The position numbers were made by a program, and so were the translations under genes. Below, piece by piece: positions 1-50,370 of a DNA stretch of 50,370 nucleotides. The first letter of the stretch is position 1; each line of letters starts with the position of its first letter. Below the pieces are notes generated by a model, which saw only the letters and a list, made by a program, of their open reading frames with translations, made no database searches and was not told the origin of the DNA. Source of the DNA: Elusimicrobiota bacterium (GTDB lineage: Bacteria > Elusimicrobiota > Elusimicrobia > UBA1565 > UBA9628); contig DAHVNA010000014.1 of NCBI GenBank assembly GCA_027319565.1, positions 1 to 50,370 on the forward strand. Direction: 5' to 3'.

Positions 1-653
1 GAAGCCGCTTCCTCATTATGGGTGACCAAAACAACGGCCACGTTTTTCTCGCGGGCCAAACCCTCTAAATCCTTAAACACCATTTCTCCGTTGACCTTGT
101 CGAGATTCCCCGTCGGCTCATCGGCCAGCAGAATTTCGGGGTTGTTGATTAAAGCCCGGCAAAGAGCCGCCCTTTGGCGCTCGCCGCCGGAAACCTGGGA
201 GGGATAGCGCTCGGCGATTTGGGGCAATTTTAAATGCTCTAACAAACCCAAAGCGCGTTTTTGAACTTCCAAATAAGACTCATTTCTGGGCCGTGAGGAA
301 ATTAAGGCCGGAAACAAAATGTTTTCGAGAATCGTAAAATCGGATAAAAGAGCGTCAAATTGAAAAATAAAGCCCAATTTCTCGTTGCGCAAAAAAGAGC
401 GCGCCTCTTCGCTTAAAGACAGGGCTTTTTTCCCTCCGATTAAGACCTCTCCGGCATCTGGGCGATCCATCAGCCCCAGCATATTGAGAAGGGTTGATTT
501 TCCCGATCCGCTAGGCCCGAGAATAGCGACAAATTCCCCCGGCTGAATCGCGAAAGAAACGTCTTTTAAAGCGGCAACGACATTTTCTCCCTTGCCGTAG
601 GATTTCTTGAGGTTCCGCGCCTCCAAGATATGCGCCAATTCCGGCTTATCCAT
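1..653 (-). CDS. lolD: Lipoprotein-releasing ABC transporter ATP-binding subunit (3' end outside window)
   Basis: Not in ORF track. Manual translation from ATG at 653 gives MDKPELAHILEARNLKKSYG...GPSGSGKSTLLNMLG (Walker A), then SGGERQRAALCRAL and ILLADEPTGNLD. Overlaps the lolE stop. Confidence 0.9.
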   Translation of the reverse strand, partial: MDKPELAHILEARNLKKSYGKGENVVAALKDVSFAIQPGEFVAILGPSGSGKSTLLNMLGLMDRPDAGEVLIGGKKALSLSEEARSFLRNEKLGFIFQFDALLSDFTILENILFPALISSRPRNESYLEVQKRALGLLEHLKLPQIAERYPSQVSGGERQRAALCRALINNPEILLADEPTGNLDKVNGEMVFKDLEGLAREKNVAVVLVTHNEEAA

Positions 654-1878
654 AATGAATGGCCTCGACCGGATCGACCAAGGAGGCTTTTCGAGCCGGA
701 TACAAGGTCGCCAACACCGCAAGTAAAATGCCGACCAGCGAAACCGCGATGACATCCATCGCTTGAATATCCACCGGAACGCGGGAAAGATAATAAATAT
801 CGGAAGGGAGTTTGACAATCGGATAATGGACAATCAAATAGCAAAGAGTAAAGCCAAGCAAAAGCCCCATCACAATCCCAAAACCGCCGATGATCAGGCC
901 CTCGGCCAAGAAAATACGGCGAATTTGCCGCGGAGTCGCCCCCATCGCTTTTAAAATTCCGATATCGCGCGTTTTCTCGACGCTGTGAACAATCAAGGTC
1001 GAGGCGATATTGAGACTGGCGACCAAAATAATCAAAACCAAGATTAAAAACATGACGAATTTTTCAAGTTTCAAGGCGGAAAAAAGAGTTTGATTCATCT
1101 GGGCGTAGGTGCGGACCACCGCGCCAAAGCCGAGACGATTGCGCAACTCTTCGGCCACCTTGGACACTAAAGCGATATTGTCAAGCCTGACCTCAAGCCC
1201 AGTCGCACGGGTCTTAAGGCCGAAAAAAGCGGCGGCCGCGGGAATATTGGTATAAGCCGTCATCGAATCATACTCGTAATAGCCGGTATGCAAAAGCCCC
1301 AAGACCTTGAATTTTTGCATCTTGGGCACCAGCCCAATGGCGGTCGTCATCTCCTTGGGAGAGACCAAAACCACTTGATCTCCCACCCAGGCGCCGACAT
1401 TGCGCGCCAATTCTTCTCCCAAGACGATTCCAGGAATTTTTCCGTTGTCGTTTAAATCCTTCCAAGAGCCCTCGCGCAGTTTTTGTCCCAGATCATTGAC
1501 TTTAAATTCGCTCGCCGGATCAAGCCCCTTTAAAATAATTCCAGAAGTATTGTGATCGTAAGTCAAAATGGCTTGCCCAATCACAAAAGGAGCCACGGCC
1601 TTCACATGGGGAGTGGAAAGAATTATTTTTTTAAAGCCTTCGATGTCGGCGGATTGCCCCAGCCCGTAGATGGTCATATGGGCTTGGGCTCCGATGATTT
1701 TTTTCTCGATATCGGTTTGAAAGCCGTTCATCACCGACAAAGTCGTAATTAAAGCCGCCACTCCCACGCAAACCCCAAGAATGCCAATTAAGGCCGTCGC
1801 GCCCGCAAAAAGCCCCTTGCGCTTGGCTTTGAGGTATCTAAACGCGACAAAAAGCTCAAAGGGCAAGAACTGAGTCAC
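646..1878 (-). CDS. lolE: Lipoprotein-releasing ABC transporter permease LolC/E
   Basis: VAFRYLKAKR N-terminus, SVMNGF, EKTRDIGILKAMGA, TLYPARKAS..DPVEAI; adjacent to lolD. Confidence 0.9.
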   Translation of the reverse strand: MTQFLPFELFVAFRYLKAKRKGLFAGATALIGILGVCVGVAALITTLSVMNGFQTDIEKKIIGAQAHMTIYGLGQSADIEGFKKIILSTPHVKAVAPFVIGQAILTYDHNTSGIILKGLDPASEFKVNDLGQKLREGSWKDLNDNGKIPGIVLGEELARNVGAWVGDQVVLVSPKEMTTAIGLVPKMQKFKVLGLLHTGYYEYDSMTAYTNIPAAAAFFGLKTRATGLEVRLDNIALVSKVAEELRNRLGFGAVVRTYAQMNQTLFSALKLEKFVMFLILVLIILVASLNIASTLIVHSVEKTRDIGILKAMGATPRQIRRIFLAEGLIIGGFGIVMGLLLGFTLCYLIVHYPIVKLPSDIYYLSRVPVDIQAMDVIAVSLVGILLAVLATLYPARKASLVDPVEAIHYG

Positions 1879-3431
1879 TGTCCACCGTTGAGCGCCGGAT
1901 CGGCATGAGGCTTGAGGGTTGGAAAGAAAATAACGTCGCGAATGGAACTTTGTCCGGTAAAGAGCATGACCAAGCGGTCAATTCCGATTCCGATTCCGCC
2001 GGTCGGCGGCATTCCCGCTTCCATGGCTTCGACAAAATCGGCGTCCAAAACATCCGCCTCGTCATTGCCCTCGTCTTTTTTTTGGCGCGCCTGTTCTTTA
2101 AGGCGTTCCACCTGATCAAGGGGATCGTTTAACTCGCTATAGGCGTTTGAAATCTCTTGGCCAGCGGCAAAACACTCAAAACGCTGCACCAAGGATTCCG
2201 TTCCAGATTTAAGTTTCGCCAAGGGAGTGACCGCCGTCGGGTAATCAAAAACAAAGGTCAGCCCCTCGAAATGATTGAGAATGTGGGAATCCATAATGCG
2301 ATCAAAAATTTTGGCGCTGGGAGCTCCATCTCCCGCGGGAACGCCGAGTCGATGGGCCAAATCCAAAAGAGCGGAGTGGTTAAAACGTTTCCCCTCTAAA
2401 ACCCTGTCGATTTTTTCGCCGCAAAATTTCTCCCACGCCTGTGGCAGATAGACACGGTCAAAAGGAGGCTTGAGCGAAATCTTTTTGCCGTTAAATTCCA
2501 CTTCATGAATCCCCGTCGCCTCGGCGCAGGCTGAAACCAAGCGCTCAAAAAGCTGGGCCATGCCCTGATAATCGGAGTAGGCTTGATAGGCCTCGATCAT
2601 CGTAAACTCGGGATTGTGGCGGGTATCTATCCCCTCATTTCTGAAAACGCGGCCAATCTCATAAACCTTGTCGAAACCCCCGATGATCAGGCGTTTTAAA
2701 TAAAGTTCGGTGGCGATGCGCAAAACCATATCGGATTCAAGAGCGTTGTGATGGGTCTCAAAGGGCTTAGCCGAGGCCCCGCCCGCTTGCGACAAGAGAA
2801 CCGGAGTTTCAACCTCGATAAAACCGAGATCGTCTAAGGTCTTTCTAATCGTGGAAATAATGCGGCTTCTTAAAACAAAAACGCGCCGAGTCTCTTCGGA
2901 AGAAATTAAATCCAGATGCCGCTGGCGATACCGCACTTCCACATCCTTAAGCCCATGCCATTTTTCCGGCAAAGGGCGAAGGGCTTTGGCCAATAAAACC
3001 GTATGCCCAGCCGCGATGGTCGGCTCTCCGGTCTTAGTCTTAAAAATAAGCCCGGAAACGGAGACAAAATCCCCGGAATGGACATCCCTTTTGATGAGTT
3101 CAAACTCGGATTCGGGCATCGCGTCTTTCTTAAAATAGACCTGAATCTTTCCGCTTAAGTCTTGAACATGGGCGAAAAGGCTTTTTCCCATATCTCTTAA
3201 ACTGACCACTCGCCCGGCGACCGCCACCGTTTCCGTTCCGTGTTGGCCGGCGGAGAGATTTTGGGCCAAATTAAAAGATTCAATGCAGGAGTGGGTTTTT
3301 TGAGACTCCGCGGGATAAGGGTCTATGCCGCGAGAGCGCAAATCCAAGACCTTTGCGATTTTCTGGGAACGCAGTTCTTCTAAACCGCCGGAGACTGGAA
3401 CAGATCCTTGCGCTTCATTTAAATGCGACAT
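1875..3431 (-). CDS. lysS: Lysine--tRNA ligase (class II)
   Basis: LPEKWHGL, RIATELYLKRL, FRNEGIDTRHNPEFT, GMPPTGGIGIGIDRL. Confidence 0.97.
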   Translation of the reverse strand: MSHLNEAQGSVPVSGGLEELRSQKIAKVLDLRSRGIDPYPAESQKTHSCIESFNLAQNLSAGQHGTETVAVAGRVVSLRDMGKSLFAHVQDLSGKIQVYFKKDAMPESEFELIKRDVHSGDFVSVSGLIFKTKTGEPTIAAGHTVLLAKALRPLPEKWHGLKDVEVRYRQRHLDLISSEETRRVFVLRSRIISTIRKTLDDLGFIEVETPVLLSQAGGASAKPFETHHNALESDMVLRIATELYLKRLIIGGFDKVYEIGRVFRNEGIDTRHNPEFTMIEAYQAYSDYQGMAQLFERLVSACAEATGIHEVEFNGKKISLKPPFDRVYLPQAWEKFCGEKIDRVLEGKRFNHSALLDLAHRLGVPAGDGAPSAKIFDRIMDSHILNHFEGLTFVFDYPTAVTPLAKLKSGTESLVQRFECFAAGQEISNAYSELNDPLDQVERLKEQARQKKDEGNDEADVLDADFVEAMEAGMPPTGGIGIGIDRLVMLFTGQSSIRDVIFFPTLKPHADPALNGGQ

Positions 3432-3433
3432 TT

Positions 3434-3838
3434 CTATTTTTTCCCAGACAAAAGATTGATTAAAAGATCCCTGAGTATCTTCGGATTAAAGGGCTTCTGA
3501 ACATAGGCCGCGACATTGGGGGCCATTTCAAAAAGCTCGCGCATTTTTTGGCCCTTAGCCGTCAAGATGACGATGGGAATCTTGGCCGTTCTCGGGTCGG
3601 CCTGAAGCTTGGCGTTGAGCGCGTATCCATCCATGACCGGCATCATGATGTCTAGAATGATGATATCCGGCAAAGCGATATTGGGGTCTGGCGGCTGAAT
3701 GCCGAAATATTTCAAAGCCAGTTCGCCGTTGGCCGCGTCAGAAACCTCAAAGCCCGATTTTTCCAGAAATACCTTAAGCAGGGTGACAATTTCCGGCTCA
3801 TCATCGACAATTAAAACCTTCGTTTTCTTTTCGCTCAT
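3434..3838 (-). CDS. Single-domain response regulator (receiver)
   Basis: VDDE, IILDIMMP (phospho-Asp), LTA, KPF. Confidence 0.9.
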   Translation of the reverse strand: MSEKKTKVLIVDDEPEIVTLLKVFLEKSGFEVSDAANGELALKYFGIQPPDPNIALPDIIILDIMMPVMDGYALNAKLQADPRTAKIPIVILTAKGQKMRELFEMAPNVAAYVQKPFNPKILRDLLINLLSGKK

Positions 3839-4230
3839 TTTTTGCGCTCCAAAACCTGGGCAATGACCTGCCTTAATTTCTGGATGTCAAAAGGCTTGTT
3901 GACATAGGCGGCGACATTGGCACGGTCAAACAGCTCCCGCATCTCGCCCTTGGCCGTCAAAACAATGACCGGAATCTTTCGCGTTGACTCCATCTCCTGA
4001 AGCTTAGTGCAGACCGAATACCCGTCCATGATGGGCATCATGACGTCAAGCAAAATCAAGTCAGGCACAAACTGCGGGGCATCCGCTTTCTTTCCCCCGT
4101 CCACTCCCATTTTGACCAAGGCCTCAAGGCCGTTATAGGCTTCCGTGACCTTGTGTCCATCTTTTTCAAGAAGAAATTTGAGCAAGGTGACCACGTCTTT
4201 TTCATCTTCAACGACCATAATGTTTGCCAT
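3835..4230 (-). CDS. Single-domain response regulator (receiver)
   Basis: VEDE, ILLDVMMP, LTA, KPF; paralog of the downstream gene. Confidence 0.9.
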   Translation of the reverse strand: MANIMVVEDEKDVVTLLKFLLEKDGHKVTEAYNGLEALVKMGVDGGKKADAPQFVPDLILLDVMMPIMDGYSVCTKLQEMESTRKIPVIVLTAKGEMRELFDRANVAAYVNKPFDIQKLRQVIAQVLERKK

Positions 4231-4294
4231 GATAAAATTCTAACAGTTTTTTCGCGTTTTTTACGAACCGGAAAACAATATACAATAGCTTTTG

Positions 4295-4780
4295 ATGAGC
4301 GTCAAAAAAACCGAAGCGGTCAAGGACAAAATTAGCGTCGCGTTAAACCGCAAGGCGCGGATGCTTTACGAAATTTTCGACACCTATGAGGCGGGGCTTG
4401 AGCTGAGCGGCGGAGAAGTTAAATCTTTGAGATCGGGGCGCATCTCCCTAGACGGCTGCTTTGGTCAATCTAAAGACGGCGAGCTTTATCTATTTAATCT
4501 TCACATTCCGCATTACACCTTCGACACCTCTAATCCCAGCGATCCGCGGAGATCGCGCAAACTCCTTTTACACAAGGCGGAAATCAGAAAAATATCGGGC
4601 CAAATTGACGCCAAGGGCATGACCTTGGTCCCGCTTGAAATTTATTTTAAGCGCGGCTGGGCCAAGGTCAGTCTTGGAATCGCGCGCGGGAAAAAAGGCC
4701 CCGACCGCCGGGAAGAGCTCCACAAAAAAGCCCTCAACCGCGAAGCGGAAAAAAGTTTCAAGGGAAAGTTTAGAGCCTAG
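4295..4780 (+). CDS. smpB: SsrA-binding protein
   Basis: NRKAR..Y, EAGLEL.GGEVKSLR, RKLLLHK.EI, LVPL..Y; ATG at 4295. Confidence 0.97.
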   Translation: MSVKKTEAVKDKISVALNRKARMLYEIFDTYEAGLELSGGEVKSLRSGRISLDGCFGQSKDGELYLFNLHIPHYTFDTSNPSDPRRSRKLLLHKAEIRKISGQIDAKGMTLVPLEIYFKRGWAKVSLGIARGKKGPDRREELHKKALNREAEKSFKGKFRA

Positions 4781-4785
4781 CGCGC

Positions 4786-5532
4786 CTAGAACCTAAGGCC
4801 CAAACCGCCTTCGGTCCCGCTTTGGCCGTGCAAGAGCACATAGGCAAGATGAATATAGAAAAATTGGGCGGGACGGAATTGAAGTCCGGCAGTAAAACGG
4901 TCTCCCCAAGCCCGAACATAGTCTCCGTCTAAGGATGGATCGAGATTTGAGTTTTTGACCGACAAATTCGTCAAATCAAGGCCCGCGCCTAAATAGGGAG
5001 TAAATTTTTGCGTTCCCATGGATGCGACCAAATTGCACCCAAAATGGCTGGCGGAAAAATCTTGTTCAGTCACCGAATCAGCCACGCCTGAAATCATCAA
5101 TTGCGGAGACCACGGAGTGTCTTTCGGCTTAATGATCCCGTAGCGCAGTCCCCCGCCCGCCACCGTAAGCCCCCCGTAACTCATTCCACGAACAAATCCG
5201 TCAATGCGGAAGGGAAGCCCGACCTCGGCTTGAACCATCGGCATGCCAAATGTTTGAGCGCCGTTATGCCCCAAGATGGTATCGCCCGCCTCCGGAGTAA
5301 ATTGAGCGACCGCATGAACGCCGACATCAAAACCGGAAAAACCTAAAATTCGTCCGGAATGGAAGGTGGAAGAACCCAGAATTCCGCCCAAATCCCGCGC
5401 AAACGGAGCGAGAGAAGACTGGGTCGCGTAATTGGCGAAATTGCTGTAAGAAGCCGCCGCATGGGCGCTCAAGACATTTAAAAAAGCGCCACAAGATATC
5501 AGACACGCCAGCAAAAAAATTACGCGCTTCAT
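4786..5532 (-). CDS. Exported outer-membrane beta-barrel protein (DUF6588-like)
   Basis: Signal peptide MKRVIFLLA..., alternating beta-strand pattern, C-terminal Phe (GLGLRF); ATG overlaps the coaX stop (ATGA). Confidence 0.6.
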   Translation of the reverse strand: MKRVIFLLACLISCGAFLNVLSAHAAASYSNFANYATQSSLAPFARDLGGILGSSTFHSGRILGFSGFDVGVHAVAQFTPEAGDTILGHNGAQTFGMPMVQAEVGLPFRIDGFVRGMSYGGLTVAGGGLRYGIIKPKDTPWSPQLMISGVADSVTEQDFSASHFGCNLVASMGTQKFTPYLGAGLDLTNLSVKNSNLDPSLDGDYVRAWGDRFTAGLQFRPAQFFYIHLAYVLLHGQSGTEGGLGLRF

Positions 5533-6293
5533 TTGAGCTTCTCCCAAGCCAGCCGCAAACCTTCCAAGGTCAGGTTTGGAGAAAAAAAGACGCCTTTTGG
5601 CAAATCGCGCTTAAATAAATGAGAAAGCCCGCCGGTCGCCACGACATGGGCGCTTTCGCGCGAAATTTTCATTTCCTTAAGGCTCATATCCAAAATTTTT
5701 TCAATCATTCCTAAATACCCAAAATAGAGACCAGCCTGAATACATTCGATTGTATCTTTTCCGATGGCTCTTTTTGGCTTAGCGATATTGACCAGGGGCA
5801 ATTTCGCCGTTTTTTCCTTAAGGGCCCAGGCGGTCATGTTGGGGCCGGCCAAAATCGCGCCTCCCAAATATTCGGAGCGGGAAGAAACGCAGTCAAAAGT
5901 CGTCGCGGTCCCGAAATCAATGACGATGGCCGGAAGGCCGTAGAGCTCTTTAACGGCCAAAGAATTGAGAACCCTATCCGCGCCGACCTCGCCGGGTTTT
6001 TGGACCTTCAATGTCAAACTCGAAAAAGACTCGGGGCCCGCCTGCAGAGCTTTGACTCCAAAAGCCATTTCGACAGCCTTGCGGATTTTTAAGTCGAGTG
6101 GCGGAACCACGCTTCCAAAAATGGCAGCATTAACCCACACCTGATTTTTTTTTGCCGCTTGGGAAAAATTACGAACCCAGCCCTTTAAAGGGAGTCTTCT
6201 GTCGCTTGGGTGTTCCCAGCGACGAATCAGGCGCCCTCTTTCGAAGGCGCCGATCGTGACACTGGTGTTTCCGGCATCAATGGCCAACAACAT
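5529..6293 (-). CDS. coaX: Type III pantothenate kinase
   Basis: IDAGNT, GSVVP, VGADR, IDFGTATTFD, VVATGG. Confidence 0.95.
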   Translation of the reverse strand: MLLAIDAGNTSVTIGAFERGRLIRRWEHPSDRRLPLKGWVRNFSQAAKKNQVWVNAAIFGSVVPPLDLKIRKAVEMAFGVKALQAGPESFSSLTLKVQKPGEVGADRVLNSLAVKELYGLPAIVIDFGTATTFDCVSSRSEYLGGAILAGPNMTAWALKEKTAKLPLVNIAKPKRAIGKDTIECIQAGLYFGYLGMIEKILDMSLKEMKISRESAHVVATGGLSHLFKRDLPKGVFFSPNLTLEGLRLAWEKLK

Positions 6294-6305
6294 CCGAACG
6301 CCAAC

Positions 6306-7235
6306 TTATTTTAAGGCCGCCGCCAAGTCTTTAACCGCCGAAGCCGATTTTTGAAGCGCCGCTTTTTCCTCATGGGTTAACTCAAGGGAAATAATCTCTT
6401 CAATGCCGCCGCTTCCAAGCTTCACCGGAACCCCGACGAAAACGCCCTCGATTCCATATTCTCCTTGAAGGTAGGCCGCGCAAGGAATAATCTTATGCTT
6501 ATCTTTGAGAATCGCCTCGACCATTTCCGCCGCGGAAGCCGACGGCGCGTAATACGCAGAGCCGGTCTTTAAAAGCTTTACGATCTCAGCCCCGCCGTCC
6601 CGAGTTCTCTGAATGATGGCCTCCAGTTTTTCTTTAGAAATAAATTCAGAAACCGGAATCCCGGCCACGGTCGAGAATCTCGGCATCGGAACCATGGTAT
6701 CTCCATGTCCGCCCAAAACCATCGCGTGAACGTTTTCCGCTGAAACGTTCAAGGCATCGGCGATGAAAAAGCGCATCCGGGCAGAATCCAGAGCTCCCGC
6801 CATTCCGATGACGCGATTCTTCGGAAATTTCGAGGTTTTAAGCGCCACTTGACACATCGCATCCAAAGGATTGGAAACGATGATTAAAATGGAATTCGGG
6901 GAATATTTGACGATCTCCTGGGTCACATTTTGGACAATGCCCGCATTGATATTTAAAAGATCGTCGCGGCTCATGCCGGGCTTTCTCGGAACTCCGGCGG
7001 TAATAACAACCACGTCGGAATTTTTGCTCTGTTCGTAGCTTGTCGTCCCGAGAATTTTAGAATCATATCCGTAGATGGGCGAAGATTCCATCAAATCAAG
7101 AGCCTTTCCCGCCGGCATTCCTTCCGTCTGGGGAATATCGATAAGGACCACGTCTCCAAGCTCCATTTCCGCCAGCCTCTGGGCAAGGCTCGCGCCGACA
7201 TTTCCCGCTCCGACAACCGTCATCTTTTTTCTCAT
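6306..7235 (-). CDS. mdh: Malate dehydrogenase (LDH-like type)
   Basis: [17 protein letters not shown] (MDH Arg), GGHGD, GSAYYAP. Confidence 0.95.
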
Positions 7236-7261
7236 TTTAATCTCCTTGAATTTTTCTGGGT

Positions 7262-8836
7262 TTATAGCGGCATATTGCCGTGCTTCTTTTTGACTCCTTC
7301 TACTTTTTTATTTTTGAGAAAGCGTAAAGCGCGAATGACCTTAGAGCGAGTTTCAGAGGCGACAATGACCTCATCGACATATCCGCGGCTCGCCGCCTGG
7401 TATGGAGAGGCAAACTCGTCCCGATAAGCCTTCAAAAGCTCTTCTCGTTTTTTGAGCGGGTCGGGAGCGCGTTTAATCTGATCTTTAAACAGGATGTCCA
7501 CCGCCCCTTGAGGCCCCATGACCGCAATTTCAGCGGAAGGCCACGCGAAATTAATATCGCCGTGAATGTGTTTAGAACTCATCACATCATAAGCCCCACC
7601 ATAAGCTTTGCGCAAAATGACGGTAACCTTGGGAACCGTCGCCTCACAATAAGCGTAAAGAAGTTTCGCCCCCCTCCGAATAATTCCGCCGTGCTCCTGA
7701 TCCATCCCCGGCCAATAGCCCGGCACGTCCACCAAGGTCACAATCGGAAGCCCGAAGGCGTCGCAAAAACGGACAAAACGAGAGCCTTTTTCCGAGGCCG
7801 AAATATCCAGAGCACCGGACAAAACGCCGGGATTATTGGCCACAAGCCCGGCGACTTCCCCGTTAAGCCGAATAAAGCCGACCACCAAGTTTCGGGCAAA
7901 CCCACGATGAACTTCCATAAATTGCCGGCTGTCCGCAAGCTCCCGAATCACCTCATGAATTGAATAAGACTTTTTGGGATCCATTTCGGCGACTTCATCA
8001 AAAAAAGGGCTGGTTCGGTTTGGATCATCGGAGGGCAACACGGAAGGCGGCTTTTCTCCCGCGTTTTGAGGGAGATATTCCAAAAGCTCGCGAATTTGGC
8101 GAAAGCAATCCTGCTCGCTGCCGGCGACAAAATGGGCAACTCCGGATTTCTGGCTATGGGTTTCGGCGCCGCCTAGGGTCTCAAAATCGCAAACTTCCCC
8201 AGTCGCCGATTTGACGACATCCGGCCCGGTAATGAACATATGGCTAATTCCCTCGACCATGAAGACAAAATCCGTCAGGGCCGGAGAATACACCGCGCCG
8301 CCGGCGCAAGGGCCTAAAATCGCAGAAATCTGGGGAATGACGCCGGAAGATTGCACATTTCGGTAAAAAATCTCCGCATAGCCGCCAAGGGCCTCGACTC
8401 CTTCTTGGATCCGAGCTCCACCGGAATCACAAAGCCCAATGACCGGAATGCCGGATTCTAAAGCGATATCCATCACCTTGCAAATCTTTCGCGCGTGAGC
8501 TAAGCCCAAGGTTCCGCCCGCGACGGTAAAATCTTGGGAAAAAACGCAAACTGGGCGGCCATGAATGCGGCCAAACCCCGTCACCACTCCATCGGCCGGA
8601 AAATATTTGGCATCAAGCCCAAATTCTCTGGCGCGTTTTTCAACCAATAAATCGATTTCCTCAAAAGAGTCATCGTCAAGCAAAAGTTCCAGCCTTTCCC
8701 TGGCCGTCAACTTGCCTTTTTCTTTATGCGCTTTTTCCCTTTCCGCCCCACCTCCAGACATCGCGCGCTTTTGGCGTTCGGCCAAGGCCTTGGTTTTAGG
8801 GGAAATTCTTGAATCTTCGATAAATTCGCTATCCAT
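7262..8836 (-). CDS. pccB: Acyl-CoA carboxyltransferase (propionyl-CoA carboxylase beta / methylmalonyl-CoA decarboxylase alpha family)
   Basis: [47 protein letters not shown]; direction of catalysis cannot be read from sequence. Confidence 0.88.
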
Positions 8837-9227
8837 GGGGCTCCACAAGTTCAATCAAAACATTCTGGGTTGCCTTGGGGTTCAAGAAACAAACCTTGTG
8901 CCCGCGCGCGCCCGTTCGAGGACGCTCATCGATTAAAGGAAACCCCAATTTCTTCAACTCCTCCATCTGCTCGGAAATTTTAAAAGTCTCAAAAGCCAGG
9001 TGATGAAGCCCCGCGCCTCTTTTCTCGATAAAACGCGCAATCACGCTGTCGGGACTGGTCGCCTCCAGAAGCTCAAGGAAAGTCTCTCCCGCTTTTAAAA
9101 ACGCCACCCGCACTTTTTGGCTGGGAACTTCTTCTTCGGAAAAAATCTCAAGCCCCAGGGAGGCGCGGTAAAAAGCGGCGGACTCTTTAATCGAGGAAAC
9201 CGCAATACCCACATGCTCTAATTTCAT
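8829..9227 (-). CDS. mce: Methylmalonyl-CoA epimerase
   Basis: True start [10 protein letters not shown] at 9227 (ATGA overlap with meaB); QKVRVAF, GLHHLAF, VLIELVE. Confidence 0.93.
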   Translation of the reverse strand: MKLEHVGIAVSSIKESAAFYRASLGLEIFSEEEVPSQKVRVAFLKAGETFLELLEATSPDSVIARFIEKRGAGLHHLAFETFKISEQMEELKKLGFPLIDERPRTGARGHKVCFLNPKATQNVLIELVEPHG

Positions 9228-10255
9228 TTTTGAATCTGGCCCCTGGCCAATCCTAAAATATCGGAAGCCAAATCCACGATATTGACTTTGCGGTCGACAA
9301 GCCCTTCGATGTCTTTTTCCGAGACCTTGCTTAAAAAATCGCGGTAAAGCCGCCGCGAGACATAGAGAGACAATTCCTCCCGGCATTGATTTTTTAGACG
9401 ATTTCTGCCTTGGGAAGTTTCTTTGAGGTGCTTTTCATGCCGGTCCAGATGCTCAATCAAAAGTTCAAGGCCTTGCGAGTCGCGGGCCGACACCGCCAAA
9501 ACCGGAGGTTCCCAAACCTGGGGGTCTTTGACTTCCAAAACAACGCCCCAAGATTTCTCGACCGGATGGTGAAGGCGTTCCTGGGCAGAGAGCGGCATTG
9601 AGCGGCCTAAGCCTAAAGCCGAGCGAATATCGCTGACCGCCTTATCTTTTCCTTCCAAATCCGCCTTGTTGACCACGAACAAATCTCCCACTTCCATGAC
9701 CCCGGCCTTCATCGCCTGAATTTCATCTCCCAACTGGGGAGTGGTCACATAAACGACCGTGTCGACTGCGCGAGCGATTGCGACCTCGTCTTGCCCGATT
9801 CCAACCGTTTCGATGATAATTTTATCGCAGCCGTAAGCCTCAAGAACATGGATTTGAGAAAAGATAGTATCGGACAAGCCTCCGACCATCCCGCGAGAGG
9901 CAATCGAGCGAATAAACACTCCTTTATCTCCGACATGCTCTTGAATGCGCAGGCGATCTCCCAAAAACGAACCCCCCGAGATCGGGCTGGAGGGGTCCAC
10001 CGCGAGCATCCCGACTTTTAAATTTCGCTTGCGGTAAAGAGAAATGAGACGGGAAGCCAAGGAAGATTTCCCCACTCCCGGCGGACCGCAAAGCCCTATT
10101 TTTTGCGCACGGCCCAACTCTTGAAAAAAGGCCCGCAAGATTTCGTCTGCCTCCGGCTGTCCATCTGACGCCAAGGTCAAAGCCCGTGAAACCGAAGCGA
10201 TATCTCCGCGCTTAACGCCTTTAATGGCCGCAACAACGTCGTTATTTTTTCTCAA
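9224..10255 (-). CDS. meaB: Methylmalonyl-CoA mutase-associated GTPase
   Basis: [35 protein letters not shown]. Confidence 0.93.
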
Positions 10256-10670
10256 GCCTCTCCCTCAAATACCCGACGATCGAAGACAGCGGAGTGCCGG
10301 GACCAAAAACCTGATCGACGCCTTGTTTTTTAAGTTTGGAAACGTCTTCATCGGGAATGATGCCGCCTCCAAAGACGATCACATCTTCCAAACCCTTTTC
10401 CTTTAAAAGACGAACGACTTCAGGAAAAAGCGTCATATGCGCCCCCGACAGAAGAGACAAGCCCACCGCGCCCACATCTTCTTGAAGAGCGGCATCGGCA
10501 ATCATCTCCGGAGTCTGTCGTATGCCGGTGTAGATCACCTCAAAACCCGCGTCTCTAAGCGCTCGGACGATGACCTTCGCTCCCCTGTCGTGGCCGTCGA
10601 GACCCGGCTTAGCGATTAAAACCCGATGCGGAGTCAAATTCGATTTTTGAATATTTTCTGATTTCACCAT
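10242..10670 (-). CDS. Methylmalonyl-CoA mutase cobalamin-binding small subunit
   Basis: [13 protein letters not shown] (DxHxxG base-off motif), SLLSGAH, GGIIP. Confidence 0.93.
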
Positions 10671-11746
10671 ACTTCCTCCGGATTTTCCATTAAACGCATA
10701 AACGCATCGACGACATTCGGATCAAAAGCCGTTCCTGAGCCTTCTTTTGCGAGCTTAAGAGCGCGAACATAAATTTCATCCTTGCTGTCCCCGGCCTGGC
10801 GCGACTCCTCAACGGCTTCGACCATACCCAGAATTCTCGCGCCCAAGGAGATTTCTTCTCCTTTCGCTCCGCTCGGAAACCCCGTTCCGTCGAATTTTTC
10901 ATGATGCTGGCTGATGATGGGAATGGCGCCGGAAAGGATTTTAATGCCTTCTAGCATCCGAACCGAAAACTCCGGGTGCATGGACTCAAGCGGACGTTCA
11001 ACGCCCCATAACTCCAAAAGCCGAGGATTCCTTAGCGCGATATAGCCCATATCGTGCAAAAGACCGGCGTAATAAAGCGCGCGATAATCCTGGCCGCGAA
11101 CGTTCAACTCCCGCCCAATCGCGCAGGCCAGGCGAGCGGATCTTTCGGGATGGCCAAACATCGAGGGACGCGCGCTTTCGATGCAAGAAATGAGTATCTC
11201 AAGCATATTGGCGAAAAAGTTTTTCTGCTCGGATAAGATTTTTGTATTGATCACCGAAAGACACGCCAAAGAAGCCAGGCTTGAAAGAATCTCGATATCT
11301 TTTTCTTCGTAGGCGCCTTCGCGCTTGTTTAACACCTCAAGCACCCCGACGATTTCGTTTTGAAAAAGCATTGGAACGCACAAAAGGGAACGAGTTTGAA
11401 AACCGGAGGCCTTGTCGAAACGGCCTAAAAACCGCAGATCCGATTTCGGGTCGTTAATCAACTCGGGTTTTTTCGTTTGAGCCACCGTTCCCGCGATTCC
11501 TTGCCCCACCGGGAGGGTCATGGTTTTAATGGCTCTGCCCCCTTCGCCGGAAGCGACGCGAAAATAAAGATTTTGTTTGTCTTCGGTCAAAAGCAAGATG
11601 GAACTAGCTTCTGAATTAGACAAACGTTCCGCGGCCTTGCCGATTTTTTCAAGCAAATCATCCAAATCCGCCGCGCTGCTGAGGCTTCTGGCGATTTCAA
11701 AAACCTCCGCTCCCAAAACCGGGGCCGCTTCCATGCCTTTAGCCAT
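10664..11746 (-). CDS. GAF plus HD-GYP-type domain protein (divergent motifs)
   Basis: GAF with GIAG.V and [26 protein letters not shown] at 11746 after GGAGG. Confidence 0.82.
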
Positions 11747-13535
11747 TCTCAACCCCTCCTAAAACCTCGCGGACCGTCGTTAATCCCGCCTTGACTTTTT
11801 CAAGACCGTCTTGCACTAGGGTTTTGAGCCCCTCTTTAACGGCCTCTTGCCGAATTAAATCCGCCTGAGACTCGCGCAGGGCTAAAGAACGGAGATTTTC
11901 CGACATAAGCAAAAGCTCATGAATCCCCAAACGGCCTTTAAATCCCAAATTGTTGCAAGCCGAGCACTTGGATCCAGAAGAAGGCGTCCCATAAAGCTGG
12001 ATATTTGAGGGCAAGTCAACTTTATGATCTTTAAATATCTGAATCTCTTCGGGAGTCGGAGCGTGGGGAGCTTTACACTCCGGGCAAAGGCGGCGAGAAA
12101 GCCTTTGAGCGAGAACCGCTTTAATAGTCGTCGCGACCATAAAAGAAGGAATTCCCATCTCAATTAAGCGCAAAATCGCGGCGATGGAATCATTGGTGTG
12201 AATGGTCGAAAAAACCAGGTGGCCGGTCATCGCCGCTTCCATGGCGATCTTGGCTGTCTCTTCATCTCTAATTTCTCCGACCATGATGACATCCGGGTCC
12301 AAGCGCAAAAACGAGCGCAACGCCGAGGCAAAATCGAATTTCTTGCCTTCTCCCAACTTAATATCCGGATTGACGGGCACTTGGACAATACCGTCTAGAT
12401 TATATTCAACCGGGTTTTCCGCGGTTAAGATTTTGATATCCGGGCGATTAATGTAATTGAGCGCGGCATAAAGAGTGGTCGATTTCCCCGATCCCGTCGG
12501 TCCGCTCAGCAAAACAAGACCGTAATTTTTCTTACCGCCAATTCCCTTTAAAATGCCGGTGAATCTTTCCAGCGTCTCCGGCAGAAAGCCCATTTTTTGG
12601 ATGTCCACTTGAACCGCTTTGCGATCCAATATGCGCATCACGCAAGATTCGCCGTAAACCGTGGGCACCATCTCAACGCGAAACTCCAAAGGACGTCCTT
12701 CGGCCAACACCTGAATCCGGCCCGATTGAGGAACACGGCGCTCGGTGATGTTCATTGAATTGGTCATGATCTTAATTTTCGCGGAAATGGCGTTTCGATA
12801 GTTCCACGGCACGGTAAAAGGCCCCGGAACCAAGGTCCCGTCGACGCGATAGCGAATAAGAATTTTCGAACTTTTCCCCGCCGGATCCTCAAAAGGCTCG
12901 ATATGAATATCGGAAGCCCTTAACGACACCGCCGTCAAAATAATCGCGTTGACAATTTTCTCGATTTCCGGAGCGTCGGCATCAATCTCGGCGATATCGG
13001 ATCTAGGCGCTTCAAAGCCAAACCCTTCCGGGCTTTCAATCGCCACTTCTTTATTGACCATCTCGGCAACCATTCGGTTGACGGCTTCGACCTTTCCGTA
13101 AATTTTCTCAAAGGCCCGGACAATATCTTGGGGTAAGGCAAGGTGGGCGAGAACCTCAAAACCCGATCGCAGAGCAATATCTTCGACCGCGAAAAAATCC
13201 CAGGGATCGGCCATAGCAAGGGAAAGGGTTTTACCTTCTTTGGCAAAGGCAACGGCCCTATAACGCCGAGCCGCGGGCTCCGGAATAATTTTGACAATCT
13301 CCTCATCCAACTCGACACCAGCGAGATCGATGGTTTTAACCTGCCATTCCTTCGCCACCAACTCAAGCAAAACGTCTTTCGACACGAGCCCGCCTTCGAC
13401 AAAAGCGTCCAAAAGAGAAACTCTATTGAGTTGAGCGAATTTTTCCGCCTCCTGAATTTTGCCGTTTTCGACGAGTTTAGCTTCCAGCAAAATTTCAGAA
13501 GCGCTTTTTCTCCGCGCCAAACCCCTAACCGCCAT
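11739..13535 (-). CDS. GspE/PilB-family secretion/pilus assembly ATPase
   Basis: ASDIHIEP, GPTGSGKSTTLY, MVGEIRD, GHLVFSTIHTND, CPEC...CSAC zinc motif; ATG at 13535 after GGAG. Confidence 0.92.
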   Translation of the reverse strand: MAVRGLARRKSASEILLEAKLVENGKIQEAEKFAQLNRVSLLDAFVEGGLVSKDVLLELVAKEWQVKTIDLAGVELDEEIVKIIPEPAARRYRAVAFAKEGKTLSLAMADPWDFFAVEDIALRSGFEVLAHLALPQDIVRAFEKIYGKVEAVNRMVAEMVNKEVAIESPEGFGFEAPRSDIAEIDADAPEIEKIVNAIILTAVSLRASDIHIEPFEDPAGKSSKILIRYRVDGTLVPGPFTVPWNYRNAISAKIKIMTNSMNITERRVPQSGRIQVLAEGRPLEFRVEMVPTVYGESCVMRILDRKAVQVDIQKMGFLPETLERFTGILKGIGGKKNYGLVLLSGPTGSGKSTTLYAALNYINRPDIKILTAENPVEYNLDGIVQVPVNPDIKLGEGKKFDFASALRSFLRLDPDVIMVGEIRDEETAKIAMEAAMTGHLVFSTIHTNDSIAAILRLIEMGIPSFMVATTIKAVLAQRLSRRLCPECKAPHAPTPEEIQIFKDHKVDLPSNIQLYGTPSSGSKCSACNNLGFKGRLGIHELLLMSENLRSLALRESQADLIRQEAVKEGLKTLVQDGLEKVKAGLTTVREVLGGVENG

Positions 13536-15099
13536 GGTATTCTCCAAAGACCGTTCTCAATACGCCACAGATTTCGCCCAAAGTCGCGCGGTTCTCGACA
13601 CAAGACAAAATTAATGGGAAGAGATTTTCTGTTCCTCTGGCGGATCCTTCAAGATTTTTAAGAGAACGCTCAACTTCGGACTGATTGCGGTTTTTCTTGA
13701 ATTTTTTGAGGCGGAGAACGGCTTCTTTTTCCAATTTCAAGGAAACTTTCAATATCTTCGTTTCAGAGTTTTCTCCGCCTTCTTTGAGGATGTTGACCCC
13801 GACAATTTTGCGTTTTCCGCTTTCGATCTCGGATTGGAACTGATAGGCCCGTTCATGGATTTCCGCTTGCGGCTCTCCTTTTTCAATCAAGGCCAGCATG
13901 CCCTTTGAGGCGCGGATAGCGGCAATCTTTTCAAGGACGCGCCGCTCGATATCGTCGGTCAATTTCTCAATGGTCCAAGACCCGCCGACCGGATCGACCG
14001 AATCCGGAACTCCGGTTTCATAAGCGAGAATCTGCTGCGTTCTCAAGGCCAGCCGCGCCGATTCCTCGGTTGGTAGCCCCAAGGCCTCATCATAAGAGTT
14101 AGTATGCAAAGATTGCGCGCCGCCTAGAATCGCCGACATTGCCTGAAGCGCGACCCGAATCGCGTTATTTTCCGGCTGCTGGCTAGTCAAGGTCGAGCCG
14201 CAGGTTTGGACATGAAAGCGCAAGGCCATCGCCTTGGGGTCTTTGGCCCCGTAATCTTCCTTCATCATTTTGGCCCAGATGCGCCGCGCCGCTCTAAATT
14301 TCGCGATTTCTTCCAGAAAATGATTGTGGCATCCGAAGAAAAAAGCGATTCTTGCACCGCATTGATCGGCCGACACTCCGCGAGAGAGCATTTCTTTCAA
14401 ATAAACCTCGGCATTGCCGAAGGTAAAAGCCAATTCCTGAACCGCGTCGGAGCCCGCCTCCCGGATATGATAGCCTGAAATTGAAATCGGATGGAATTGC
14501 GCAATGTGTTTAAATGAATACTCCATCGCATCCGCGGCCAGCCGCAAAGACGGCTGTGGCGGATAAATATAGGTTCCCCGTGCGAGAAATTCTTTGAGGA
14601 TATCGTTTTGCAGAGTTCCGCGAAGCGCCGACAAGGCCACGCCTCTTTTTTTAGCCACCGCCGCGTAAAAAGCCAGTAAAACGATGGCGGTCGCGTTGAT
14701 CGTCAGAGAAGTTGAAACCTGATCCAAAGGAATTTGATCAAACAAGGTCTCCATGTCCTCGATATGCCCGATATGAACTCCGGTGCGACCGACTTCTCCC
14801 TTTGACACGGGGTCATCCGCGTCAAAGCCCATCTGGGTTGGAAGATCAAACGCGGTTGAAAGGCCGGTTTGCCCTTCCTCTAAAAGCCAGCGAAACCTCT
14901 GATTTGTTTCCTTCGCGGTCCCAAACCCCGCGTATTGCCGCATCGTCCACAGGCGCCCGCGGTACATATTCTTTTGAATTCCGCGCGTAAACGGATATTC
15001 CCCGGCTTTTCCCAAATCTTTGGACGGAACATTTTCCGGGCCGTAATAACGCTCGATCTCGATTCCGGAAGGGGTGGTAAAAGCTAATTCGTCGCTCAT
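13525..15099 (-). CDS. Methylmalonyl-CoA mutase, substrate-binding large subunit
   Basis: YPFTRG, WTMRQYAGFG (Tyr) and KEFLARGT (Arg) specificity residues, SGYHIREAG. Confidence 0.92.
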   Translation of the reverse strand: MSDELAFTTPSGIEIERYYGPENVPSKDLGKAGEYPFTRGIQKNMYRGRLWTMRQYAGFGTAKETNQRFRWLLEEGQTGLSTAFDLPTQMGFDADDPVSKGEVGRTGVHIGHIEDMETLFDQIPLDQVSTSLTINATAIVLLAFYAAVAKKRGVALSALRGTLQNDILKEFLARGTYIYPPQPSLRLAADAMEYSFKHIAQFHPISISGYHIREAGSDAVQELAFTFGNAEVYLKEMLSRGVSADQCGARIAFFFGCHNHFLEEIAKFRAARRIWAKMMKEDYGAKDPKAMALRFHVQTCGSTLTSQQPENNAIRVALQAMSAILGGAQSLHTNSYDEALGLPTEESARLALRTQQILAYETGVPDSVDPVGGSWTIEKLTDDIERRVLEKIAAIRASKGMLALIEKGEPQAEIHERAYQFQSEIESGKRKIVGVNILKEGGENSETKILKVSLKLEKEAVLRLKKFKKNRNQSEVERSLKNLEGSARGTENLFPLILSCVENRATLGEICGVLRTVFGEYHGG

Positions 15100-15123
15100 T
15101 TTGTTTTTTAGTTCCAGGTTTAA

Positions 15124-15480
15124 TTATTTTGACCTAAACTCAAGAACATCTCCTTTGGAAATTTGTTCCGCCGCTCCCTCAGCCAACTCTAAAACGCTAT
15201 AGGCGCCCCAAACCCAAGGCGTCGCGCGCCAAGGCTTCAGCTTTCTAAATATCCGCACCACTCTATTTTGCCTATCTATGAAAACCGCGTCAATGGCAAA
15301 CTTCATAAAAAACATATGGATCATCGCGCAGGGAATAATCCACATCCCTTCCTCGCGAGAAAGGCTCTTGCGGCCTAAGAGCCCGCGGGAGCGGGATTCC
15401 CAGGTGTCCGCCTTAACGATCTTCTCGGCTACCTTAAGCCCCCGCGTTTTGTTAAAAGCTACCAAAAAGAGATTGTCCAT
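15124..15480 (-). CDS. DUF192-family protein
   Basis: RSRGLLGR, IHMFFMKFAIDAVF.D, VLELAEG. Confidence 0.85.
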   Translation of the reverse strand: MDNLFLVAFNKTRGLKVAEKIVKADTWESRSRGLLGRKSLSREEGMWIIPCAMIHMFFMKFAIDAVFIDRQNRVVRIFRKLKPWRATPWVWGAYSVLELAEGAAEQISKGDVLEFRSK

Positions 15481-17157
15481 TCAACGGATCACCGAAAAGC
15501 GCCCCTTGGTATTTCCACCTCCGGTCGTGACAAGAAAAATATAGGTTCCCGAAGCGACCAATTGCCCGCCAGAATTTCTCCCGTCCCAGGTTAAACCCGT
15601 AATGGTATTGACCAATTGCCCGGAGACGGTATAAATCTTGATTGTGGGATTACTTCCCGCGACGCTGCCGGGAATAGAAAAAGACAATTCTCCCTGATTC
15701 GGACGAAAGGGATTGGGAAAAGCGATAGCCTTTGACTCTCCCGTAAAATTAGCCAAGGTCCCGTTTTGCGCCAGCCTTAAGCTTTTAAAAACGTTGATGC
15801 GGCCAGCGCCCTGATAATTGGCGTCCGCTCCGATATTGTCGGCCCCGCCGCGAATCCAATATTGAACTTGGGCTGCGGTCGCGGCAGGATGGGCGGACAA
15901 AAGAAGCGCCGCGAGCCCCGCGACATGAGGCGCGGAAAATGAAGTGCCGCTCGCGGAACTTGTCGTTCCACTAGAGACATCAGTCGTCACATCATTGACC
16001 CCGGGAGCGACGACGCCATTGGCGGCAAGCTCAGGGCCGTTCGATGAGAAATAAGCGATCTGATTATTTTGATCATCGGCGCCAACCGGCATCACCCCTC
16101 CGCTGTCGGTTGTTCCCGCGCAGTCGGCGGGAGCGTTGACCGAACTCCCGTCGTTTCCCGCCGAAATCGCAAGCGGAATTCCCGTTGTTGTTGAAAGCGC
16201 GATCGCCTCGGCCATCGCCGTTGGGCTTGTCGAGGTATCAACGGAATTGATACAAGGCGTGCCGCTCGCGCCGAGACTCATATTGATGACGACTCTTCCG
16301 CCCACCCTGGGATTAGTCGCGAGAGACACGGCATATTCTATCGCATTAACGATAGCCGCGTCATCGGTCGAACAAGAGTTGCCGAAAGGAAAGATGTCGC
16401 TGCAATCGAGAGTGCAATCCGCGGAATTAAAAACCCGCAGGGAAAGCAGTTTCGCGCCCCAGGACACCCCGGCAATATCCAAGCCGTTATTGGTTTCAGC
16501 CGCGGCAATACCGGATGTGCGAGTCGCGTGATTACAGGCATAAATGGGTGGAGAATCGGGAACGCAGGGAGACCCGGTCGTATCCGGATCGCAAAATTGA
16601 CTCTCAAAACCGCCTGAATTTAAGAGTTTTCCGTCTAGATCGGGCTGAGCAGTTCCATCAATGCCGGTATCAATCATCGCGATGGTAACCGTGCTAGTTT
16701 GCCCAGTCTCATACTGCCATCCGCCGGGAGCGTCTATTTGACTGAGCGCATATTGCGAAGAAAAAAGCGGATCGTTGGGAGTCGGGGTTGAATTGGCCTT
16801 ATAGGCGCGGTCTACATCGACTGAGAGAACGCCGGGCTTTCCCTGAAAAAGATTGATGCCGTCAGCCACGCTCATTTGAATGGGCAGTGAAATCAAGGTC
16901 CAGCCAATATTGGGATAATCCCGCGCGACCGAACACCCCAAGGTCGCCAGCAAAGAAAATCTCCGCGCTTGAGAAAACGCCGGATCAAATTTGACCCACA
17001 AACGCCCAGAGGCGACCAAGATCGGTTTTGCTTGAGAAACCGGAGACTGCGATGAACTTCGCGCGTTGGCCGAAGAAGAAGGAGAATAATTCTCGACTTT
17101 AAGAGCTTTTGCCGAAACGGGAACCAACAGGAAAATCGCGAGCGCGATTTTCCTCAT
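15481..17157 (-). CDS. Secreted S8 (subtilisin-like) protease with C-terminal FlgD-Ig/T9SS-CTD-like domain
   Basis: Signal peptide; IDTG, NHATRTSG, SAGN, GTSFSAPHVAG; C-terminal FPNPF...IYTVSGQLV...WDGRN..G..VASGTY. Confidence 0.88.
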   Translation of the reverse strand: MRKIALAIFLLVPVSAKALKVENYSPSSSANARSSSQSPVSQAKPILVASGRLWVKFDPAFSQARRFSLLATLGCSVARDYPNIGWTLISLPIQMSVADGINLFQGKPGVLSVDVDRAYKANSTPTPNDPLFSSQYALSQIDAPGGWQYETGQTSTVTIAMIDTGIDGTAQPDLDGKLLNSGGFESQFCDPDTTGSPCVPDSPPIYACNHATRTSGIAAAETNNGLDIAGVSWGAKLLSLRVFNSADCTLDCSDIFPFGNSCSTDDAAIVNAIEYAVSLATNPRVGGRVVINMSLGASGTPCINSVDTSTSPTAMAEAIALSTTTGIPLAISAGNDGSSVNAPADCAGTTDSGGVMPVGADDQNNQIAYFSSNGPELAANGVVAPGVNDVTTDVSSGTTSSASGTSFSAPHVAGLAALLLSAHPAATAAQVQYWIRGGADNIGADANYQGAGRINVFKSLRLAQNGTLANFTGESKAIAFPNPFRPNQGELSFSIPGSVAGSNPTIKIYTVSGQLVNTITGLTWDGRNSGGQLVASGTYIFLVTTGGGNTKGRFSVIR

Positions 17158-17843
17158 ACAAGGACGGAGTTCTCCCGACGGATAATATCAACCAAATCGT
17201 AAATATCCGAGAGCTCAAACTCCGCCCCGGATTCTTTTGTGTCAAAGGTGTTTCCGTATTTAGCCCAGGCAGTGCGAATCCCCAAGGCCTTGGCTCCGGC
17301 GATATCTCTTTCCGCCCAATCCCCCACCATGATCGTTTCCTGCGGGCTCGTGCCAAGAACCTTGAGCGCCTTGCGGAAAGGCTCGGGAGCCGGCTTTTTA
17401 GCGACGTTTTCTTCTCCGGTAATCACGTCCTCAAAATGATGATGGAGCCCAAGCCCCACGATTCTCAGCCACACCTCGAGTTTGGGAGCGTCGGAAACGA
17501 CCACCATTCTTAGTCCCATTTTCAAGAGTTCGGCCAAGGCAAGTCCCACATGCGGATACAAGGTCATCGTACCGGCCTTGGAGCGGCGATAGGCGACAAT
17601 GGCCGCGGCCAAAATCTTGGGATTAATTTTTCCAAACTCTTTAAGAAGAACCTTGTCAAAAATCTTTTGATCCTCAACCCCGTCTTTCCAATAAATCTCG
17701 AAGATTTTTTCAACCATCGTGTTTTTATCGGCCTTAAGACCGGCGTCGATCATGCCTTCGACCGCCGCGTCAACGGCCGCGCGCTTGGTCTTCATGAAAT
17801 CCGTCAAGGTATTGTCGCAATCAAATAAAACCGCGCGAATCAT
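17154..17843 (-). CDS. HAD-IA family hydrolase
   Basis: FDCDNTL, VVSD, KKPAP, MVGDWAERDIAGA. Confidence 0.88.
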   Translation of the reverse strand: MIRAVLFDCDNTLTDFMKTKRAAVDAAVEGMIDAGLKADKNTMVEKIFEIYWKDGVEDQKIFDKVLLKEFGKINPKILAAAIVAYRRSKAGTMTLYPHVGLALAELLKMGLRMVVVSDAPKLEVWLRIVGLGLHHHFEDVITGEENVAKKPAPEPFRKALKVLGTSPQETIMVGDWAERDIAGAKALGIRTAWAKYGNTFDTKESGAEFELSDIYDLVDIIRRENSVLV

Positions 17844-17864
17844 AATAAGCTGGGAGCTTCTATG

Positions 17865-18431
17865 TTATTCTTTCGCCACGCGCTCAATATAAGAACTGGT
17901 TCGAGTATCCACTTTAATTCGATCCCCTTCTTTGATGAAAAGAGGAACCTGAACCTCAAGGCCGGTGTCTAAAGTCGCGGGCTTCATCATGTTGGAAACG
18001 GAATCTCCCTTGATGCCGGGAACGGTGGAAACAACGGTCAACACCACATTGGGCGGCAGTTCAATGGCGGTCAATTTCTCATCGACATAAACGCCTAGGA
18101 CCTGCATATTTTCTTGGAGAAATTTAGCCTGATCTCCCAGGCGCTCCTTAGGGAAAGCCACTTGCTCGTAGGTTTCCATATCCATAAAAACGGCGTTAGA
18201 GCCTTCATCATAGATGTATTGCTTTTCGCGTCGGGCGACAGGAACATCGCGGAATTTAGTTCCCTCGCGATAGGACTTTTCAAAAACGTTGCCGCTCGCC
18301 AGAGAGCGAACCGTCGCGCGATAGGTGGAGCGGGATTGAGACATCCGGTGCTGCTGATAAGAAATAATCTGCCAAAATTGCCCCTCATCCTCAAAAACAA
18401 TGCCTTGCTTAAAGTCCGAAGTCGTAATCAT
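17865..18431 (-). CDS. efp: Elongation factor P with non-canonical tip loop (RMSQS)
   Basis: FMDMETYEQ, ELPPNV, PGIKGDSV, KPATL.TG..VQVPLFIKEGD.IKVDTR. Confidence 0.93.
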   Translation of the reverse strand: MITTSDFKQGIVFEDEGQFWQIISYQQHRMSQSRSTYRATVRSLASGNVFEKSYREGTKFRDVPVARREKQYIYDEGSNAVFMDMETYEQVAFPKERLGDQAKFLQENMQVLGVYVDEKLTAIELPPNVVLTVVSTVPGIKGDSVSNMMKPATLDTGLEVQVPLFIKEGDRIKVDTRTSSYIERVAKE

Positions 18432-18476
18432 GAATCTCTCCTGGAAATAAAATTTATTTTCGCTACTCAGTCTATT

Positions 18477-19730
18477 TTACATTTTTTGAACATCGTGGGT
18501 CGCGCTGGTCAGCCTTAAAACCTCGCGCGCGATCAAAAGTTCCTCATTGGCGGCAACCACATAGGCCTTGATTCGAGAATCAGGGCTTGAGATCAGATTT
18601 CCTTTTTGCGGAGATCCGATTAAATTTTTTTGCGGGTCAAGCGTAAGACCCAAGGGATCCAGCCCCGCGCATATTCTCTCCCGAATTTGTGGAGAATTTT
18701 CCCCGATTCCGCCGGTAAAAACAACCGCGTTGGCCCCGCCCATCTCCGCCAAATAAGCCCCAATATACCGCCGGGCGCGCAGACAAAAAATATCGATGGC
18801 CAGATGAGCCCTGCGATCCCGACTTTCTTTTTCCTCGTCCAAGAGTTCCCGCATATCCGAGGTAATTCCGGAAATGCCCAGCAGTCCCGACTCGCGGTTG
18901 AGCATCGAAATAATTTCAGCGATAGACATGCCTTCTTTATGAGAAATATATTCGATAATCGAAGCGTCTATGTCCCCCGAGCGCGTTCCCATCACCAAAC
19001 CTTCCAGCGGTGTAAACCCCATCGATGTGTCAAAAGATTTCCCTTCCTTGATTGCGCACACAGAACTGCCGTTTCCCAAATGAAGGCTGATGATGTCGGT
19101 CTCTTGAGGCGAAACCCCGGCGAGAGCCTGATATCGCATTGCGATGTATTGATGAGAGATGCCGTGAAATCCGTAGCGCCTGATTTTCAAGCGCCGATAA
19201 AAGTGATAAGGAATAGGGTAAAGATAAGAAGTCTCTGGTATGGTTGAGTGAAAGGCGGTATCAAAAACCGCGACTTGAGAAATGGAAGCGCCGAGAATCT
19301 CCCGAGCGGCGCGGATGCCCCTTAAGTTCGCGGGATTATGAAGAGGCGCCAAGTCCATGCAATCGGTAATACCCTCTTCGACGGTCTTGTCTATCAGAAT
19401 CGAGGTCTTGAATTTTTCCCCCCCATGCACCACCCGATGGCCGACCGCATTAATGTCGGACAAGGAATTAACCCCTTTAATGGCCGCTTGCGGCGATTCC
19501 AGCCATGCAGCTATGCGCTTGATGGCTTCGCGATGATCGCGAATAGGCGCGTCTTCTCTAAGAGAAGCCCGCCCCTCGGCTTCAAAAGAAATAAGAGCTA
19601 AGCCGCCAATTCGCTCAACAAGGCCTTTTGCAAGACACTCATCTTGGTTTTTGGCCGCGCGCGATGCGTCGGTTGAGATAATCTGAAATTTCACGGAAGA
19701 CGATCCGCAATTAAGGACTAGGATATTCAT
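18477..19730 (-). CDS. ackA: Acetate kinase
   Basis: Start MNILVLNCGSSS at 19730; GHRVVHGG, APLHNP, HLGNG, DTSMGFTPLEG, FTGGIGEN. Confidence 0.96.
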   Translation of the reverse strand: MNILVLNCGSSSVKFQIISTDASRAAKNQDECLAKGLVERIGGLALISFEAEGRASLREDAPIRDHREAIKRIAAWLESPQAAIKGVNSLSDINAVGHRVVHGGEKFKTSILIDKTVEEGITDCMDLAPLHNPANLRGIRAAREILGASISQVAVFDTAFHSTIPETSYLYPIPYHFYRRLKIRRYGFHGISHQYIAMRYQALAGVSPQETDIISLHLGNGSSVCAIKEGKSFDTSMGFTPLEGLVMGTRSGDIDASIIEYISHKEGMSIAEIISMLNRESGLLGISGITSDMRELLDEEKESRDRRAHLAIDIFCLRARRYIGAYLAEMGGANAVVFTGGIGENSPQIRERICAGLDPLGLTLDPQKNLIGSPQKGNLISSPDSRIKAYVVAANEELLIAREVLRLTSATHDVQKM

Positions 19731-19753
19731 AAGAGTATGATATCCAAAAAAAC

Positions 19754-19782
19754 TTGACCTTGCACGCCTATTATCATAAAGT
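19754..19782 (+). promoter_or_regulatory. sigma70-type promoter for phosphoketolase
   Basis: TTGACC-17 bp-TAAAGT, then GGAGG RBS at 19801 and ATG at 19814. Confidence 0.6.
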
Positions 19783-19813
19783 AAATTAAAGACAGACATT
19801 GGAGGAAACCACT

Positions 19814-22195
19814 ATGAAAGCCCTTTCAGCCGCGGAAATTAAGGATCTCAATCTCTATTGGAGAACCGCCAATTATCTCTCGGTTGGACAAATTTATCTG
19901 CGAGACAACCCGCTTCTCAAGGAGCCGCTTAAAATCGAACATATCAAACCGCGTCTTCTCGGGCATTGGGGAACGACCCCGGGGCTTAATTTTATCTACG
20001 CCCATTTAAACCGGATGATTAAGAAAACCGGGCTCGATCTTATTTTTATCGCCGGTCCCGGACACGGCGGGCCCGCCGCCGTCGCCAACGCCTATCTGGA
20101 AGGAACCTACACCGAAATCTATCCCGAAATCGCCCAAGATGAAAATGGCCTTAAAAAACTTTTCACCCAATTTTCCTATCCGGGAGGAATTCCCAGCCAT
20201 GTCGCGCCGGAAACCCCAGGTTCCATCCATGAAGGCGGGGAATTGGGGTATGCGCTGGCCCACGCTTATGGCGCCGTCTTTGACAACCCCAAGCTCATCG
20301 CCGCCTGCGTGGTTGGAGACGGAGAAGCGGAAACCGGCCCCTTAGCCACAAGCTGGCATTCCAACAAATTTCTAAACCCGGCCCGAGACGGAGCCGTTCT
20401 TCCCATTCTCCATCTCAATGGATATAAAATCGCAAACCCCACGGTCTTAGCCCGAATCAGCCGCCAAGAGTTAAAGAATTTTTTCAAAGGCTGCGGATAC
20501 GACCCTGTTTTCGTCGAAGGCGATAAGCCTGACCCAATGCACCAGAAAATGTCCCAAGCTTTGGAGAAAGCCTTTTCGGATATTAAGCGCATTCAACTTC
20601 GCGCCCGAAGCCAAAAGTCTCCTCGCCGTCCTTTCTGGCCGATGATCATTTTGCGTTCTCCCAAAGGCTGGACTGGCCCCAAACAAGTCGACGGAGTTCC
20701 CATCGAAGGAACCTTCCGCGCGCATCAAGTGCCTCTCGCGGAACTGGCGCAAAAGCCCGCGCATTTGCATTTGCTTGAAGATTGGATGAAAAGCTATAAA
20801 CCCGAGGAACTCTTTGATTCCAACGGGAAAATCAAATCCGCCATCTTAAAATTGGCGCCGCAAAAAACGAAACGAATGAGTTCTAGCCCCTACGCCAATG
20901 GCGGAGTTCTGCTTAAAAATCTCAAGATGCCCGATTTTAAAAACTATGCCGTGCCTTTATCTGCCCCGGGAGAAAAAGAGGCGGAAGCAACCAAAATATT
21001 AGGCGCGTTTTTAAGAGATATCCTCAAGTTAAACCGCAAGGAGAAAAATTTCCGAATCTTTGGCCCCGATGAGACGGCCTCTAACCGCTTAAGCGCGGTT
21101 TTTGAAGAAACCAAGAGGGGATTTCTTGGGGAAATCTTCAAGACCGACGAGAATCTCTCCGCCGATGGACGGGTTTTGGAGGTTTTAAGCGAGCATCTCT
21201 GCCAAGGCTGGCTCGAGGGATACCTGCTCACCGGCCGGCACGGTTTTTTCTCTTGCTATGAAGCTTTCATCCATATCGTCGACTCGATGTTCAATCAACA
21301 TGCAAAATGGCTCAAGGTCACTAGAAATCTTCCCTGGAGAAGGCCGATCGCTTCTCTTAATTATCTTTTGACCTCCCATGTTTGGCGGCAAGATCATAAC
21401 GGGTTTAGCCACCAGGATCCGGGCTTTCTCGACCATGTCGTCAACAAGAAATCGGATATCGTCCGCATTTATCTTCCGCCAGACGCCAATACCCTTTTAT
21501 CGGTAGCCGATCATTGTCTCAGAAGCCTCAATTATGTCAACGTGATCGTCGCCGGAAAACAACCATCCCCGCAATGGCTGAACATGGAACAAGCGCGCGC
21601 CCATTGCCAGGCGGGGCTTGGCGCTTGGGATTGGGCGGGAAACGGAAATCTCGAGGACCCCGACTGCGTTTTGGCCTGCGCCGGTGACGTGCCGACTCTT
21701 GAAACCTTGGCCGCCGCTCAAATTCTCAAGGAACTTTTGCCTCAACTCAGTTTCCGAGTCGTCAATGTGGTCGATTTGATGACCCTTGAGCCCGAAACGG
21801 AACACCCACATGGGCTCAGCGATGAAGAATTCAACCGGATATTTACTTCCGACAAGCCCATTATCTTCGCTTTTCATGGTTATCCCTGGCTCATCCACCG
21901 CCTCACTTATCAGCGAAACAACAAACGAATTCATGTCCGCGGATACAAAGAAGAAGGAACGACAACGACTCCTTTTGATATGACGGTTTTAAATGAAATT
22001 GACCGCTTTCACTTGGCGCTGGATGTCCTTGAAAGAATTCCCAACCCCGGCCCCCATGCGGCGGAAATCCGCCGAACTCTTCAGGAAAAACTCTCTCTCC
22101 ATAAGCGCTACATCCGGGAACATGGAGAAGATCTCCCGGAGATTCTCCATTGGAAGTGGAAAGCGGAACCCGGTAGAGTTTTAGCTGGCAGATAA
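19814..22195 (+). CDS. xfp: Xylulose-5-P/fructose-6-P phosphoketolase
   Basis: [27 protein letters not shown] (TPP), [24 protein letters not shown]. Confidence 0.96.
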
Positions 22196-22960
22196 AGCGC
22201 GGGAAAGTTTAAGGTAATTCTGGGGAGAAATATTCTCGGCCCTGCTTTTAAAGTCCAAGCCCAAATCCTCGAAATGACGCTCCATCTCCGCGCGCGAAAC
22301 GCCAAACGCTTCGGCGATAAGATTTAAGGCCATCTTGCGTCTTTGCCCGAACGCCGCTTTGGCGACGCGGTAAAATACGTCTTCTTCCGCGGACGATAAA
22401 ATATTTTTCTCGCGGCGTTTGAGGCGAATAACGGAAGACCAGACCTCCGGTCTCGGCGAAAAGGATTCGGGACCCACGTCAAATAAAATTTCCGCCTCCG
22501 CGCGAAGAAAAACAGAAAGGCTTAAAATCCCGTAGTCGGCGCCCGCGGACGCGGCGACGCGCAAGGCCACCTCTTTTTGGAGCATAAAAACGCCTTTATC
22601 CCAATTGGGCCAAGCTAAAAGTTTTTGTAAAATCGCGGTTCCCACGGCATATGGCAGATTCGACAAAACGACAAATTTTTTGTCGCCGAGGCTAGCCAGG
22701 TCAAAATCCAAAAAATCACGGTTAAAAACAAGAAAACGCGAGGCGTTTGGAAATATCCTGCCTAATCTTAGCGCTAGAGCATCGTCTTTTTCGATGACGA
22801 CGGTTTTTCCCGCGCGCTTAAAAATTTCCGTGGTCAAAGCCCCCTTTCCGGGGCCGATCTCAAGAGCTTGATCGGAAGCAGAGAGCCCCGCCGCATCGAC
22901 AATCCGCAAAGCGGCAGAAGAATTCGTCAGAAAATGCTGGCCGAGTTTGGGTCTTCTCAT
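22181..22960 (-). CDS. rsmA: 16S rRNA m6,2A1518/1519 dimethyltransferase
   Basis: [33 protein letters not shown]. Confidence 0.95.
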
Positions 22961-22998
22961 AAAAAGAGCCCCTGTAAGAAAAACTTACAGGGGCTCTT
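22961..22998 (-). terminator. Hairpin with short U-tract after the YfdX-like gene
   Basis: 15-bp perfect stem AAGAGCCCCTGTAAG (22964-22978) / CTTACAGGGGCTCTT (22984-22998), 5-nt loop; T-run on the minus strand. Confidence 0.7.
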
Positions 22999-23007
22999 GG
23001 GTAAAGC

Positions 23008-23973
23008 CTAAAACCAGCCTCTGACCTTATTCCACCAATGATCTAAATGTTTTGGAGCGCTATTTAAAGCCGGCGGAACGTCTTTAGGAGACGCAATCTT
23101 TTTTCCCTCCGCGTCTTTAACTTGCGAATCCAAATCCTTAATCTTATCTTCAAGTTGGTTAATGGCGCCTAAACGCGAAGAAGAAGCCGATTTCGCATAT
23201 TCCTCAAGAGCCGAACGCGCCTGATCCAAGGCGGCCTGGGCCTCTTTGTAATGAGATCCTTCGATCTCTTTTTTGGCGAGAATCAAGTTCGCTCTGACGG
23301 TCAAAAGCGGGCGATCTTCTTGTGAATAGGAAAAAATGACGTCAGTCTCAAGGCGTTCCAACTCGCGATCCGCCACTTTAATCTGCCGAGCGGCCACGGC
23401 TTTTTGAGCCTTAAGCAACTGGGATTTTGCGAGGCCAACATCGAGAGAAACCTTGGTTTGAAGCATCTCTTCGTCTAACCCAATTCCCATGGGGCCAGTT
23501 GCGGAAGAAACCCCTTGTCTTTTCTCCGCGTGTTCCTTCGCGGAAAAAACCGGCGCCAAAACGGAGACATCTTCCAATTCATCATAGATCGGAATAATGT
23601 AATTGGGAATCTCTCTTTTATCGGTAAAGCTTAGATTTCCGGAGTGAATCTTGGTCTCTAAAACCATCTTTGGAGCGGCGCGCTCCGCGATTTTAACCAG
23701 GATCAAAGCCTTATTGATATCTGATTTCGCCCCTTTTAAATTTTCATCTTGTAAATCCCGGCGAGACAAATCGGTTTCGCGAATGATTTCTCCCGCCGTT
23801 AAAGACAAGGCCTGGGCTTCTTTTGAGCTTAATTTTGGCCCAGGTTTTGTAAACACCGAGGCGCTGATGCGCGAAGAATCTTTCTTTTTCCCTTGTTTTT
23901 TAGCAGCCGCGAAGAGATTAGTCGAAACCAATCCCGCGCAGGCAAGAACCGCCAAATACTTTATTTTTGTCAT
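23008..23973 (-). CDS. Exported helical YfdX-like protein
   Basis: Signal peptide; PLL.VRANL.LAK....HYKEAQAAL..A..ALEEY pattern. Confidence 0.6.
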   Translation of the reverse strand: MTKIKYLAVLACAGLVSTNLFAAAKKQGKKKDSSRISASVFTKPGPKLSSKEAQALSLTAGEIIRETDLSRRDLQDENLKGAKSDINKALILVKIAERAAPKMVLETKIHSGNLSFTDKREIPNYIIPIYDELEDVSVLAPVFSAKEHAEKRQGVSSATGPMGIGLDEEMLQTKVSLDVGLAKSQLLKAQKAVAARQIKVADRELERLETDVIFSYSQEDRPLLTVRANLILAKKEIEGSHYKEAQAALDQARSALEEYAKSASSSRLGAINQLEDKIKDLDSQVKDAEGKKIASPKDVPPALNSAPKHLDHWWNKVRGWF

Positions 23974-24010
23974 TTACATTTCCCCCTTTCATTCCTATCC
24001 ATCTCTTTTC

Positions 24011-24040
24011 AATTTATCTCTATCCAACTTGATTTGTCAA
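24011..24040 (-). promoter_or_regulatory. Putative sigma70 promoter for the YfdX-like gene
   Basis: TTGACA-18 bp-TAAATT on the minus strand, just downstream of a terminator. Confidence 0.45.
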
Positions 24041-24059
24041 GGAAATTCGTCGGAGGCAT

Positions 24060-24087
24060 AAAAAAGGCGGGCTCAAAGGAGCCCGCC
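24060..24087 (-). terminator. Intrinsic terminator
   Basis: GGCGGGCTC/GAGCCCGCC 9-bp stem followed by T6 on the minus strand. Confidence 0.8.
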
Positions 24088-24102
24088 CGCGAAAAGGTTT
24101 CG

Positions 24103-24450
24103 CTATTTATGTTTTGGATGATGGGTCCGCGCGTATTCAAGCGCCGCCTTGCATTGGCTAATCGCCTGATCAACGGCCTGAATAGCCTGAGCCCTGTGAC
24201 CGCCGAAAACCGGCCGCCCATGCTGAAGAACCATGCGCGTTCTTTTGAGCATCATAAGAGATCTGCGAATGGCGGGAAACTTCATTTTTCCGCCCCAGCG
24301 CTTTTTCCCACCCTGCATTCCATGACCCATTCCCATCTGCTGCATCGGGGGTTGATTTCCTCCCCCATTGCTAGCCCCGTTTTGAGCGAAAGAAACCACC
24401 GGAAGGCTTAAACTTAAAGACAAGGCCGCCACTGCCGCTATTTTTTTCAT
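24103..24450 (-). CDS. Small exported protein with Met/Gly-rich linker and FGGHR..AI motif
   Basis: AGGAG RBS, signal peptide (..VSFA|Q), own terminator. Confidence 0.7.
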   Translation of the reverse strand: MKKIAAVAALSLSLSLPVVSFAQNGASNGGGNQPPMQQMGMGHGMQGGKKRWGGKMKFPAIRRSLMMLKRTRMVLQHGRPVFGGHRAQAIQAVDQAISQCKAALEYARTHHPKHK

Positions 24451-24514
24451 TCCATTCTCCTATTTATTTGATTTTTGGGAAAAAGCGCCCTTCCCTTATG
24501 AGGAATATAACATT

Positions 24515-25822
24515 TTATGGATTGGCCGCATACCCGCGTTCAACCGCAGATACGGCCACAAATGAAACGGCGCAGGCCGCCATCACCGGCATGACAATCC
24601 CATAATCGCGAGACATCTCAAGAGCCATGATAATTCCGGTCATCGGCGCCCGATATGAGGACGTAATCACGCTCGCCATTCCGGTGATGGCAAAAGAACC
24701 GCGAGCGAGAGCGGCTTTCGCGAACAGGTGAGACAAAACTCCGCTTAAAGACGCGCCGGCGGCCGCGCCGATAAAAATCGCCGGCATAAAAGCCCCGCCG
24801 GATCCTCCGGTCCCTAAGGTCAGAGCCGTCGCCGCGATTTTCGCGAAGGCCACGACCCCCATTCTAAACCCGCTGAGGCCTCCCATAAAAGCGGCATCAA
24901 CGACTTGCTTGCCCGTTCCCAACACCTCAGGATAAAATAAGGCGATTTCTCCCACCAATATCCCGCCCAGAATCGGGAAAAAATATGGCGATAAAGACGA
25001 TTGTCCTTCTTCGCAATGTTTTTCCATTTTTTCAACGGCCATTTTATATAAGATTCCAAGCGGAGCGCACAAAAGCCCGACCAACGCGTAAACCAATAGA
25101 TCCGACGGTTTACTCCAGGTATAGCTAAAACCCACGACAAAGTCTACATCTCCCATCAAAAGGCGGCTGGTCACGGCGCCGGAAACCGAAGCGATGACAA
25201 TTGAGGAAAATAGCGAACTGGCAAAATCTTTTAAGGTGACTTCCATAATGAAAAAAACCGCGGCCAAGGGCGCTCCGAAAGAAGCTCCCAGACCCGCGGC
25301 CGCGCCGGCGGCAATAAGAACTCGAATATCTTCATCAGGAACTCTTAAGTATTTTCCCAAAAAAGACGCCGTCGCCCCGCCGATTTGAATGACGGGGCCT
25401 TCTTGACCGGCAGAACCTCCAAGGCCAATGGTTAAAGCCGAGGCAATCAGCTTAACACTTGCGACCCGCGCCGCTAGCCAAGGAGATTTTTCCGGCAAAA
25501 CGTTGAGAACATTGGTCCCATGTCCCCGCGCCTCCGGACACAAGAATCGAATCAAGATATAGCCTAGAAAAGCTCCCAAAGCCGGAAAAAAAAGGTATCC
25601 GACATCGTGCCAGAAAGATAAGCGCTGCGGCAAGCGCTCTATCGTCCAATGGCTTAACAGATGAATTGAACGGATAAAAACATATGAAGTAAATCCCGCG
25701 GCGGTCCCAACCAAGGCTCCGGTAATCAGAAGGCGTTCAGATAAACTGGGACGGAGAAAGAAAGAAAAGAAACTGCGAGAAAATTCTTCTACCGAGTTTC
25801 CTACAGACTTTAAGAAATCCAC
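24515..25822 (-). CDS. ClC-family chloride transport protein (no CBS domains)
   Basis: GGSAGQEGP, APLAA.FF.ME, SGGAFMP, APMTG. Confidence 0.9.
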   Translation of the reverse strand: MDFLKSVGNSVEEFSRSFFSFFLRPSLSERLLITGALVGTAAGFTSYVFIRSIHLLSHWTIERLPQRLSFWHDVGYLFFPALGAFLGYILIRFLCPEARGHGTNVLNVLPEKSPWLAARVASVKLIASALTIGLGGSAGQEGPVIQIGGATASFLGKYLRVPDEDIRVLIAAGAAAGLGASFGAPLAAVFFIMEVTLKDFASSLFSSIVIASVSGAVTSRLLMGDVDFVVGFSYTWSKPSDLLVYALVGLLCAPLGILYKMAVEKMEKHCEEGQSSLSPYFFPILGGILVGEIALFYPEVLGTGKQVVDAAFMGGLSGFRMGVVAFAKIAATALTLGTGGSGGAFMPAIFIGAAAGASLSGVLSHLFAKAALARGSFAITGMASVITSSYRAPMTGIIMALEMSRDYGIVMPVMAACAVSFVAVSAVERGYAANP

Positions 25823-25919
25823 TGTCTCTATTATCTAATAATACAAAGCGCGATGAAAGCCTAAAAACATTTCTCCCAAGGAAATAGGCAGTTGAGGACG
25901 CTACCTGCGACAACGCCGC

Positions 25920-26336
25920 TTATCTGGATTTTTTCGAGGCCACTTGGATGCGAATTTGCGCTCTTCTCATCGCGGCTTCGGCCCCCGCCAAGGTCAGAGG
26001 ATCAAGACCGGGTTTGAGAGTTTCGGCCTTAGCCCTCTCAAAGGCTTGATGAGCCCTTTCGGCGTCAATCTCATCGGCCATTTCAGCGGTTTCCGCAAAA
26101 AGAGAAATCTTATTCTTTTTAATCTCGGCAAAACCGCCCGAGATGGCGAAATGGTGGACCTGGCCACCCTTGGTCACGCGCACTTCTCCAACTTTCAGCT
26201 GCACCAAAGAAGGCGCGTGATCCGGCAATACGCCCAACTCTCCTTGAAAAGCCGGAATGACGACAAAATCCGCCGGTTCCCGAAAAGAAATCTTTTCAGG
26301 AGTCACCATCTCGACTTCAAGGATTTTCTCAGCCAT
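25920..26336 (-). CDS. atpC: ATP synthase epsilon
   Basis: VTPE, GELGVLPDHAP, SGGFAEI; operon position. Confidence 0.95.
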   Translation of the reverse strand: MAEKILEVEMVTPEKISFREPADFVVIPAFQGELGVLPDHAPSLVQLKVGEVRVTKGGQVHHFAISGGFAEIKKNKISLFAETAEMADEIDAERAHQAFERAKAETLKPGLDPLTLAGAEAAMRRAQIRIQVASKKSR

Positions 26337-26340
26337 GCTT

Positions 26341-28728
<2,388 letters not shown>

Positions 28729-28729
<1 letters not shown>

Positions 28730-29667
28730 CAGACCTTCGCCTCCACTTTGGATTTTTCCGCATTGGAAGAAAAATAATCCTTAATCGCCGCTTCCATCGA
28801 ATAGCGAACTTTAAAACCAAAAGCCTTTTCCGCCAAGGTCGGATCGCCCAAGGTTTCATTTTGATAGAACGAATAGGGATTTTTAATGTAATCGGGCTCA
28901 AGGTTCGTGCCTAAAACCTGGTTGAGATAGGAGACAATTTGGTTAAAGGTCGTCTTTTGCCCCGTGCAGACATTATAAACTCCATTGGGCGCGGACTTGG
29001 CAGCAAGAATCGTGGCGTTGGCGACATCCTTAATATAAATAAAATCCCGATACTGTTCTCCAAACTCGAAAATCCTCGGGCGCTTTCCCGCTTTCATCTG
29101 TAGCGATAATTGCCAAATCATGCTGGCAAACTTGCCTTTGAAGCTTTCTCCCGGGCCAAAGACGTTAAAATAACGGACTCCGGCGACTTTAATCTGCGGA
29201 TTTTCTTTAACGAATTGCGCCGCCACGTTTTCCATAATCTGCTTTGAAAAGCCGTATACGTTCATCGGCAAGCGCGGCGCGGATTCTCTCATCGGAAGAG
29301 GTCCCGCCCCATAAACCGCGGCGGAAGAGGCGTAGGCGATATTTTCCACATTAAATTCGGACGCAAAAGACAAAATCTCGCGAAAGGCCTCGACATTTTC
29401 CTCCATCATTTTCTTTTGATCCATGACGGTCGTATCGGTAATCGCGGCCTCGTGGATGATCATATCCACCTTTCCCACGCGCTCGGGCCACCAAGAGCGG
29501 TCTTTAAAAATAGAAGCGGCGATTAAATCGCCCTTAAACCCCGCCAAGTTCTCGAAATTACCGGATGAAAAATCGTCGATAGCGACAACCTCGTGTTTTT
29601 CTTTTTCCAATTGCAACGCGATATTAGAGCCGACAAACCCCGCCGCGCCGGTGACTAAGATTCTCAT
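28729..29667 (-). CDS. rfaD: ADP-L-glycero-D-manno-heptose 6-epimerase-like SDR inside the atp operon
   Basis: [55 protein letters not shown]. Confidence 0.82.
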
Positions 29668-31187
29668 TTGAGCGATCTTTGGAACATCGTTTTAAAGTCT
29701 TTTAATATTTCTGTCAAGCGCGCTTTGAGGGAATCATCCATTGTTTTCTTTTCGACCAGGGCTTTTGGGATATCCGCATGCTTTTGAGCGATAAAGTCCA
29801 AGAACTCGTTCTCAAAACGGCGAATATGAGGCGTTGGGATATCATCTAAATGCCCGTTGACGCCGGCGAAGATAACCAACACCTGGCTTTCAAATGGAAG
29901 AGGTTGATACTGGTTTTGCTTGAGGAGTTCGACCAATCGTTCTCCCCGGGCCAATTGATCTTTGGCCGCCTTGTCCAAATCGGAACCGAATTGGGCGAAA
30001 GCCGCAAGCTCGTTATATTGGGCGAGATCTAATCTCAATCGGCCCGCAACCTGTTTCATCGCCTTTGTCTGCGCCGCGCCTCCCACGCGAGACACCGACA
30101 GACCGACGTTGACTGCCGGGCGAACTCCGGAATAGAAGAGACTGGTTTCCAGATAAATTTGCCCGTCGGTAATCGAGATGACATTGGTTGGAATATAAGC
30201 GGACACGTCTCCGGCCTGGGTTTCGATAATCGGCAGAGCCGTTAAAGAGCCCGAGCCATTTTTTTCGGAAAGTTTACAGGCCCTCTCTAAAAGCCGGGAA
30301 TGGAGATAAAAAACGTCTCCGGGATAAGCCTCGCGGGCGGGTGGGCGGCGCAACAAAAGGGACAATTGCCGATAAGCTTGGGCATGCTTGGACAAATCAT
30401 CATAAATGACTAGCACATGGCGGCCCTGCCACAAAAACTCTTCTCCCAAGGCGCAACCGGCATAGGGCGCGATATAAAGAAGCGGCGCGGGATCGGAAGC
30501 TGTGGCCGCGACCACGATAGAATATTCCATCGCCCCCGCATTCTCAAGAGTTTGAACGACTTGAGCGACAGTCGAGCGCTTTTGTCCGATGGCGACATAA
30601 ATGCAGATAGGGCGATTCGGAGCGTTTTTTTGATTGATAATCGTGTCAATGGCGATAGCGGTTTTACCGGTTTGGCGATCCCCAATAATCAATTCCCGTT
30701 GACCGCGACCGATGGGAATCATCGAGTCAATGGCTTTAAGACCGGTTTGAAGAGGTTCGGTCACGGGAGCGCGGTCAATGACTCCCGGAGCGACAACTTC
30801 CAGGGGCCGCGTATTCGTGGTCTTAATCGGCCCTTTTCCGTCTAAGGGCTCTCCCAGAGGATTGACGACGCGGCCGATCATCGCATCTCCAGTTGGAATA
30901 GACATCAAGCGCCCGGTCCTTTTAACTGGATCGCCCTCGTTGACCAACTCATCGGAACCCAAAAGCACGCAACCGACATTTTCTTTTTCCAAATTCAAGG
31001 CCATCCCCATCACGTGGTGAGGAAATTCCAAAAGCTCTCCGGCCATCACGCGCTCAAGGCCATAGAGACGAGCGATTCCGTCTCCTACCTGCAAGACTAC
31101 TCCCTCTTCGCTCAGCTCAGTTAAGGCGTCAAAGCCTTCAATTCCCTTTTTTATGACGGCGGTAATTTCTTCCGGTTTAATTGCCAT
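29664..31187 (-). CDS. atpA: ATP synthase alpha
   Basis: [39 protein letters not shown]. Confidence 0.98.
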
Positions 31188-31716
31188 GATTAAAACTCTC
31201 CTTCATGCGCTGTAGTCTCCCTCGCAAACTCGAGTCCATCACCCAATCTCCCAAGCGAACCTTGATGCCGCCGATGAGATTAGGCTCTTCTTTGATATTT
31301 AACTCCACCTGCTTGCCGGAAAATTGAGCCAACTGGGCCTCTAAATTTTTCCGGGTTTGAGCGTCCAAGGCTCGCCAGACAAAAACATCGGCCTTCGCCT
31401 TATTTTTTCTCTCGGAATAAATCGCTTCATAATGAGCCTGAATGAGCGGCCACAAAGAAAAGCGCCTTTTGTCAACCAGGAGATGAAAAAAACGCAACGT
31501 CACGTCTAAAACCTCGCCTTTAAAAGACTTCGACAAAAGGGCCTTTTTCTGTTCGACGGAGAAACCCGGAGAATTAATGCGCTTCTCTAATTTTTTGAGC
31601 AGCGGGGACAAAGACGTCAAATCTTGGCTCACCCGGTCTTCCTGTTTGGATGAAGCCGCCACCTCAAAAAGGGCTTTCGCGTAACGCCCGGCGATTACCG
31701 CATCGTCTGTCTTCAA
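31177..31716 (-). CDS. atpH: ATP synthase delta
   Basis: RYAKALF, LIGG..V..GD.V.D.S. Confidence 0.93.
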
Positions 31717-31717
31717 T

Positions 31718-32221
31718 TTATTTTTCCTGGACGACTTTCAAATCCGCTAGAAAAGACTCCACCGTCTTTTTTTGGACGTTCTCATTAACAGATTGGCCCA
31801 AAATCTTTTCGGCGGCCAAAAGCGAAAGCCCGGATATTTCGCGGCGAAGCTCAGAACTTAAACGCTCTTTCTCTCGCCCCAACTCTTCCATCGCTTTCTC
31901 TTTAATTCTTTGGGCTTGGGTTTCCGCTTCCTGTTGAATTTTCATCCGCAAGGATTCCGCCTGTTTAGCGGCCTCATCTATCATTTGCCGCGCTTTTTGA
32001 TCTAATCCCGCCATCTGGGCCTCAATATCGGACTGCGCTTTCTGCGCCGCCTCTCTGGCCTTACTCGCCGAATCTAAATCTCCCTTGATTCGAGCCTCGC
32101 GCTCTTCAATGGCCTTAATGAGCGGCCCCCAAGCGAATTTTTTGAGAATATAGACTAAAATTAAAAAAGTGACAATCGTCCAGATAACCAACCCCGGTTC
32201 CGGGTTTAACAATTGATCCAT
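31718..32221 (-). CDS. atpF: ATP synthase b
   Basis: N-terminal TM, FAWGPL...IEERE, coiled coil. Confidence 0.93.
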   Translation of the reverse strand: MDQLLNPEPGLVIWTIVTFLILVYILKKFAWGPLIKAIEEREARIKGDLDSASKAREAAQKAQSDIEAQMAGLDQKARQMIDEAAKQAESLRMKIQQEAETQAQRIKEKAMEELGREKERLSSELRREISGLSLLAAEKILGQSVNENVQKKTVESFLADLKVVQEK

Positions 32222-32240
32222 GCCTTAAAATCTCCTCATC

Positions 32241-32273
32241 TTTCGGCGTCCGCCTTAACGGCGGACGCCGAAA
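32241..32273. other. 14-bp perfect hairpin between atpE and atpF
   Basis: TTTCGGCGTCCGCC-TTAAC-GGCGGACGCCGAAA; no U-tract on the coding strand; lies just before the atpF RBS. Confidence 0.75.
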
Positions 32274-32284
32274 ATATCTCTACC

Positions 32285-32572
32285 TTAATGCGACGCCTGA
32301 ACTGACGCCGGAGAAGAACTTCCCGCCGTCGGAATCCCTTTATTGAGCGTAGAAACGGCCAAGAACGCGATAACCAAGGCCAAGAGCCCCATTCCTTCGC
32401 ACATAGCCGCCGTAATAATCATGAGCGTTTGTATGGGACCCGCCGCTTCCGGCTGTCGAGCGACGCCTTCAAGAGCCGCCGCCGCCAACTTCCCGATTCC
32501 AAGGCCCGCGCCGAGAACGCAAAGCCCCGCGCATAAACCCGCGCCAATATATCCTAATCCTACTCCAATCAT
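32285..32572 (-). CDS. atpE: ATP synthase c (H+-type) with C-terminal extension
   Basis: GAGLGIG, ARQPE, MCEG; start at 32572 after GAGGAGG. Confidence 0.93.
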   Translation of the reverse strand: MIGVGLGYIGAGLCAGLCVLGAGLGIGKLAAAALEGVARQPEAAGPIQTLMIITAAMCEGMGLLALVIAFLAVSTLNKGIPTAGSSSPASVQASH

Positions 32573-32633
32573 GAACGCCTCCTCACTAACTTTTCGGCGC
32601 ATCTCAAAGGATCGCCGTTACAACCTCGCTTTC

Positions 32634-33395
32634 TTAATGGGGATGAACGGCAAAGCCCACAAAGAGAGCGGTCAAAATCGTAAAAATATACGCCTGGAGC
32701 AACGCGACAAGAACGTCTAACAAACTTGAAAACAAGGTCAACCCCACCGCAAAGGGAGCGGAGACAATTCCTATATAATGATTCATCTGGGCAAAAATGA
32801 AAATCAGGGACAAACAAGCCAAAGCCACCATATGGCCAGCGACGATATTGGCGAAAAGACGAATACAGAGAGCGACGCATTTCGCGCAGAGCCCAAAGAT
32901 TTCGATGACAAAAAGAAGCGGAACCAGCCACCAGGGAGTGCCGCCGGGAACGATATGTTTTAAATAAGAAATAAGACCTTGAGCTTTAATGCCGGCGAAC
33001 TGAATCAAGATAAATGTGCATAGCGACAAAGCCAGCGTCACCGAAATATCTCCCATGATTGAGGAAGCATAGGGAACCATGCCGGCAAAATTAGCGACCA
33101 GGATAAAGAAAAACAAGGTTAGAAAATAAGGAAGATAATAATCAGTCTCCTCATGAAAAATAGGGCGCATCATTTCATCTCGAATATAAAGGACGATAGA
33201 CTCAATTCCAGAACGCAAAAAAATTCCGGAACGGCCTTCGGCCCGAACGGACATCGTCGCGGCAAAGACTAAAATCGCTGACACAATCCACATCATCAAG
33301 AGGTGTTGCGTCAGCCCTAAATTAATTCCTCCCGCATAAAAGGGGACCAAGGTGTGATCTAACAGGTGATGTTTGAGAATCGGCTCAAAATTCAT
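32634..33395 (-). CDS. atpB: ATP synthase a
   Basis: IRLFANIVAGH, LLQAYIFTILT. Confidence 0.95.
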   Translation of the reverse strand: MNFEPILKHHLLDHTLVPFYAGGINLGLTQHLLMMWIVSAILVFAATMSVRAEGRSGIFLRSGIESIVLYIRDEMMRPIFHEETDYYLPYFLTLFFFILVANFAGMVPYASSIMGDISVTLALSLCTFILIQFAGIKAQGLISYLKHIVPGGTPWWLVPLLFVIEIFGLCAKCVALCIRLFANIVAGHMVALACLSLIFIFAQMNHYIGIVSAPFAVGLTLFSSLLDVLVALLQAYIFTILTALFVGFAVHPH

Positions 33396-33751
33396 CGCGC
33401 CGCCTTGATGGAAAGAGAGCGAGATTCAATGGCGATGAAAGCAAGAACGCCAAAGCAATAAGATAAAAGAAGAGCCGCTTGGGAAGAAATATCCCAGCGC
33501 CAAGAAAGGACCATCAAGCACGCCAAAACAATCACTCTGGCGACAATGCCGCCAAGCCACGCTTTAAAAAACTTTTTCATCGAAGAAGAAACTCTCTCCA
33601 AGAAAAACAAACTCACGCTCGATAAGGCCCACGCGCAAAAAAGCCCCAACGCCGCAGACAGGCGAATATCTTTTTTTCCCCAAATACAAAAAATGACAAA
33701 AACGGCAAATATCCCCGCAGACAAAGACGTCAAAGAGTTTTTAAGGAACAT
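33392..33751 (-). CDS. AtpI-like 4-TM protein (start uncertain; 33781 also possible)
   Basis: Hydrophobic ORF between atpZ-like gene and atpB; GG...R motif. Confidence 0.65.
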   Translation of the reverse strand: MFLKNSLTSLSAGIFAVFVIFCIWGKKDIRLSAALGLFCAWALSSVSLFFLERVSSSMKKFFKAWLGGIVARVIVLACLMVLSWRWDISSQAALLLSYCFGVLAFIAIESRSLSIKAAR

Positions 33752-33950
33752 TTTTTTTACTTGAAGACCGAATAATTCCATAAATACCGACCGCCATTCC
33801 CAAAAAAGTCCCACACACTAAGAACCACGGATAAGAGTTAAATTTCCTATCCGCCCACCAACCCAGCCAAGATAAACCTAAAACCGAAACGACCAACTCC
33901 ACCCCGCCGCTTAAAGCCAAAAACCAAGCGCCGCTTTTTTCTTCTGTCAT
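33741..33950 (-). CDS. AtpZ/AtpI-family (ATPase gene 1) small membrane protein
   Basis: LGWWADRKFNSYPWF....G...G pattern; first gene of the operon. Confidence 0.8.
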   Translation of the reverse strand: MTEEKSGAWFLALSGGVELVVSVLGLSWLGWWADRKFNSYPWFLVCGTFLGMAVGIYGIIRSSSKKNVP

Positions 33951-33966
33951 AAAAAGCGGCGGGGAA

Positions 33967-33996
33967 ATTTTATCACTCTGTGAGCTATTTTATCAA
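33967..33996 (-). promoter_or_regulatory. Putative atp operon promoter
   Basis: TTGATA-18 bp-TAAAAT with extended -10 TGn; contains TGATAAAAT twice, 20 bp apart. Confidence 0.5.
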
Positions 33997-34029
33997 ATGC
34001 TCCCTCGAAACGCAAATAAAGGGAAGCCT

Positions 34030-35637
34030 TTATAAAGGCACGGCCGCGCCAGCTCCGGGCGGTTGCCGGGAGAGTTTGACCTTGGGATGATGATCGCTGA
34101 AATATTGGCAGTCCCATTCCTGCTGAAAAAGAATGGTAATGCGCCCATCGGCATCCTTGGCCAAACGCGCTCCGCTGGGAATATCCCCCTCGCTAATGGC
34201 GGCGACGCTGGGCTCATCGATCCAACGAATAACCGTCCATGGGGCAGGCTCAAGACGAGAGCCCGCTCCATATTCAGACTCAAGACGGTAACGCAAAACA
34301 TCAAATTGCAGAGGCCCGACCGCGCCCAAAAGAGGGACCCGCGACGGAGAGTTTAAAAGCTCTAACGATTGGACCACGCCTTCCTGAAGCAAGTGTTCAA
34401 GACCGGCGCGAAAACGCTTAAAATCCGCGGAGCTAACCGCATGCAAAAAAGCGAAATGCTCAGGCGCAAAGCGCGGCAAGGGCTGAAATTGAATCTGAGC
34501 ATCTTCGGTTAAGGTATCCCCCACGCGAAACTGGGCATGCCCGACGATTCCGATCACGTCTCCGGCATAGGCCTCATCGATGGTCTCGCGTTCGCGGCCA
34601 AGCACTTTGTGAGAACTGGACAAGCGAACGCTTTGCCCGGTCTGAGCGTGGATGACGCGCATATTGCGTTCAAAACGTCCGGAACAAACGCGAACGAAAG
34701 CCAGTTGATCGCGATGGCGAGGGTCCATATTCGATTGAATCTTAAAGACAAACCCGGAAAAACGCGGATCTTCCGGCTCGACTACTCCGGAAATAATCGG
34801 CTGCGGGCGCGGCGGGAAAGACAATTCAAGAAAACCGTCCAATAAAAGCTGAATGCCGAAATTATTCATCGCGCTGCCAAAAAAAACCGGGGTCATATCT
34901 CCCGATTTAACGGAAGAAAGGTCAAAAGCTTCCCCCACTCCTTCAAGCAGAGCCAGCTCTTCTTCGGTCTTATGCGCGGTCTCGGGATCAAGAAAACTTT
35001 CAAACGCGGATTGGGAGGCCTCAAGCGCGGTCACCGGCGCCCGAAAAGCGCCGCTGGCGACGCGCTCAAAAAGGTGGATATATTGAGACCTTCGATCAAA
35101 AACCCCGCGAAAGCGGTCGCCCGTTCCCAATGGCCAATTCATCGGGACGGGATGCATCTGAAGCGAGCGATCGATCTGATCCAACAAAGCCAAAGGCTCC
35201 ATGGTCGGGCGATCGAGTTTGTTGATAAAGGTAAAAATAGGAATTTGGCGCAAGCGACAGATCTCAAAAAGCTTAAGAGTCTGACTCTCAATACCCTTGG
35301 CGGCGTCTAAAACCATGATGGCCGCGTCAACCGCCGTCAACACGCGATAGGTGTCTTCGGAAAAATCTTTATGGCCGGGGGTGTCGAGAAGATTGATATG
35401 AAAGCCGCCGTACTCAAACTGAAGGACTGTCGAATTAACCGAGATGCCGCGTTTTTTTTCCAGTTCCATCCAATCGGAAGCGGTGCTTTGCTCTTTTTTG
35501 CGCGCCGTGACCGAACCCGCGAGCTGAACCGCCCCCCCGTAAAGCAAGAGTTTTTCCGTGAGCGTGGTTTTTCCCGCGTCGGGATGGGAGATAATGGCCA
35601 AGGTGCGCCGCTTGAGAATGTGAGCTTTCTCAATCAT
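34030..35637 (-). CDS. prfC: Peptide chain release factor 3
   Basis: AIISHPDAGKTTLTEKLLL, DTPGHKDFSEDTYR, GAVGPLQF.V...RL..EY. Confidence 0.96.
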   Translation of the reverse strand: MIEKAHILKRRTLAIISHPDAGKTTLTEKLLLYGGAVQLAGSVTARKKEQSTASDWMELEKKRGISVNSTVLQFEYGGFHINLLDTPGHKDFSEDTYRVLTAVDAAIMVLDAAKGIESQTLKLFEICRLRQIPIFTFINKLDRPTMEPLALLDQIDRSLQMHPVPMNWPLGTGDRFRGVFDRRSQYIHLFERVASGAFRAPVTALEASQSAFESFLDPETAHKTEEELALLEGVGEAFDLSSVKSGDMTPVFFGSAMNNFGIQLLLDGFLELSFPPRPQPIISGVVEPEDPRFSGFVFKIQSNMDPRHRDQLAFVRVCSGRFERNMRVIHAQTGQSVRLSSSHKVLGRERETIDEAYAGDVIGIVGHAQFRVGDTLTEDAQIQFQPLPRFAPEHFAFLHAVSSADFKRFRAGLEHLLQEGVVQSLELLNSPSRVPLLGAVGPLQFDVLRYRLESEYGAGSRLEPAPWTVIRWIDEPSVAAISEGDIPSGARLAKDADGRITILFQQEWDCQYFSDHHPKVKLSRQPPGAGAAVPL

Positions 35638-35742
35638 GGAAAAAGGGCGTTCGCATTAAACGCCGAGTCCAAAAAATGGGCGAGAATAGGATTTTTTCGA
35701 CGAAGGAATTCACGATTAAATTATAACATACTGCCATAGCCC

Positions 35743-35774
35743 TTGACTCGATACCTAGGTATAGGGTTTATACT
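35743..35774 (+). promoter_or_regulatory. MerR-type promoter/operator
   Basis: TTGACT-20 bp-TATACT with perfect palindrome ATACCTAGGTAT (35751-35762) in the elongated spacer. Confidence 0.88.
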
Positions 35775-35790
35775 ACTTAGAGAGGACAAA

Positions 35791-36231
35791 ATGAAATCAA
35801 ACCTGACCATCGGACAAGCCGCGAAAAAAGCCGGCGTCAATATCCAAACCCTGCGCTATTACGAAGGGCGCGGCCTATTGCCGGCCGAGGCGCGCACGGA
35901 GGCGGGATATCGCCTCTATAGCGAGGAATCGGTTCAAAGACTGCGGTTTATCAAAAACGCCCAAGAGCTGGGATTTCCCCTCTCTGAAATCGCGCGCCTT
36001 CTCAAACTCCGGGTCAAGCGCCCCAATCAGTGCGAGAAGGTCAGAAAAGAGGTCGAAGCCCGCCTAGAAGTCGTCAAAGATAAAATCCTGGGCCTGCGCT
36101 CAATTGAGAAAACCTTGGAAAGTCTCAGGCAAGCCTGCAAGACGAGAAAGATCAGCTCCGATTGCCCAATTTTAGAAAGCCTCGACAACTCAAAAATAAA
36201 AGGAGAAAAACATGGAAAACAAAAACAATGA
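35791..36231 (+). CDS. merR: Hg(II)-responsive MerR regulator
   Basis: LTIGQAAK..GVNIQTLRYYE HTH; three Cys (NQCE, QACK, DCPILESL); ATG at 35791 after GAGGA. Confidence 0.88.
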   Translation: MKSNLTIGQAAKKAGVNIQTLRYYEGRGLLPAEARTEAGYRLYSEESVQRLRFIKNAQELGFPLSEIARLLKLRVKRPNQCEKVRKEVEARLEVVKDKILGLRSIEKTLESLRQACKTRKISSDCPILESLDNSKIKGEKHGKQKQ

Positions 36232-36859
36232 AAAATGGACGGGCGCCGCCGCGCTTTTGTCGGCGGCCCTGGCCTCGGTCTGCTGCATTGGGCCACTCAT
36301 CGCCATCACCCTGGGACTCACCAGCCTTGGCTTTGCGGCCAAACTGGTTCGCTATCGGCCTTACTTTCTGGGGCTAACCGCCACGGCCTTGGCCTTCGGG
36401 TTTTACCGAGCCTACCGCCAACGCCCGGTTGAGTGCGAGGACGGAAGCTGCAAAATGAGTTCCGGAAGCCGGACGATGAAGACGAGTCTGTGGATCGTCG
36501 CCGTTTTCGCCCTCGCCTTGGCGACTTTTCCCAAATGGTCAACCTGTCTGCTGGAGAAATGCGCCTTTGCGGGGAAAGTGAATGCGGCGGCATCCATCCC
36601 CGCCGGCGCCCAAGCCCTCAATCTTAAAATCGCGGGAATGGACTGCGAGGACTGCACCTTAATGATCAAAAAGAACATCGAAAAAATCCACGGGGTTTAT
36701 TTTGCCGACATCAATTTTGACGCGGGAACGGCCCTGGTCAAAACCAACGGAAAAGTGAACGCTCAAGACATTATCAGAGCCGTGGCAAAATCAGGATATA
36801 AGGCCGAAATTTTTTCAGCAAACTTATCTACAAAAGGAGAATCCAATGAAAGAAAATAA
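36212..36859 (+). CDS. merT: MerT-type mercury transporter fused to C-terminal HMA (MerP-like) domain
   Basis: SVCCIGP, YRPYF, CEDGSC; C-terminal GMDCEDC. Confidence 0.88.
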   Translation: MENKNNEKWTGAAALLSAALASVCCIGPLIAITLGLTSLGFAAKLVRYRPYFLGLTATALAFGFYRAYRQRPVECEDGSCKMSSGSRTMKTSLWIVAVFALALATFPKWSTCLLEKCAFAGKVNAAASIPAGAQALNLKIAGMDCEDCTLMIKKNIEKIHGVYFADINFDAGTALVKTNGKVNAQDIIRAVAKSGYKAEIFSANLSTKGESNERK

Positions 36860-38297
36860 CGGAAGCGAAAACGGTCAATTTTGGGACGGCAAAACGGAAT
36901 TTGACCTCGCCGTCATCGGTGGCGGCTCGGGAGCGTTTGCCGCAGCCATCAAAGGCTCGGAACTTGGCGCCAAGGTGGCTATTATTGAGGAAGGCGTCAT
37001 TGGAGGAACCTGCCTTAACCGCGGATGCGTGCCCTCCAAGCATCTCATACGAGCGGCCGAGATTTATCATCTGGCCGAATCAAACCCCTTTCCCGGGTTT
37101 TCGCTCAAGCGCTCTTCTCTTGATTTCGCGAGCCTCATTAAAAAGAAAGATAGTCTTCTCGATTGGGCTCGAAACGCCAAATACTGGGATATTCTCCGCC
37201 ATCATAAAAACATCAGCTTTATCCCGCGGAGGGCGAAGCTCAAATCGCCCAACACAATTGACGCCAGCGGAACCGAAATTCACGCGCGCAAAATCATCGT
37301 CGCGACGGGTTCTTCCGCCTTTATTCCGCCCATTGAAGGCTTAAACAATGTCTCCTATCTCACCAGCACGGAGGCGTTAAATCTTAAAAAACTGCCAAAA
37401 TCCATGATCGTCTTGGGCGCCAACGCGGTGGGGCTGGAACTCGCGCAAATGTTTTCGCGCTTTGGAGTGAACGTCTCCATTCATGAAATCATGGGGCGCG
37501 TGGCTCCCTTGGAAGAGCCGGAAATATCCAAAGCCCTTGAGAAATATTTGAAAGAAGAGGACATCGGCATTTGCACTTGTTCCAAGATAGTCGCGGCAAA
37601 ACAGAAGGGAGAAAAAATCGTCATCATCTCGGAAATGCCAAACGACGCAAAAAAAGAATTTTCTGCCGAGGCTCTGATTGTAGCGACTGGACGGCGGCCC
37701 AATACCCGGGAAATGGGTCTTGAGGCCATTGGAGTGGCCATGGACCCGCGAGGATACATCAAAACCGATGATCTGATGCGAACATCGGTTGACGGCGTCT
37801 TTGCCGCCGGCGATTGCGTCGGGCCCTATCAATTCGTCTATACCGCCGCCTATCAAGGCGCGGTGGCGGCTCAAAACGCTCTTGAAGACTGCTGCGAGCG
37901 AAAGATTAATTACGATGTCGTTCCCTACGCGATCTTCACCGATCCGGAACTCGCCTCGGTGGGTCTTAAAGAAGAACAGGCCAAGGCGCGCGGCCTCAAG
38001 GTCCGAACCAGCGTTCTTGATTTTCACTGGATTCCACGGGCCGAGGTGATGCTCAACGAACGCGGACTCATTAAGATCGTCGCCGAAGAGAAAAGCCTTA
38101 AACTCTTGGGCGTCCATATTCTCGGGGCTCAGGCCGGCGACTTGATTCATGAGGCGGTCATGGCCTTGAAATTCGGCGCCACGGCAAAAGACTTGACTGA
38201 CACGCTGCACGTCTATCCGACTTTATCCGAGGCCCTCAAAATTTGCGCTCAGGGATTCTTTAAAGACGCGACGAAACTTTCCTGCTGCGCGGAATGA
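36846..38297 (+). CDS. merA: Mercuric reductase lacking an N-terminal NmerA domain
   Basis: GGTCLNRGCVPSK, KYWD, FVYTAA, YPTLSE, C-terminal LSCCAE. Confidence 0.93.
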   Translation: MKENNGSENGQFWDGKTEFDLAVIGGGSGAFAAAIKGSELGAKVAIIEEGVIGGTCLNRGCVPSKHLIRAAEIYHLAESNPFPGFSLKRSSLDFASLIKKKDSLLDWARNAKYWDILRHHKNISFIPRRAKLKSPNTIDASGTEIHARKIIVATGSSAFIPPIEGLNNVSYLTSTEALNLKKLPKSMIVLGANAVGLELAQMFSRFGVNVSIHEIMGRVAPLEEPEISKALEKYLKEEDIGICTCSKIVAAKQKGEKIVIISEMPNDAKKEFSAEALIVATGRRPNTREMGLEAIGVAMDPRGYIKTDDLMRTSVDGVFAAGDCVGPYQFVYTAAYQGAVAAQNALEDCCERKINYDVVPYAIFTDPELASVGLKEEQAKARGLKVRTSVLDFHWIPRAEVMLNERGLIKIVAEEKSLKLLGVHILGAQAGDLIHEAVMALKFGATAKDLTDTLHVYPTLSEALKICAQGFFKDATKLSCCAE

Positions 38298-38318
38298 AAA
38301 CGAAAGGAGGAAGGAAAA

Positions 38319-38597
38319 ATGGAAAAAAGAAAGGTTGAGATATTCACGGCGGGATGTTCTGTCTGCGAGGACGCGGTCAAAAAGGTCAACGCCGCTTCCT
38401 GCCCCAACTGCGAGGTCGTGGTCTACGACCTCAACAAGGGCTGCAAGACCGATGAATGCCGCAACAAAGCCGAAGAATACGGCATCACGAGGCTTCCGGC
38501 CATCGTCGTCAACGGCCAGTTGCTTGACTGCTGCCGCCAAGATGCGGTCAAAACAGACGAACTTGAAGCCGCAGGGATCGGCAGGAAGTGTTGCTAA
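38319..38597 (+). CDS. Cys-rich thioredoxin/glutaredoxin-like protein
   Basis: FTAGCSVC, LPAIVVNG; 10 Cys in 92 aa; GGAGG RBS. Confidence 0.8.
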   Translation: MEKRKVEIFTAGCSVCEDAVKKVNAASCPNCEVVVYDLNKGCKTDECRNKAEEYGITRLPAIVVNGQLLDCCRQDAVKTDELEAAGIGRKCC

Positions 38598-38657
38598 GCG
38601 CAACGGAGAAAATTCCGTGATGAATATTTCCGAGAAACCAAAAATCAACGCGGAAAC

Positions 38658-38686
38658 TGTAACATTTGAGGATCAGAACAGACTTA
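38658..38686 (+). promoter_or_regulatory. Candidate ECF sigma promoter, copy 1
   Basis: TGTAACATTT-N13-GACTTA, same spacing as the copies at 42198 and 47118. Confidence 0.78.
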
Positions 38687-38747
38687 TCTTAAGCTGGACA
38701 TCTTGAGCTTAGCTTAAAATCCTAAAATAAAAAATAAAGGAGGATCA

Positions 38748-39050
38748 ATGGACAAGAAAAAGAACAAAGCGTTGTTAAGCGCCGCGGTCGCGGGGCTGAT
38801 GGGAGCGGCGTTGATGGCGGTTCCGGCGGCGGCAAAAAAAGCGCCGAAGCTGGTTCACTGCTACGGCGTCAACAAATGCAAGGGGCACGCAAGCTGCATG
38901 GGCAAGGGACATATGTGCGCCGGCAAAAACAGCTGCAAGGGGCAGGGGTGGCTCGCCATGCCCGCGAAATCCTGCGAGAACATAGAAGGCGGCTCCCTTA
39001 AACCCGTCAAAAAAATGAGCATGCCGATGAAAAAGATGAGCGGACAATAG
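38748..39050 (+). CDS. Bufferin-type (BufA2-like) secreted Cys-rich RiPP precursor
   Basis: Sec signal peptide; HCYGVNKCKG...CAGKNSCKGQGW...C..GG (6 Cys); directly upstream of DUF692. Confidence 0.85.
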   Translation: MDKKKNKALLSAAVAGLMGAALMAVPAAAKKAPKLVHCYGVNKCKGHASCMGKGHMCAGKNSCKGQGWLAMPAKSCENIEGGSLKPVKKMSMPMKKMSGQ

Positions 39051-39055
39051 ACCTA

Positions 39056-39955
39056 ATGAATCAGGATAGGATCAAAACCAAAGCCCAGGCATTCCGCGAT
39101 AAAAAAATCGTTTGCGGCGTCGGAGTCGGCCTGCGCTCGGTTCATTACGATCATGTCCTGTCCCGACGCCCCGCCGTCCCTTGGTTTGAGGTGATTTCCG
39201 AGAACTATATGGGACTGCGGGGCGATCAAGGAGGAAGGCCGCTGGAAATTTTGGAAGAAGCGCGGCGAAATTATCCCATCGTTCTTCACGGGGTTTCACT
39301 CAACATCGGTTCGGCCGACCCGCTTGATAAAAATTATTTAAACGCCTTAAAACGCCTGGCCGACCGCATCGACTCTCCCCATGTCACCGATCATCTTTGT
39401 TGGACCGGAGTTAGGGGCCAAAACCTCCACGATCTATTGCCCTTGCCGTATACGGCGGAAGGCTTGAATTTAATTTCTTCTCGCGCCGCCCAGATTCAAG
39501 ATATTTTGGGACGGCCCTTCGCCTTGGAAAACCCGTCCACCTATCTGGCGTTTCGCCATTCCCAGATGCCGGAATGGGAGTTTTTAGCCGAGGCCGCTCG
39601 TCAAGCCGGCTGCGGCATTCTTTTAGACATTAACAATGTTTATGTCAGCGCGAAAAACCACGGCTTTGATCCCGTTGAATACCTGAGAAATATTCCCGCC
39701 GACAGGGTCATTCAAATGCATCTGGCTGGTTATTCTCATTGCGGCAATCTTTTGATTGACACCCACGATCATCCGGTGTCGGATCCCGTCTGGGAACTCT
39801 ACGGCGAGGCCGTGCGCCTGTTTGGCGATGTCCCGACATTGATTGAGTGGGACGACAAAATTCCGCCGTTTGGCGTCCTTGAAAAAGAGGCCGCGCGCGC
39901 CGAAAAAATAAGGAGGAAAATTCTTGGCAAGCGAGATTGCGCCGCCCTGGTCTAA
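39056..39955 (+). CDS. DUF692 multinuclear non-heme iron oxidase (MNIO, BufB-like)
   Basis: GVGLR..H, EVISENY, HGVSL, DHLCW, LENPSTY, LLDINNVYV..KNH, HLAG, DTHDH, LIEWD. Confidence 0.93.
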   Translation: MNQDRIKTKAQAFRDKKIVCGVGVGLRSVHYDHVLSRRPAVPWFEVISENYMGLRGDQGGRPLEILEEARRNYPIVLHGVSLNIGSADPLDKNYLNALKRLADRIDSPHVTDHLCWTGVRGQNLHDLLPLPYTAEGLNLISSRAAQIQDILGRPFALENPSTYLAFRHSQMPEWEFLAEAARQAGCGILLDINNVYVSAKNHGFDPVEYLRNIPADRVIQMHLAGYSHCGNLLIDTHDHPVSDPVWELYGEAVRLFGDVPTLIEWDDKIPPFGVLEKEAARAEKIRRKILGKRDCAALV

Positions 39956-40757
39956 ACTACAGGAAAGCCTGCAAAAGATTCTAACCGACTCTGGAGGCGT
40001 CAACAACGCTTTGTCGAATCCATCGGTTCAATTTCTGCCTCATTTTCTCGCTGAAACCTCCGCGGTTTCGGCGCGGGAACGCCTCGGCGTTTATTGCGAC
40101 GCTTATTTCCTGCGCATACTCGAATCATTGGGTTCTGACTTCCCAACGCTTAAAGAGTTCTTAGGCGATAAAAATTTTCGCCATCTGATCGCGGATTATC
40201 TCAAGGACCACCCCTCCCGCTTTAAAAATATTTCCCTTATCGGCGAGCGCTTGCCGAAATTTGTATCCCGGCATCCTCTCAATAGAAAGTTTGGCTTCCT
40301 CGCCGATTTATCCCGATTGGAATGGGAAGTTCTCTCGTGCCTTTATCGCGACAGGCTTTCCCCCTTAAACCTAGAGTCGCTGCGCCAAATTCCGGAAAAA
40401 TCCTGGCCGAAGGCGAGATTTATTCTTGACCCCAGCGTACGATTTATTGAACTCGATTGGGACGTCGATCGTCTGTGGAATGAACGAATGCTGGCGAGAG
40501 CCAAAAAGAGAAGCCTCAAAATTAAAAAAAGCGAGCGTTCTCTTTTGATTGTCCGCGATCATCAATGGGTCCAGGTTCGGGCTCTTGGGCTTGAGGAATC
40601 TACGGCCCTCAAGAGACTCCGCGGCGGCGCTTCTTTGGGAAATCTCTGCGATTTCCTCGAGAATTCCCGCAAGTTCCAGGTCAAGCCCGGCGCTATCCAA
40701 GTCTGGATTCGCGATTGGATTTCCTCGGGAGTTCTAAAGCGGTTAGTTTTTCCATAG
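39924..40757 (+). CDS. DUF2063 MNIO partner protein (BufC-like)
   Basis: RLGVY..AY..R....L..DFP....LG...F......Y...HP, LADL.RLEW. Confidence 0.85.
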   Translation: MASEIAPPWSKLQESLQKILTDSGGVNNALSNPSVQFLPHFLAETSAVSARERLGVYCDAYFLRILESLGSDFPTLKEFLGDKNFRHLIADYLKDHPSRFKNISLIGERLPKFVSRHPLNRKFGFLADLSRLEWEVLSCLYRDRLSPLNLESLRQIPEKSWPKARFILDPSVRFIELDWDVDRLWNERMLARAKKRSLKIKKSERSLLIVRDHQWVQVRALGLEESTALKRLRGGASLGNLCDFLENSRKFQVKPGAIQVWIRDWISSGVLKRLVFP

Positions 40758-40857
40758 TCTCAACCCCTGCGCATGGACTTCACCGCCAATTTCCCGCCCC
40801 AAGGCGCCAGAAACTATGGATGGATCAAGCGGAAAATTTTGCCGCGAAATGAGTAGT

Positions 40858-41361
40858 TCACACAACCGACGCTTTCACGGCTTCCAGGAATTTTTCGTCG
40901 CTGACGGCGGAAAGGTGATGTTTGAAGGTAGCCCCGCCTTTTTTGTCCAAGATCAACACGTTGTACATGGGGCAGGCGCCGCCCGGATGAGCCAAGCCCA
41001 AGGTTTTTCCCAGCCAGTCCGCAGGGTCTGAGAGCAAAGGAAAATCAAAACGATGATCCCTCAAAACCCGCTCCGGAGCGCTTTGGTCCGCGCCCAAGGT
41101 TGAAATCGCCAACACCTCGAGATGTTCGCGGTTCGATTGATAAATATTCTGCAAAAAACCGATCCTTTCCTGACAAGTAGAACACAGATTGGTAAACCAT
41201 AAGACGACGGATTTCTGAAGAAAATAAGAGGACAAGGTGTAAGGCCGCCCTTTTAAGTCGCGCAAGGTAAAGTCTGGAATGGCCTCTCCAAGTTTGACGC
41301 CTTGATAGGGATGAAACAAAAACCTCGCGCGAATAAAAGTTTTCCAAAAAAGTTTTTTCAT
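40858..41361 (-). CDS. Redoxin/AhpC-TSA (TlpA-like) protein
   Basis: PDFTL.DL.G, CSTC, FPLLSD, ILDK.G; third Cys in GACP. Confidence 0.8.
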   Translation of the reverse strand: MKKLFWKTFIRARFLFHPYQGVKLGEAIPDFTLRDLKGRPYTLSSYFLQKSVVLWFTNLCSTCQERIGFLQNIYQSNREHLEVLAISTLGADQSAPERVLRDHRFDFPLLSDPADWLGKTLGLAHPGGACPMYNVLILDKKGGATFKHHLSAVSDEKFLEAVKASVV

Positions 41362-41609
41362 TTCGGTTTGAGATGTTCCAGAATACGACGCTTGGCGGCT
41401 TTAACTACGCGCGGGTCAAGCTGGGGCCGAGCTATTTCTTCTACCGTTTTAGAAATCATCTCTAATTGCCGCGAAAAGCGCCGGCAATGCTCGCATAACA
41501 TCAAATGCAGGCGCAAAAGCCCGCGCTGAAGTAAGGGCGCATTGAAAAGTTCTCCGACAAGAACTTTCTCGGACACCTCCCGACAAGACGGCATCAGGCG
41601 TTTAATCAT
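41358..41609 (-). CDS. Soluble zinc-binding anti-sigma factor (zf-HC2/ZAS)
   Basis: SCRE...LRLHLMLCEHCRRF (C...HxxxCxxC); no TM; overlaps the sigma gene. Confidence 0.88.
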   Translation of the reverse strand: MIKRLMPSCREVSEKVLVGELFNAPLLQRGLLRLHLMLCEHCRRFSRQLEMISKTVEEIARPQLDPRVVKAAKRRILEHLKPK

Positions 41610-42192
41610 GTTTCCCGCTTTCCCATTTCTTTTCCAGGCACTCCCGCAGCTTGATGCGGGCTCTGTAGAGAAGCACCCGTAAATTGGTATAGGAAACGCC
41701 CAAAATGTTACAGATATCCTCGGAGGACTCTCCCTCCGATTCCCGAAGGAAAAACGCCGTTTTTTGGCTTAAGGTCAAGCCCTCGGCACATTGCGCGATC
41801 AATTCCTTGATCTCTCCGGTCAAGACGCTTTCCTCTGGGCCCAAGGGAGGGCGAGACCACAGGCCGCTCTCGTTAAAACGCTTTTCAAAGTCATCTTGAA
41901 TTTTGTCAAGGCTTTCCTCGCGATAGCTTTTTCGGCGGAAATCCGCAGCCTTATTATAAAGGATTCCGACAAGATAGGTCTTAATTTGGGATCGCCCTTC
42001 AAAGCGATCAAGCGCACTTAAGAAGGCCGCGAAGGTTTCCTGTGCGAGTTCCTCGGCGTCGGCTTGGGAAAACCCCATGGCAAAACTCACGGCCAAAAGC
42101 GTCTGAGTATGGGAGTTGACCAATTCTGCCATCGCGCCGTCCCGGCCCTCCTTGAGAGCCCGGATATCGTCTTTAGAGATATCGGTTGGCAT
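41602..42192 (-). CDS. ECF sigma factor (TIGR02943-like)
   Basis: AEELAQETF, FEGRS..KTYL.GIL.NK, F..SG.W, IC.ILG....N..VLLYRAR..LRECLE..W. Confidence 0.9.
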   Translation of the reverse strand: MPTDISKDDIRALKEGRDGAMAELVNSHTQTLLAVSFAMGFSQADAEELAQETFAAFLSALDRFEGRSQIKTYLVGILYNKAADFRRKSYREESLDKIQDDFEKRFNESGLWSRPPLGPEESVLTGEIKELIAQCAEGLTLSQKTAFFLRESEGESSEDICNILGVSYTNLRVLLYRARIKLRECLEKKWESGKHD

Positions 42193-42197
42193 AGGGT

Positions 42198-42226
42198 TGT
42201 AACATTTTACAAATTTGTCCGACTTA
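42198..42226 (+). promoter_or_regulatory. Candidate ECF sigma promoter, copy 2
   Basis: TGTAACATTT-N13-GACTTA in the 45-bp divergent gap between the sigma and PiT genes. Confidence 0.78.
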
Positions 42227-42237
42227 CTTGTGTGACC

Positions 42238-43224
42238 ATGGACTTGACCACGCTTCTAGGAATAACTGGCGCGGCAGCTCTCGCTTTCGTCAACGGCGCC
42301 AACGATATATCAAAGTCCATCGCCACCTTGGTCGGAAGCGGTGAGTCAAGTTACAAGAGGGCCGTGATCCTTGTCGCCCTGAGTACTGCCGCGGGAGCGA
42401 TCCTCGCTTCCGCCTGGGCCGTCAAGATGACTCTCCTTTTCACCAGAGGAATGCTGTCTCCGCATATTAAAATCAACGAAATTTTCGCCTTAGCGGTTCT
42501 CGCCGGAGCCATTCTCTGGATTCTGATGGCGACGAAAATCGGACTTCCAGTCTCTACCACTCACGCCATCGTAGGCAGCGTCATTTTGACTGGCGTCTAC
42601 GCCTTTGGCTTTCGCAACGTCTTCTGGTCAAGTCTAACGCGAAATGTGGTCCTGCCGCTCCTTGTTTCCCCCATCGCCGCTTTTGTCGCGGCCCGTTTGA
42701 TCTTTCAGGGATTGTTTTGGCTCTGCCGCAAAAAATATTGTCTCAACTGTCACTGGGCGCATTGGATGAGCGCGATGTCAAGCGGCTTCGCGCGTGGGCT
42801 CAACGATACTCCAAAAATCGCCGCCTTCGGGTTTATCTTCTACTATATCCTCGACCCTCAAACTCATATCGCGCCAAAGTGGTTTTTTCTGATTCTAGCC
42901 ACCGCAATGGCCTCGGGAGCAATCGCCATGGGTCTACAGGTGACGAAAACACTCGCCGAGAAGATTACACAAATGGACCATCTGGAAGGTTTTGCCGCCA
43001 ATCTCGCGACCTCCATGTTGGTCATCATAGGTGCAATCGCAGGTTGGCCTATGTCGACAACTCATGTCGCCAGCGGCGGCATCATGGGAATCGGCCTCCG
43101 CAACGGAGAAAAGACCATCGATTGGAAAACGGTGGGCGAGATATTAGCGGCATGGGTCATTACATTGCCAGTCTCCGGGATGATGGGCATGGCGGCTTAT
43201 TGGGCTTTTAAAAAATTAAAATAA
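42238..43224 (+). CDS. PiT-family (PHO4) oxyanion transporter
   Basis: NGAND, PVSTTHA, GLND..K, PMSTTH; real start ATG 42238 (the track's upstream extension overlaps the sigma gene). Confidence 0.88.
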   Translation: MDLTTLLGITGAAALAFVNGANDISKSIATLVGSGESSYKRAVILVALSTAAGAILASAWAVKMTLLFTRGMLSPHIKINEIFALAVLAGAILWILMATKIGLPVSTTHAIVGSVILTGVYAFGFRNVFWSSLTRNVVLPLLVSPIAAFVAARLIFQGLFWLCRKKYCLNCHWAHWMSAMSSGFARGLNDTPKIAAFGFIFYYILDPQTHIAPKWFFLILATAMASGAIAMGLQVTKTLAEKITQMDHLEGFAANLATSMLVIIGAIAGWPMSTTHVASGGIMGIGLRNGEKTIDWKTVGEILAAWVITLPVSGMMGMAAYWAFKKLK

Positions 43225-43243
43225 GGAATACAGGAGAAAATAC

Positions 43244-45769
43244 ATGGAAACACAACTCATTGAAATCAAAGCCGACACGATTTTTTACAAGCCAGAGCTT
43301 CACTGCTGGCAAAAAGACGGGCTTTATTTCGCCCTTGACCCTGATTCTCCAAACTGGGTCTCGACCGATGAGCGAGGGAAAAATATTTTGGATCTTATCG
43401 ATGGGAAAAATCCAGTCTCTGAAATTTTAAGGCTTTACTCCCAAAAAACCGGCTTGGACTATGGAAAAACCTGGCGGGACATCCACTCTTTTTTGCGCGA
43501 AGCCGAAAGAAAAGAAATTATTTCCCCAAAGCCCTTCAATCGCCCCCCTTATGAAGGACGCGCACGACATTTAAAGATGGGAAAATTGAAAGAGTTTTGG
43601 ATACATCTTCTTCAAACCTGCAATCTGTCCTGTTCTCATTGCCTGGTTTCCTCCGACCCCCACGGCGAGAAAGGAGAGAGCAAAGACTTTTATTTAAAAG
43701 CGATTGACGAAGCTTTCGATCTCGGAGTCAGGCGCTTCTATTTCACGGGAGGAGAACCCTTTATTTATGATGGGATATTCGATCTCATCAGCCACATCGT
43801 TGAAGCAAAGAAGGCGGAACTCATTGTCCTAACCAACGCGACCCTGCTTCAGGGAGAAAGACTGCGGAAAATCGAGAAATTTGACCCTAATCTTCTTAAA
43901 TTCCAGGTCAGCCTGGATGGGACGACTTCGGAAATCAACGACCCCATTCGCGGCGCGGGCGTATTCAAAAAAGCCTCGAAGGGACTTCTCAACTTAAGCC
44001 GCCTGGGATTTGAAGCCTCTTTAACTGCAGTTGTCACCAAATCCAATATCGAAGACCTTAAAAATTTACCAAAAATCGCCAAGGAGCTGGGGGCAAAATC
44101 CGTCCATCTCATGTGGCTCCACAAACGCGGCCGCATTCTCAACTCGGACGAAAACGGAAATCCGCCATCGAATACGGAACTCCTCGATCTCACACGACAC
44201 GTAAGAAGCGCGGCCAAAGAATACGGGATTGTCTTTGACAACTTTGAGTCTATTTTAAGCCGCATCAACGGCAAGGCGGGGGTTAAATACGATTTGGGAA
44301 ATCTCTGCTGGGAAAGTTTGTGCCTCTATCGTGACGGCGGCGTCTACCCATCGGCCGCGACAGCGGGAATTTCCACCCTGGAGTTAGGAAACGCGAAATC
44401 ATCCCGGCTTGCCGCACTGTGGGAAAAAAGTTCCGTGGCCCAATTATTCCGCGAAACAAGCGTCATTCAAAAAAGATCTCTTTTAAATCATCCTTTCCGC
44501 TTTTTAAGCGGCGGCGGAGACATGGAGCACTCATACTTTTTCAGTTCCAATGGAACGGAAGGCTCGATTTTAGCGGATGACCCTTATCATGAGCTCTACG
44601 TTGATATGATTAAAGACGCGATAGCGGAGCTTGCCCTGCGCGCCCAAAAATCCCAGAACATGAAGTCGGGATTTAATCCCCCCACCATTTATCACGCAAT
44701 GGGAGACGGCGGAATTTCCTGCAGCGAGGACGCCCAAGATTGGCTCATCGGACATGAAGTAAAACCAACGCGATTTCTCCACACCAATTGCGTTCTTTCC
44801 TTCGATGTGGAAAAACCCTACCGCATAGTCCAAAAATTTTATGGACAAGCGGCCACTGAACCGCAAAAAGAGCTCTGTTGCCCGGTCAAATACGACGAAG
44901 CCGAGGTCGGCCATATTCCCAAAGATGTCTTGGATCGCTTCTACGGCTGCGGTTCTCCTATCTCTGAGGCGCAAATCACCCCGGGAGAAACGATCCTCGA
45001 CCTCGGTTCAGGAGCCGGCATAGACTGCTTTATCGCCGCTAAAAAAACCGGCCCCAAGGGACGAGTGATTGGAGTCGACATGACCAGCGAAATGCTGGCC
45101 GTCGCCCGCAGATGCCAAAAAGACGTCGCCTCAGCCTTGGGTTATGATGTCGTCGATTTCAAGGAAGGATTTCTTGAAAAAATTCCCACAAAAGATAAAA
45201 GCGTGGATATTGTGACATCCAACTGCGTCATCAATCTCTCGCCGGATAAAGCAAAGGTCTTTTCGGAAATTTGGCGCATCTTGAAAGACAACGGGCGGAT
45301 GGTCGTCGCCGATATCGTATCTGAAAATCCCGTGCCCCTCAACCTCCAAGCGCACAAAGACCTATGGGGAGAATGCATCTCGGGTTCTCTGTCCGAGGCG
45401 GAGTTTCTAGCGGGACTTGAACGAGCGGGATTTTATGGAATTCGCGTCCTAAAAAAAACCTTTTGGAAGGAAGTGGAAGGCTATCCCTTCTATTCGATTA
45501 CCGTCAGAGGTTTTAAATACGAAAAGAAATCCGCCTGTTCTTTTATCGGCCAAAAGGCTGTCTATTGGGGCCCGTATAAGGCGGTCATCGACGAAGAAGG
45601 GCATCTTTTCCCTCGCGGAGAATTAGTGGAGGTCTGCACCGACACGACATCCAAGCTCGCGACGCCGCCTTATGCCGGAGATTTTAGCGTCATCAAATCT
45701 AGCGAATCCCTTGAAAAACCGTCCGTTCCCGAAGGCGCTTGTTGCAGCCCGGAAAAAGCTTGCTGCTAA
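43244..45769 (+). CDS. Fusion: PqqD/RRE-like + radical SAM + degenerate SPASM-like + ArsM-like methyltransferase
   Basis: CNLSCSHC, FTGGEP, QVSLDG; LDLGSGAG.D; ArsM Cys motifs CCP, YGCG, SNCVINL, WGEC; terminal CC..CC. Confidence 0.82.
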   Translation: METQLIEIKADTIFYKPELHCWQKDGLYFALDPDSPNWVSTDERGKNILDLIDGKNPVSEILRLYSQKTGLDYGKTWRDIHSFLREAERKEIISPKPFNRPPYEGRARHLKMGKLKEFWIHLLQTCNLSCSHCLVSSDPHGEKGESKDFYLKAIDEAFDLGVRRFYFTGGEPFIYDGIFDLISHIVEAKKAELIVLTNATLLQGERLRKIEKFDPNLLKFQVSLDGTTSEINDPIRGAGVFKKASKGLLNLSRLGFEASLTAVVTKSNIEDLKNLPKIAKELGAKSVHLMWLHKRGRILNSDENGNPPSNTELLDLTRHVRSAAKEYGIVFDNFESILSRINGKAGVKYDLGNLCWESLCLYRDGGVYPSAATAGISTLELGNAKSSRLAALWEKSSVAQLFRETSVIQKRSLLNHPFRFLSGGGDMEHSYFFSSNGTEGSILADDPYHELYVDMIKDAIAELALRAQKSQNMKSGFNPPTIYHAMGDGGISCSEDAQDWLIGHEVKPTRFLHTNCVLSFDVEKPYRIVQKFYGQAATEPQKELCCPVKYDEAEVGHIPKDVLDRFYGCGSPISEAQITPGETILDLGSGAGIDCFIAAKKTGPKGRVIGVDMTSEMLAVARRCQKDVASALGYDVVDFKEGFLEKIPTKDKSVDIVTSNCVINLSPDKAKVFSEIWRILKDNGRMVVADIVSENPVPLNLQAHKDLWGECISGSLSEAEFLAGLERAGFYGIRVLKKTFWKEVEGYPFYSITVRGFKYEKKSACSFIGQKAVYWGPYKAVIDEEGHLFPRGELVEVCTDTTSKLATPPYAGDFSVIKSSESLEKPSVPEGACCSPEKACC

Positions 45770-45778
45770 TGCCCCAAC

Positions 45779-46462
45779 ATGAAATTTTCCATCGTCATTC
45801 CGACCTTCAACGAAGAAAAGTCCATTGCAAAGACTCTTTCTCTATTGAGGAGTCAGGCCCAGGAAAGCGAATTAGAAATAATCGTAGTCGATGCGCATAG
45901 TTCTGACAGAACGGTGGAGCTGGCTGAGAAACTCGCGGATCAAACGATTTTCTCGCCTCCGGGCCGCGCCATTCAAATGCACAAAGGAGCCCTCGCCGCT
46001 TCGGGAGAATTACTCGTTTTTCTCCATGCCGACACGCGCCTGCCGGCGTCTTGGGTCCACGCCGCCTTAAAGGCTTTCGCTGTTCTTCCAAGGCCTGCGG
46101 CCTTGGCGTTTCGACTTCGCTTTGACAGAGACGAGTTTGTTTACCGCTTTATCGCCCAGGCCTCTTATTGGAGAAGTCTATTGACCGGAGTCCCCCTCGG
46201 CGATCAAGCCCTCATCATTTCAAAGGAATTGTATTTTCGGAGCGGAGGGTTTCCGCCAGTCCCCATCTTCGAGGAATATTTTTTGATAAAAAATCTCAAG
46301 AGCCTGGGAAGAGTTCAAATTCTGGAAGATTCGGTCACGACATCCTCGCGGAGATACGAGAAAAATGGCCCGCTTTCCAACGCGTTGAAAAATTCCTGGA
46401 TCACTTTTTTGTTTTATCTTGGGATTTCGCCTTCCGTTTTGGCGCGGATGTATAAGCCCTAA
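45779..46462 (+). CDS. GT2 glycosyltransferase (TIGR04283-like, arsenosugar-cluster associated)
   Basis: SIVIPTFNEE, GRA.QM..GA, FLHADT, GDQAL, GGFP, TSSRRY. Confidence 0.85.
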   Translation: MKFSIVIPTFNEEKSIAKTLSLLRSQAQESELEIIVVDAHSSDRTVELAEKLADQTIFSPPGRAIQMHKGALAASGELLVFLHADTRLPASWVHAALKAFAVLPRPAALAFRLRFDRDEFVYRFIAQASYWRSLLTGVPLGDQALIISKELYFRSGGFPPVPIFEEYFLIKNLKSLGRVQILEDSVTTSSRRYEKNGPLSNALKNSWITFLFYLGISPSVLARMYKP

Positions 46463-47122
46463 ATGAACGCCCTCATTGTTTTCGTTAAGGATCCAATCCC
46501 GGGCAAGGTCAAGACGCGGCTTTGCCCTCCGTTCTCATATGATCAGGCCGCGAGCCTTTACAAATCTTTCGCCGAAGACGTCCTCGAATCGGCTCTCCAA
46601 GTGAGAAATGCGAACATTTTCGCCGCTTACGCCGGCGAAAAATCTCCGCCCAGTTTATTAGAGAAGCGCCCAAAAATTAGCTCGTTTAGACAGGAGGGCC
46701 CCGATCTCGGATTCAAACTCATTAACGCCTTTAAAACCGCGTTTGCCGAAAAAAACTCAAAGGCTGTCATTATCGGATCGGACGCCCCGCAGATCTCCCC
46801 GCGAATTGCCGAAGAGGCCTTTGAGGCGCTTGAGATTGCCGACATGGTTTTAGGGCCAGCCGAGGACGGCGGATATTATCTTATAGCGCTCAAAAGAATC
46901 ATCCCTGAACTGTTCTTTGAAATTCCCTGGTCCACAGAAAAAGTTTTGAGCGAAACTCTGTCTCGCGCCCAAAACCTCGGCCTCAAAATCAAACTCTTGC
47001 CGACGCTCTTTGACATAGACAATTATGACAATCTCCAAAAACTAATCAAGACTCTTGAGTCTCTGCCGAAAACCAGCTGCCCCGCCACCCGAAAAGCCCT
47101 GGCGGAATTTTCCCACCTGTAA
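46463..47122 (+). CDS. DUF2064/TIGR04282-like transferase
   Basis: FVK.P.PGKVKTRL, Q.G.DLG, IIGSD.P, LGPAEDGGYYLI, IPWST, DID. Confidence 0.87.
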   Translation: MNALIVFVKDPIPGKVKTRLCPPFSYDQAASLYKSFAEDVLESALQVRNANIFAAYAGEKSPPSLLEKRPKISSFRQEGPDLGFKLINAFKTAFAEKNSKAVIIGSDAPQISPRIAEEAFEALEIADMVLGPAEDGGYYLIALKRIIPELFFEIPWSTEKVLSETLSRAQNLGLKIKLLPTLFDIDNYDNLQKLIKTLESLPKTSCPATRKALAEFSHL

Positions 47123-47146
47123 CATTTCGCCGTTTAAGGCGACTCA
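47118..47146 (+). promoter_or_regulatory. Candidate ECF sigma promoter, copy 3
   Basis: TGTAACATTT-N13-GACTCA, overlapping the upstream TAA stop. Confidence 0.75.
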
Positions 47147-47190
47147 TTAAAAGAGAAATAAACTCATGAAAATCAAAGGAGGAGAAAATT

Positions 47191-47322
47191 ATGGCTCTTA
47201 TGTGTCAGATGGGATCGTGCAAGGCAAAACAGGGGATGTGCGGCCACGAGAAAATGATGCTTCTGGCGGTCATGCTCATCTCAGCGGGAGCGGCGGGGCA
47301 TTGGCTATTGCATTTATTTTAG
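47191..47322 (+). CDS. Unlisted 43-aa Cys/Met/His-rich peptide with hydrophobic C-terminus
   Basis: AAGGAGGAG RBS; MALMCQMGSCKAKQGMCGHEKMMLLAVMLISAGAAGHWLLHLF*. Confidence 0.65.
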   Translation: MALMCQMGSCKAKQGMCGHEKMMLLAVMLISAGAAGHWLLHLF

Positions 47323-48122
47323 GCCTTGGTCTTGCGGCAAAACCAGCGCGGGCCGGAGTTGAAAGACTCTCCGGCCCGACGGCTTTGTGGAATCAAGTCC
47401 TTATGTCCTATGTCCACAACGCCCGGGTGGATTACGCGGATTTACAAGCCCATCCTGAAATATTGAATCAATACATAAAATCCTTAGCTATCAAGCCGCG
47501 TGAAAAACACGCCCAAGAAAATCTCGATACAAAAATCGCATTCTTAATCAACGCTTATAACGCCTTGACGATGAAGACGATTATCGATCATTATCCGATC
47601 CAATGGTCCTGGGCAGCGTCTCTTATTTATCCCAAAAATAGCATTCGCCAAATTCCGGGAGTTTGGGATCGCTTGAAATTTAACGTCATGGGCCAAGAAA
47701 TGACCTTACAGGAAATCGAAAATACCCTCCGGGGCCTTGGCGACCCGCGCATTCACATGGCGATTGTCTGCGCTTCCAAAGGCTGCCCGCCGTTGAGATC
47801 CGAGCCCTATCTCGGCAAAAAACTCAGCGCTCAACTTGACGATCAAACGCGCCGATTTTTGTCGAATCCAAAAAAATTCGCGATTGATAAAAAAGCTGGC
47901 GTCGTTTATCTTTCCCCCATTTTTAAATGGTTTGGAGGAGATTTTGCGTCCAAATTCGAGCCCGGAATTGGTTTTGAAGGGCAAAACGCGAATGTGCGCG
48001 CGGCGTTAAATTTCATCAGCGGCTATTTAAGCGTTGACGACGCTCTTTATCTGCGCGGCGGAGCCTACCAAGTTGAGTACCTCGCCTATGACTGGTCGCT
48101 CAATGAATGGAAAAAGCAATGA
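47301..48122 (+). CDS. Exported DUF547-domain protein
   Basis: VDY, AFLINAYNA, DPRIH.AIVCASKGCPPL, LSPIFKWF..DF, YDWSLN. Likely TTG start at 47301 giving a signal peptide; the track start is 47166. Confidence 0.85.
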   Translation: MAIAFILGLGLAAKPARAGVERLSGPTALWNQVLMSYVHNARVDYADLQAHPEILNQYIKSLAIKPREKHAQENLDTKIAFLINAYNALTMKTIIDHYPIQWSWAASLIYPKNSIRQIPGVWDRLKFNVMGQEMTLQEIENTLRGLGDPRIHMAIVCASKGCPPLRSEPYLGKKLSAQLDDQTRRFLSNPKKFAIDKKAGVVYLSPIFKWFGGDFASKFEPGIGFEGQNANVRAALNFISGYLSVDDALYLRGGAYQVEYLAYDWSLNEWKKQ

Positions 48123-48817
48123 AACATCTTAAAATTATTCTGACCGCCCTTTTGACCGCGGCTCTCATCATTTTCTCCCGGCATTTTAACGCGTCGGGAC
48201 TTTTAAAAGAGTCTCTGGAATCCATAAAAAATCTCGGTCCTTGGGCGCCGCTGATCTTTATCGCCCTTTATGTCGCGACCACGGTCCTGCTTATTCCCGG
48301 TTCCATTTTAACCTTGGGATCCGGAGTTCTCTTCGGCGTTTTTTGGGGAACCTTTTACGTCTCAATTGCCTCCACCATCGGCGCGATGGCGGCTTTCGCC
48401 CTTGGGAGAGGATTCGCCAGGGATTGGATTTCCCGAAAAATAAAATCAAATTCCTCTTTTAACGCCGTCTCTCAAGCGGCCGCCCGCGAAGGCTGGAAAA
48501 TCGTCGTTTTGACGCGCCTCTCGCCGATTTTCCCGTTTAACCTCCTCAATTACGCCTTCGGCCTTACTGACGTCTCTTTCCGCGACTATGTCTTCGCTTC
48601 CTGGATTGGGATGCTCCCGGGAACAATCCTTTATGTTTACATTGGTTCTTTAGCCGGAGATTTGGCGCGAGTTGGGATTTCCTCTGGGCATTCCCGCCCC
48701 CCGGTTGAATGGGCTTTTTATTCCGTCGGTCTTCTCGCGACCATCGCCGTTTCCATTTACATCGGCCGCATCGCAAAGGCCGCAATCGCCCAAAAAACCT
48801 CAAAGGAGGCGTTATGA
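48119..48817 (+). CDS. TVP38/TMEM64 (VTT, DedA superfamily) membrane protein
   Basis: PGSILTLG.G..FG, RLSPIFPFNLLNYAFGLT, GMLPGT; ATGA overlap with the DUF547 stop. Confidence 0.9.
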   Translation: MKHLKIILTALLTAALIIFSRHFNASGLLKESLESIKNLGPWAPLIFIALYVATTVLLIPGSILTLGSGVLFGVFWGTFYVSIASTIGAMAAFALGRGFARDWISRKIKSNSSFNAVSQAAAREGWKIVVLTRLSPIFPFNLLNYAFGLTDVSFRDYVFASWIGMLPGTILYVYIGSLAGDLARVGISSGHSRPPVEWAFYSVGLLATIAVSIYIGRIAKAAIAQKTSKEAL

Positions 48818-50334
48818 CCTTGGAAACTCATCTTGCTCCGGAAGACGAACACAACCAGTTTCTGCTTTCAAATGTCCACCCAAAGGATTGGAAAAATCCG
48901 CGGGCGGCGGCGAAATACGACTTGGCGGTTATCGGGGGCGGAACCGCAGGACTAGTCAGCGCGGCGGGAGCGGCGGGTCTGGGAGCCAAAGTCGCGCTAA
49001 TTGAAAGACATTTTCTGGGCGGAGATTGCTTAAATGTCGGTTGCGTGCCGTCGAAAGCCCTCATTCGAGCCTCTCGCGCGGCCTTTGACGCTCGCGCCGC
49101 CAGAGATTTTGGAGTCAACGTCCCCGAGGGCGTGGCGGCCAATTTTCCAAGAATCATGGAGAGAATGCGAAAACTTCGCTCGAGCCTTAGCCCGCATGAC
49201 TCGGCCGCGAGGTTTAAAGAACTGGGAGTCGACGTGTTTTTGGGAGACGGAAAATTCACCTCGCCAGATGCGCTCGAGGTCGATGGGCAGCGATTATTTT
49301 TTTCAAAAGCGGTGATCGCCTCGGGGGCGCGGGCCGCCAAACTTCCAATCCCGGGCTTGTGGGATGCGGGAGCCTTAAGCAATGAAGAGGTTTTTAACCT
49401 GGCGGAGCTTCCCAAGCGGCTTCTGGTCATCGGCGCCGGCCCCATCGGAGTTGAAATGGCGCAAGCATTCGCGCGTTTTGGTTCTCAAGTCACTCTTTTT
49501 GAAACCATGCATGGGATTTTGCCTAGGGAAGACAAAGACGCTTCCGCGATCGTCCAAAAGTCATTGGAAAAAGACGGGGGCAATTTCTTTTGTTGCGTTG
49601 AAATTGAAGGCGTTGAACGCAGAAACAATGAAACCCATGTCCACTTTAAATCTAAGCATGAAACCTGGGGCGAAAAAATCTTTGACGCGGTCTTAGTCGG
49701 AGTCGGCCGCGCCCCCAACACCGAAGGCCTGGGGCTTGAAAAGGCTCAGGTTCAATTCGATAAAAACGGCGTCAAGGTTAATGATTTTCTTCAAACCTCC
49801 AACCCAAAAATTTTCGCGGCGGGAGACATCTGTTCTGTTTACAAATTCACCCATGCCGCCGATGCCATGGCCCGCATCGTCATTCAAAACGCGCTTTTTC
49901 TGGGGCGCAAGCGCGCAAGCTCGTTGATCATTCCATGGAGCGTCTACTCCGATCCCGAAATCGCCCATGTCGGGCTTTATGAAGCGGAGGCCGTCAATCG
50001 AAAAATTTCCGTTGAAACCTTCATCCAAAAATTCGAGGATGTCGACCGCGCCGTTCTCGATGGAGAATCGGAAGGCTTTGTTAAAATTCACGTTCGCAAG
50101 GGAACCGATAAAATACTCGGCGCTACGATTGTTTCAAGGCACGCCGGGGAAATGATTGGAGAAATCACGTTAGCCATGACAAATAATCTCGGGCTTAAGG
50201 CCATCGCCCAAACAATTCATCCCTATCCCACGCAAACCGAAAGCGTCAAGAAAACGGCCGACGCCTACAACAGAAGTCGCCTGACGCCCTTCGTCAAATC
50301 CGTTTTAGCCAAATGGCTGAGCTGGGGGAGATAA
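48814..50334 (+). CDS. FAD-dependent pyridine nucleotide-disulfide oxidoreductase (MerA/Lpd-like, no C-terminal CC)
   Basis: GGDCLNVGCVPSK, GAGPIG, FTHAA, IHPYPT; start 48814 after AAGGAGG. Confidence 0.88.
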   Translation: MTLETHLAPEDEHNQFLLSNVHPKDWKNPRAAAKYDLAVIGGGTAGLVSAAGAAGLGAKVALIERHFLGGDCLNVGCVPSKALIRASRAAFDARAARDFGVNVPEGVAANFPRIMERMRKLRSSLSPHDSAARFKELGVDVFLGDGKFTSPDALEVDGQRLFFSKAVIASGARAAKLPIPGLWDAGALSNEEVFNLAELPKRLLVIGAGPIGVEMAQAFARFGSQVTLFETMHGILPREDKDASAIVQKSLEKDGGNFFCCVEIEGVERRNNETHVHFKSKHETWGEKIFDAVLVGVGRAPNTEGLGLEKAQVQFDKNGVKVNDFLQTSNPKIFAAGDICSVYKFTHAADAMARIVIQNALFLGRKRASSLIIPWSVYSDPEIAHVGLYEAEAVNRKISVETFIQKFEDVDRAVLDGESEGFVKIHVRKGTDKILGATIVSRHAGEMIGEITLAMTNNLGLKAIAQTIHPYPTQTESVKKTADAYNRSRLTPFVKSVLAKWLSWGR

Positions 50335-50370
50335 AACAGCGCCTCGGCATTTATTGCGACAGGATTTCCC

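Follow-up and report, generated by a model that had tools for sequence, protein, structure and literature searches.

What controls a locus in which a bufferin operon, an operon of arsenic-type genes and a third, peptide-encoding operon lie around a small sigma factor gene? The window analysed here, the whole stretch of 50,370 nucleotides from an Elusimicrobiota bacterium, had received a preliminary description in which three identically spaced sites were proposed to be ECF promoters read by the local sigma/ZAS pair, linking the bufferin to an organoarsenic radical SAM (rSAM) pathway. The sites are probably promoters read by the neighbouring sigma factor, which is ECF293-like and would transcribe together the bufferin, PiT-rSAM/ArsM-GT and peptide-DUF547-VTT-oxidoreductase operons (Table 1).

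Table 1. Features of the window in order of position
Feature	Position	Strand	Basis or remark
merR, merT-merP fusion, merA, small thioredoxin-like gene	35743..38597	+	mer context; separately controlled
Site 1	38658..38686	+	predicted ECF promoter of bufA2-bufB-bufC; 23.7 bits, matrix trained on other genomes
BufA2-type bufferin precursor, 100 aa, six Cys	38748..39050	+	NF050166 74 bits, cut-off 60
BufB, MNIO (DUF692) maturase	39056..39955	+	NF050167 361 bits, cut-off 310
BufC, DUF2063 partner	39924..40757	+	PF09836 above cut-off
AhpC/TSA-family thioredoxin-fold protein, third gene in sigma operon	40858..41361	-	PF00578 above cut-off
Soluble ZAS anti-sigma, 83 aa, C9-X25-H35-X3-C39-X2-C42	41358..41609	-	sequence; NF052368 42.8 bits, cut-off 50
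ECF sigma factor, ECF293-like, 196 aa, three Cys in region 4	41602..42192	-	profile and sequence comparison
Internal site, TGTAAC-N18-ACCAA, one mismatch	41684..41712	-	sigma4 codons C161-N162...T169-N170; predicted anti-sigma promoter
Site 2	42198..42226	+	predicted ECF promoter; divergent from and abutting the sigma start (sigma ATG, opposite strand, 5 nt from start of site)
PiT/PHO4-family anion permease	42238..43224	+	PF01384
841-aa fusion: PqqD-like N-terminus, radical SAM, cysteine-poor SPASM-like region, ArsM domain	43244..45769	+	profiles, sequence, fold
TIGR04283 'arsenosugar biosynthesis' glycosyltransferase	45779..46462	+	233 bits, cut-off 182
TIGR04282 (DUF2064) 'arsenosugar biosynthesis' transferase	46463..47122	+	192 bits, cut-off 134
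Site 3	47118..47146	+	predicted ECF promoter; 25.0 bits, the genome's top score; TIGR04282 stop codon lies within its TGTAA
DUF547 protein	47166..48122	+	PF04784
43-aa peptide, three Cys, His/Met N-terminus, hydrophobic C-terminus	47191..47322	+	strong SD; no family
VTT/TVP38 membrane protein	48107..48817	+	PF09335
FAD-dependent pyridine-nucleotide disulfide oxidoreductase	48814..50334	+	NF004991 779 bits, cut-off 620

The pattern TGTAACATTT-N13-GACTYA matches the window at these three positions, all on the + strand as described, and 100 dinucleotide shuffles yielded none. Throughout the genome (2,030,671 bases, 111 contigs) the motif is not frequent: both the full pattern and its relaxed form TGTAAC-N17-GACT recover the window sites and one further copy, on the 731-base contig C103, which is a near-identical duplicate of the site 1 region. 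With a matrix built from 61 sites of other genomes, the window sites and the C103 copy rank first at 21-25 bits, against a maximum of 19.2 bits in the reversed genome. Chance is thus excluded as the origin of the sites, locally and genome-wide. Each stands upstream of a gene start, as had been stated, the end of the -10 element being 61 nt from the BufA2 ATG at site 1, 11 nt from the PiT ATG at site 2 and 44 nt from the ATG of the 43-aa peptide at site 3; PiT is without a Shine-Dalgarno sequence, and its transcript from site 2 is predicted to be near-leaderless. Scans for sigma-70 promoters and terminators gave results at chance level, and folding of the 5' leaders gave nothing significant (z from about -1 to -1.6).

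The GACTYA block of the preliminary description stood in part. ACTYA is found across species, but the preceding G is not fixed: among the 61 non-internal sites from other genomes this base is C in 35, G in 15, T in 10 and A in one, and the ATTT that follows TGTAAC is a preference only, which reduces the shared core to TGTAAC-N18-ACT(C/T/A)A. The first pattern used, TGTAAC-N17-GACT, was set aside as too narrow in its -10 element, doing no better than control in many genomes. That the sites are instead repressor operators or relics of local duplication is extremely improbable. Site 2 does lie inside an imperfect palindrome, TTGTAA-N4-TTACAA, but the motif is bipartite, sites 1 and 3 are non-palindromic, a spacer of fixed length varies in sequence, and the copies share a single orientation towards the next gene and occur on unlinked contigs.

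The putative reader of these promoters has the traits of ECF293, although its best NCBIfam match, TIGR02943, scores 110 bits, under the cut-off of 162. A soluble zinc-finger anti-sigma is encoded at +1 by an 83-aa ORF overlapping the sigma stop, region 4 holds three cysteines (QCAE, ICNI, ECLE), and, judged within this protein alone, the linker between sigma2 (ending at residue 91) and sigma4 (starting at 130) is extended. The protein shares 33% identity with a sigma that is encoded on a P. aeruginosa plasmid and flanked by FabH (-1) and zf-HC2 (+1), the genomic context that the ECF classification gives for ECF293s2; ECF293 promoter motifs are reported there as not conserved between subgroups. 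Membership of ECF16 (SigF/NrsF) was rejected, the anti-sigma being a soluble ZAS protein and not a six-helix DUF1109 protein, and the -10 element ACTYA and not CGAA. A strict self-promoter is absent upstream of the sigma gene.

The comparison of genomes supports the proposal that the local sigma/ZAS pair reads the sites. Among 61 genomes, 26 with a detected sigma and 35 without, TGTAAC-N18-ACTYA is present in 25/26 against 5/35, a contrast to be read with the pattern having been picked after sigma-proximal sites were viewed in part of this genome set, and with related genomes not being independent. The matches number 69 and 5 respectively (15 and 17 in the reversed control), and with internal copies left out the motif is still found in 24 of the 26 (Fisher tests were run); three of the five matches in sigma-negative genomes stand before msrA/msrAB. 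Of the 34 scorable sigma copies, 16 have a site next to the sigma start on the opposite strand. The motif is bipartite, fixed in spacing, oriented just before gene starts and co-occurring with the sigma, as expected of an ECF promoter. It is very unlikely that another sigma, for example one of ECF16/SigF type, reads the sites with the local sigma a bystander. TGTAAC also opens the promoters that RpoE7 of S. meliloti uses at a DUF692 operon (PMC6180224), SigF controls buf1 and buf2 in Caulobacter (PMC11626156), and a first look at this genome finds seven sigma candidates. However, the RpoE7 promoters, in the available part of that account, carry CGAA and not ACTYA, and the motif follows the local sigma in the counts above, abuts its start and is embedded in its gene.

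The motif heads msrAB, bufferin and PiT/ArsM/glycosyltransferase operons among the relatives, msrA/msrAB being the commonest target (10 genomes, identified by eye from translations). Bufferin and arsenic-type operons are both motif-headed in four genera (g1, g10, g3 and g27), and lie on separate contigs in G014, G023 and G054. In the nine sigma-positive genomes with the fusion, its operon has a strict site in six and a variant in three; the sigma is undetected in 5/14 fusion-bearing relatives and in 3/11 relatives with BufB above cut-off. Four held-out genomes gave mixed results. G284 has six sites against none in the control, with PiT and a standalone ArsM among the targets, and G265 has one, before msrAB; G124 has none, and G186 has one uninformative site against six control matches, despite a PiT-rSAM/ArsM operon divergent from its sigma. 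In the sigmas of G124 and G186, Gly replaces a helix Arg. Covariation of this residue with the -35 base (TGTAAC/TGTAAG) is only a lead, from single cases: a divergent TGTAAG in G023b, an internal TGT AAG in G020 and an Acinetobacter plasmid, where a related sigma/ZAS pair neighbours a canonical arsS operon that includes the same partner genes; there, TGTAAG sites stand 28 nt before arsS and 32 nt before arsM. In five genomes with Gly-type sigmas, TGTMAG-N18-ACTHA gave six matches against eight in the control. Further afield, TGTAA(C/G)-N18-ACTHA is found at only 4/80 metagenome fusion loci, and the motif at 1/6 arsS plasmid loci, where a relaxed pattern has 7 matches against 11 reversed. A scan of genome contigs with the single sigma returned only four loci from close Elusimicrobia and a weak match in an archaeon, so breadth beyond the phylum rests on the metagenome and plasmid loci.

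What would such a regulon make? The labels given earlier to BufA2, BufB, TIGR04283 and TIGR04282 are all borne out by scores above the NCBIfam cut-offs. The first operon has the composition of a bufferin 2 cluster, with a BufA2 precursor, a BufB MNIO and a DUF2063 partner; it lacks DoxX, as does Caulobacter buf2, and by homology to the system of PMC11626156 its product is probably an exported thiooxazole copper chelator. In the third operon the true start of DUF547 is probably later, near 47297, to judge from a signal-peptide-like stretch. The 43-aa peptide has no family match and an atlas score below 0.9, with one homologue there; homologues occur in G001, G002, G005 and G021, with the motif at most 90 nt away in 3/4. 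The mer promoter is of MerR type (TTGACT-N20-TATACT with a palindrome). Candidate ECF sites precede merR in G049, G027 and G011; all ten merR promoters inspected, however, have a MerR-type promoter whose operator supplies the ACTTA.

The arsenic assignment of the second operon held for one half of the fusion. The ArsM domain has solved ArsM/AS3MT structures as its best sequence and fold matches, scores 234 bits as a domain against NF008823, whose cut-off of 263 is for the whole protein, and carries C545/C546, C569, C661 and C711, which are invariant in 91 sequences and which we take to be the catalytic cysteines. The radical SAM half (C126/C130/C133) was rejected as ArsS, at 56.9 bits against the TIGR04167 cut-off of 300, and a whole-genome search found no ArsS; by its sequence it is a PqqD-like/rSAM domain fused to an intact ArsM. 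An organoarsenic product is thus inferred from gene context only, the cluster holding ArsM, TIGR04282, TIGR04283 and the usual partner genes. There is about an even chance that, after As(III) methylation, radical adenosylation and then glycosyl transfer would yield an arsenosugar-like product, the fused rSAM replacing ArsS. Somewhat improbably, the regulon may be real and the fusion no arsenosugar enzyme, its rSAM half modifying a peptide (the 43-aa peptide, a bufferin or its own Cys-rich tail) while ArsM serves only for As(III) detoxification or acts on other thiol-reactive substrates. Besides the failure against the ArsS model, a weak PqqD match at residues 29-93 (21.5 bits, cut-off 23.4) and the maturase-like fold of the N-terminal half, whose nearest matches are SkfB, SuiB, a sactipeptide maturase (5WGG), anSME, TigE and ChlB, speak for this. 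Against it, the SPASM-like region is missing most cluster cysteines, and the 43-aa peptide is seen in five close genomes only, compared with 430 fusion homologues; the fusion keeps the partners of canonical ArsS and ArsM (PiT, TIGR04282/3, DUF547, VTT, FAD oxidoreductase) and is nearly exclusive with ArsS in relatives (14 and 1 of 61). A peptide tracking the fusion was not seen.

Under the preferred reading, of one regulon under the local sigma, thiol-reactive stress (an oxidant, a soft metal or As(III)) would attack the ZAS cysteines and release the sigma; the holoenzyme would then, with high likelihood, bind TGTAAC as -35 and (C/G/T)ACTYA as -10 and start about 6 nt downstream. As msrAB is the commonest target, the regulon points to thiol/methionine-oxidation or soft-metal stress and not to arsenic alone; the claimed link of bufferin and arsenic survives in that both operons carry sites. 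A general thiol or oxidant signal is reasonably probable. A dedicated arsenite or soft-metal sensor is a less probable alternative. As(III) binds vicinal thiols, which would suit such a sensor, and in this genome the regulon sites are confined to a metal island beside the mer genes, its own msrAB having no site upstream. The prominence of msrAB in relatives argues against it, as do a separate ArsR-ArsC/Acr3 operon that is without the motif and the triggering of the H. influenzae relative by HOCl and H2O2 (PMC7907618). In the available text of the Neisseria work, N. meningitidis sigmaE is not induced by oxidants (PMC2893595).

The response would be damped and not amplified, an internal promoter in the sigma4 codons adding anti-sigma; that divergent site 2 would also crowd the sigma's own promoter is doubtful. 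Across the sigma family the distance from the internal site to the anti-sigma ATG downstream is about 55-75 nt (74 nt in the window). Among sigma genes of relatives its Cys codon is TGT in 27/32, against 10/71 for other Cys, and its Thr codon ACT in 19/30, against 19/216 for other Thr, while two internal copies with CGT (Arg) instead of Cys still keep GTAAC. By this codon usage the internal motif is retained against codon bias, and it is fairly likely that a sigma-read internal promoter yields extra anti-sigma across the family. The window's mismatched copy ranks fifth in the genome at 15.7 bits, within the control range and not significant alone, and its service as anti-sigma promoter is a little short of an even prospect. 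A precedent exists in rseA P3 of E. coli, a sigmaE-read promoter inside the sigma gene that transcribes the anti-sigma; P3 lies ~230 nt before rseA and that sigma also self-activates, according to the available account, whereas the predicted site here is closer and in region-4 helix codons (PMC8595263).

The closest known system is the ECF293 (former ECF13) pair sigmaE (NMB2144)/MseR (NMB2145) of Neisseria, which likewise has a soluble ZAS protein at +1 and, as far as the available text goes, a small regulon of msrAB and an operon with a DoxX gene (PMC2893595, PMC3240639). C4/H30/C34/C37 of NMB2145 have the same spacing as the Cys/His residues here, and the consensus GTMAGBWTT-N12/13-CGTCTAAH matches GTAACATTT-N12-xGACTYA in geometry (PMC2893595). 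As published there, the -35 is MAG, here AAC, and the -10 TCTAA, here ACTYA; the sigma here is outside the bufferin operon, without the strict self-promoter, and the regulon adds ArsM/arsenosugar-type operons and the predicted self-read promoter within sigma4. The DoxX-containing operon of Neisseria presumably includes the DUF692/DUF2063 genes. RpoE2/HrsE of H. influenzae is also paired with a ZAS anti-sigma of small size, governs msrAB as well as its neighbouring genes and activates its own gene very weakly, to which the sigma here may be likened; arsenic genes and a consensus are not mentioned in the available part of that report (PMC7907618). Caulobacter SigF/NrsF and S. meliloti RpoE7 (ECF16) exert ECF control over BufA/BufB/BufC, including a Buf2-type cluster, and share the TGTAAC-type -35, but differ in a six-helix membrane anti-sigma and a CGAA -10, as described in the available text (PMC11626156, PMC6180224). 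Sigma genes are reported in Buf1 but not Buf2 clusters (PMC12452194), unlike the Buf2 cluster here, which adjoins an ECF/ZAS pair. The ArsM and ArsS arsenosugar cluster (TIGR04167, TIGR04282, TIGR04283) shares the ArsM cysteines, both transferases, DUF547, VTT, the FAD oxidoreductase and PiT; here ArsS gives way to the PqqD-like radical SAM fused to ArsM, and ArsR control to predicted ECF control. In a hand-picked sample of 44 ORFs near metagenome fusion loci, none matched an ArsR family. That cluster has reportedly been studied in Synechocystis. The chemistry of ArsS is treated in bioRxiv 2024.02.01.577332.

ECF293 control of DUF692 operons and of msrAB is already published, and the bufferin half of a link thought undescribed is known from Neisseria sigmaE and Caulobacter SigF. 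For the other half, no paper on ECF control of ArsM, ArsS or arsenosugar genes was found in the open-licence literature at listing level; the ECF classification tables may contain the motif. The predicted anti-sigma promoter copy within sigma4 codons is an addition of the present analysis. As a tentative picture, the arsenosugar-type cluster may be one part of a thiol-stress defence co-induced with MsrAB and bufferin, its product protecting envelope or redox state; the fusion would form C-As bonds in place of ArsS, the sigma4-codon promoter would give pure negative feedback, and Arg172/Gly would shift with TGTAAC/TGTAAG.

Little is understood of what bacterial arsenosugar-type clusters are for or how they are regulated, and with one promoter, one sigma and one small anti-sigma, an arsenic response can be tested directly against a thiol, oxidant or soft-metal response. 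A promoter consensus is now offered for an ECF293-like subgroup reaching Elusimicrobiota, and the rSAM-ArsM fusion, widespread and uncharacterised, is a candidate substitute for ArsS. A promoter within sigma4 codons is a clear overlap of protein and promoter constraint, and could account for the weak self-activation among members of this sigma group.

The motif TGTAACATTT-N13-GACTYA, which the preliminary description placed three times on the plus strand of the window, is found there exactly three times, all on that strand (sites 1 to 3 in the table), and in none of 100 shuffles of the window. It is not scattered at random positions in the 2.03 Mb genome (G000), of which the window forms contig C17: the looser TGTAAC-N17-GACT is confined to sites 1-3 and one copy on contig C103 (731 bases), near-identical to the site 1 region. 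When the genome is scored with a matrix derived from 61 non-internal sites, all from genomes other than G000, these four take the top ranks at 21.4-25.0 bits, the reversed genome reaching a maximum of 19.2. From the end of the -10 element to the next ATG there are 61 nt (site 1), 11 nt (site 2) and 44 nt (site 3). The C103 contig is a second copy of the trx/site 1 region that carries an insertion and breaks off within the inverted repeat 3' of site 1; it represents either a strain variant or a duplication. The repeat itself could be an operator or a leader hairpin; its folding was not significant.

Features of the island, from left to right in the window
Feature	Position	Strand	Remarks
Left border	29664-35637		F0F1 ATP synthase genes, peptide chain release factor 3-like GTPase (translations judged by eye)
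MerR-type promoter	35743-35774		TTGACT-N20-TATACT with palindrome
mer operon			leftmost of island; own MerR-type promoter; merR-merTP-merA-trx
Site 1	38658..38686	+	right of mer operon; then BufA2 (bufferin precursor), BufB (MNIO maturase), BufC (DUF2063 partner)
Inverted repeat	38690-38712		TAAGCT-N10-AGCTTA, directly 3' of site 1
AhpC/TSA-family gene		-	with sigma and ZAS
ZAS (putative zinc-binding anti-sigma)		-	83 aa; with sigma
Internal copy of the predicted promoter	41712	-	within sigma gene
ECF sigma	41602-42192	-	ECF293-like, 196 aa
Site 2	42198..42226	+	divergent from sigma, 5 nt from its ATG; then PiT, fusion, TIGR04283, TIGR04282 ('arsenosugar biosynthesis' transferases)
rSAM/ArsM fusion	43244..45769	+	841 aa; PqqD-like N-terminus, radical SAM (rSAM), ArsM domain
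Site 3	47118..47146	+	overlaps TIGR04282 stop; then 43-aa peptide, DUF547, VTT, FAD oxidoreductase
43-aa peptide	47191-47322		

The MerR-type promoter precedes merR in 10 of the 10 loci examined; GTAAC lies 8-9 nt 5' of it in G049, G027 and G011, and in the window a degenerate TATAAC-N17-GACTCG overlaps it. The closest relatives by sigma protein are labelled Elusimicrobia. The same island recurs at about 99% identity in a second genome (G005:C22; loci L028, L029), with a short BufC-like fragment just 3' of the FAD oxidoreductase gene. The genome has its classical arsenic operon (ArsR, ArsC/Acr3) on another contig, C50, and the motif is absent both there and at msrAB of this genome. The peptide after site 3 belongs to a family of 40-43 aa (also in loci L041, L042 and L011) with the pattern M-C-x-M-G-x-C-K...M-C-x-H-E and a hydrophobic tail, usually downstream of the motif and without a Pfam family; from its sequence it is a candidate membrane-anchored binder of metal or arsenite.

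Across the window's genome and 60 relatives, the sigma (called at E<=1e-25) is present in 26 of 61. The strict site, TGTAAC-N18-ACTYA, occurs in 25 of these 26 genomes against 5 of the 35 sigma-negative ones, with 69 matches against 5 (reversed control 15 against 17). Sigma genes themselves contain 11 of the 69; once these are set aside, 24 of the 26 still carry the motif. Fisher values overstate this association, because the pattern was refined after inspection of sigma neighbourhoods in some of the same genomes and because relatives are not independent. Beside the sigma start codon, on the opposite strand, a strict site is present in 16 of 34 scorable copies, three further copies too near a contig end having been dropped. 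Co-occurrence, flanked starts and matrix ranks together support the proposal that the local sigma/ZAS pair would read the motif. Four genomes outside this set were scanned afterwards: G284 has six sites (control 0), upstream of genes that include PiT and a standalone ArsM; the single site of G265 lies next to its sigma and precedes msrAB; G186 gives one site, uninformative, against six in the control; and G124 has none. The sigmas of G186, G124 and G020, the last being the only sigma-positive genome of the 26 without the motif, have Gly at the position of Arg172 of the window's sigma. This covariation is a lead only, since a direct scan of five genomes for the variant TGTMAG gave chance levels.

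The predicted promoter sequence is also spelled, on the sigma gene's own strand, by codons C161-N162 and T169-N170 of sigma4, about 55-75 nt upstream of the anti-sigma start. At the Cys position, the 34 sigma copies carry TGT (27), TGC (five) or CGT (two), compared with TGT at 10 of 71 other Cys codons of these genes. For Thr at its position, ACT is used in 19 of 30 cases, compared with 19 of 216 Thr codons outside it. The numbers expected from local codon use are 6.6 TGT and 3.2 ACT, and the bias is seen in genes with GC3 near 0.9. The Arg (CGT) substitutions keep GTAAC, as does G265. The sigma gene of a Sinorhizobium relative carries TGTAAC-N17-GTCTCA at its end, 42 nt before the anti-sigma. 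The window's internal copy, with ACC at the Thr codon, ranks fifth in the genome by matrix and may be weak or dead, because four scores of the reversed control are at least as high. An internal anti-sigma promoter has a precedent in P3 of E. coli rseA, inside rpoE (PMC8595263).

Targets were assigned from translations 3' of the sites, partly by eye and partly by computational search. Sites precede msrA/msrAB in 10 genomes, and elsewhere PiT, the fusion itself, TIGR04283, VTT, DUF547, BufA2, the short peptide, standalone ArsM-like genes (G052, G057), and peroxidase-related AhpD-like, YceI, DUF1223, DUF3179, patatin and rhodanese genes; a few are followed by nothing recognisable. The fusion is present in 14 of 61 genomes, nine with the sigma and five without. 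Six of the nine have a strict site at the head of the fusion operon (G000, G005, G011, G016, G049, G054), and the other three have a variant there with one or two mismatches (G023, G046, G050). Among the sigma-negative five, G013 and G037 have no site at the operon, G019 and G060 have it cut by contig ends, and G027 has motif variants within a disrupted operon. In this last genome, 94% complete and with no sigma found, a merR fragment interrupts PiT 5' of the fusion (L189, G027:C17) and the variants persist.

BufB exceeds the cut-off in 11 of 61 genomes. Strict sites accompany it in G000, G005, G031 and G039 (the last via a YceI gene); G023 and G054 have variants and G050 a weak one. No site was found in G058, where contigs end, and G008, G012 and G025, all sigma-negative, show none over about 1.1 kb. 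In G014 a site lies upstream of BufA2 at a contig edge. Four genera from two families (g1, g10, g3, g27) have sites at both the bufferin and the arsenic-type outputs, which do not share a contig in G014, G023 and G054. The arsenic-type cluster of g10 has a third kind of rSAM, neither ArsS nor the fusion (L038:3914-7305, L039:8764-12139, L040), and begins with an unannotated 365-aa exported protein. In G008 an ArsM-like gene stands immediately 5' of BufA2-B-C (L199, G008:C4:174911-178699) and neither sigma nor motif was found in the genome; the physical link can thus exist without this regulator.

In the 'arsenic radical-SAM pathway' originally proposed, the labels of ArsM and its partner genes stand. 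The rSAM is not ArsS, an identity rejected on the ArsS model; ArsS itself was found in 1 of 61 genomes. Of 7997 candidates scored, 430 are fusion homologues at E<=1e-60; those with names come from Elusimicrobia, Nitrospirae, Nitrospinae and Deltaproteobacteria. The structure is predicted with high confidence in both local and overall fold (pLDDT 89.6, pTM 0.89); the C-terminal part finds its best sequence and fold matches in solved ArsM/AS3MT, and four cysteine positions there are invariant in 91 sequences. In the N-terminal part CxxxCxxC is invariant, PqqD is matched weakly and the fold is maturase-like, and most cysteines of the SPASM-like region are missing. The fusion has the partner genes of canonical arsS operons and, on that basis, a roughly even chance of being an ArsS substitute; in the rival reading the rSAM would act on a peptide substrate.

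Outside the phylum the link between motif and fusion is uneven. Of 570 metagenome loci carrying the fusion, the best 80 were scanned (59 with >300 nt upstream), and one has a strict site <=1.6 kb upstream. Over whole loci, TGTAA(C/G)-N18-ACTHA gives six sites, which fall in four loci and always on the strand of the operon. The partner genes are found repeatedly, and in four loci BufA2-B-C lie next to the fusion. One locus (L133:6217-7080) has a different ECF (24% identical) and a zf-HC2 gene directly 5' of the transferase-fusion operon and BufA2-B-C 3' of it; another sigma group may serve the same logic there. A related ECF/ZAS pair occurs at two of six arsS plasmid loci, in Acinetobacter and B. 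thailandensis. Of the six, only Acinetobacter has sites: arsS is preceded by TGTAAG-N18-GACTAA and arsM by TGTAAG-N17-GTCTAA. This locus is AT-rich and shows no enrichment of the relaxed pattern (7 against 11 reversed). In a Cupriavidus locus BufB-BufC stand next to PiT-ArsM-ArsS, and the motif is absent.

The published consensus of Neisseria sigmaE (-35 GTMAGBWTT, 12-13 nt, -10 CGTCTAAH, start six nt further) has the geometry of the window's motif, and its anti-sigma the Cys/His spacing of ZAS (PMC2893595); its regulon is described as the sigma operon and msrAB (PMC2893595, PMC3240639). The ECF293 entry of the classification supplement gives a soluble zinc-finger anti-sigma, three sigma4 cysteines and promoter motifs that are not conserved, and lists no arsenic genes (PMC7826278). 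RpoE2 of H. influenzae is reported to respond to HOCl and to be barely self-activating (PMC7907618). Control of bufferins by SigF has been published (PMC11626156), and sigma genes have been reported in Buf1, not Buf2, clusters (PMC12452194). No account of ECF control of ArsM or arsenosugar genes was found in a mostly open-access literature with few subscription papers.

Judged from sequence comparison, the ECF293-like promoter class is real and conserved, and it likely co-regulates the bufferin and the ArsM-containing cluster inside a wider thiol-stress regulon, of which we infer the inducing signal, start sites and product. What would be new is the arsenic link, the substitute rSAM and the embedded anti-sigma promoter, all of them testable.

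Follow-up and report, generated by a model that had tools for sequence, protein, structure and literature searches.

A single-chain RRE, radical SAM and ArsM fusion as a probable functional analogue of ArsM plus ArsS in an Elusimicrobiota bacterium

The window, i.e. the whole stretch of 50,370 nucleotides analysed from an Elusimicrobiota bacterium, encodes a fusion protein that is best explained as a single-chain functional analogue of ArsM plus ArsS on a RiPP-maturase scaffold, in which dimethylarsenite made by ArsM is offered to the adenosyl radical by a tethered arm (probability about 0.6). The fusion is probably an unstudied route to carbon-arsenic bonds, because a radical enzyme of the peptide-modifying type, joined to ArsM, stands in the usual place of ArsS. 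Only ArsM, ArsS and ArsL are described as SAM-using makers of carbon-arsenic bonds in the literature covered, and no paper on an RRE/radical SAM/ArsM fusion was found in the main texts searched, drawn largely from outside subscription journals, where a mention in a network figure or table may have been missed.

The fusion gene is followed by two genes whose "arsenosugar" role is a matter of NCBIfam naming, no paper testing that role having been found in the literature searched (Table 1). Among the 36 other family loci, each flanked by 2 kb or more, the PiT gene adjoins 19 and a sigma factor gene is present in 9; 11 of the 36 had no cassette gene and 18 no glycosyltransferase (GT) gene with the queries used.

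Table 1. Features of the fusion locus and segments of the encoded protein (positions in the window)
Feature	Coordinates	Strand	Remarks
Divergent ECF sigma factor and small anti-sigma	41358..42192	-	candidate operon regulator
ECF-type promoter-like motif TGTAAC-N16-CGACT	42198..42224	+	before the PiT-fusion operon
PiT/PHO4-family transporter	42238..43224	+	first gene of the operon
RRE / radical SAM / stripped SPASM / tethered arm / ArsM fusion (P0001)	43244..45769	+	841 aa
RRE (PqqD-like winged helix), residues 8-98	43265..43537	+	P36 and W38 before strand 3 in 119/121 rows
Radical-SAM core, residues 114-335	43583..44248	+	CxxxCxxC 126-133, GGEP 169-172
SPASM fold, residues 346-469	44279..44650	+	cluster cysteines mostly lost; fold match to CteB
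Internal pseudo-leader, residues 477-487, [FY]xxPx[ILVM]xxxMG	44672..44704	+	predicted pairing with RRE strand 3 and helix 3
Tethered arm, residues 488-520	44705..44803	+	C493, H513, C516; candidate As(III) carrier
ArsM/AS3MT-type methyltransferase and C-terminal domain, residues 522-820	44807..45703	+	C545/546, C569, C661, C711
CC..CC tail, low confidence	45740..45766	+	pLDDT <50 for 822-841
TIGR04283 glycosyltransferase	45779..46462	+	233.5 bits, cut-off 182; NCBIfam name "arsenosugar biosynthesis"
TIGR04282 / DUF2064 protein	46463..47122	+	192.3 bits, cut-off 134
Second copy of the promoter-like motif	47118..47144	+	
43-aa ORF	47191..47322	+	3 Cys; hydrophobic at 22-40; unconserved and not taken as a substrate
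DUF547 protein	47301..48122	+	start inferred
VTT/DedA membrane protein	48107..48817	+	
FAD disulfide oxidoreductase, PRK06370	48814..50334	+	779 bits, cut-off 620

A preliminary description had proposed a single-chain enzyme, and the gene is indeed one open reading frame; the sequence marks it listed were all located, namely ILDLIDGK..VSEI at residues 48-61, the CxxxCxxC at C126/C130/C133, the ArsM-like cysteines C545, C546, C569, C661 and C711, and the CC pairs of the tail at 833/834 and 840/841. The fusion is not an assembly artefact, since 118 of the best 120 among 1626 matches (49-99% identity for these 120) cover at least 96% of the query. The full-length model reached a pLDDT of 88.0 and a pTM of 0.88. 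The PqqD/RRE-like character of the N-terminus, whose absence would have refuted the preliminary description, was upheld by fold prediction and structure comparison: folded alone, the domain shows three strands followed by three helices (pLDDT 94.7), and its best structural matches are RREs, namely TbiB1 5v1u/5v1v (E 4.5e-4, TM 0.62-0.66), lasso B1 6jx3 (Z 10.6, rmsd 2.8, 84 aligned) as well as PqqD 5sxy (Z 9.8, rmsd 2.3, 91 aligned); Pfam PqqD matches residues 29-93 at 21.5 bits, slightly below the cut-off of 23.4.

The radical-SAM core carries the family motif H288-x-x-W291-x-H293-x-R-G, and model residues 17-467 align with CteB over 413 residues (Z 30.8, rmsd 4.1). This fold and that of the RRE are shared with the RRE-radical SAM-SPASM maturases CteB, TigE, SkfB and PqqE/PqqD, from which the fusion differs in its mostly lost SPASM cysteines, the lack of a conserved precursor gene, an RRE cleft occupied in cis according to the model, and the added C-terminal arm and ArsM. 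Where all 19 stand-alone relatives have cysteine (the nearest are 26-31% identical), the fusion has S370, D426, H449 and no CxxC, and only C355 and C360 are still present. The SPASM fold at about 346-469 and the conserved extension at 474-520 were absent from the earlier description. Searches of the ESM Atlas returned only generic radical SAM/SPASM clusters, and PADLOC just generic methyltransferase and viperin-core matches.

Both a class I methyltransferase fold and the AS3MT C-terminal domain were found in the ArsM half, which matches CrArsM, CmArsM and human AS3MT with E values from 4e-38 to 2e-34 (the best, 4e-38, to CrArsM/human AS3MT) and aligns with this group over 271 residues (Z 27.5, rmsd 6.9). 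C569, C661 and C711 align in the 4kw7 alignment with CmArsM C72, C174 and C224, equivalents of which are shared with CrArsM and human AS3MT and whose roles are treated in PMC6138428. In contrast to these enzymes, the methyltransferase of the window is fused behind a radical-SAM module and has a CC pair (C545/546) at the position of CmArsM C44, an assignment made by aligned range only. The four cysteine positions and the C-terminal domain are kept in 121/121 or nearly all rows. The ArsM half falls below every curated NCBIfam ArsM cut-off (PRK11873, 233.8-236.6 bits against 263, the higher value being that of the half alone; NF038099, 150.9 bits for the half alone against 400), as do the ArsMs beside true ArsS, which score lower still (193.6). 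The tail, CCSPEKACC, was considered as an ArsL-like site and rejected; it is an ArsM trait, since stand-alone ArsMs end in CC too.

Between the SPASM fold and ArsM lies the segment on which the proposed hand-over depends. A complex model of residues 1-470 with 474-525 scored 0.81 against 0.00 for the best of three controls, the pass mark being reached by 116/157 solved complexes and 2/215 mismatched pairs; as both partners come from a single chain and their alignment was paired, and as RRE-leader complexes have been solved, the pass may show likeness. The runs share at least 75% of contacts, with a partner pLDDT of at least 58. In this model residues 477-490 lie in the leader cleft of the RRE, with the lowest-error pairs between 38-41 and 482-486, and the following arm is threaded over the barrel; C493 and C516 are not among the confident contacts. 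The cleft between strand 3 and helix 3 is the leader site of RREs and YxxP a known RRE recognition motif, according to PMC12710340. The corresponding motif at 477-487, spotted after the complex model, occurs in 111/121 rows, F/YxxP being kept in only 16/43 rows of the wider family. The RRE cleft thus appears to be filled, as predicted by the model, by the enzyme's own chain, with no outside peptide. C516 is present in 41 of 43 family rows and absent from the 19 stand-alone relatives, and the arm forms the end of the protein in split forms.

That the enzyme replaces ArsS and channels methylarsenic, one of the two alternatives offered in the preliminary description, is supported by the gene slot, the genome profiles and the split and triple-fused forms. 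In a genome of the same taxonomic family (G243), ArsS (424.7 bits) and a separate ArsM occupy the slot of the fusion within the cassette seen in the window (MerR, MerTP, sigma factor, anti-sigma, Prx, PiT, both GTs, DUF547, VTT and oxidoreductase). As in ArsS and ArsM of the Synechocystis sp. PCC 6803 arsenosugar pathway, a radical SAM enzyme goes with ArsM, and the slot beside TIGR04283/TIGR04282, DUF547, VTT and oxidoreductase is common to both systems; unlike ArsS, the fusion has an RRE, a SPASM fold and the tethered arm, lacks DUF3641, and is one chain instead of two of about 340 aa. Among 301 genomes of the phylum, 11 encode the fusion, 11 encode ArsS and none both. Of the 25 with TIGR04283 over cut-off, including all 11 fusion genomes, 7 have ArsS, none both and 7 neither (Fisher p 0.008). 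TIGR04283 was found in 116 of 171 Nitrospirota genomes, and here the family occurs in 5 of 8 lacking ArsS versus 1 of 108 with it (p 2e-6, a value that treats kin as independent, three of the five holders without ArsS being near kin). Absolute exclusion is ruled out by three genomes (G301, G304 and G426) with both, of which G301 has two TIGR04283 copies and in G426 none was found.

Whether the replacement is "non-orthologous", as had been stated, has two answers. At the family level the term stands: the fusion scores 56.9 bits against TIGR04167 (ArsS; cut-off 300), over model positions 2-151 of 303; DUF3641 (PF12345) was not among the Pfam matches at E 0.1 and had none in the genome; and no ArsS locus over cut-off was detected in the source genome (91.65% complete). 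At the level of deep descent the trees conflict. Two quick trees on about 170 core columns, the first built after removal of eight duplicate, short or distant rows, placed ArsS, together with a small radical-SAM type of 296 aa, on the side of the fusion family. In constrained trees, setting ArsS next to the outgroup gave a higher likelihood, and these trees were not rejected (p-AU 0.63-0.66; a single long-branch row was left out).

The family itself shows several arrangements. In three Nitrospirota genomes a 490-aa radical-SAM half, which retains the full SPASM cysteine set, ends at the C516 motif and is directly followed by a TIGR04282-like gene, the separate 320-aa ArsM (54-55% identical) lying on the TIGR04283 contig. 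Shorter homologues considered as split genes were mostly contig-end fragments, and the split form rests on these other genomes. Reversed fusions with ArsM in front (P0291, P0292 and P0301), triple fusions with TIGR04283 (P0265, P0415 and P0416), and relatives with a different methyltransferase or TusA (P0253, P0262, P0266 and P0272) were also detected. By source names, the family is present in at least Elusimicrobiota, Nitrospirota, Planctomycetota, Acidobacteriota, Omnitrophota and Deltaproteobacteria; none of the 20 clusters looked up included a named cultured carrier.

Based on this evidence, a sequence of events can be proposed for the analogue of ArsM plus ArsS. Arsenic would enter, perhaps as arsenate through PiT, and be reduced, and the ArsM domain would methylate As(III) twice. 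Through thiol exchange, dimethylarsenite would then be handed from C545/546-C569 to C516/C493 in the mobile stretch next to them, while the RRE would clamp the enzyme's own 477-490 like a leader and so place the arm (C493, H513, C516) over the opening of the radical-SAM barrel. The 5'-deoxyadenosyl radical would add to arsenic and the electron of the arsenic radical would go back to the SAM cluster, as has been reported of ArsS, which PMC13598754 describes as redox-neutral; an auxiliary cluster would therefore not be needed, which would explain the SPASM decay. The adenosyl-arsenical (DDMAA) would go to TIGR04283/TIGR04282 and then to the downstream membrane and redox genes. A tentative extension, with the odds somewhat against it, is that a maturase swallowed its own precursor, a built-in YxxP-type leader sitting in the RRE and the "core" C493/C516 carrying methylarsenic from ArsM to the adenosyl radical, and that the auxiliary clusters decayed once the chemistry was redox-neutral.

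If true, this would be a third family of radical enzymes forming carbon-arsenic bonds, with a visible evolutionary path from peptide tailoring to small-molecule organometalloid chemistry and the split forms with intact SPASM as intermediates. Surveys based on ArsS would then overlook producers of the arsenosugar type, the fusion being as common as ArsS in this phylum sample, and with both active sites on a single chain the passing of toxic dimethylarsenite from one to the other could be tested directly. An RRE occupied in cis, as predicted, offers a concrete mechanism for the reuse of a maturase scaffold, and a warning that RRE-based RiPP mining can flag enzymes that have no precursor.

The reading that comes closest keeps the same arsenic pathway and assigns the enzyme another organoarsenical, by ArsL-like aminocarboxypropyl transfer, adenosylation of monomethylarsenite or a later arsenosugar step. 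ArsL and ArsM of arsinothricin are likewise a radical SAM enzyme paired with ArsM, and As(III) is bound in ArsL by C-terminal cysteines (10.1101/2024.02.01.577332), a likely site beyond the barrel as in the arm of the fusion. The three genomes in which the family stands beside ArsS, the differing barrel lining (H288, W291, D350), which could bind SAM differently, and a score of 221 bits for the ArsM half against the arsinothricin ArsM model (cut-off 500) speak for it, but an ArsM beside true ArsS also matches that model (157 bits), and the distribution is complementary to ArsS among TIGR04283 genomes. In addition, the fusion has no RCCLKC, its CC..CC tail belonging to the ArsM half, and the RCCLKC-tail model NF040542 did not report its locus, the sole match in the genome lying on another contig (25.5 bits, cut-off 450). 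This alternative is unlikely. It is rather improbable that the cassette serves a different thiophilic element or substrate (Se, Sb, Te, Hg or a thiol cofactor) within a metal-stress regulon, arsenic being incidental: the adjacent mer genes, the promoter motif common with the bufferin genes and near a heavy-metal motif, the relatives fused to TusA or other methyltransferases and the in-frame TGA of many ArsS genes fit this idea, against which stand the retention of the ArsM cysteines and AS3MT domain in all or nearly all rows and the presence of MerR beside just 2 of the 36 loci.

Two further readings take the maturase scaffold at face value. The arm could be a captured precursor modified once in cis, through a thioether link or an arsenic adduct, to yield a cofactor site or a released peptide. 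The model, which puts a leader-like segment into the RRE cleft and a stretch with cysteines over the barrel, would agree with this, as would the extended CteB fold, the SPASM cysteines of the split forms and the ability of SPASM enzymes to cross-link proteins described in PMC13692751; but in the fusion the arm lies inside the chain, the annotated neighbours include no conserved peptidase, the member in the window lacks auxiliary-cluster cysteines, and the swap with ArsS is left unexplained, which makes such self-modification very improbable. The other alternative of the preliminary description, a maturase with the 43-aa peptide or bufferin (BufA) as its substrate in trans, is not supported and now seems barely credible. 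It could call on the true RRE fold, the three units with a common promoter motif and the cysteines of both peptides. Against it, neither peptide was found in any of the 36 other family loci, even in a relaxed search, neither contains F/YxxP, and the model has the enzyme's own chain in the RRE cleft. The 43-aa ORF has one homologue (93% identity); BufA has its own BufB/BufC, which are required and sufficient for its modification according to PMC11626156, and bufABC occurs in three cassette loci that lack the fusion. Among 765 short intergenic ORFs from 41 loci, a survey that masked ORFs inside long open frames and could miss short divergent precursors there, recurrence in five loci was confined to the anti-sigma gene and the strand opposite it.

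The co-regulation that had been proposed for the fusion, the 43-aa peptide and bufferin did find support in sequence, an ECF-type promoter motif being common to the fusion operon, the 43-aa ORF unit and the bufferin genes and lying in front of all three. It closely resembles GTAACC-N16-CGAA, the heavy-metal sigma-F motif (PMC3511200), and points to a metal-stress sigma factor and not an arsenic-specific regulator. GTAAC matches within the sigma genes of two loci (L045 and L072) lie inside coding sequence and were left out of the motif count.

The fusion is a real protein, and all the features listed for it in the preliminary description are present in its translation. The best 120 of its 1626 matches are 49-99% identical to it and 118 of these cover at least 96% of the chain, indicating a conserved fusion; the nearest named records are from Elusimicrobia. 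Pfam matches were obtained for Radical_SAM (residues 124-274), Methyltransf_31 (579-717) and, at 21.5 bits against a cut-off of 23.4, PqqD (29-93). For the AlphaFold2 model (pLDDT 88.0, pTM 0.88), structural matches are CteB across residues 17-467 (Z 30.8, rmsd 4.1, 413 aligned) and, across residues 541-824, structures of ArsM. The PqqD/RRE-like character proposed for the N-terminus was borne out, as residues 1-100 folded alone best match lasso-peptide RREs and PqqD. The ArsM-like cysteines recognized earlier (C545, C546, C569, C661, and C711) occur in 121/121 rows; the last three align with CmArsM C72, C174, and C224, whose roles are described in the available part of the source (PMC6138428), and C545/546 falls near CmArsM C44 by aligned range only.

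Residues 346-469 keep a SPASM fold from which most ligands are gone: S370, D426, and H449 replace cysteines found in 19/19 stand-alone relatives and the CxxC is missing, so that the fusion differs from a complete SPASM maturase. Among 43 rows of the wider family, positions 370 (S 21, C 19) and 426 (D 24, C 18) vary, D350 and the DPY motif are kept, and H288 is retained in 42/43 vs 5/19 stand-alone relatives. The extension that follows (474-520, of which 488-520 form the arm) is also conserved in these rows (C493 35/43, H513 36/43, C516 41/43) and missing from the 19 stand-alone relatives, whose chains stop ahead of it. Block pLDDT falls to 58-73 over residues 491-550, the stretch bearing C493, C516, C545, and C546, as a mobile part might show.

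The adjacent GT genes score 233.5 bits for TIGR04283 (cut-off 182) and 192.3 for TIGR04282 (cut-off 134). Neighborhoods were tallied at 42 other family loci, 36 of them with at least 2 kb of flank (same-species L001 and duplicates excluded); these 36 held some cassette gene in 25 cases, a TIGR04282/04283-like gene in 18, PiT in 19 and ArsS (TIGR04167) in none. In G243, of the same family as the source genome, the same cassette is present but the place of the fusion is taken by an aquaporin-type channel, ArsS (424.7, cut-off 300) and a separate ArsM. Across 301 genomes of the phylum, fusion and ArsS over cut-off occur in 11 each with no overlap, and the 25 genomes with TIGR04283 over cut-off comprise 11 with fusion, 7 with ArsS and 7 with neither (Fisher p 0.008); the TIGR04283 gene adjoins the fusion in 6/11 and lies on another contig in 5/11. 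Within the "neither" group, one ArsS is cut by a contig end (G204), G267 and G271 hold a 296-aa radical-SAM type, and the other four showed none in the stretch fetched. In 171 Nitrospirota genomes (ArsS 113, TIGR04283 116, fusion family 7), the family is found in 5 of the 8 TIGR04283 genomes without ArsS, with the small radical-SAM type in 2 of the other 3, and in 1/108 with ArsS. In both samples p values overstate the significance, since related genomes do not count as independent.

In three near kin (G306, G316, G325) the radical half stands alone, with about 490 aa and a full SPASM cysteine set, its last residues being the C516 motif, HCSCVL(T/S)V; a TIGR04282-like gene follows directly (truncated at the contig edge in G325), and ArsM, with 320 aa and 54-55% identity, is encoded separately on the contig with TIGR04283. 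The split forms thus place the radical half itself in the ArsS slot and the joint of the fusion just after C516. As to the suggestion that the fusion replaces ArsS, slot and proposed role are supported by the G243 cassette, the genome profiles and the split radical half, whereas strict exclusion is contradicted by G301, G304, and G426, which hold both. Among the best 150 representatives, 49 of them scanned for domains, ArsM is fused behind the radical half or in front of it (P0291, P0292, P0301), and DUF5714 is frequently present as well. Radical SAM, ArsM and TIGR04283 come together in one cluster (P0265 and P0415, both truncated within the GT; P0416, truncated in front, its full GT scoring 239.5 bits). 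A few representatives have a different methyltransferase or TusA instead.

Because no precursor peptide recurs at family loci, docking of the extension was modeled. The complex of fusion residues 1-470 and 474-525 reached 0.81, against 0.00 for the best of three controls, and passed a mark attained by 116/157 solved complexes and 2/215 mismatched pairs; the two partners belong to a single chain and their alignment was paired, and since solved RRE-leader complexes exist the pass may reflect likeness. Runs share at least 75% of contacts, with partner pLDDT of at least 58. Predicted error is lowest for pairs between 38-41 (RRE strand 3) and 482-486, and helix 3 residues 78-90 also contact the partner; the strand 3/helix 3 cleft is the RRE leader site, and YxxP a recognition motif for lasso peptides, in the available part of PMC12710340. 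The interface further includes 506-515 and 517-519 of the arm and 288, 290, 341-358, 370, and 423-428 opposite; C493 and C516 are absent from its confident contacts. Strands at 38-41 and 482-485 appear in the independent model of the whole fusion. The motif [FY]xxPx[ILVM]xxxMG, spotted after the complex had been made, lies at 477-487 in 111/121 close rows (Y 41, F 70) and is retained in only 16/43 wider-family rows; its short form has 158 matches in these proteins, 112 at position 477.

The co-regulation proposed for the fusion operon, bufferin and 43-aa ORF is supported by TGTAAC-N16-CGACT, with three copies in the window at one mismatch or less (chance mean 0.17; 0/100 shuffles), two of them exact and the only exact ones in the genome. 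GTAAC precedes cassette genes in 9/17 upstream stretches inspected in relatives, and the motif resembles Caulobacter sigma-F GTAACC-N16-CGAA as given in the accessible part of PMC3511200. These ECF-type promoter-like motifs define a small regulon of three units: the bufferin genes, the operon of PiT and the fusion, and the genes for DUF547, VTT and the oxidoreductase. Being regulated together does not make a peptide a substrate, and the candidate substrate role of either peptide found no support: neither occurs at the 36 flanked family loci, and bufferin modification is reported to require BufB and BufC, which suffice for it (PMC11626156, available part). The 43-aa ORF has one homolog (93%), a hydrophobic stretch at 22-40 and no F/YxxP motif. 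BufA scores over the BufA2 model and adjoins BufB; bufABC occurs in three cassette loci without fusion, and with it elsewhere only in the same species. A peptide substrate in trans is very improbable.

In the accessible parts of the sources, ArsS forms DDMAA through addition of the adenosyl radical to DMA(III), and the arsenic radical re-reduces the cluster (PMC13598754; 10.64898/2026.04.29.721666); ArsM is its partner in Synechocystis (PMC8552651; PMC12159101). We consider that the fusion, although not ArsS, works like ArsS plus ArsM as an arsenic relay (probability about 0.6): the ArsM domain would form DMA(III), a thiol relay would pass it to the anchored arm, and the adenosyl radical would add to the arm-borne arsenic, the product going to the GT genes. 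Were this reaction redox-neutral, auxiliary clusters would be dispensable, which fits the SPASM ligand loss. ArsL holds As(III) by C-terminal cysteines (10.1101/2024.02.01.577332), and the fusion is not ArsL either. A product other than DDMAA is the likeliest of the alternatives, though itself unlikely. That the element is not arsenic seems rather improbable. Self-modification of the arm, whose preceding segment is predicted to dock on the RRE of the same chain, appears slightly less probable still. PiT may serve arsenate uptake; acr3 lies elsewhere in the source genome. In the literature searched, with most subscription journals and supplements outside it, no publication on the fusion was found.

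Features of the window and of related loci
Feature	Location	Description
Fusion gene	window 43244-45769	one 841-aa protein
Operon order		PiT, fusion, TIGR04283, TIGR04282, then 43-aa ORF, DUF547, VTT, PRK06370 oxidoreductase
bufA2-bufB-bufC cluster	window 38748-40757	no DoxX gene before converging peroxiredoxin-like gene; BufA tail Met/Lys-rich
TGTAAC-N16-CGACT	window 38658-38684, 42198-42224, 47118-47144	before bufA, before PiT, before 43-aa ORF
mer genes	window 35743-38597	merR, merT-HMA fusion, merA (527.8 bits, cut-off 454), small thioredoxin-like gene ending CC; upstream of bufferin genes
~296-aa radical-SAM type	L072:7000-7890, L040:11171-12061, L039:3914-4807, L132; G312:C297, G360:C45	
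Same radical module, other partners	P0272; P0253, P0262, P0266; P0251 and relatives	tandem TusA domains; different methyltransferase; DUF5714 behind ArsM
ArsS over cut-off	L051 (G296:C123:9304-10206)	end of 2942-aa open frame; giant fusion or long upstream frame
Partial bufC-like fragment	L001:17058-17240	second copy, directly after oxidoreductase in near-identical locus; suggests local duplication/rearrangement

The ~296-aa type, with a short Cys-rich end and above no NCBIfam cut-off, also occupies the ArsS slot beside ArsM and GT genes; there are two sub-types, and the stretch fetched around one of them includes an MFS transporter and a 343-aa Cys-bearing protein, with ArsM absent from it. 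Many ArsS genes of the Nitrospirota sample contain a single in-frame TGA, consistent with the selenoprotein label of that family; the window's fusion has none. The record of G304 (L017) is titled Bifidobacteriaceae with a 5.2-Mb genome, possibly a mixed bin. Further radical-SAM gene clusters occur in the source genome on contigs C78 (eight), C42 (three) and C32 (two).
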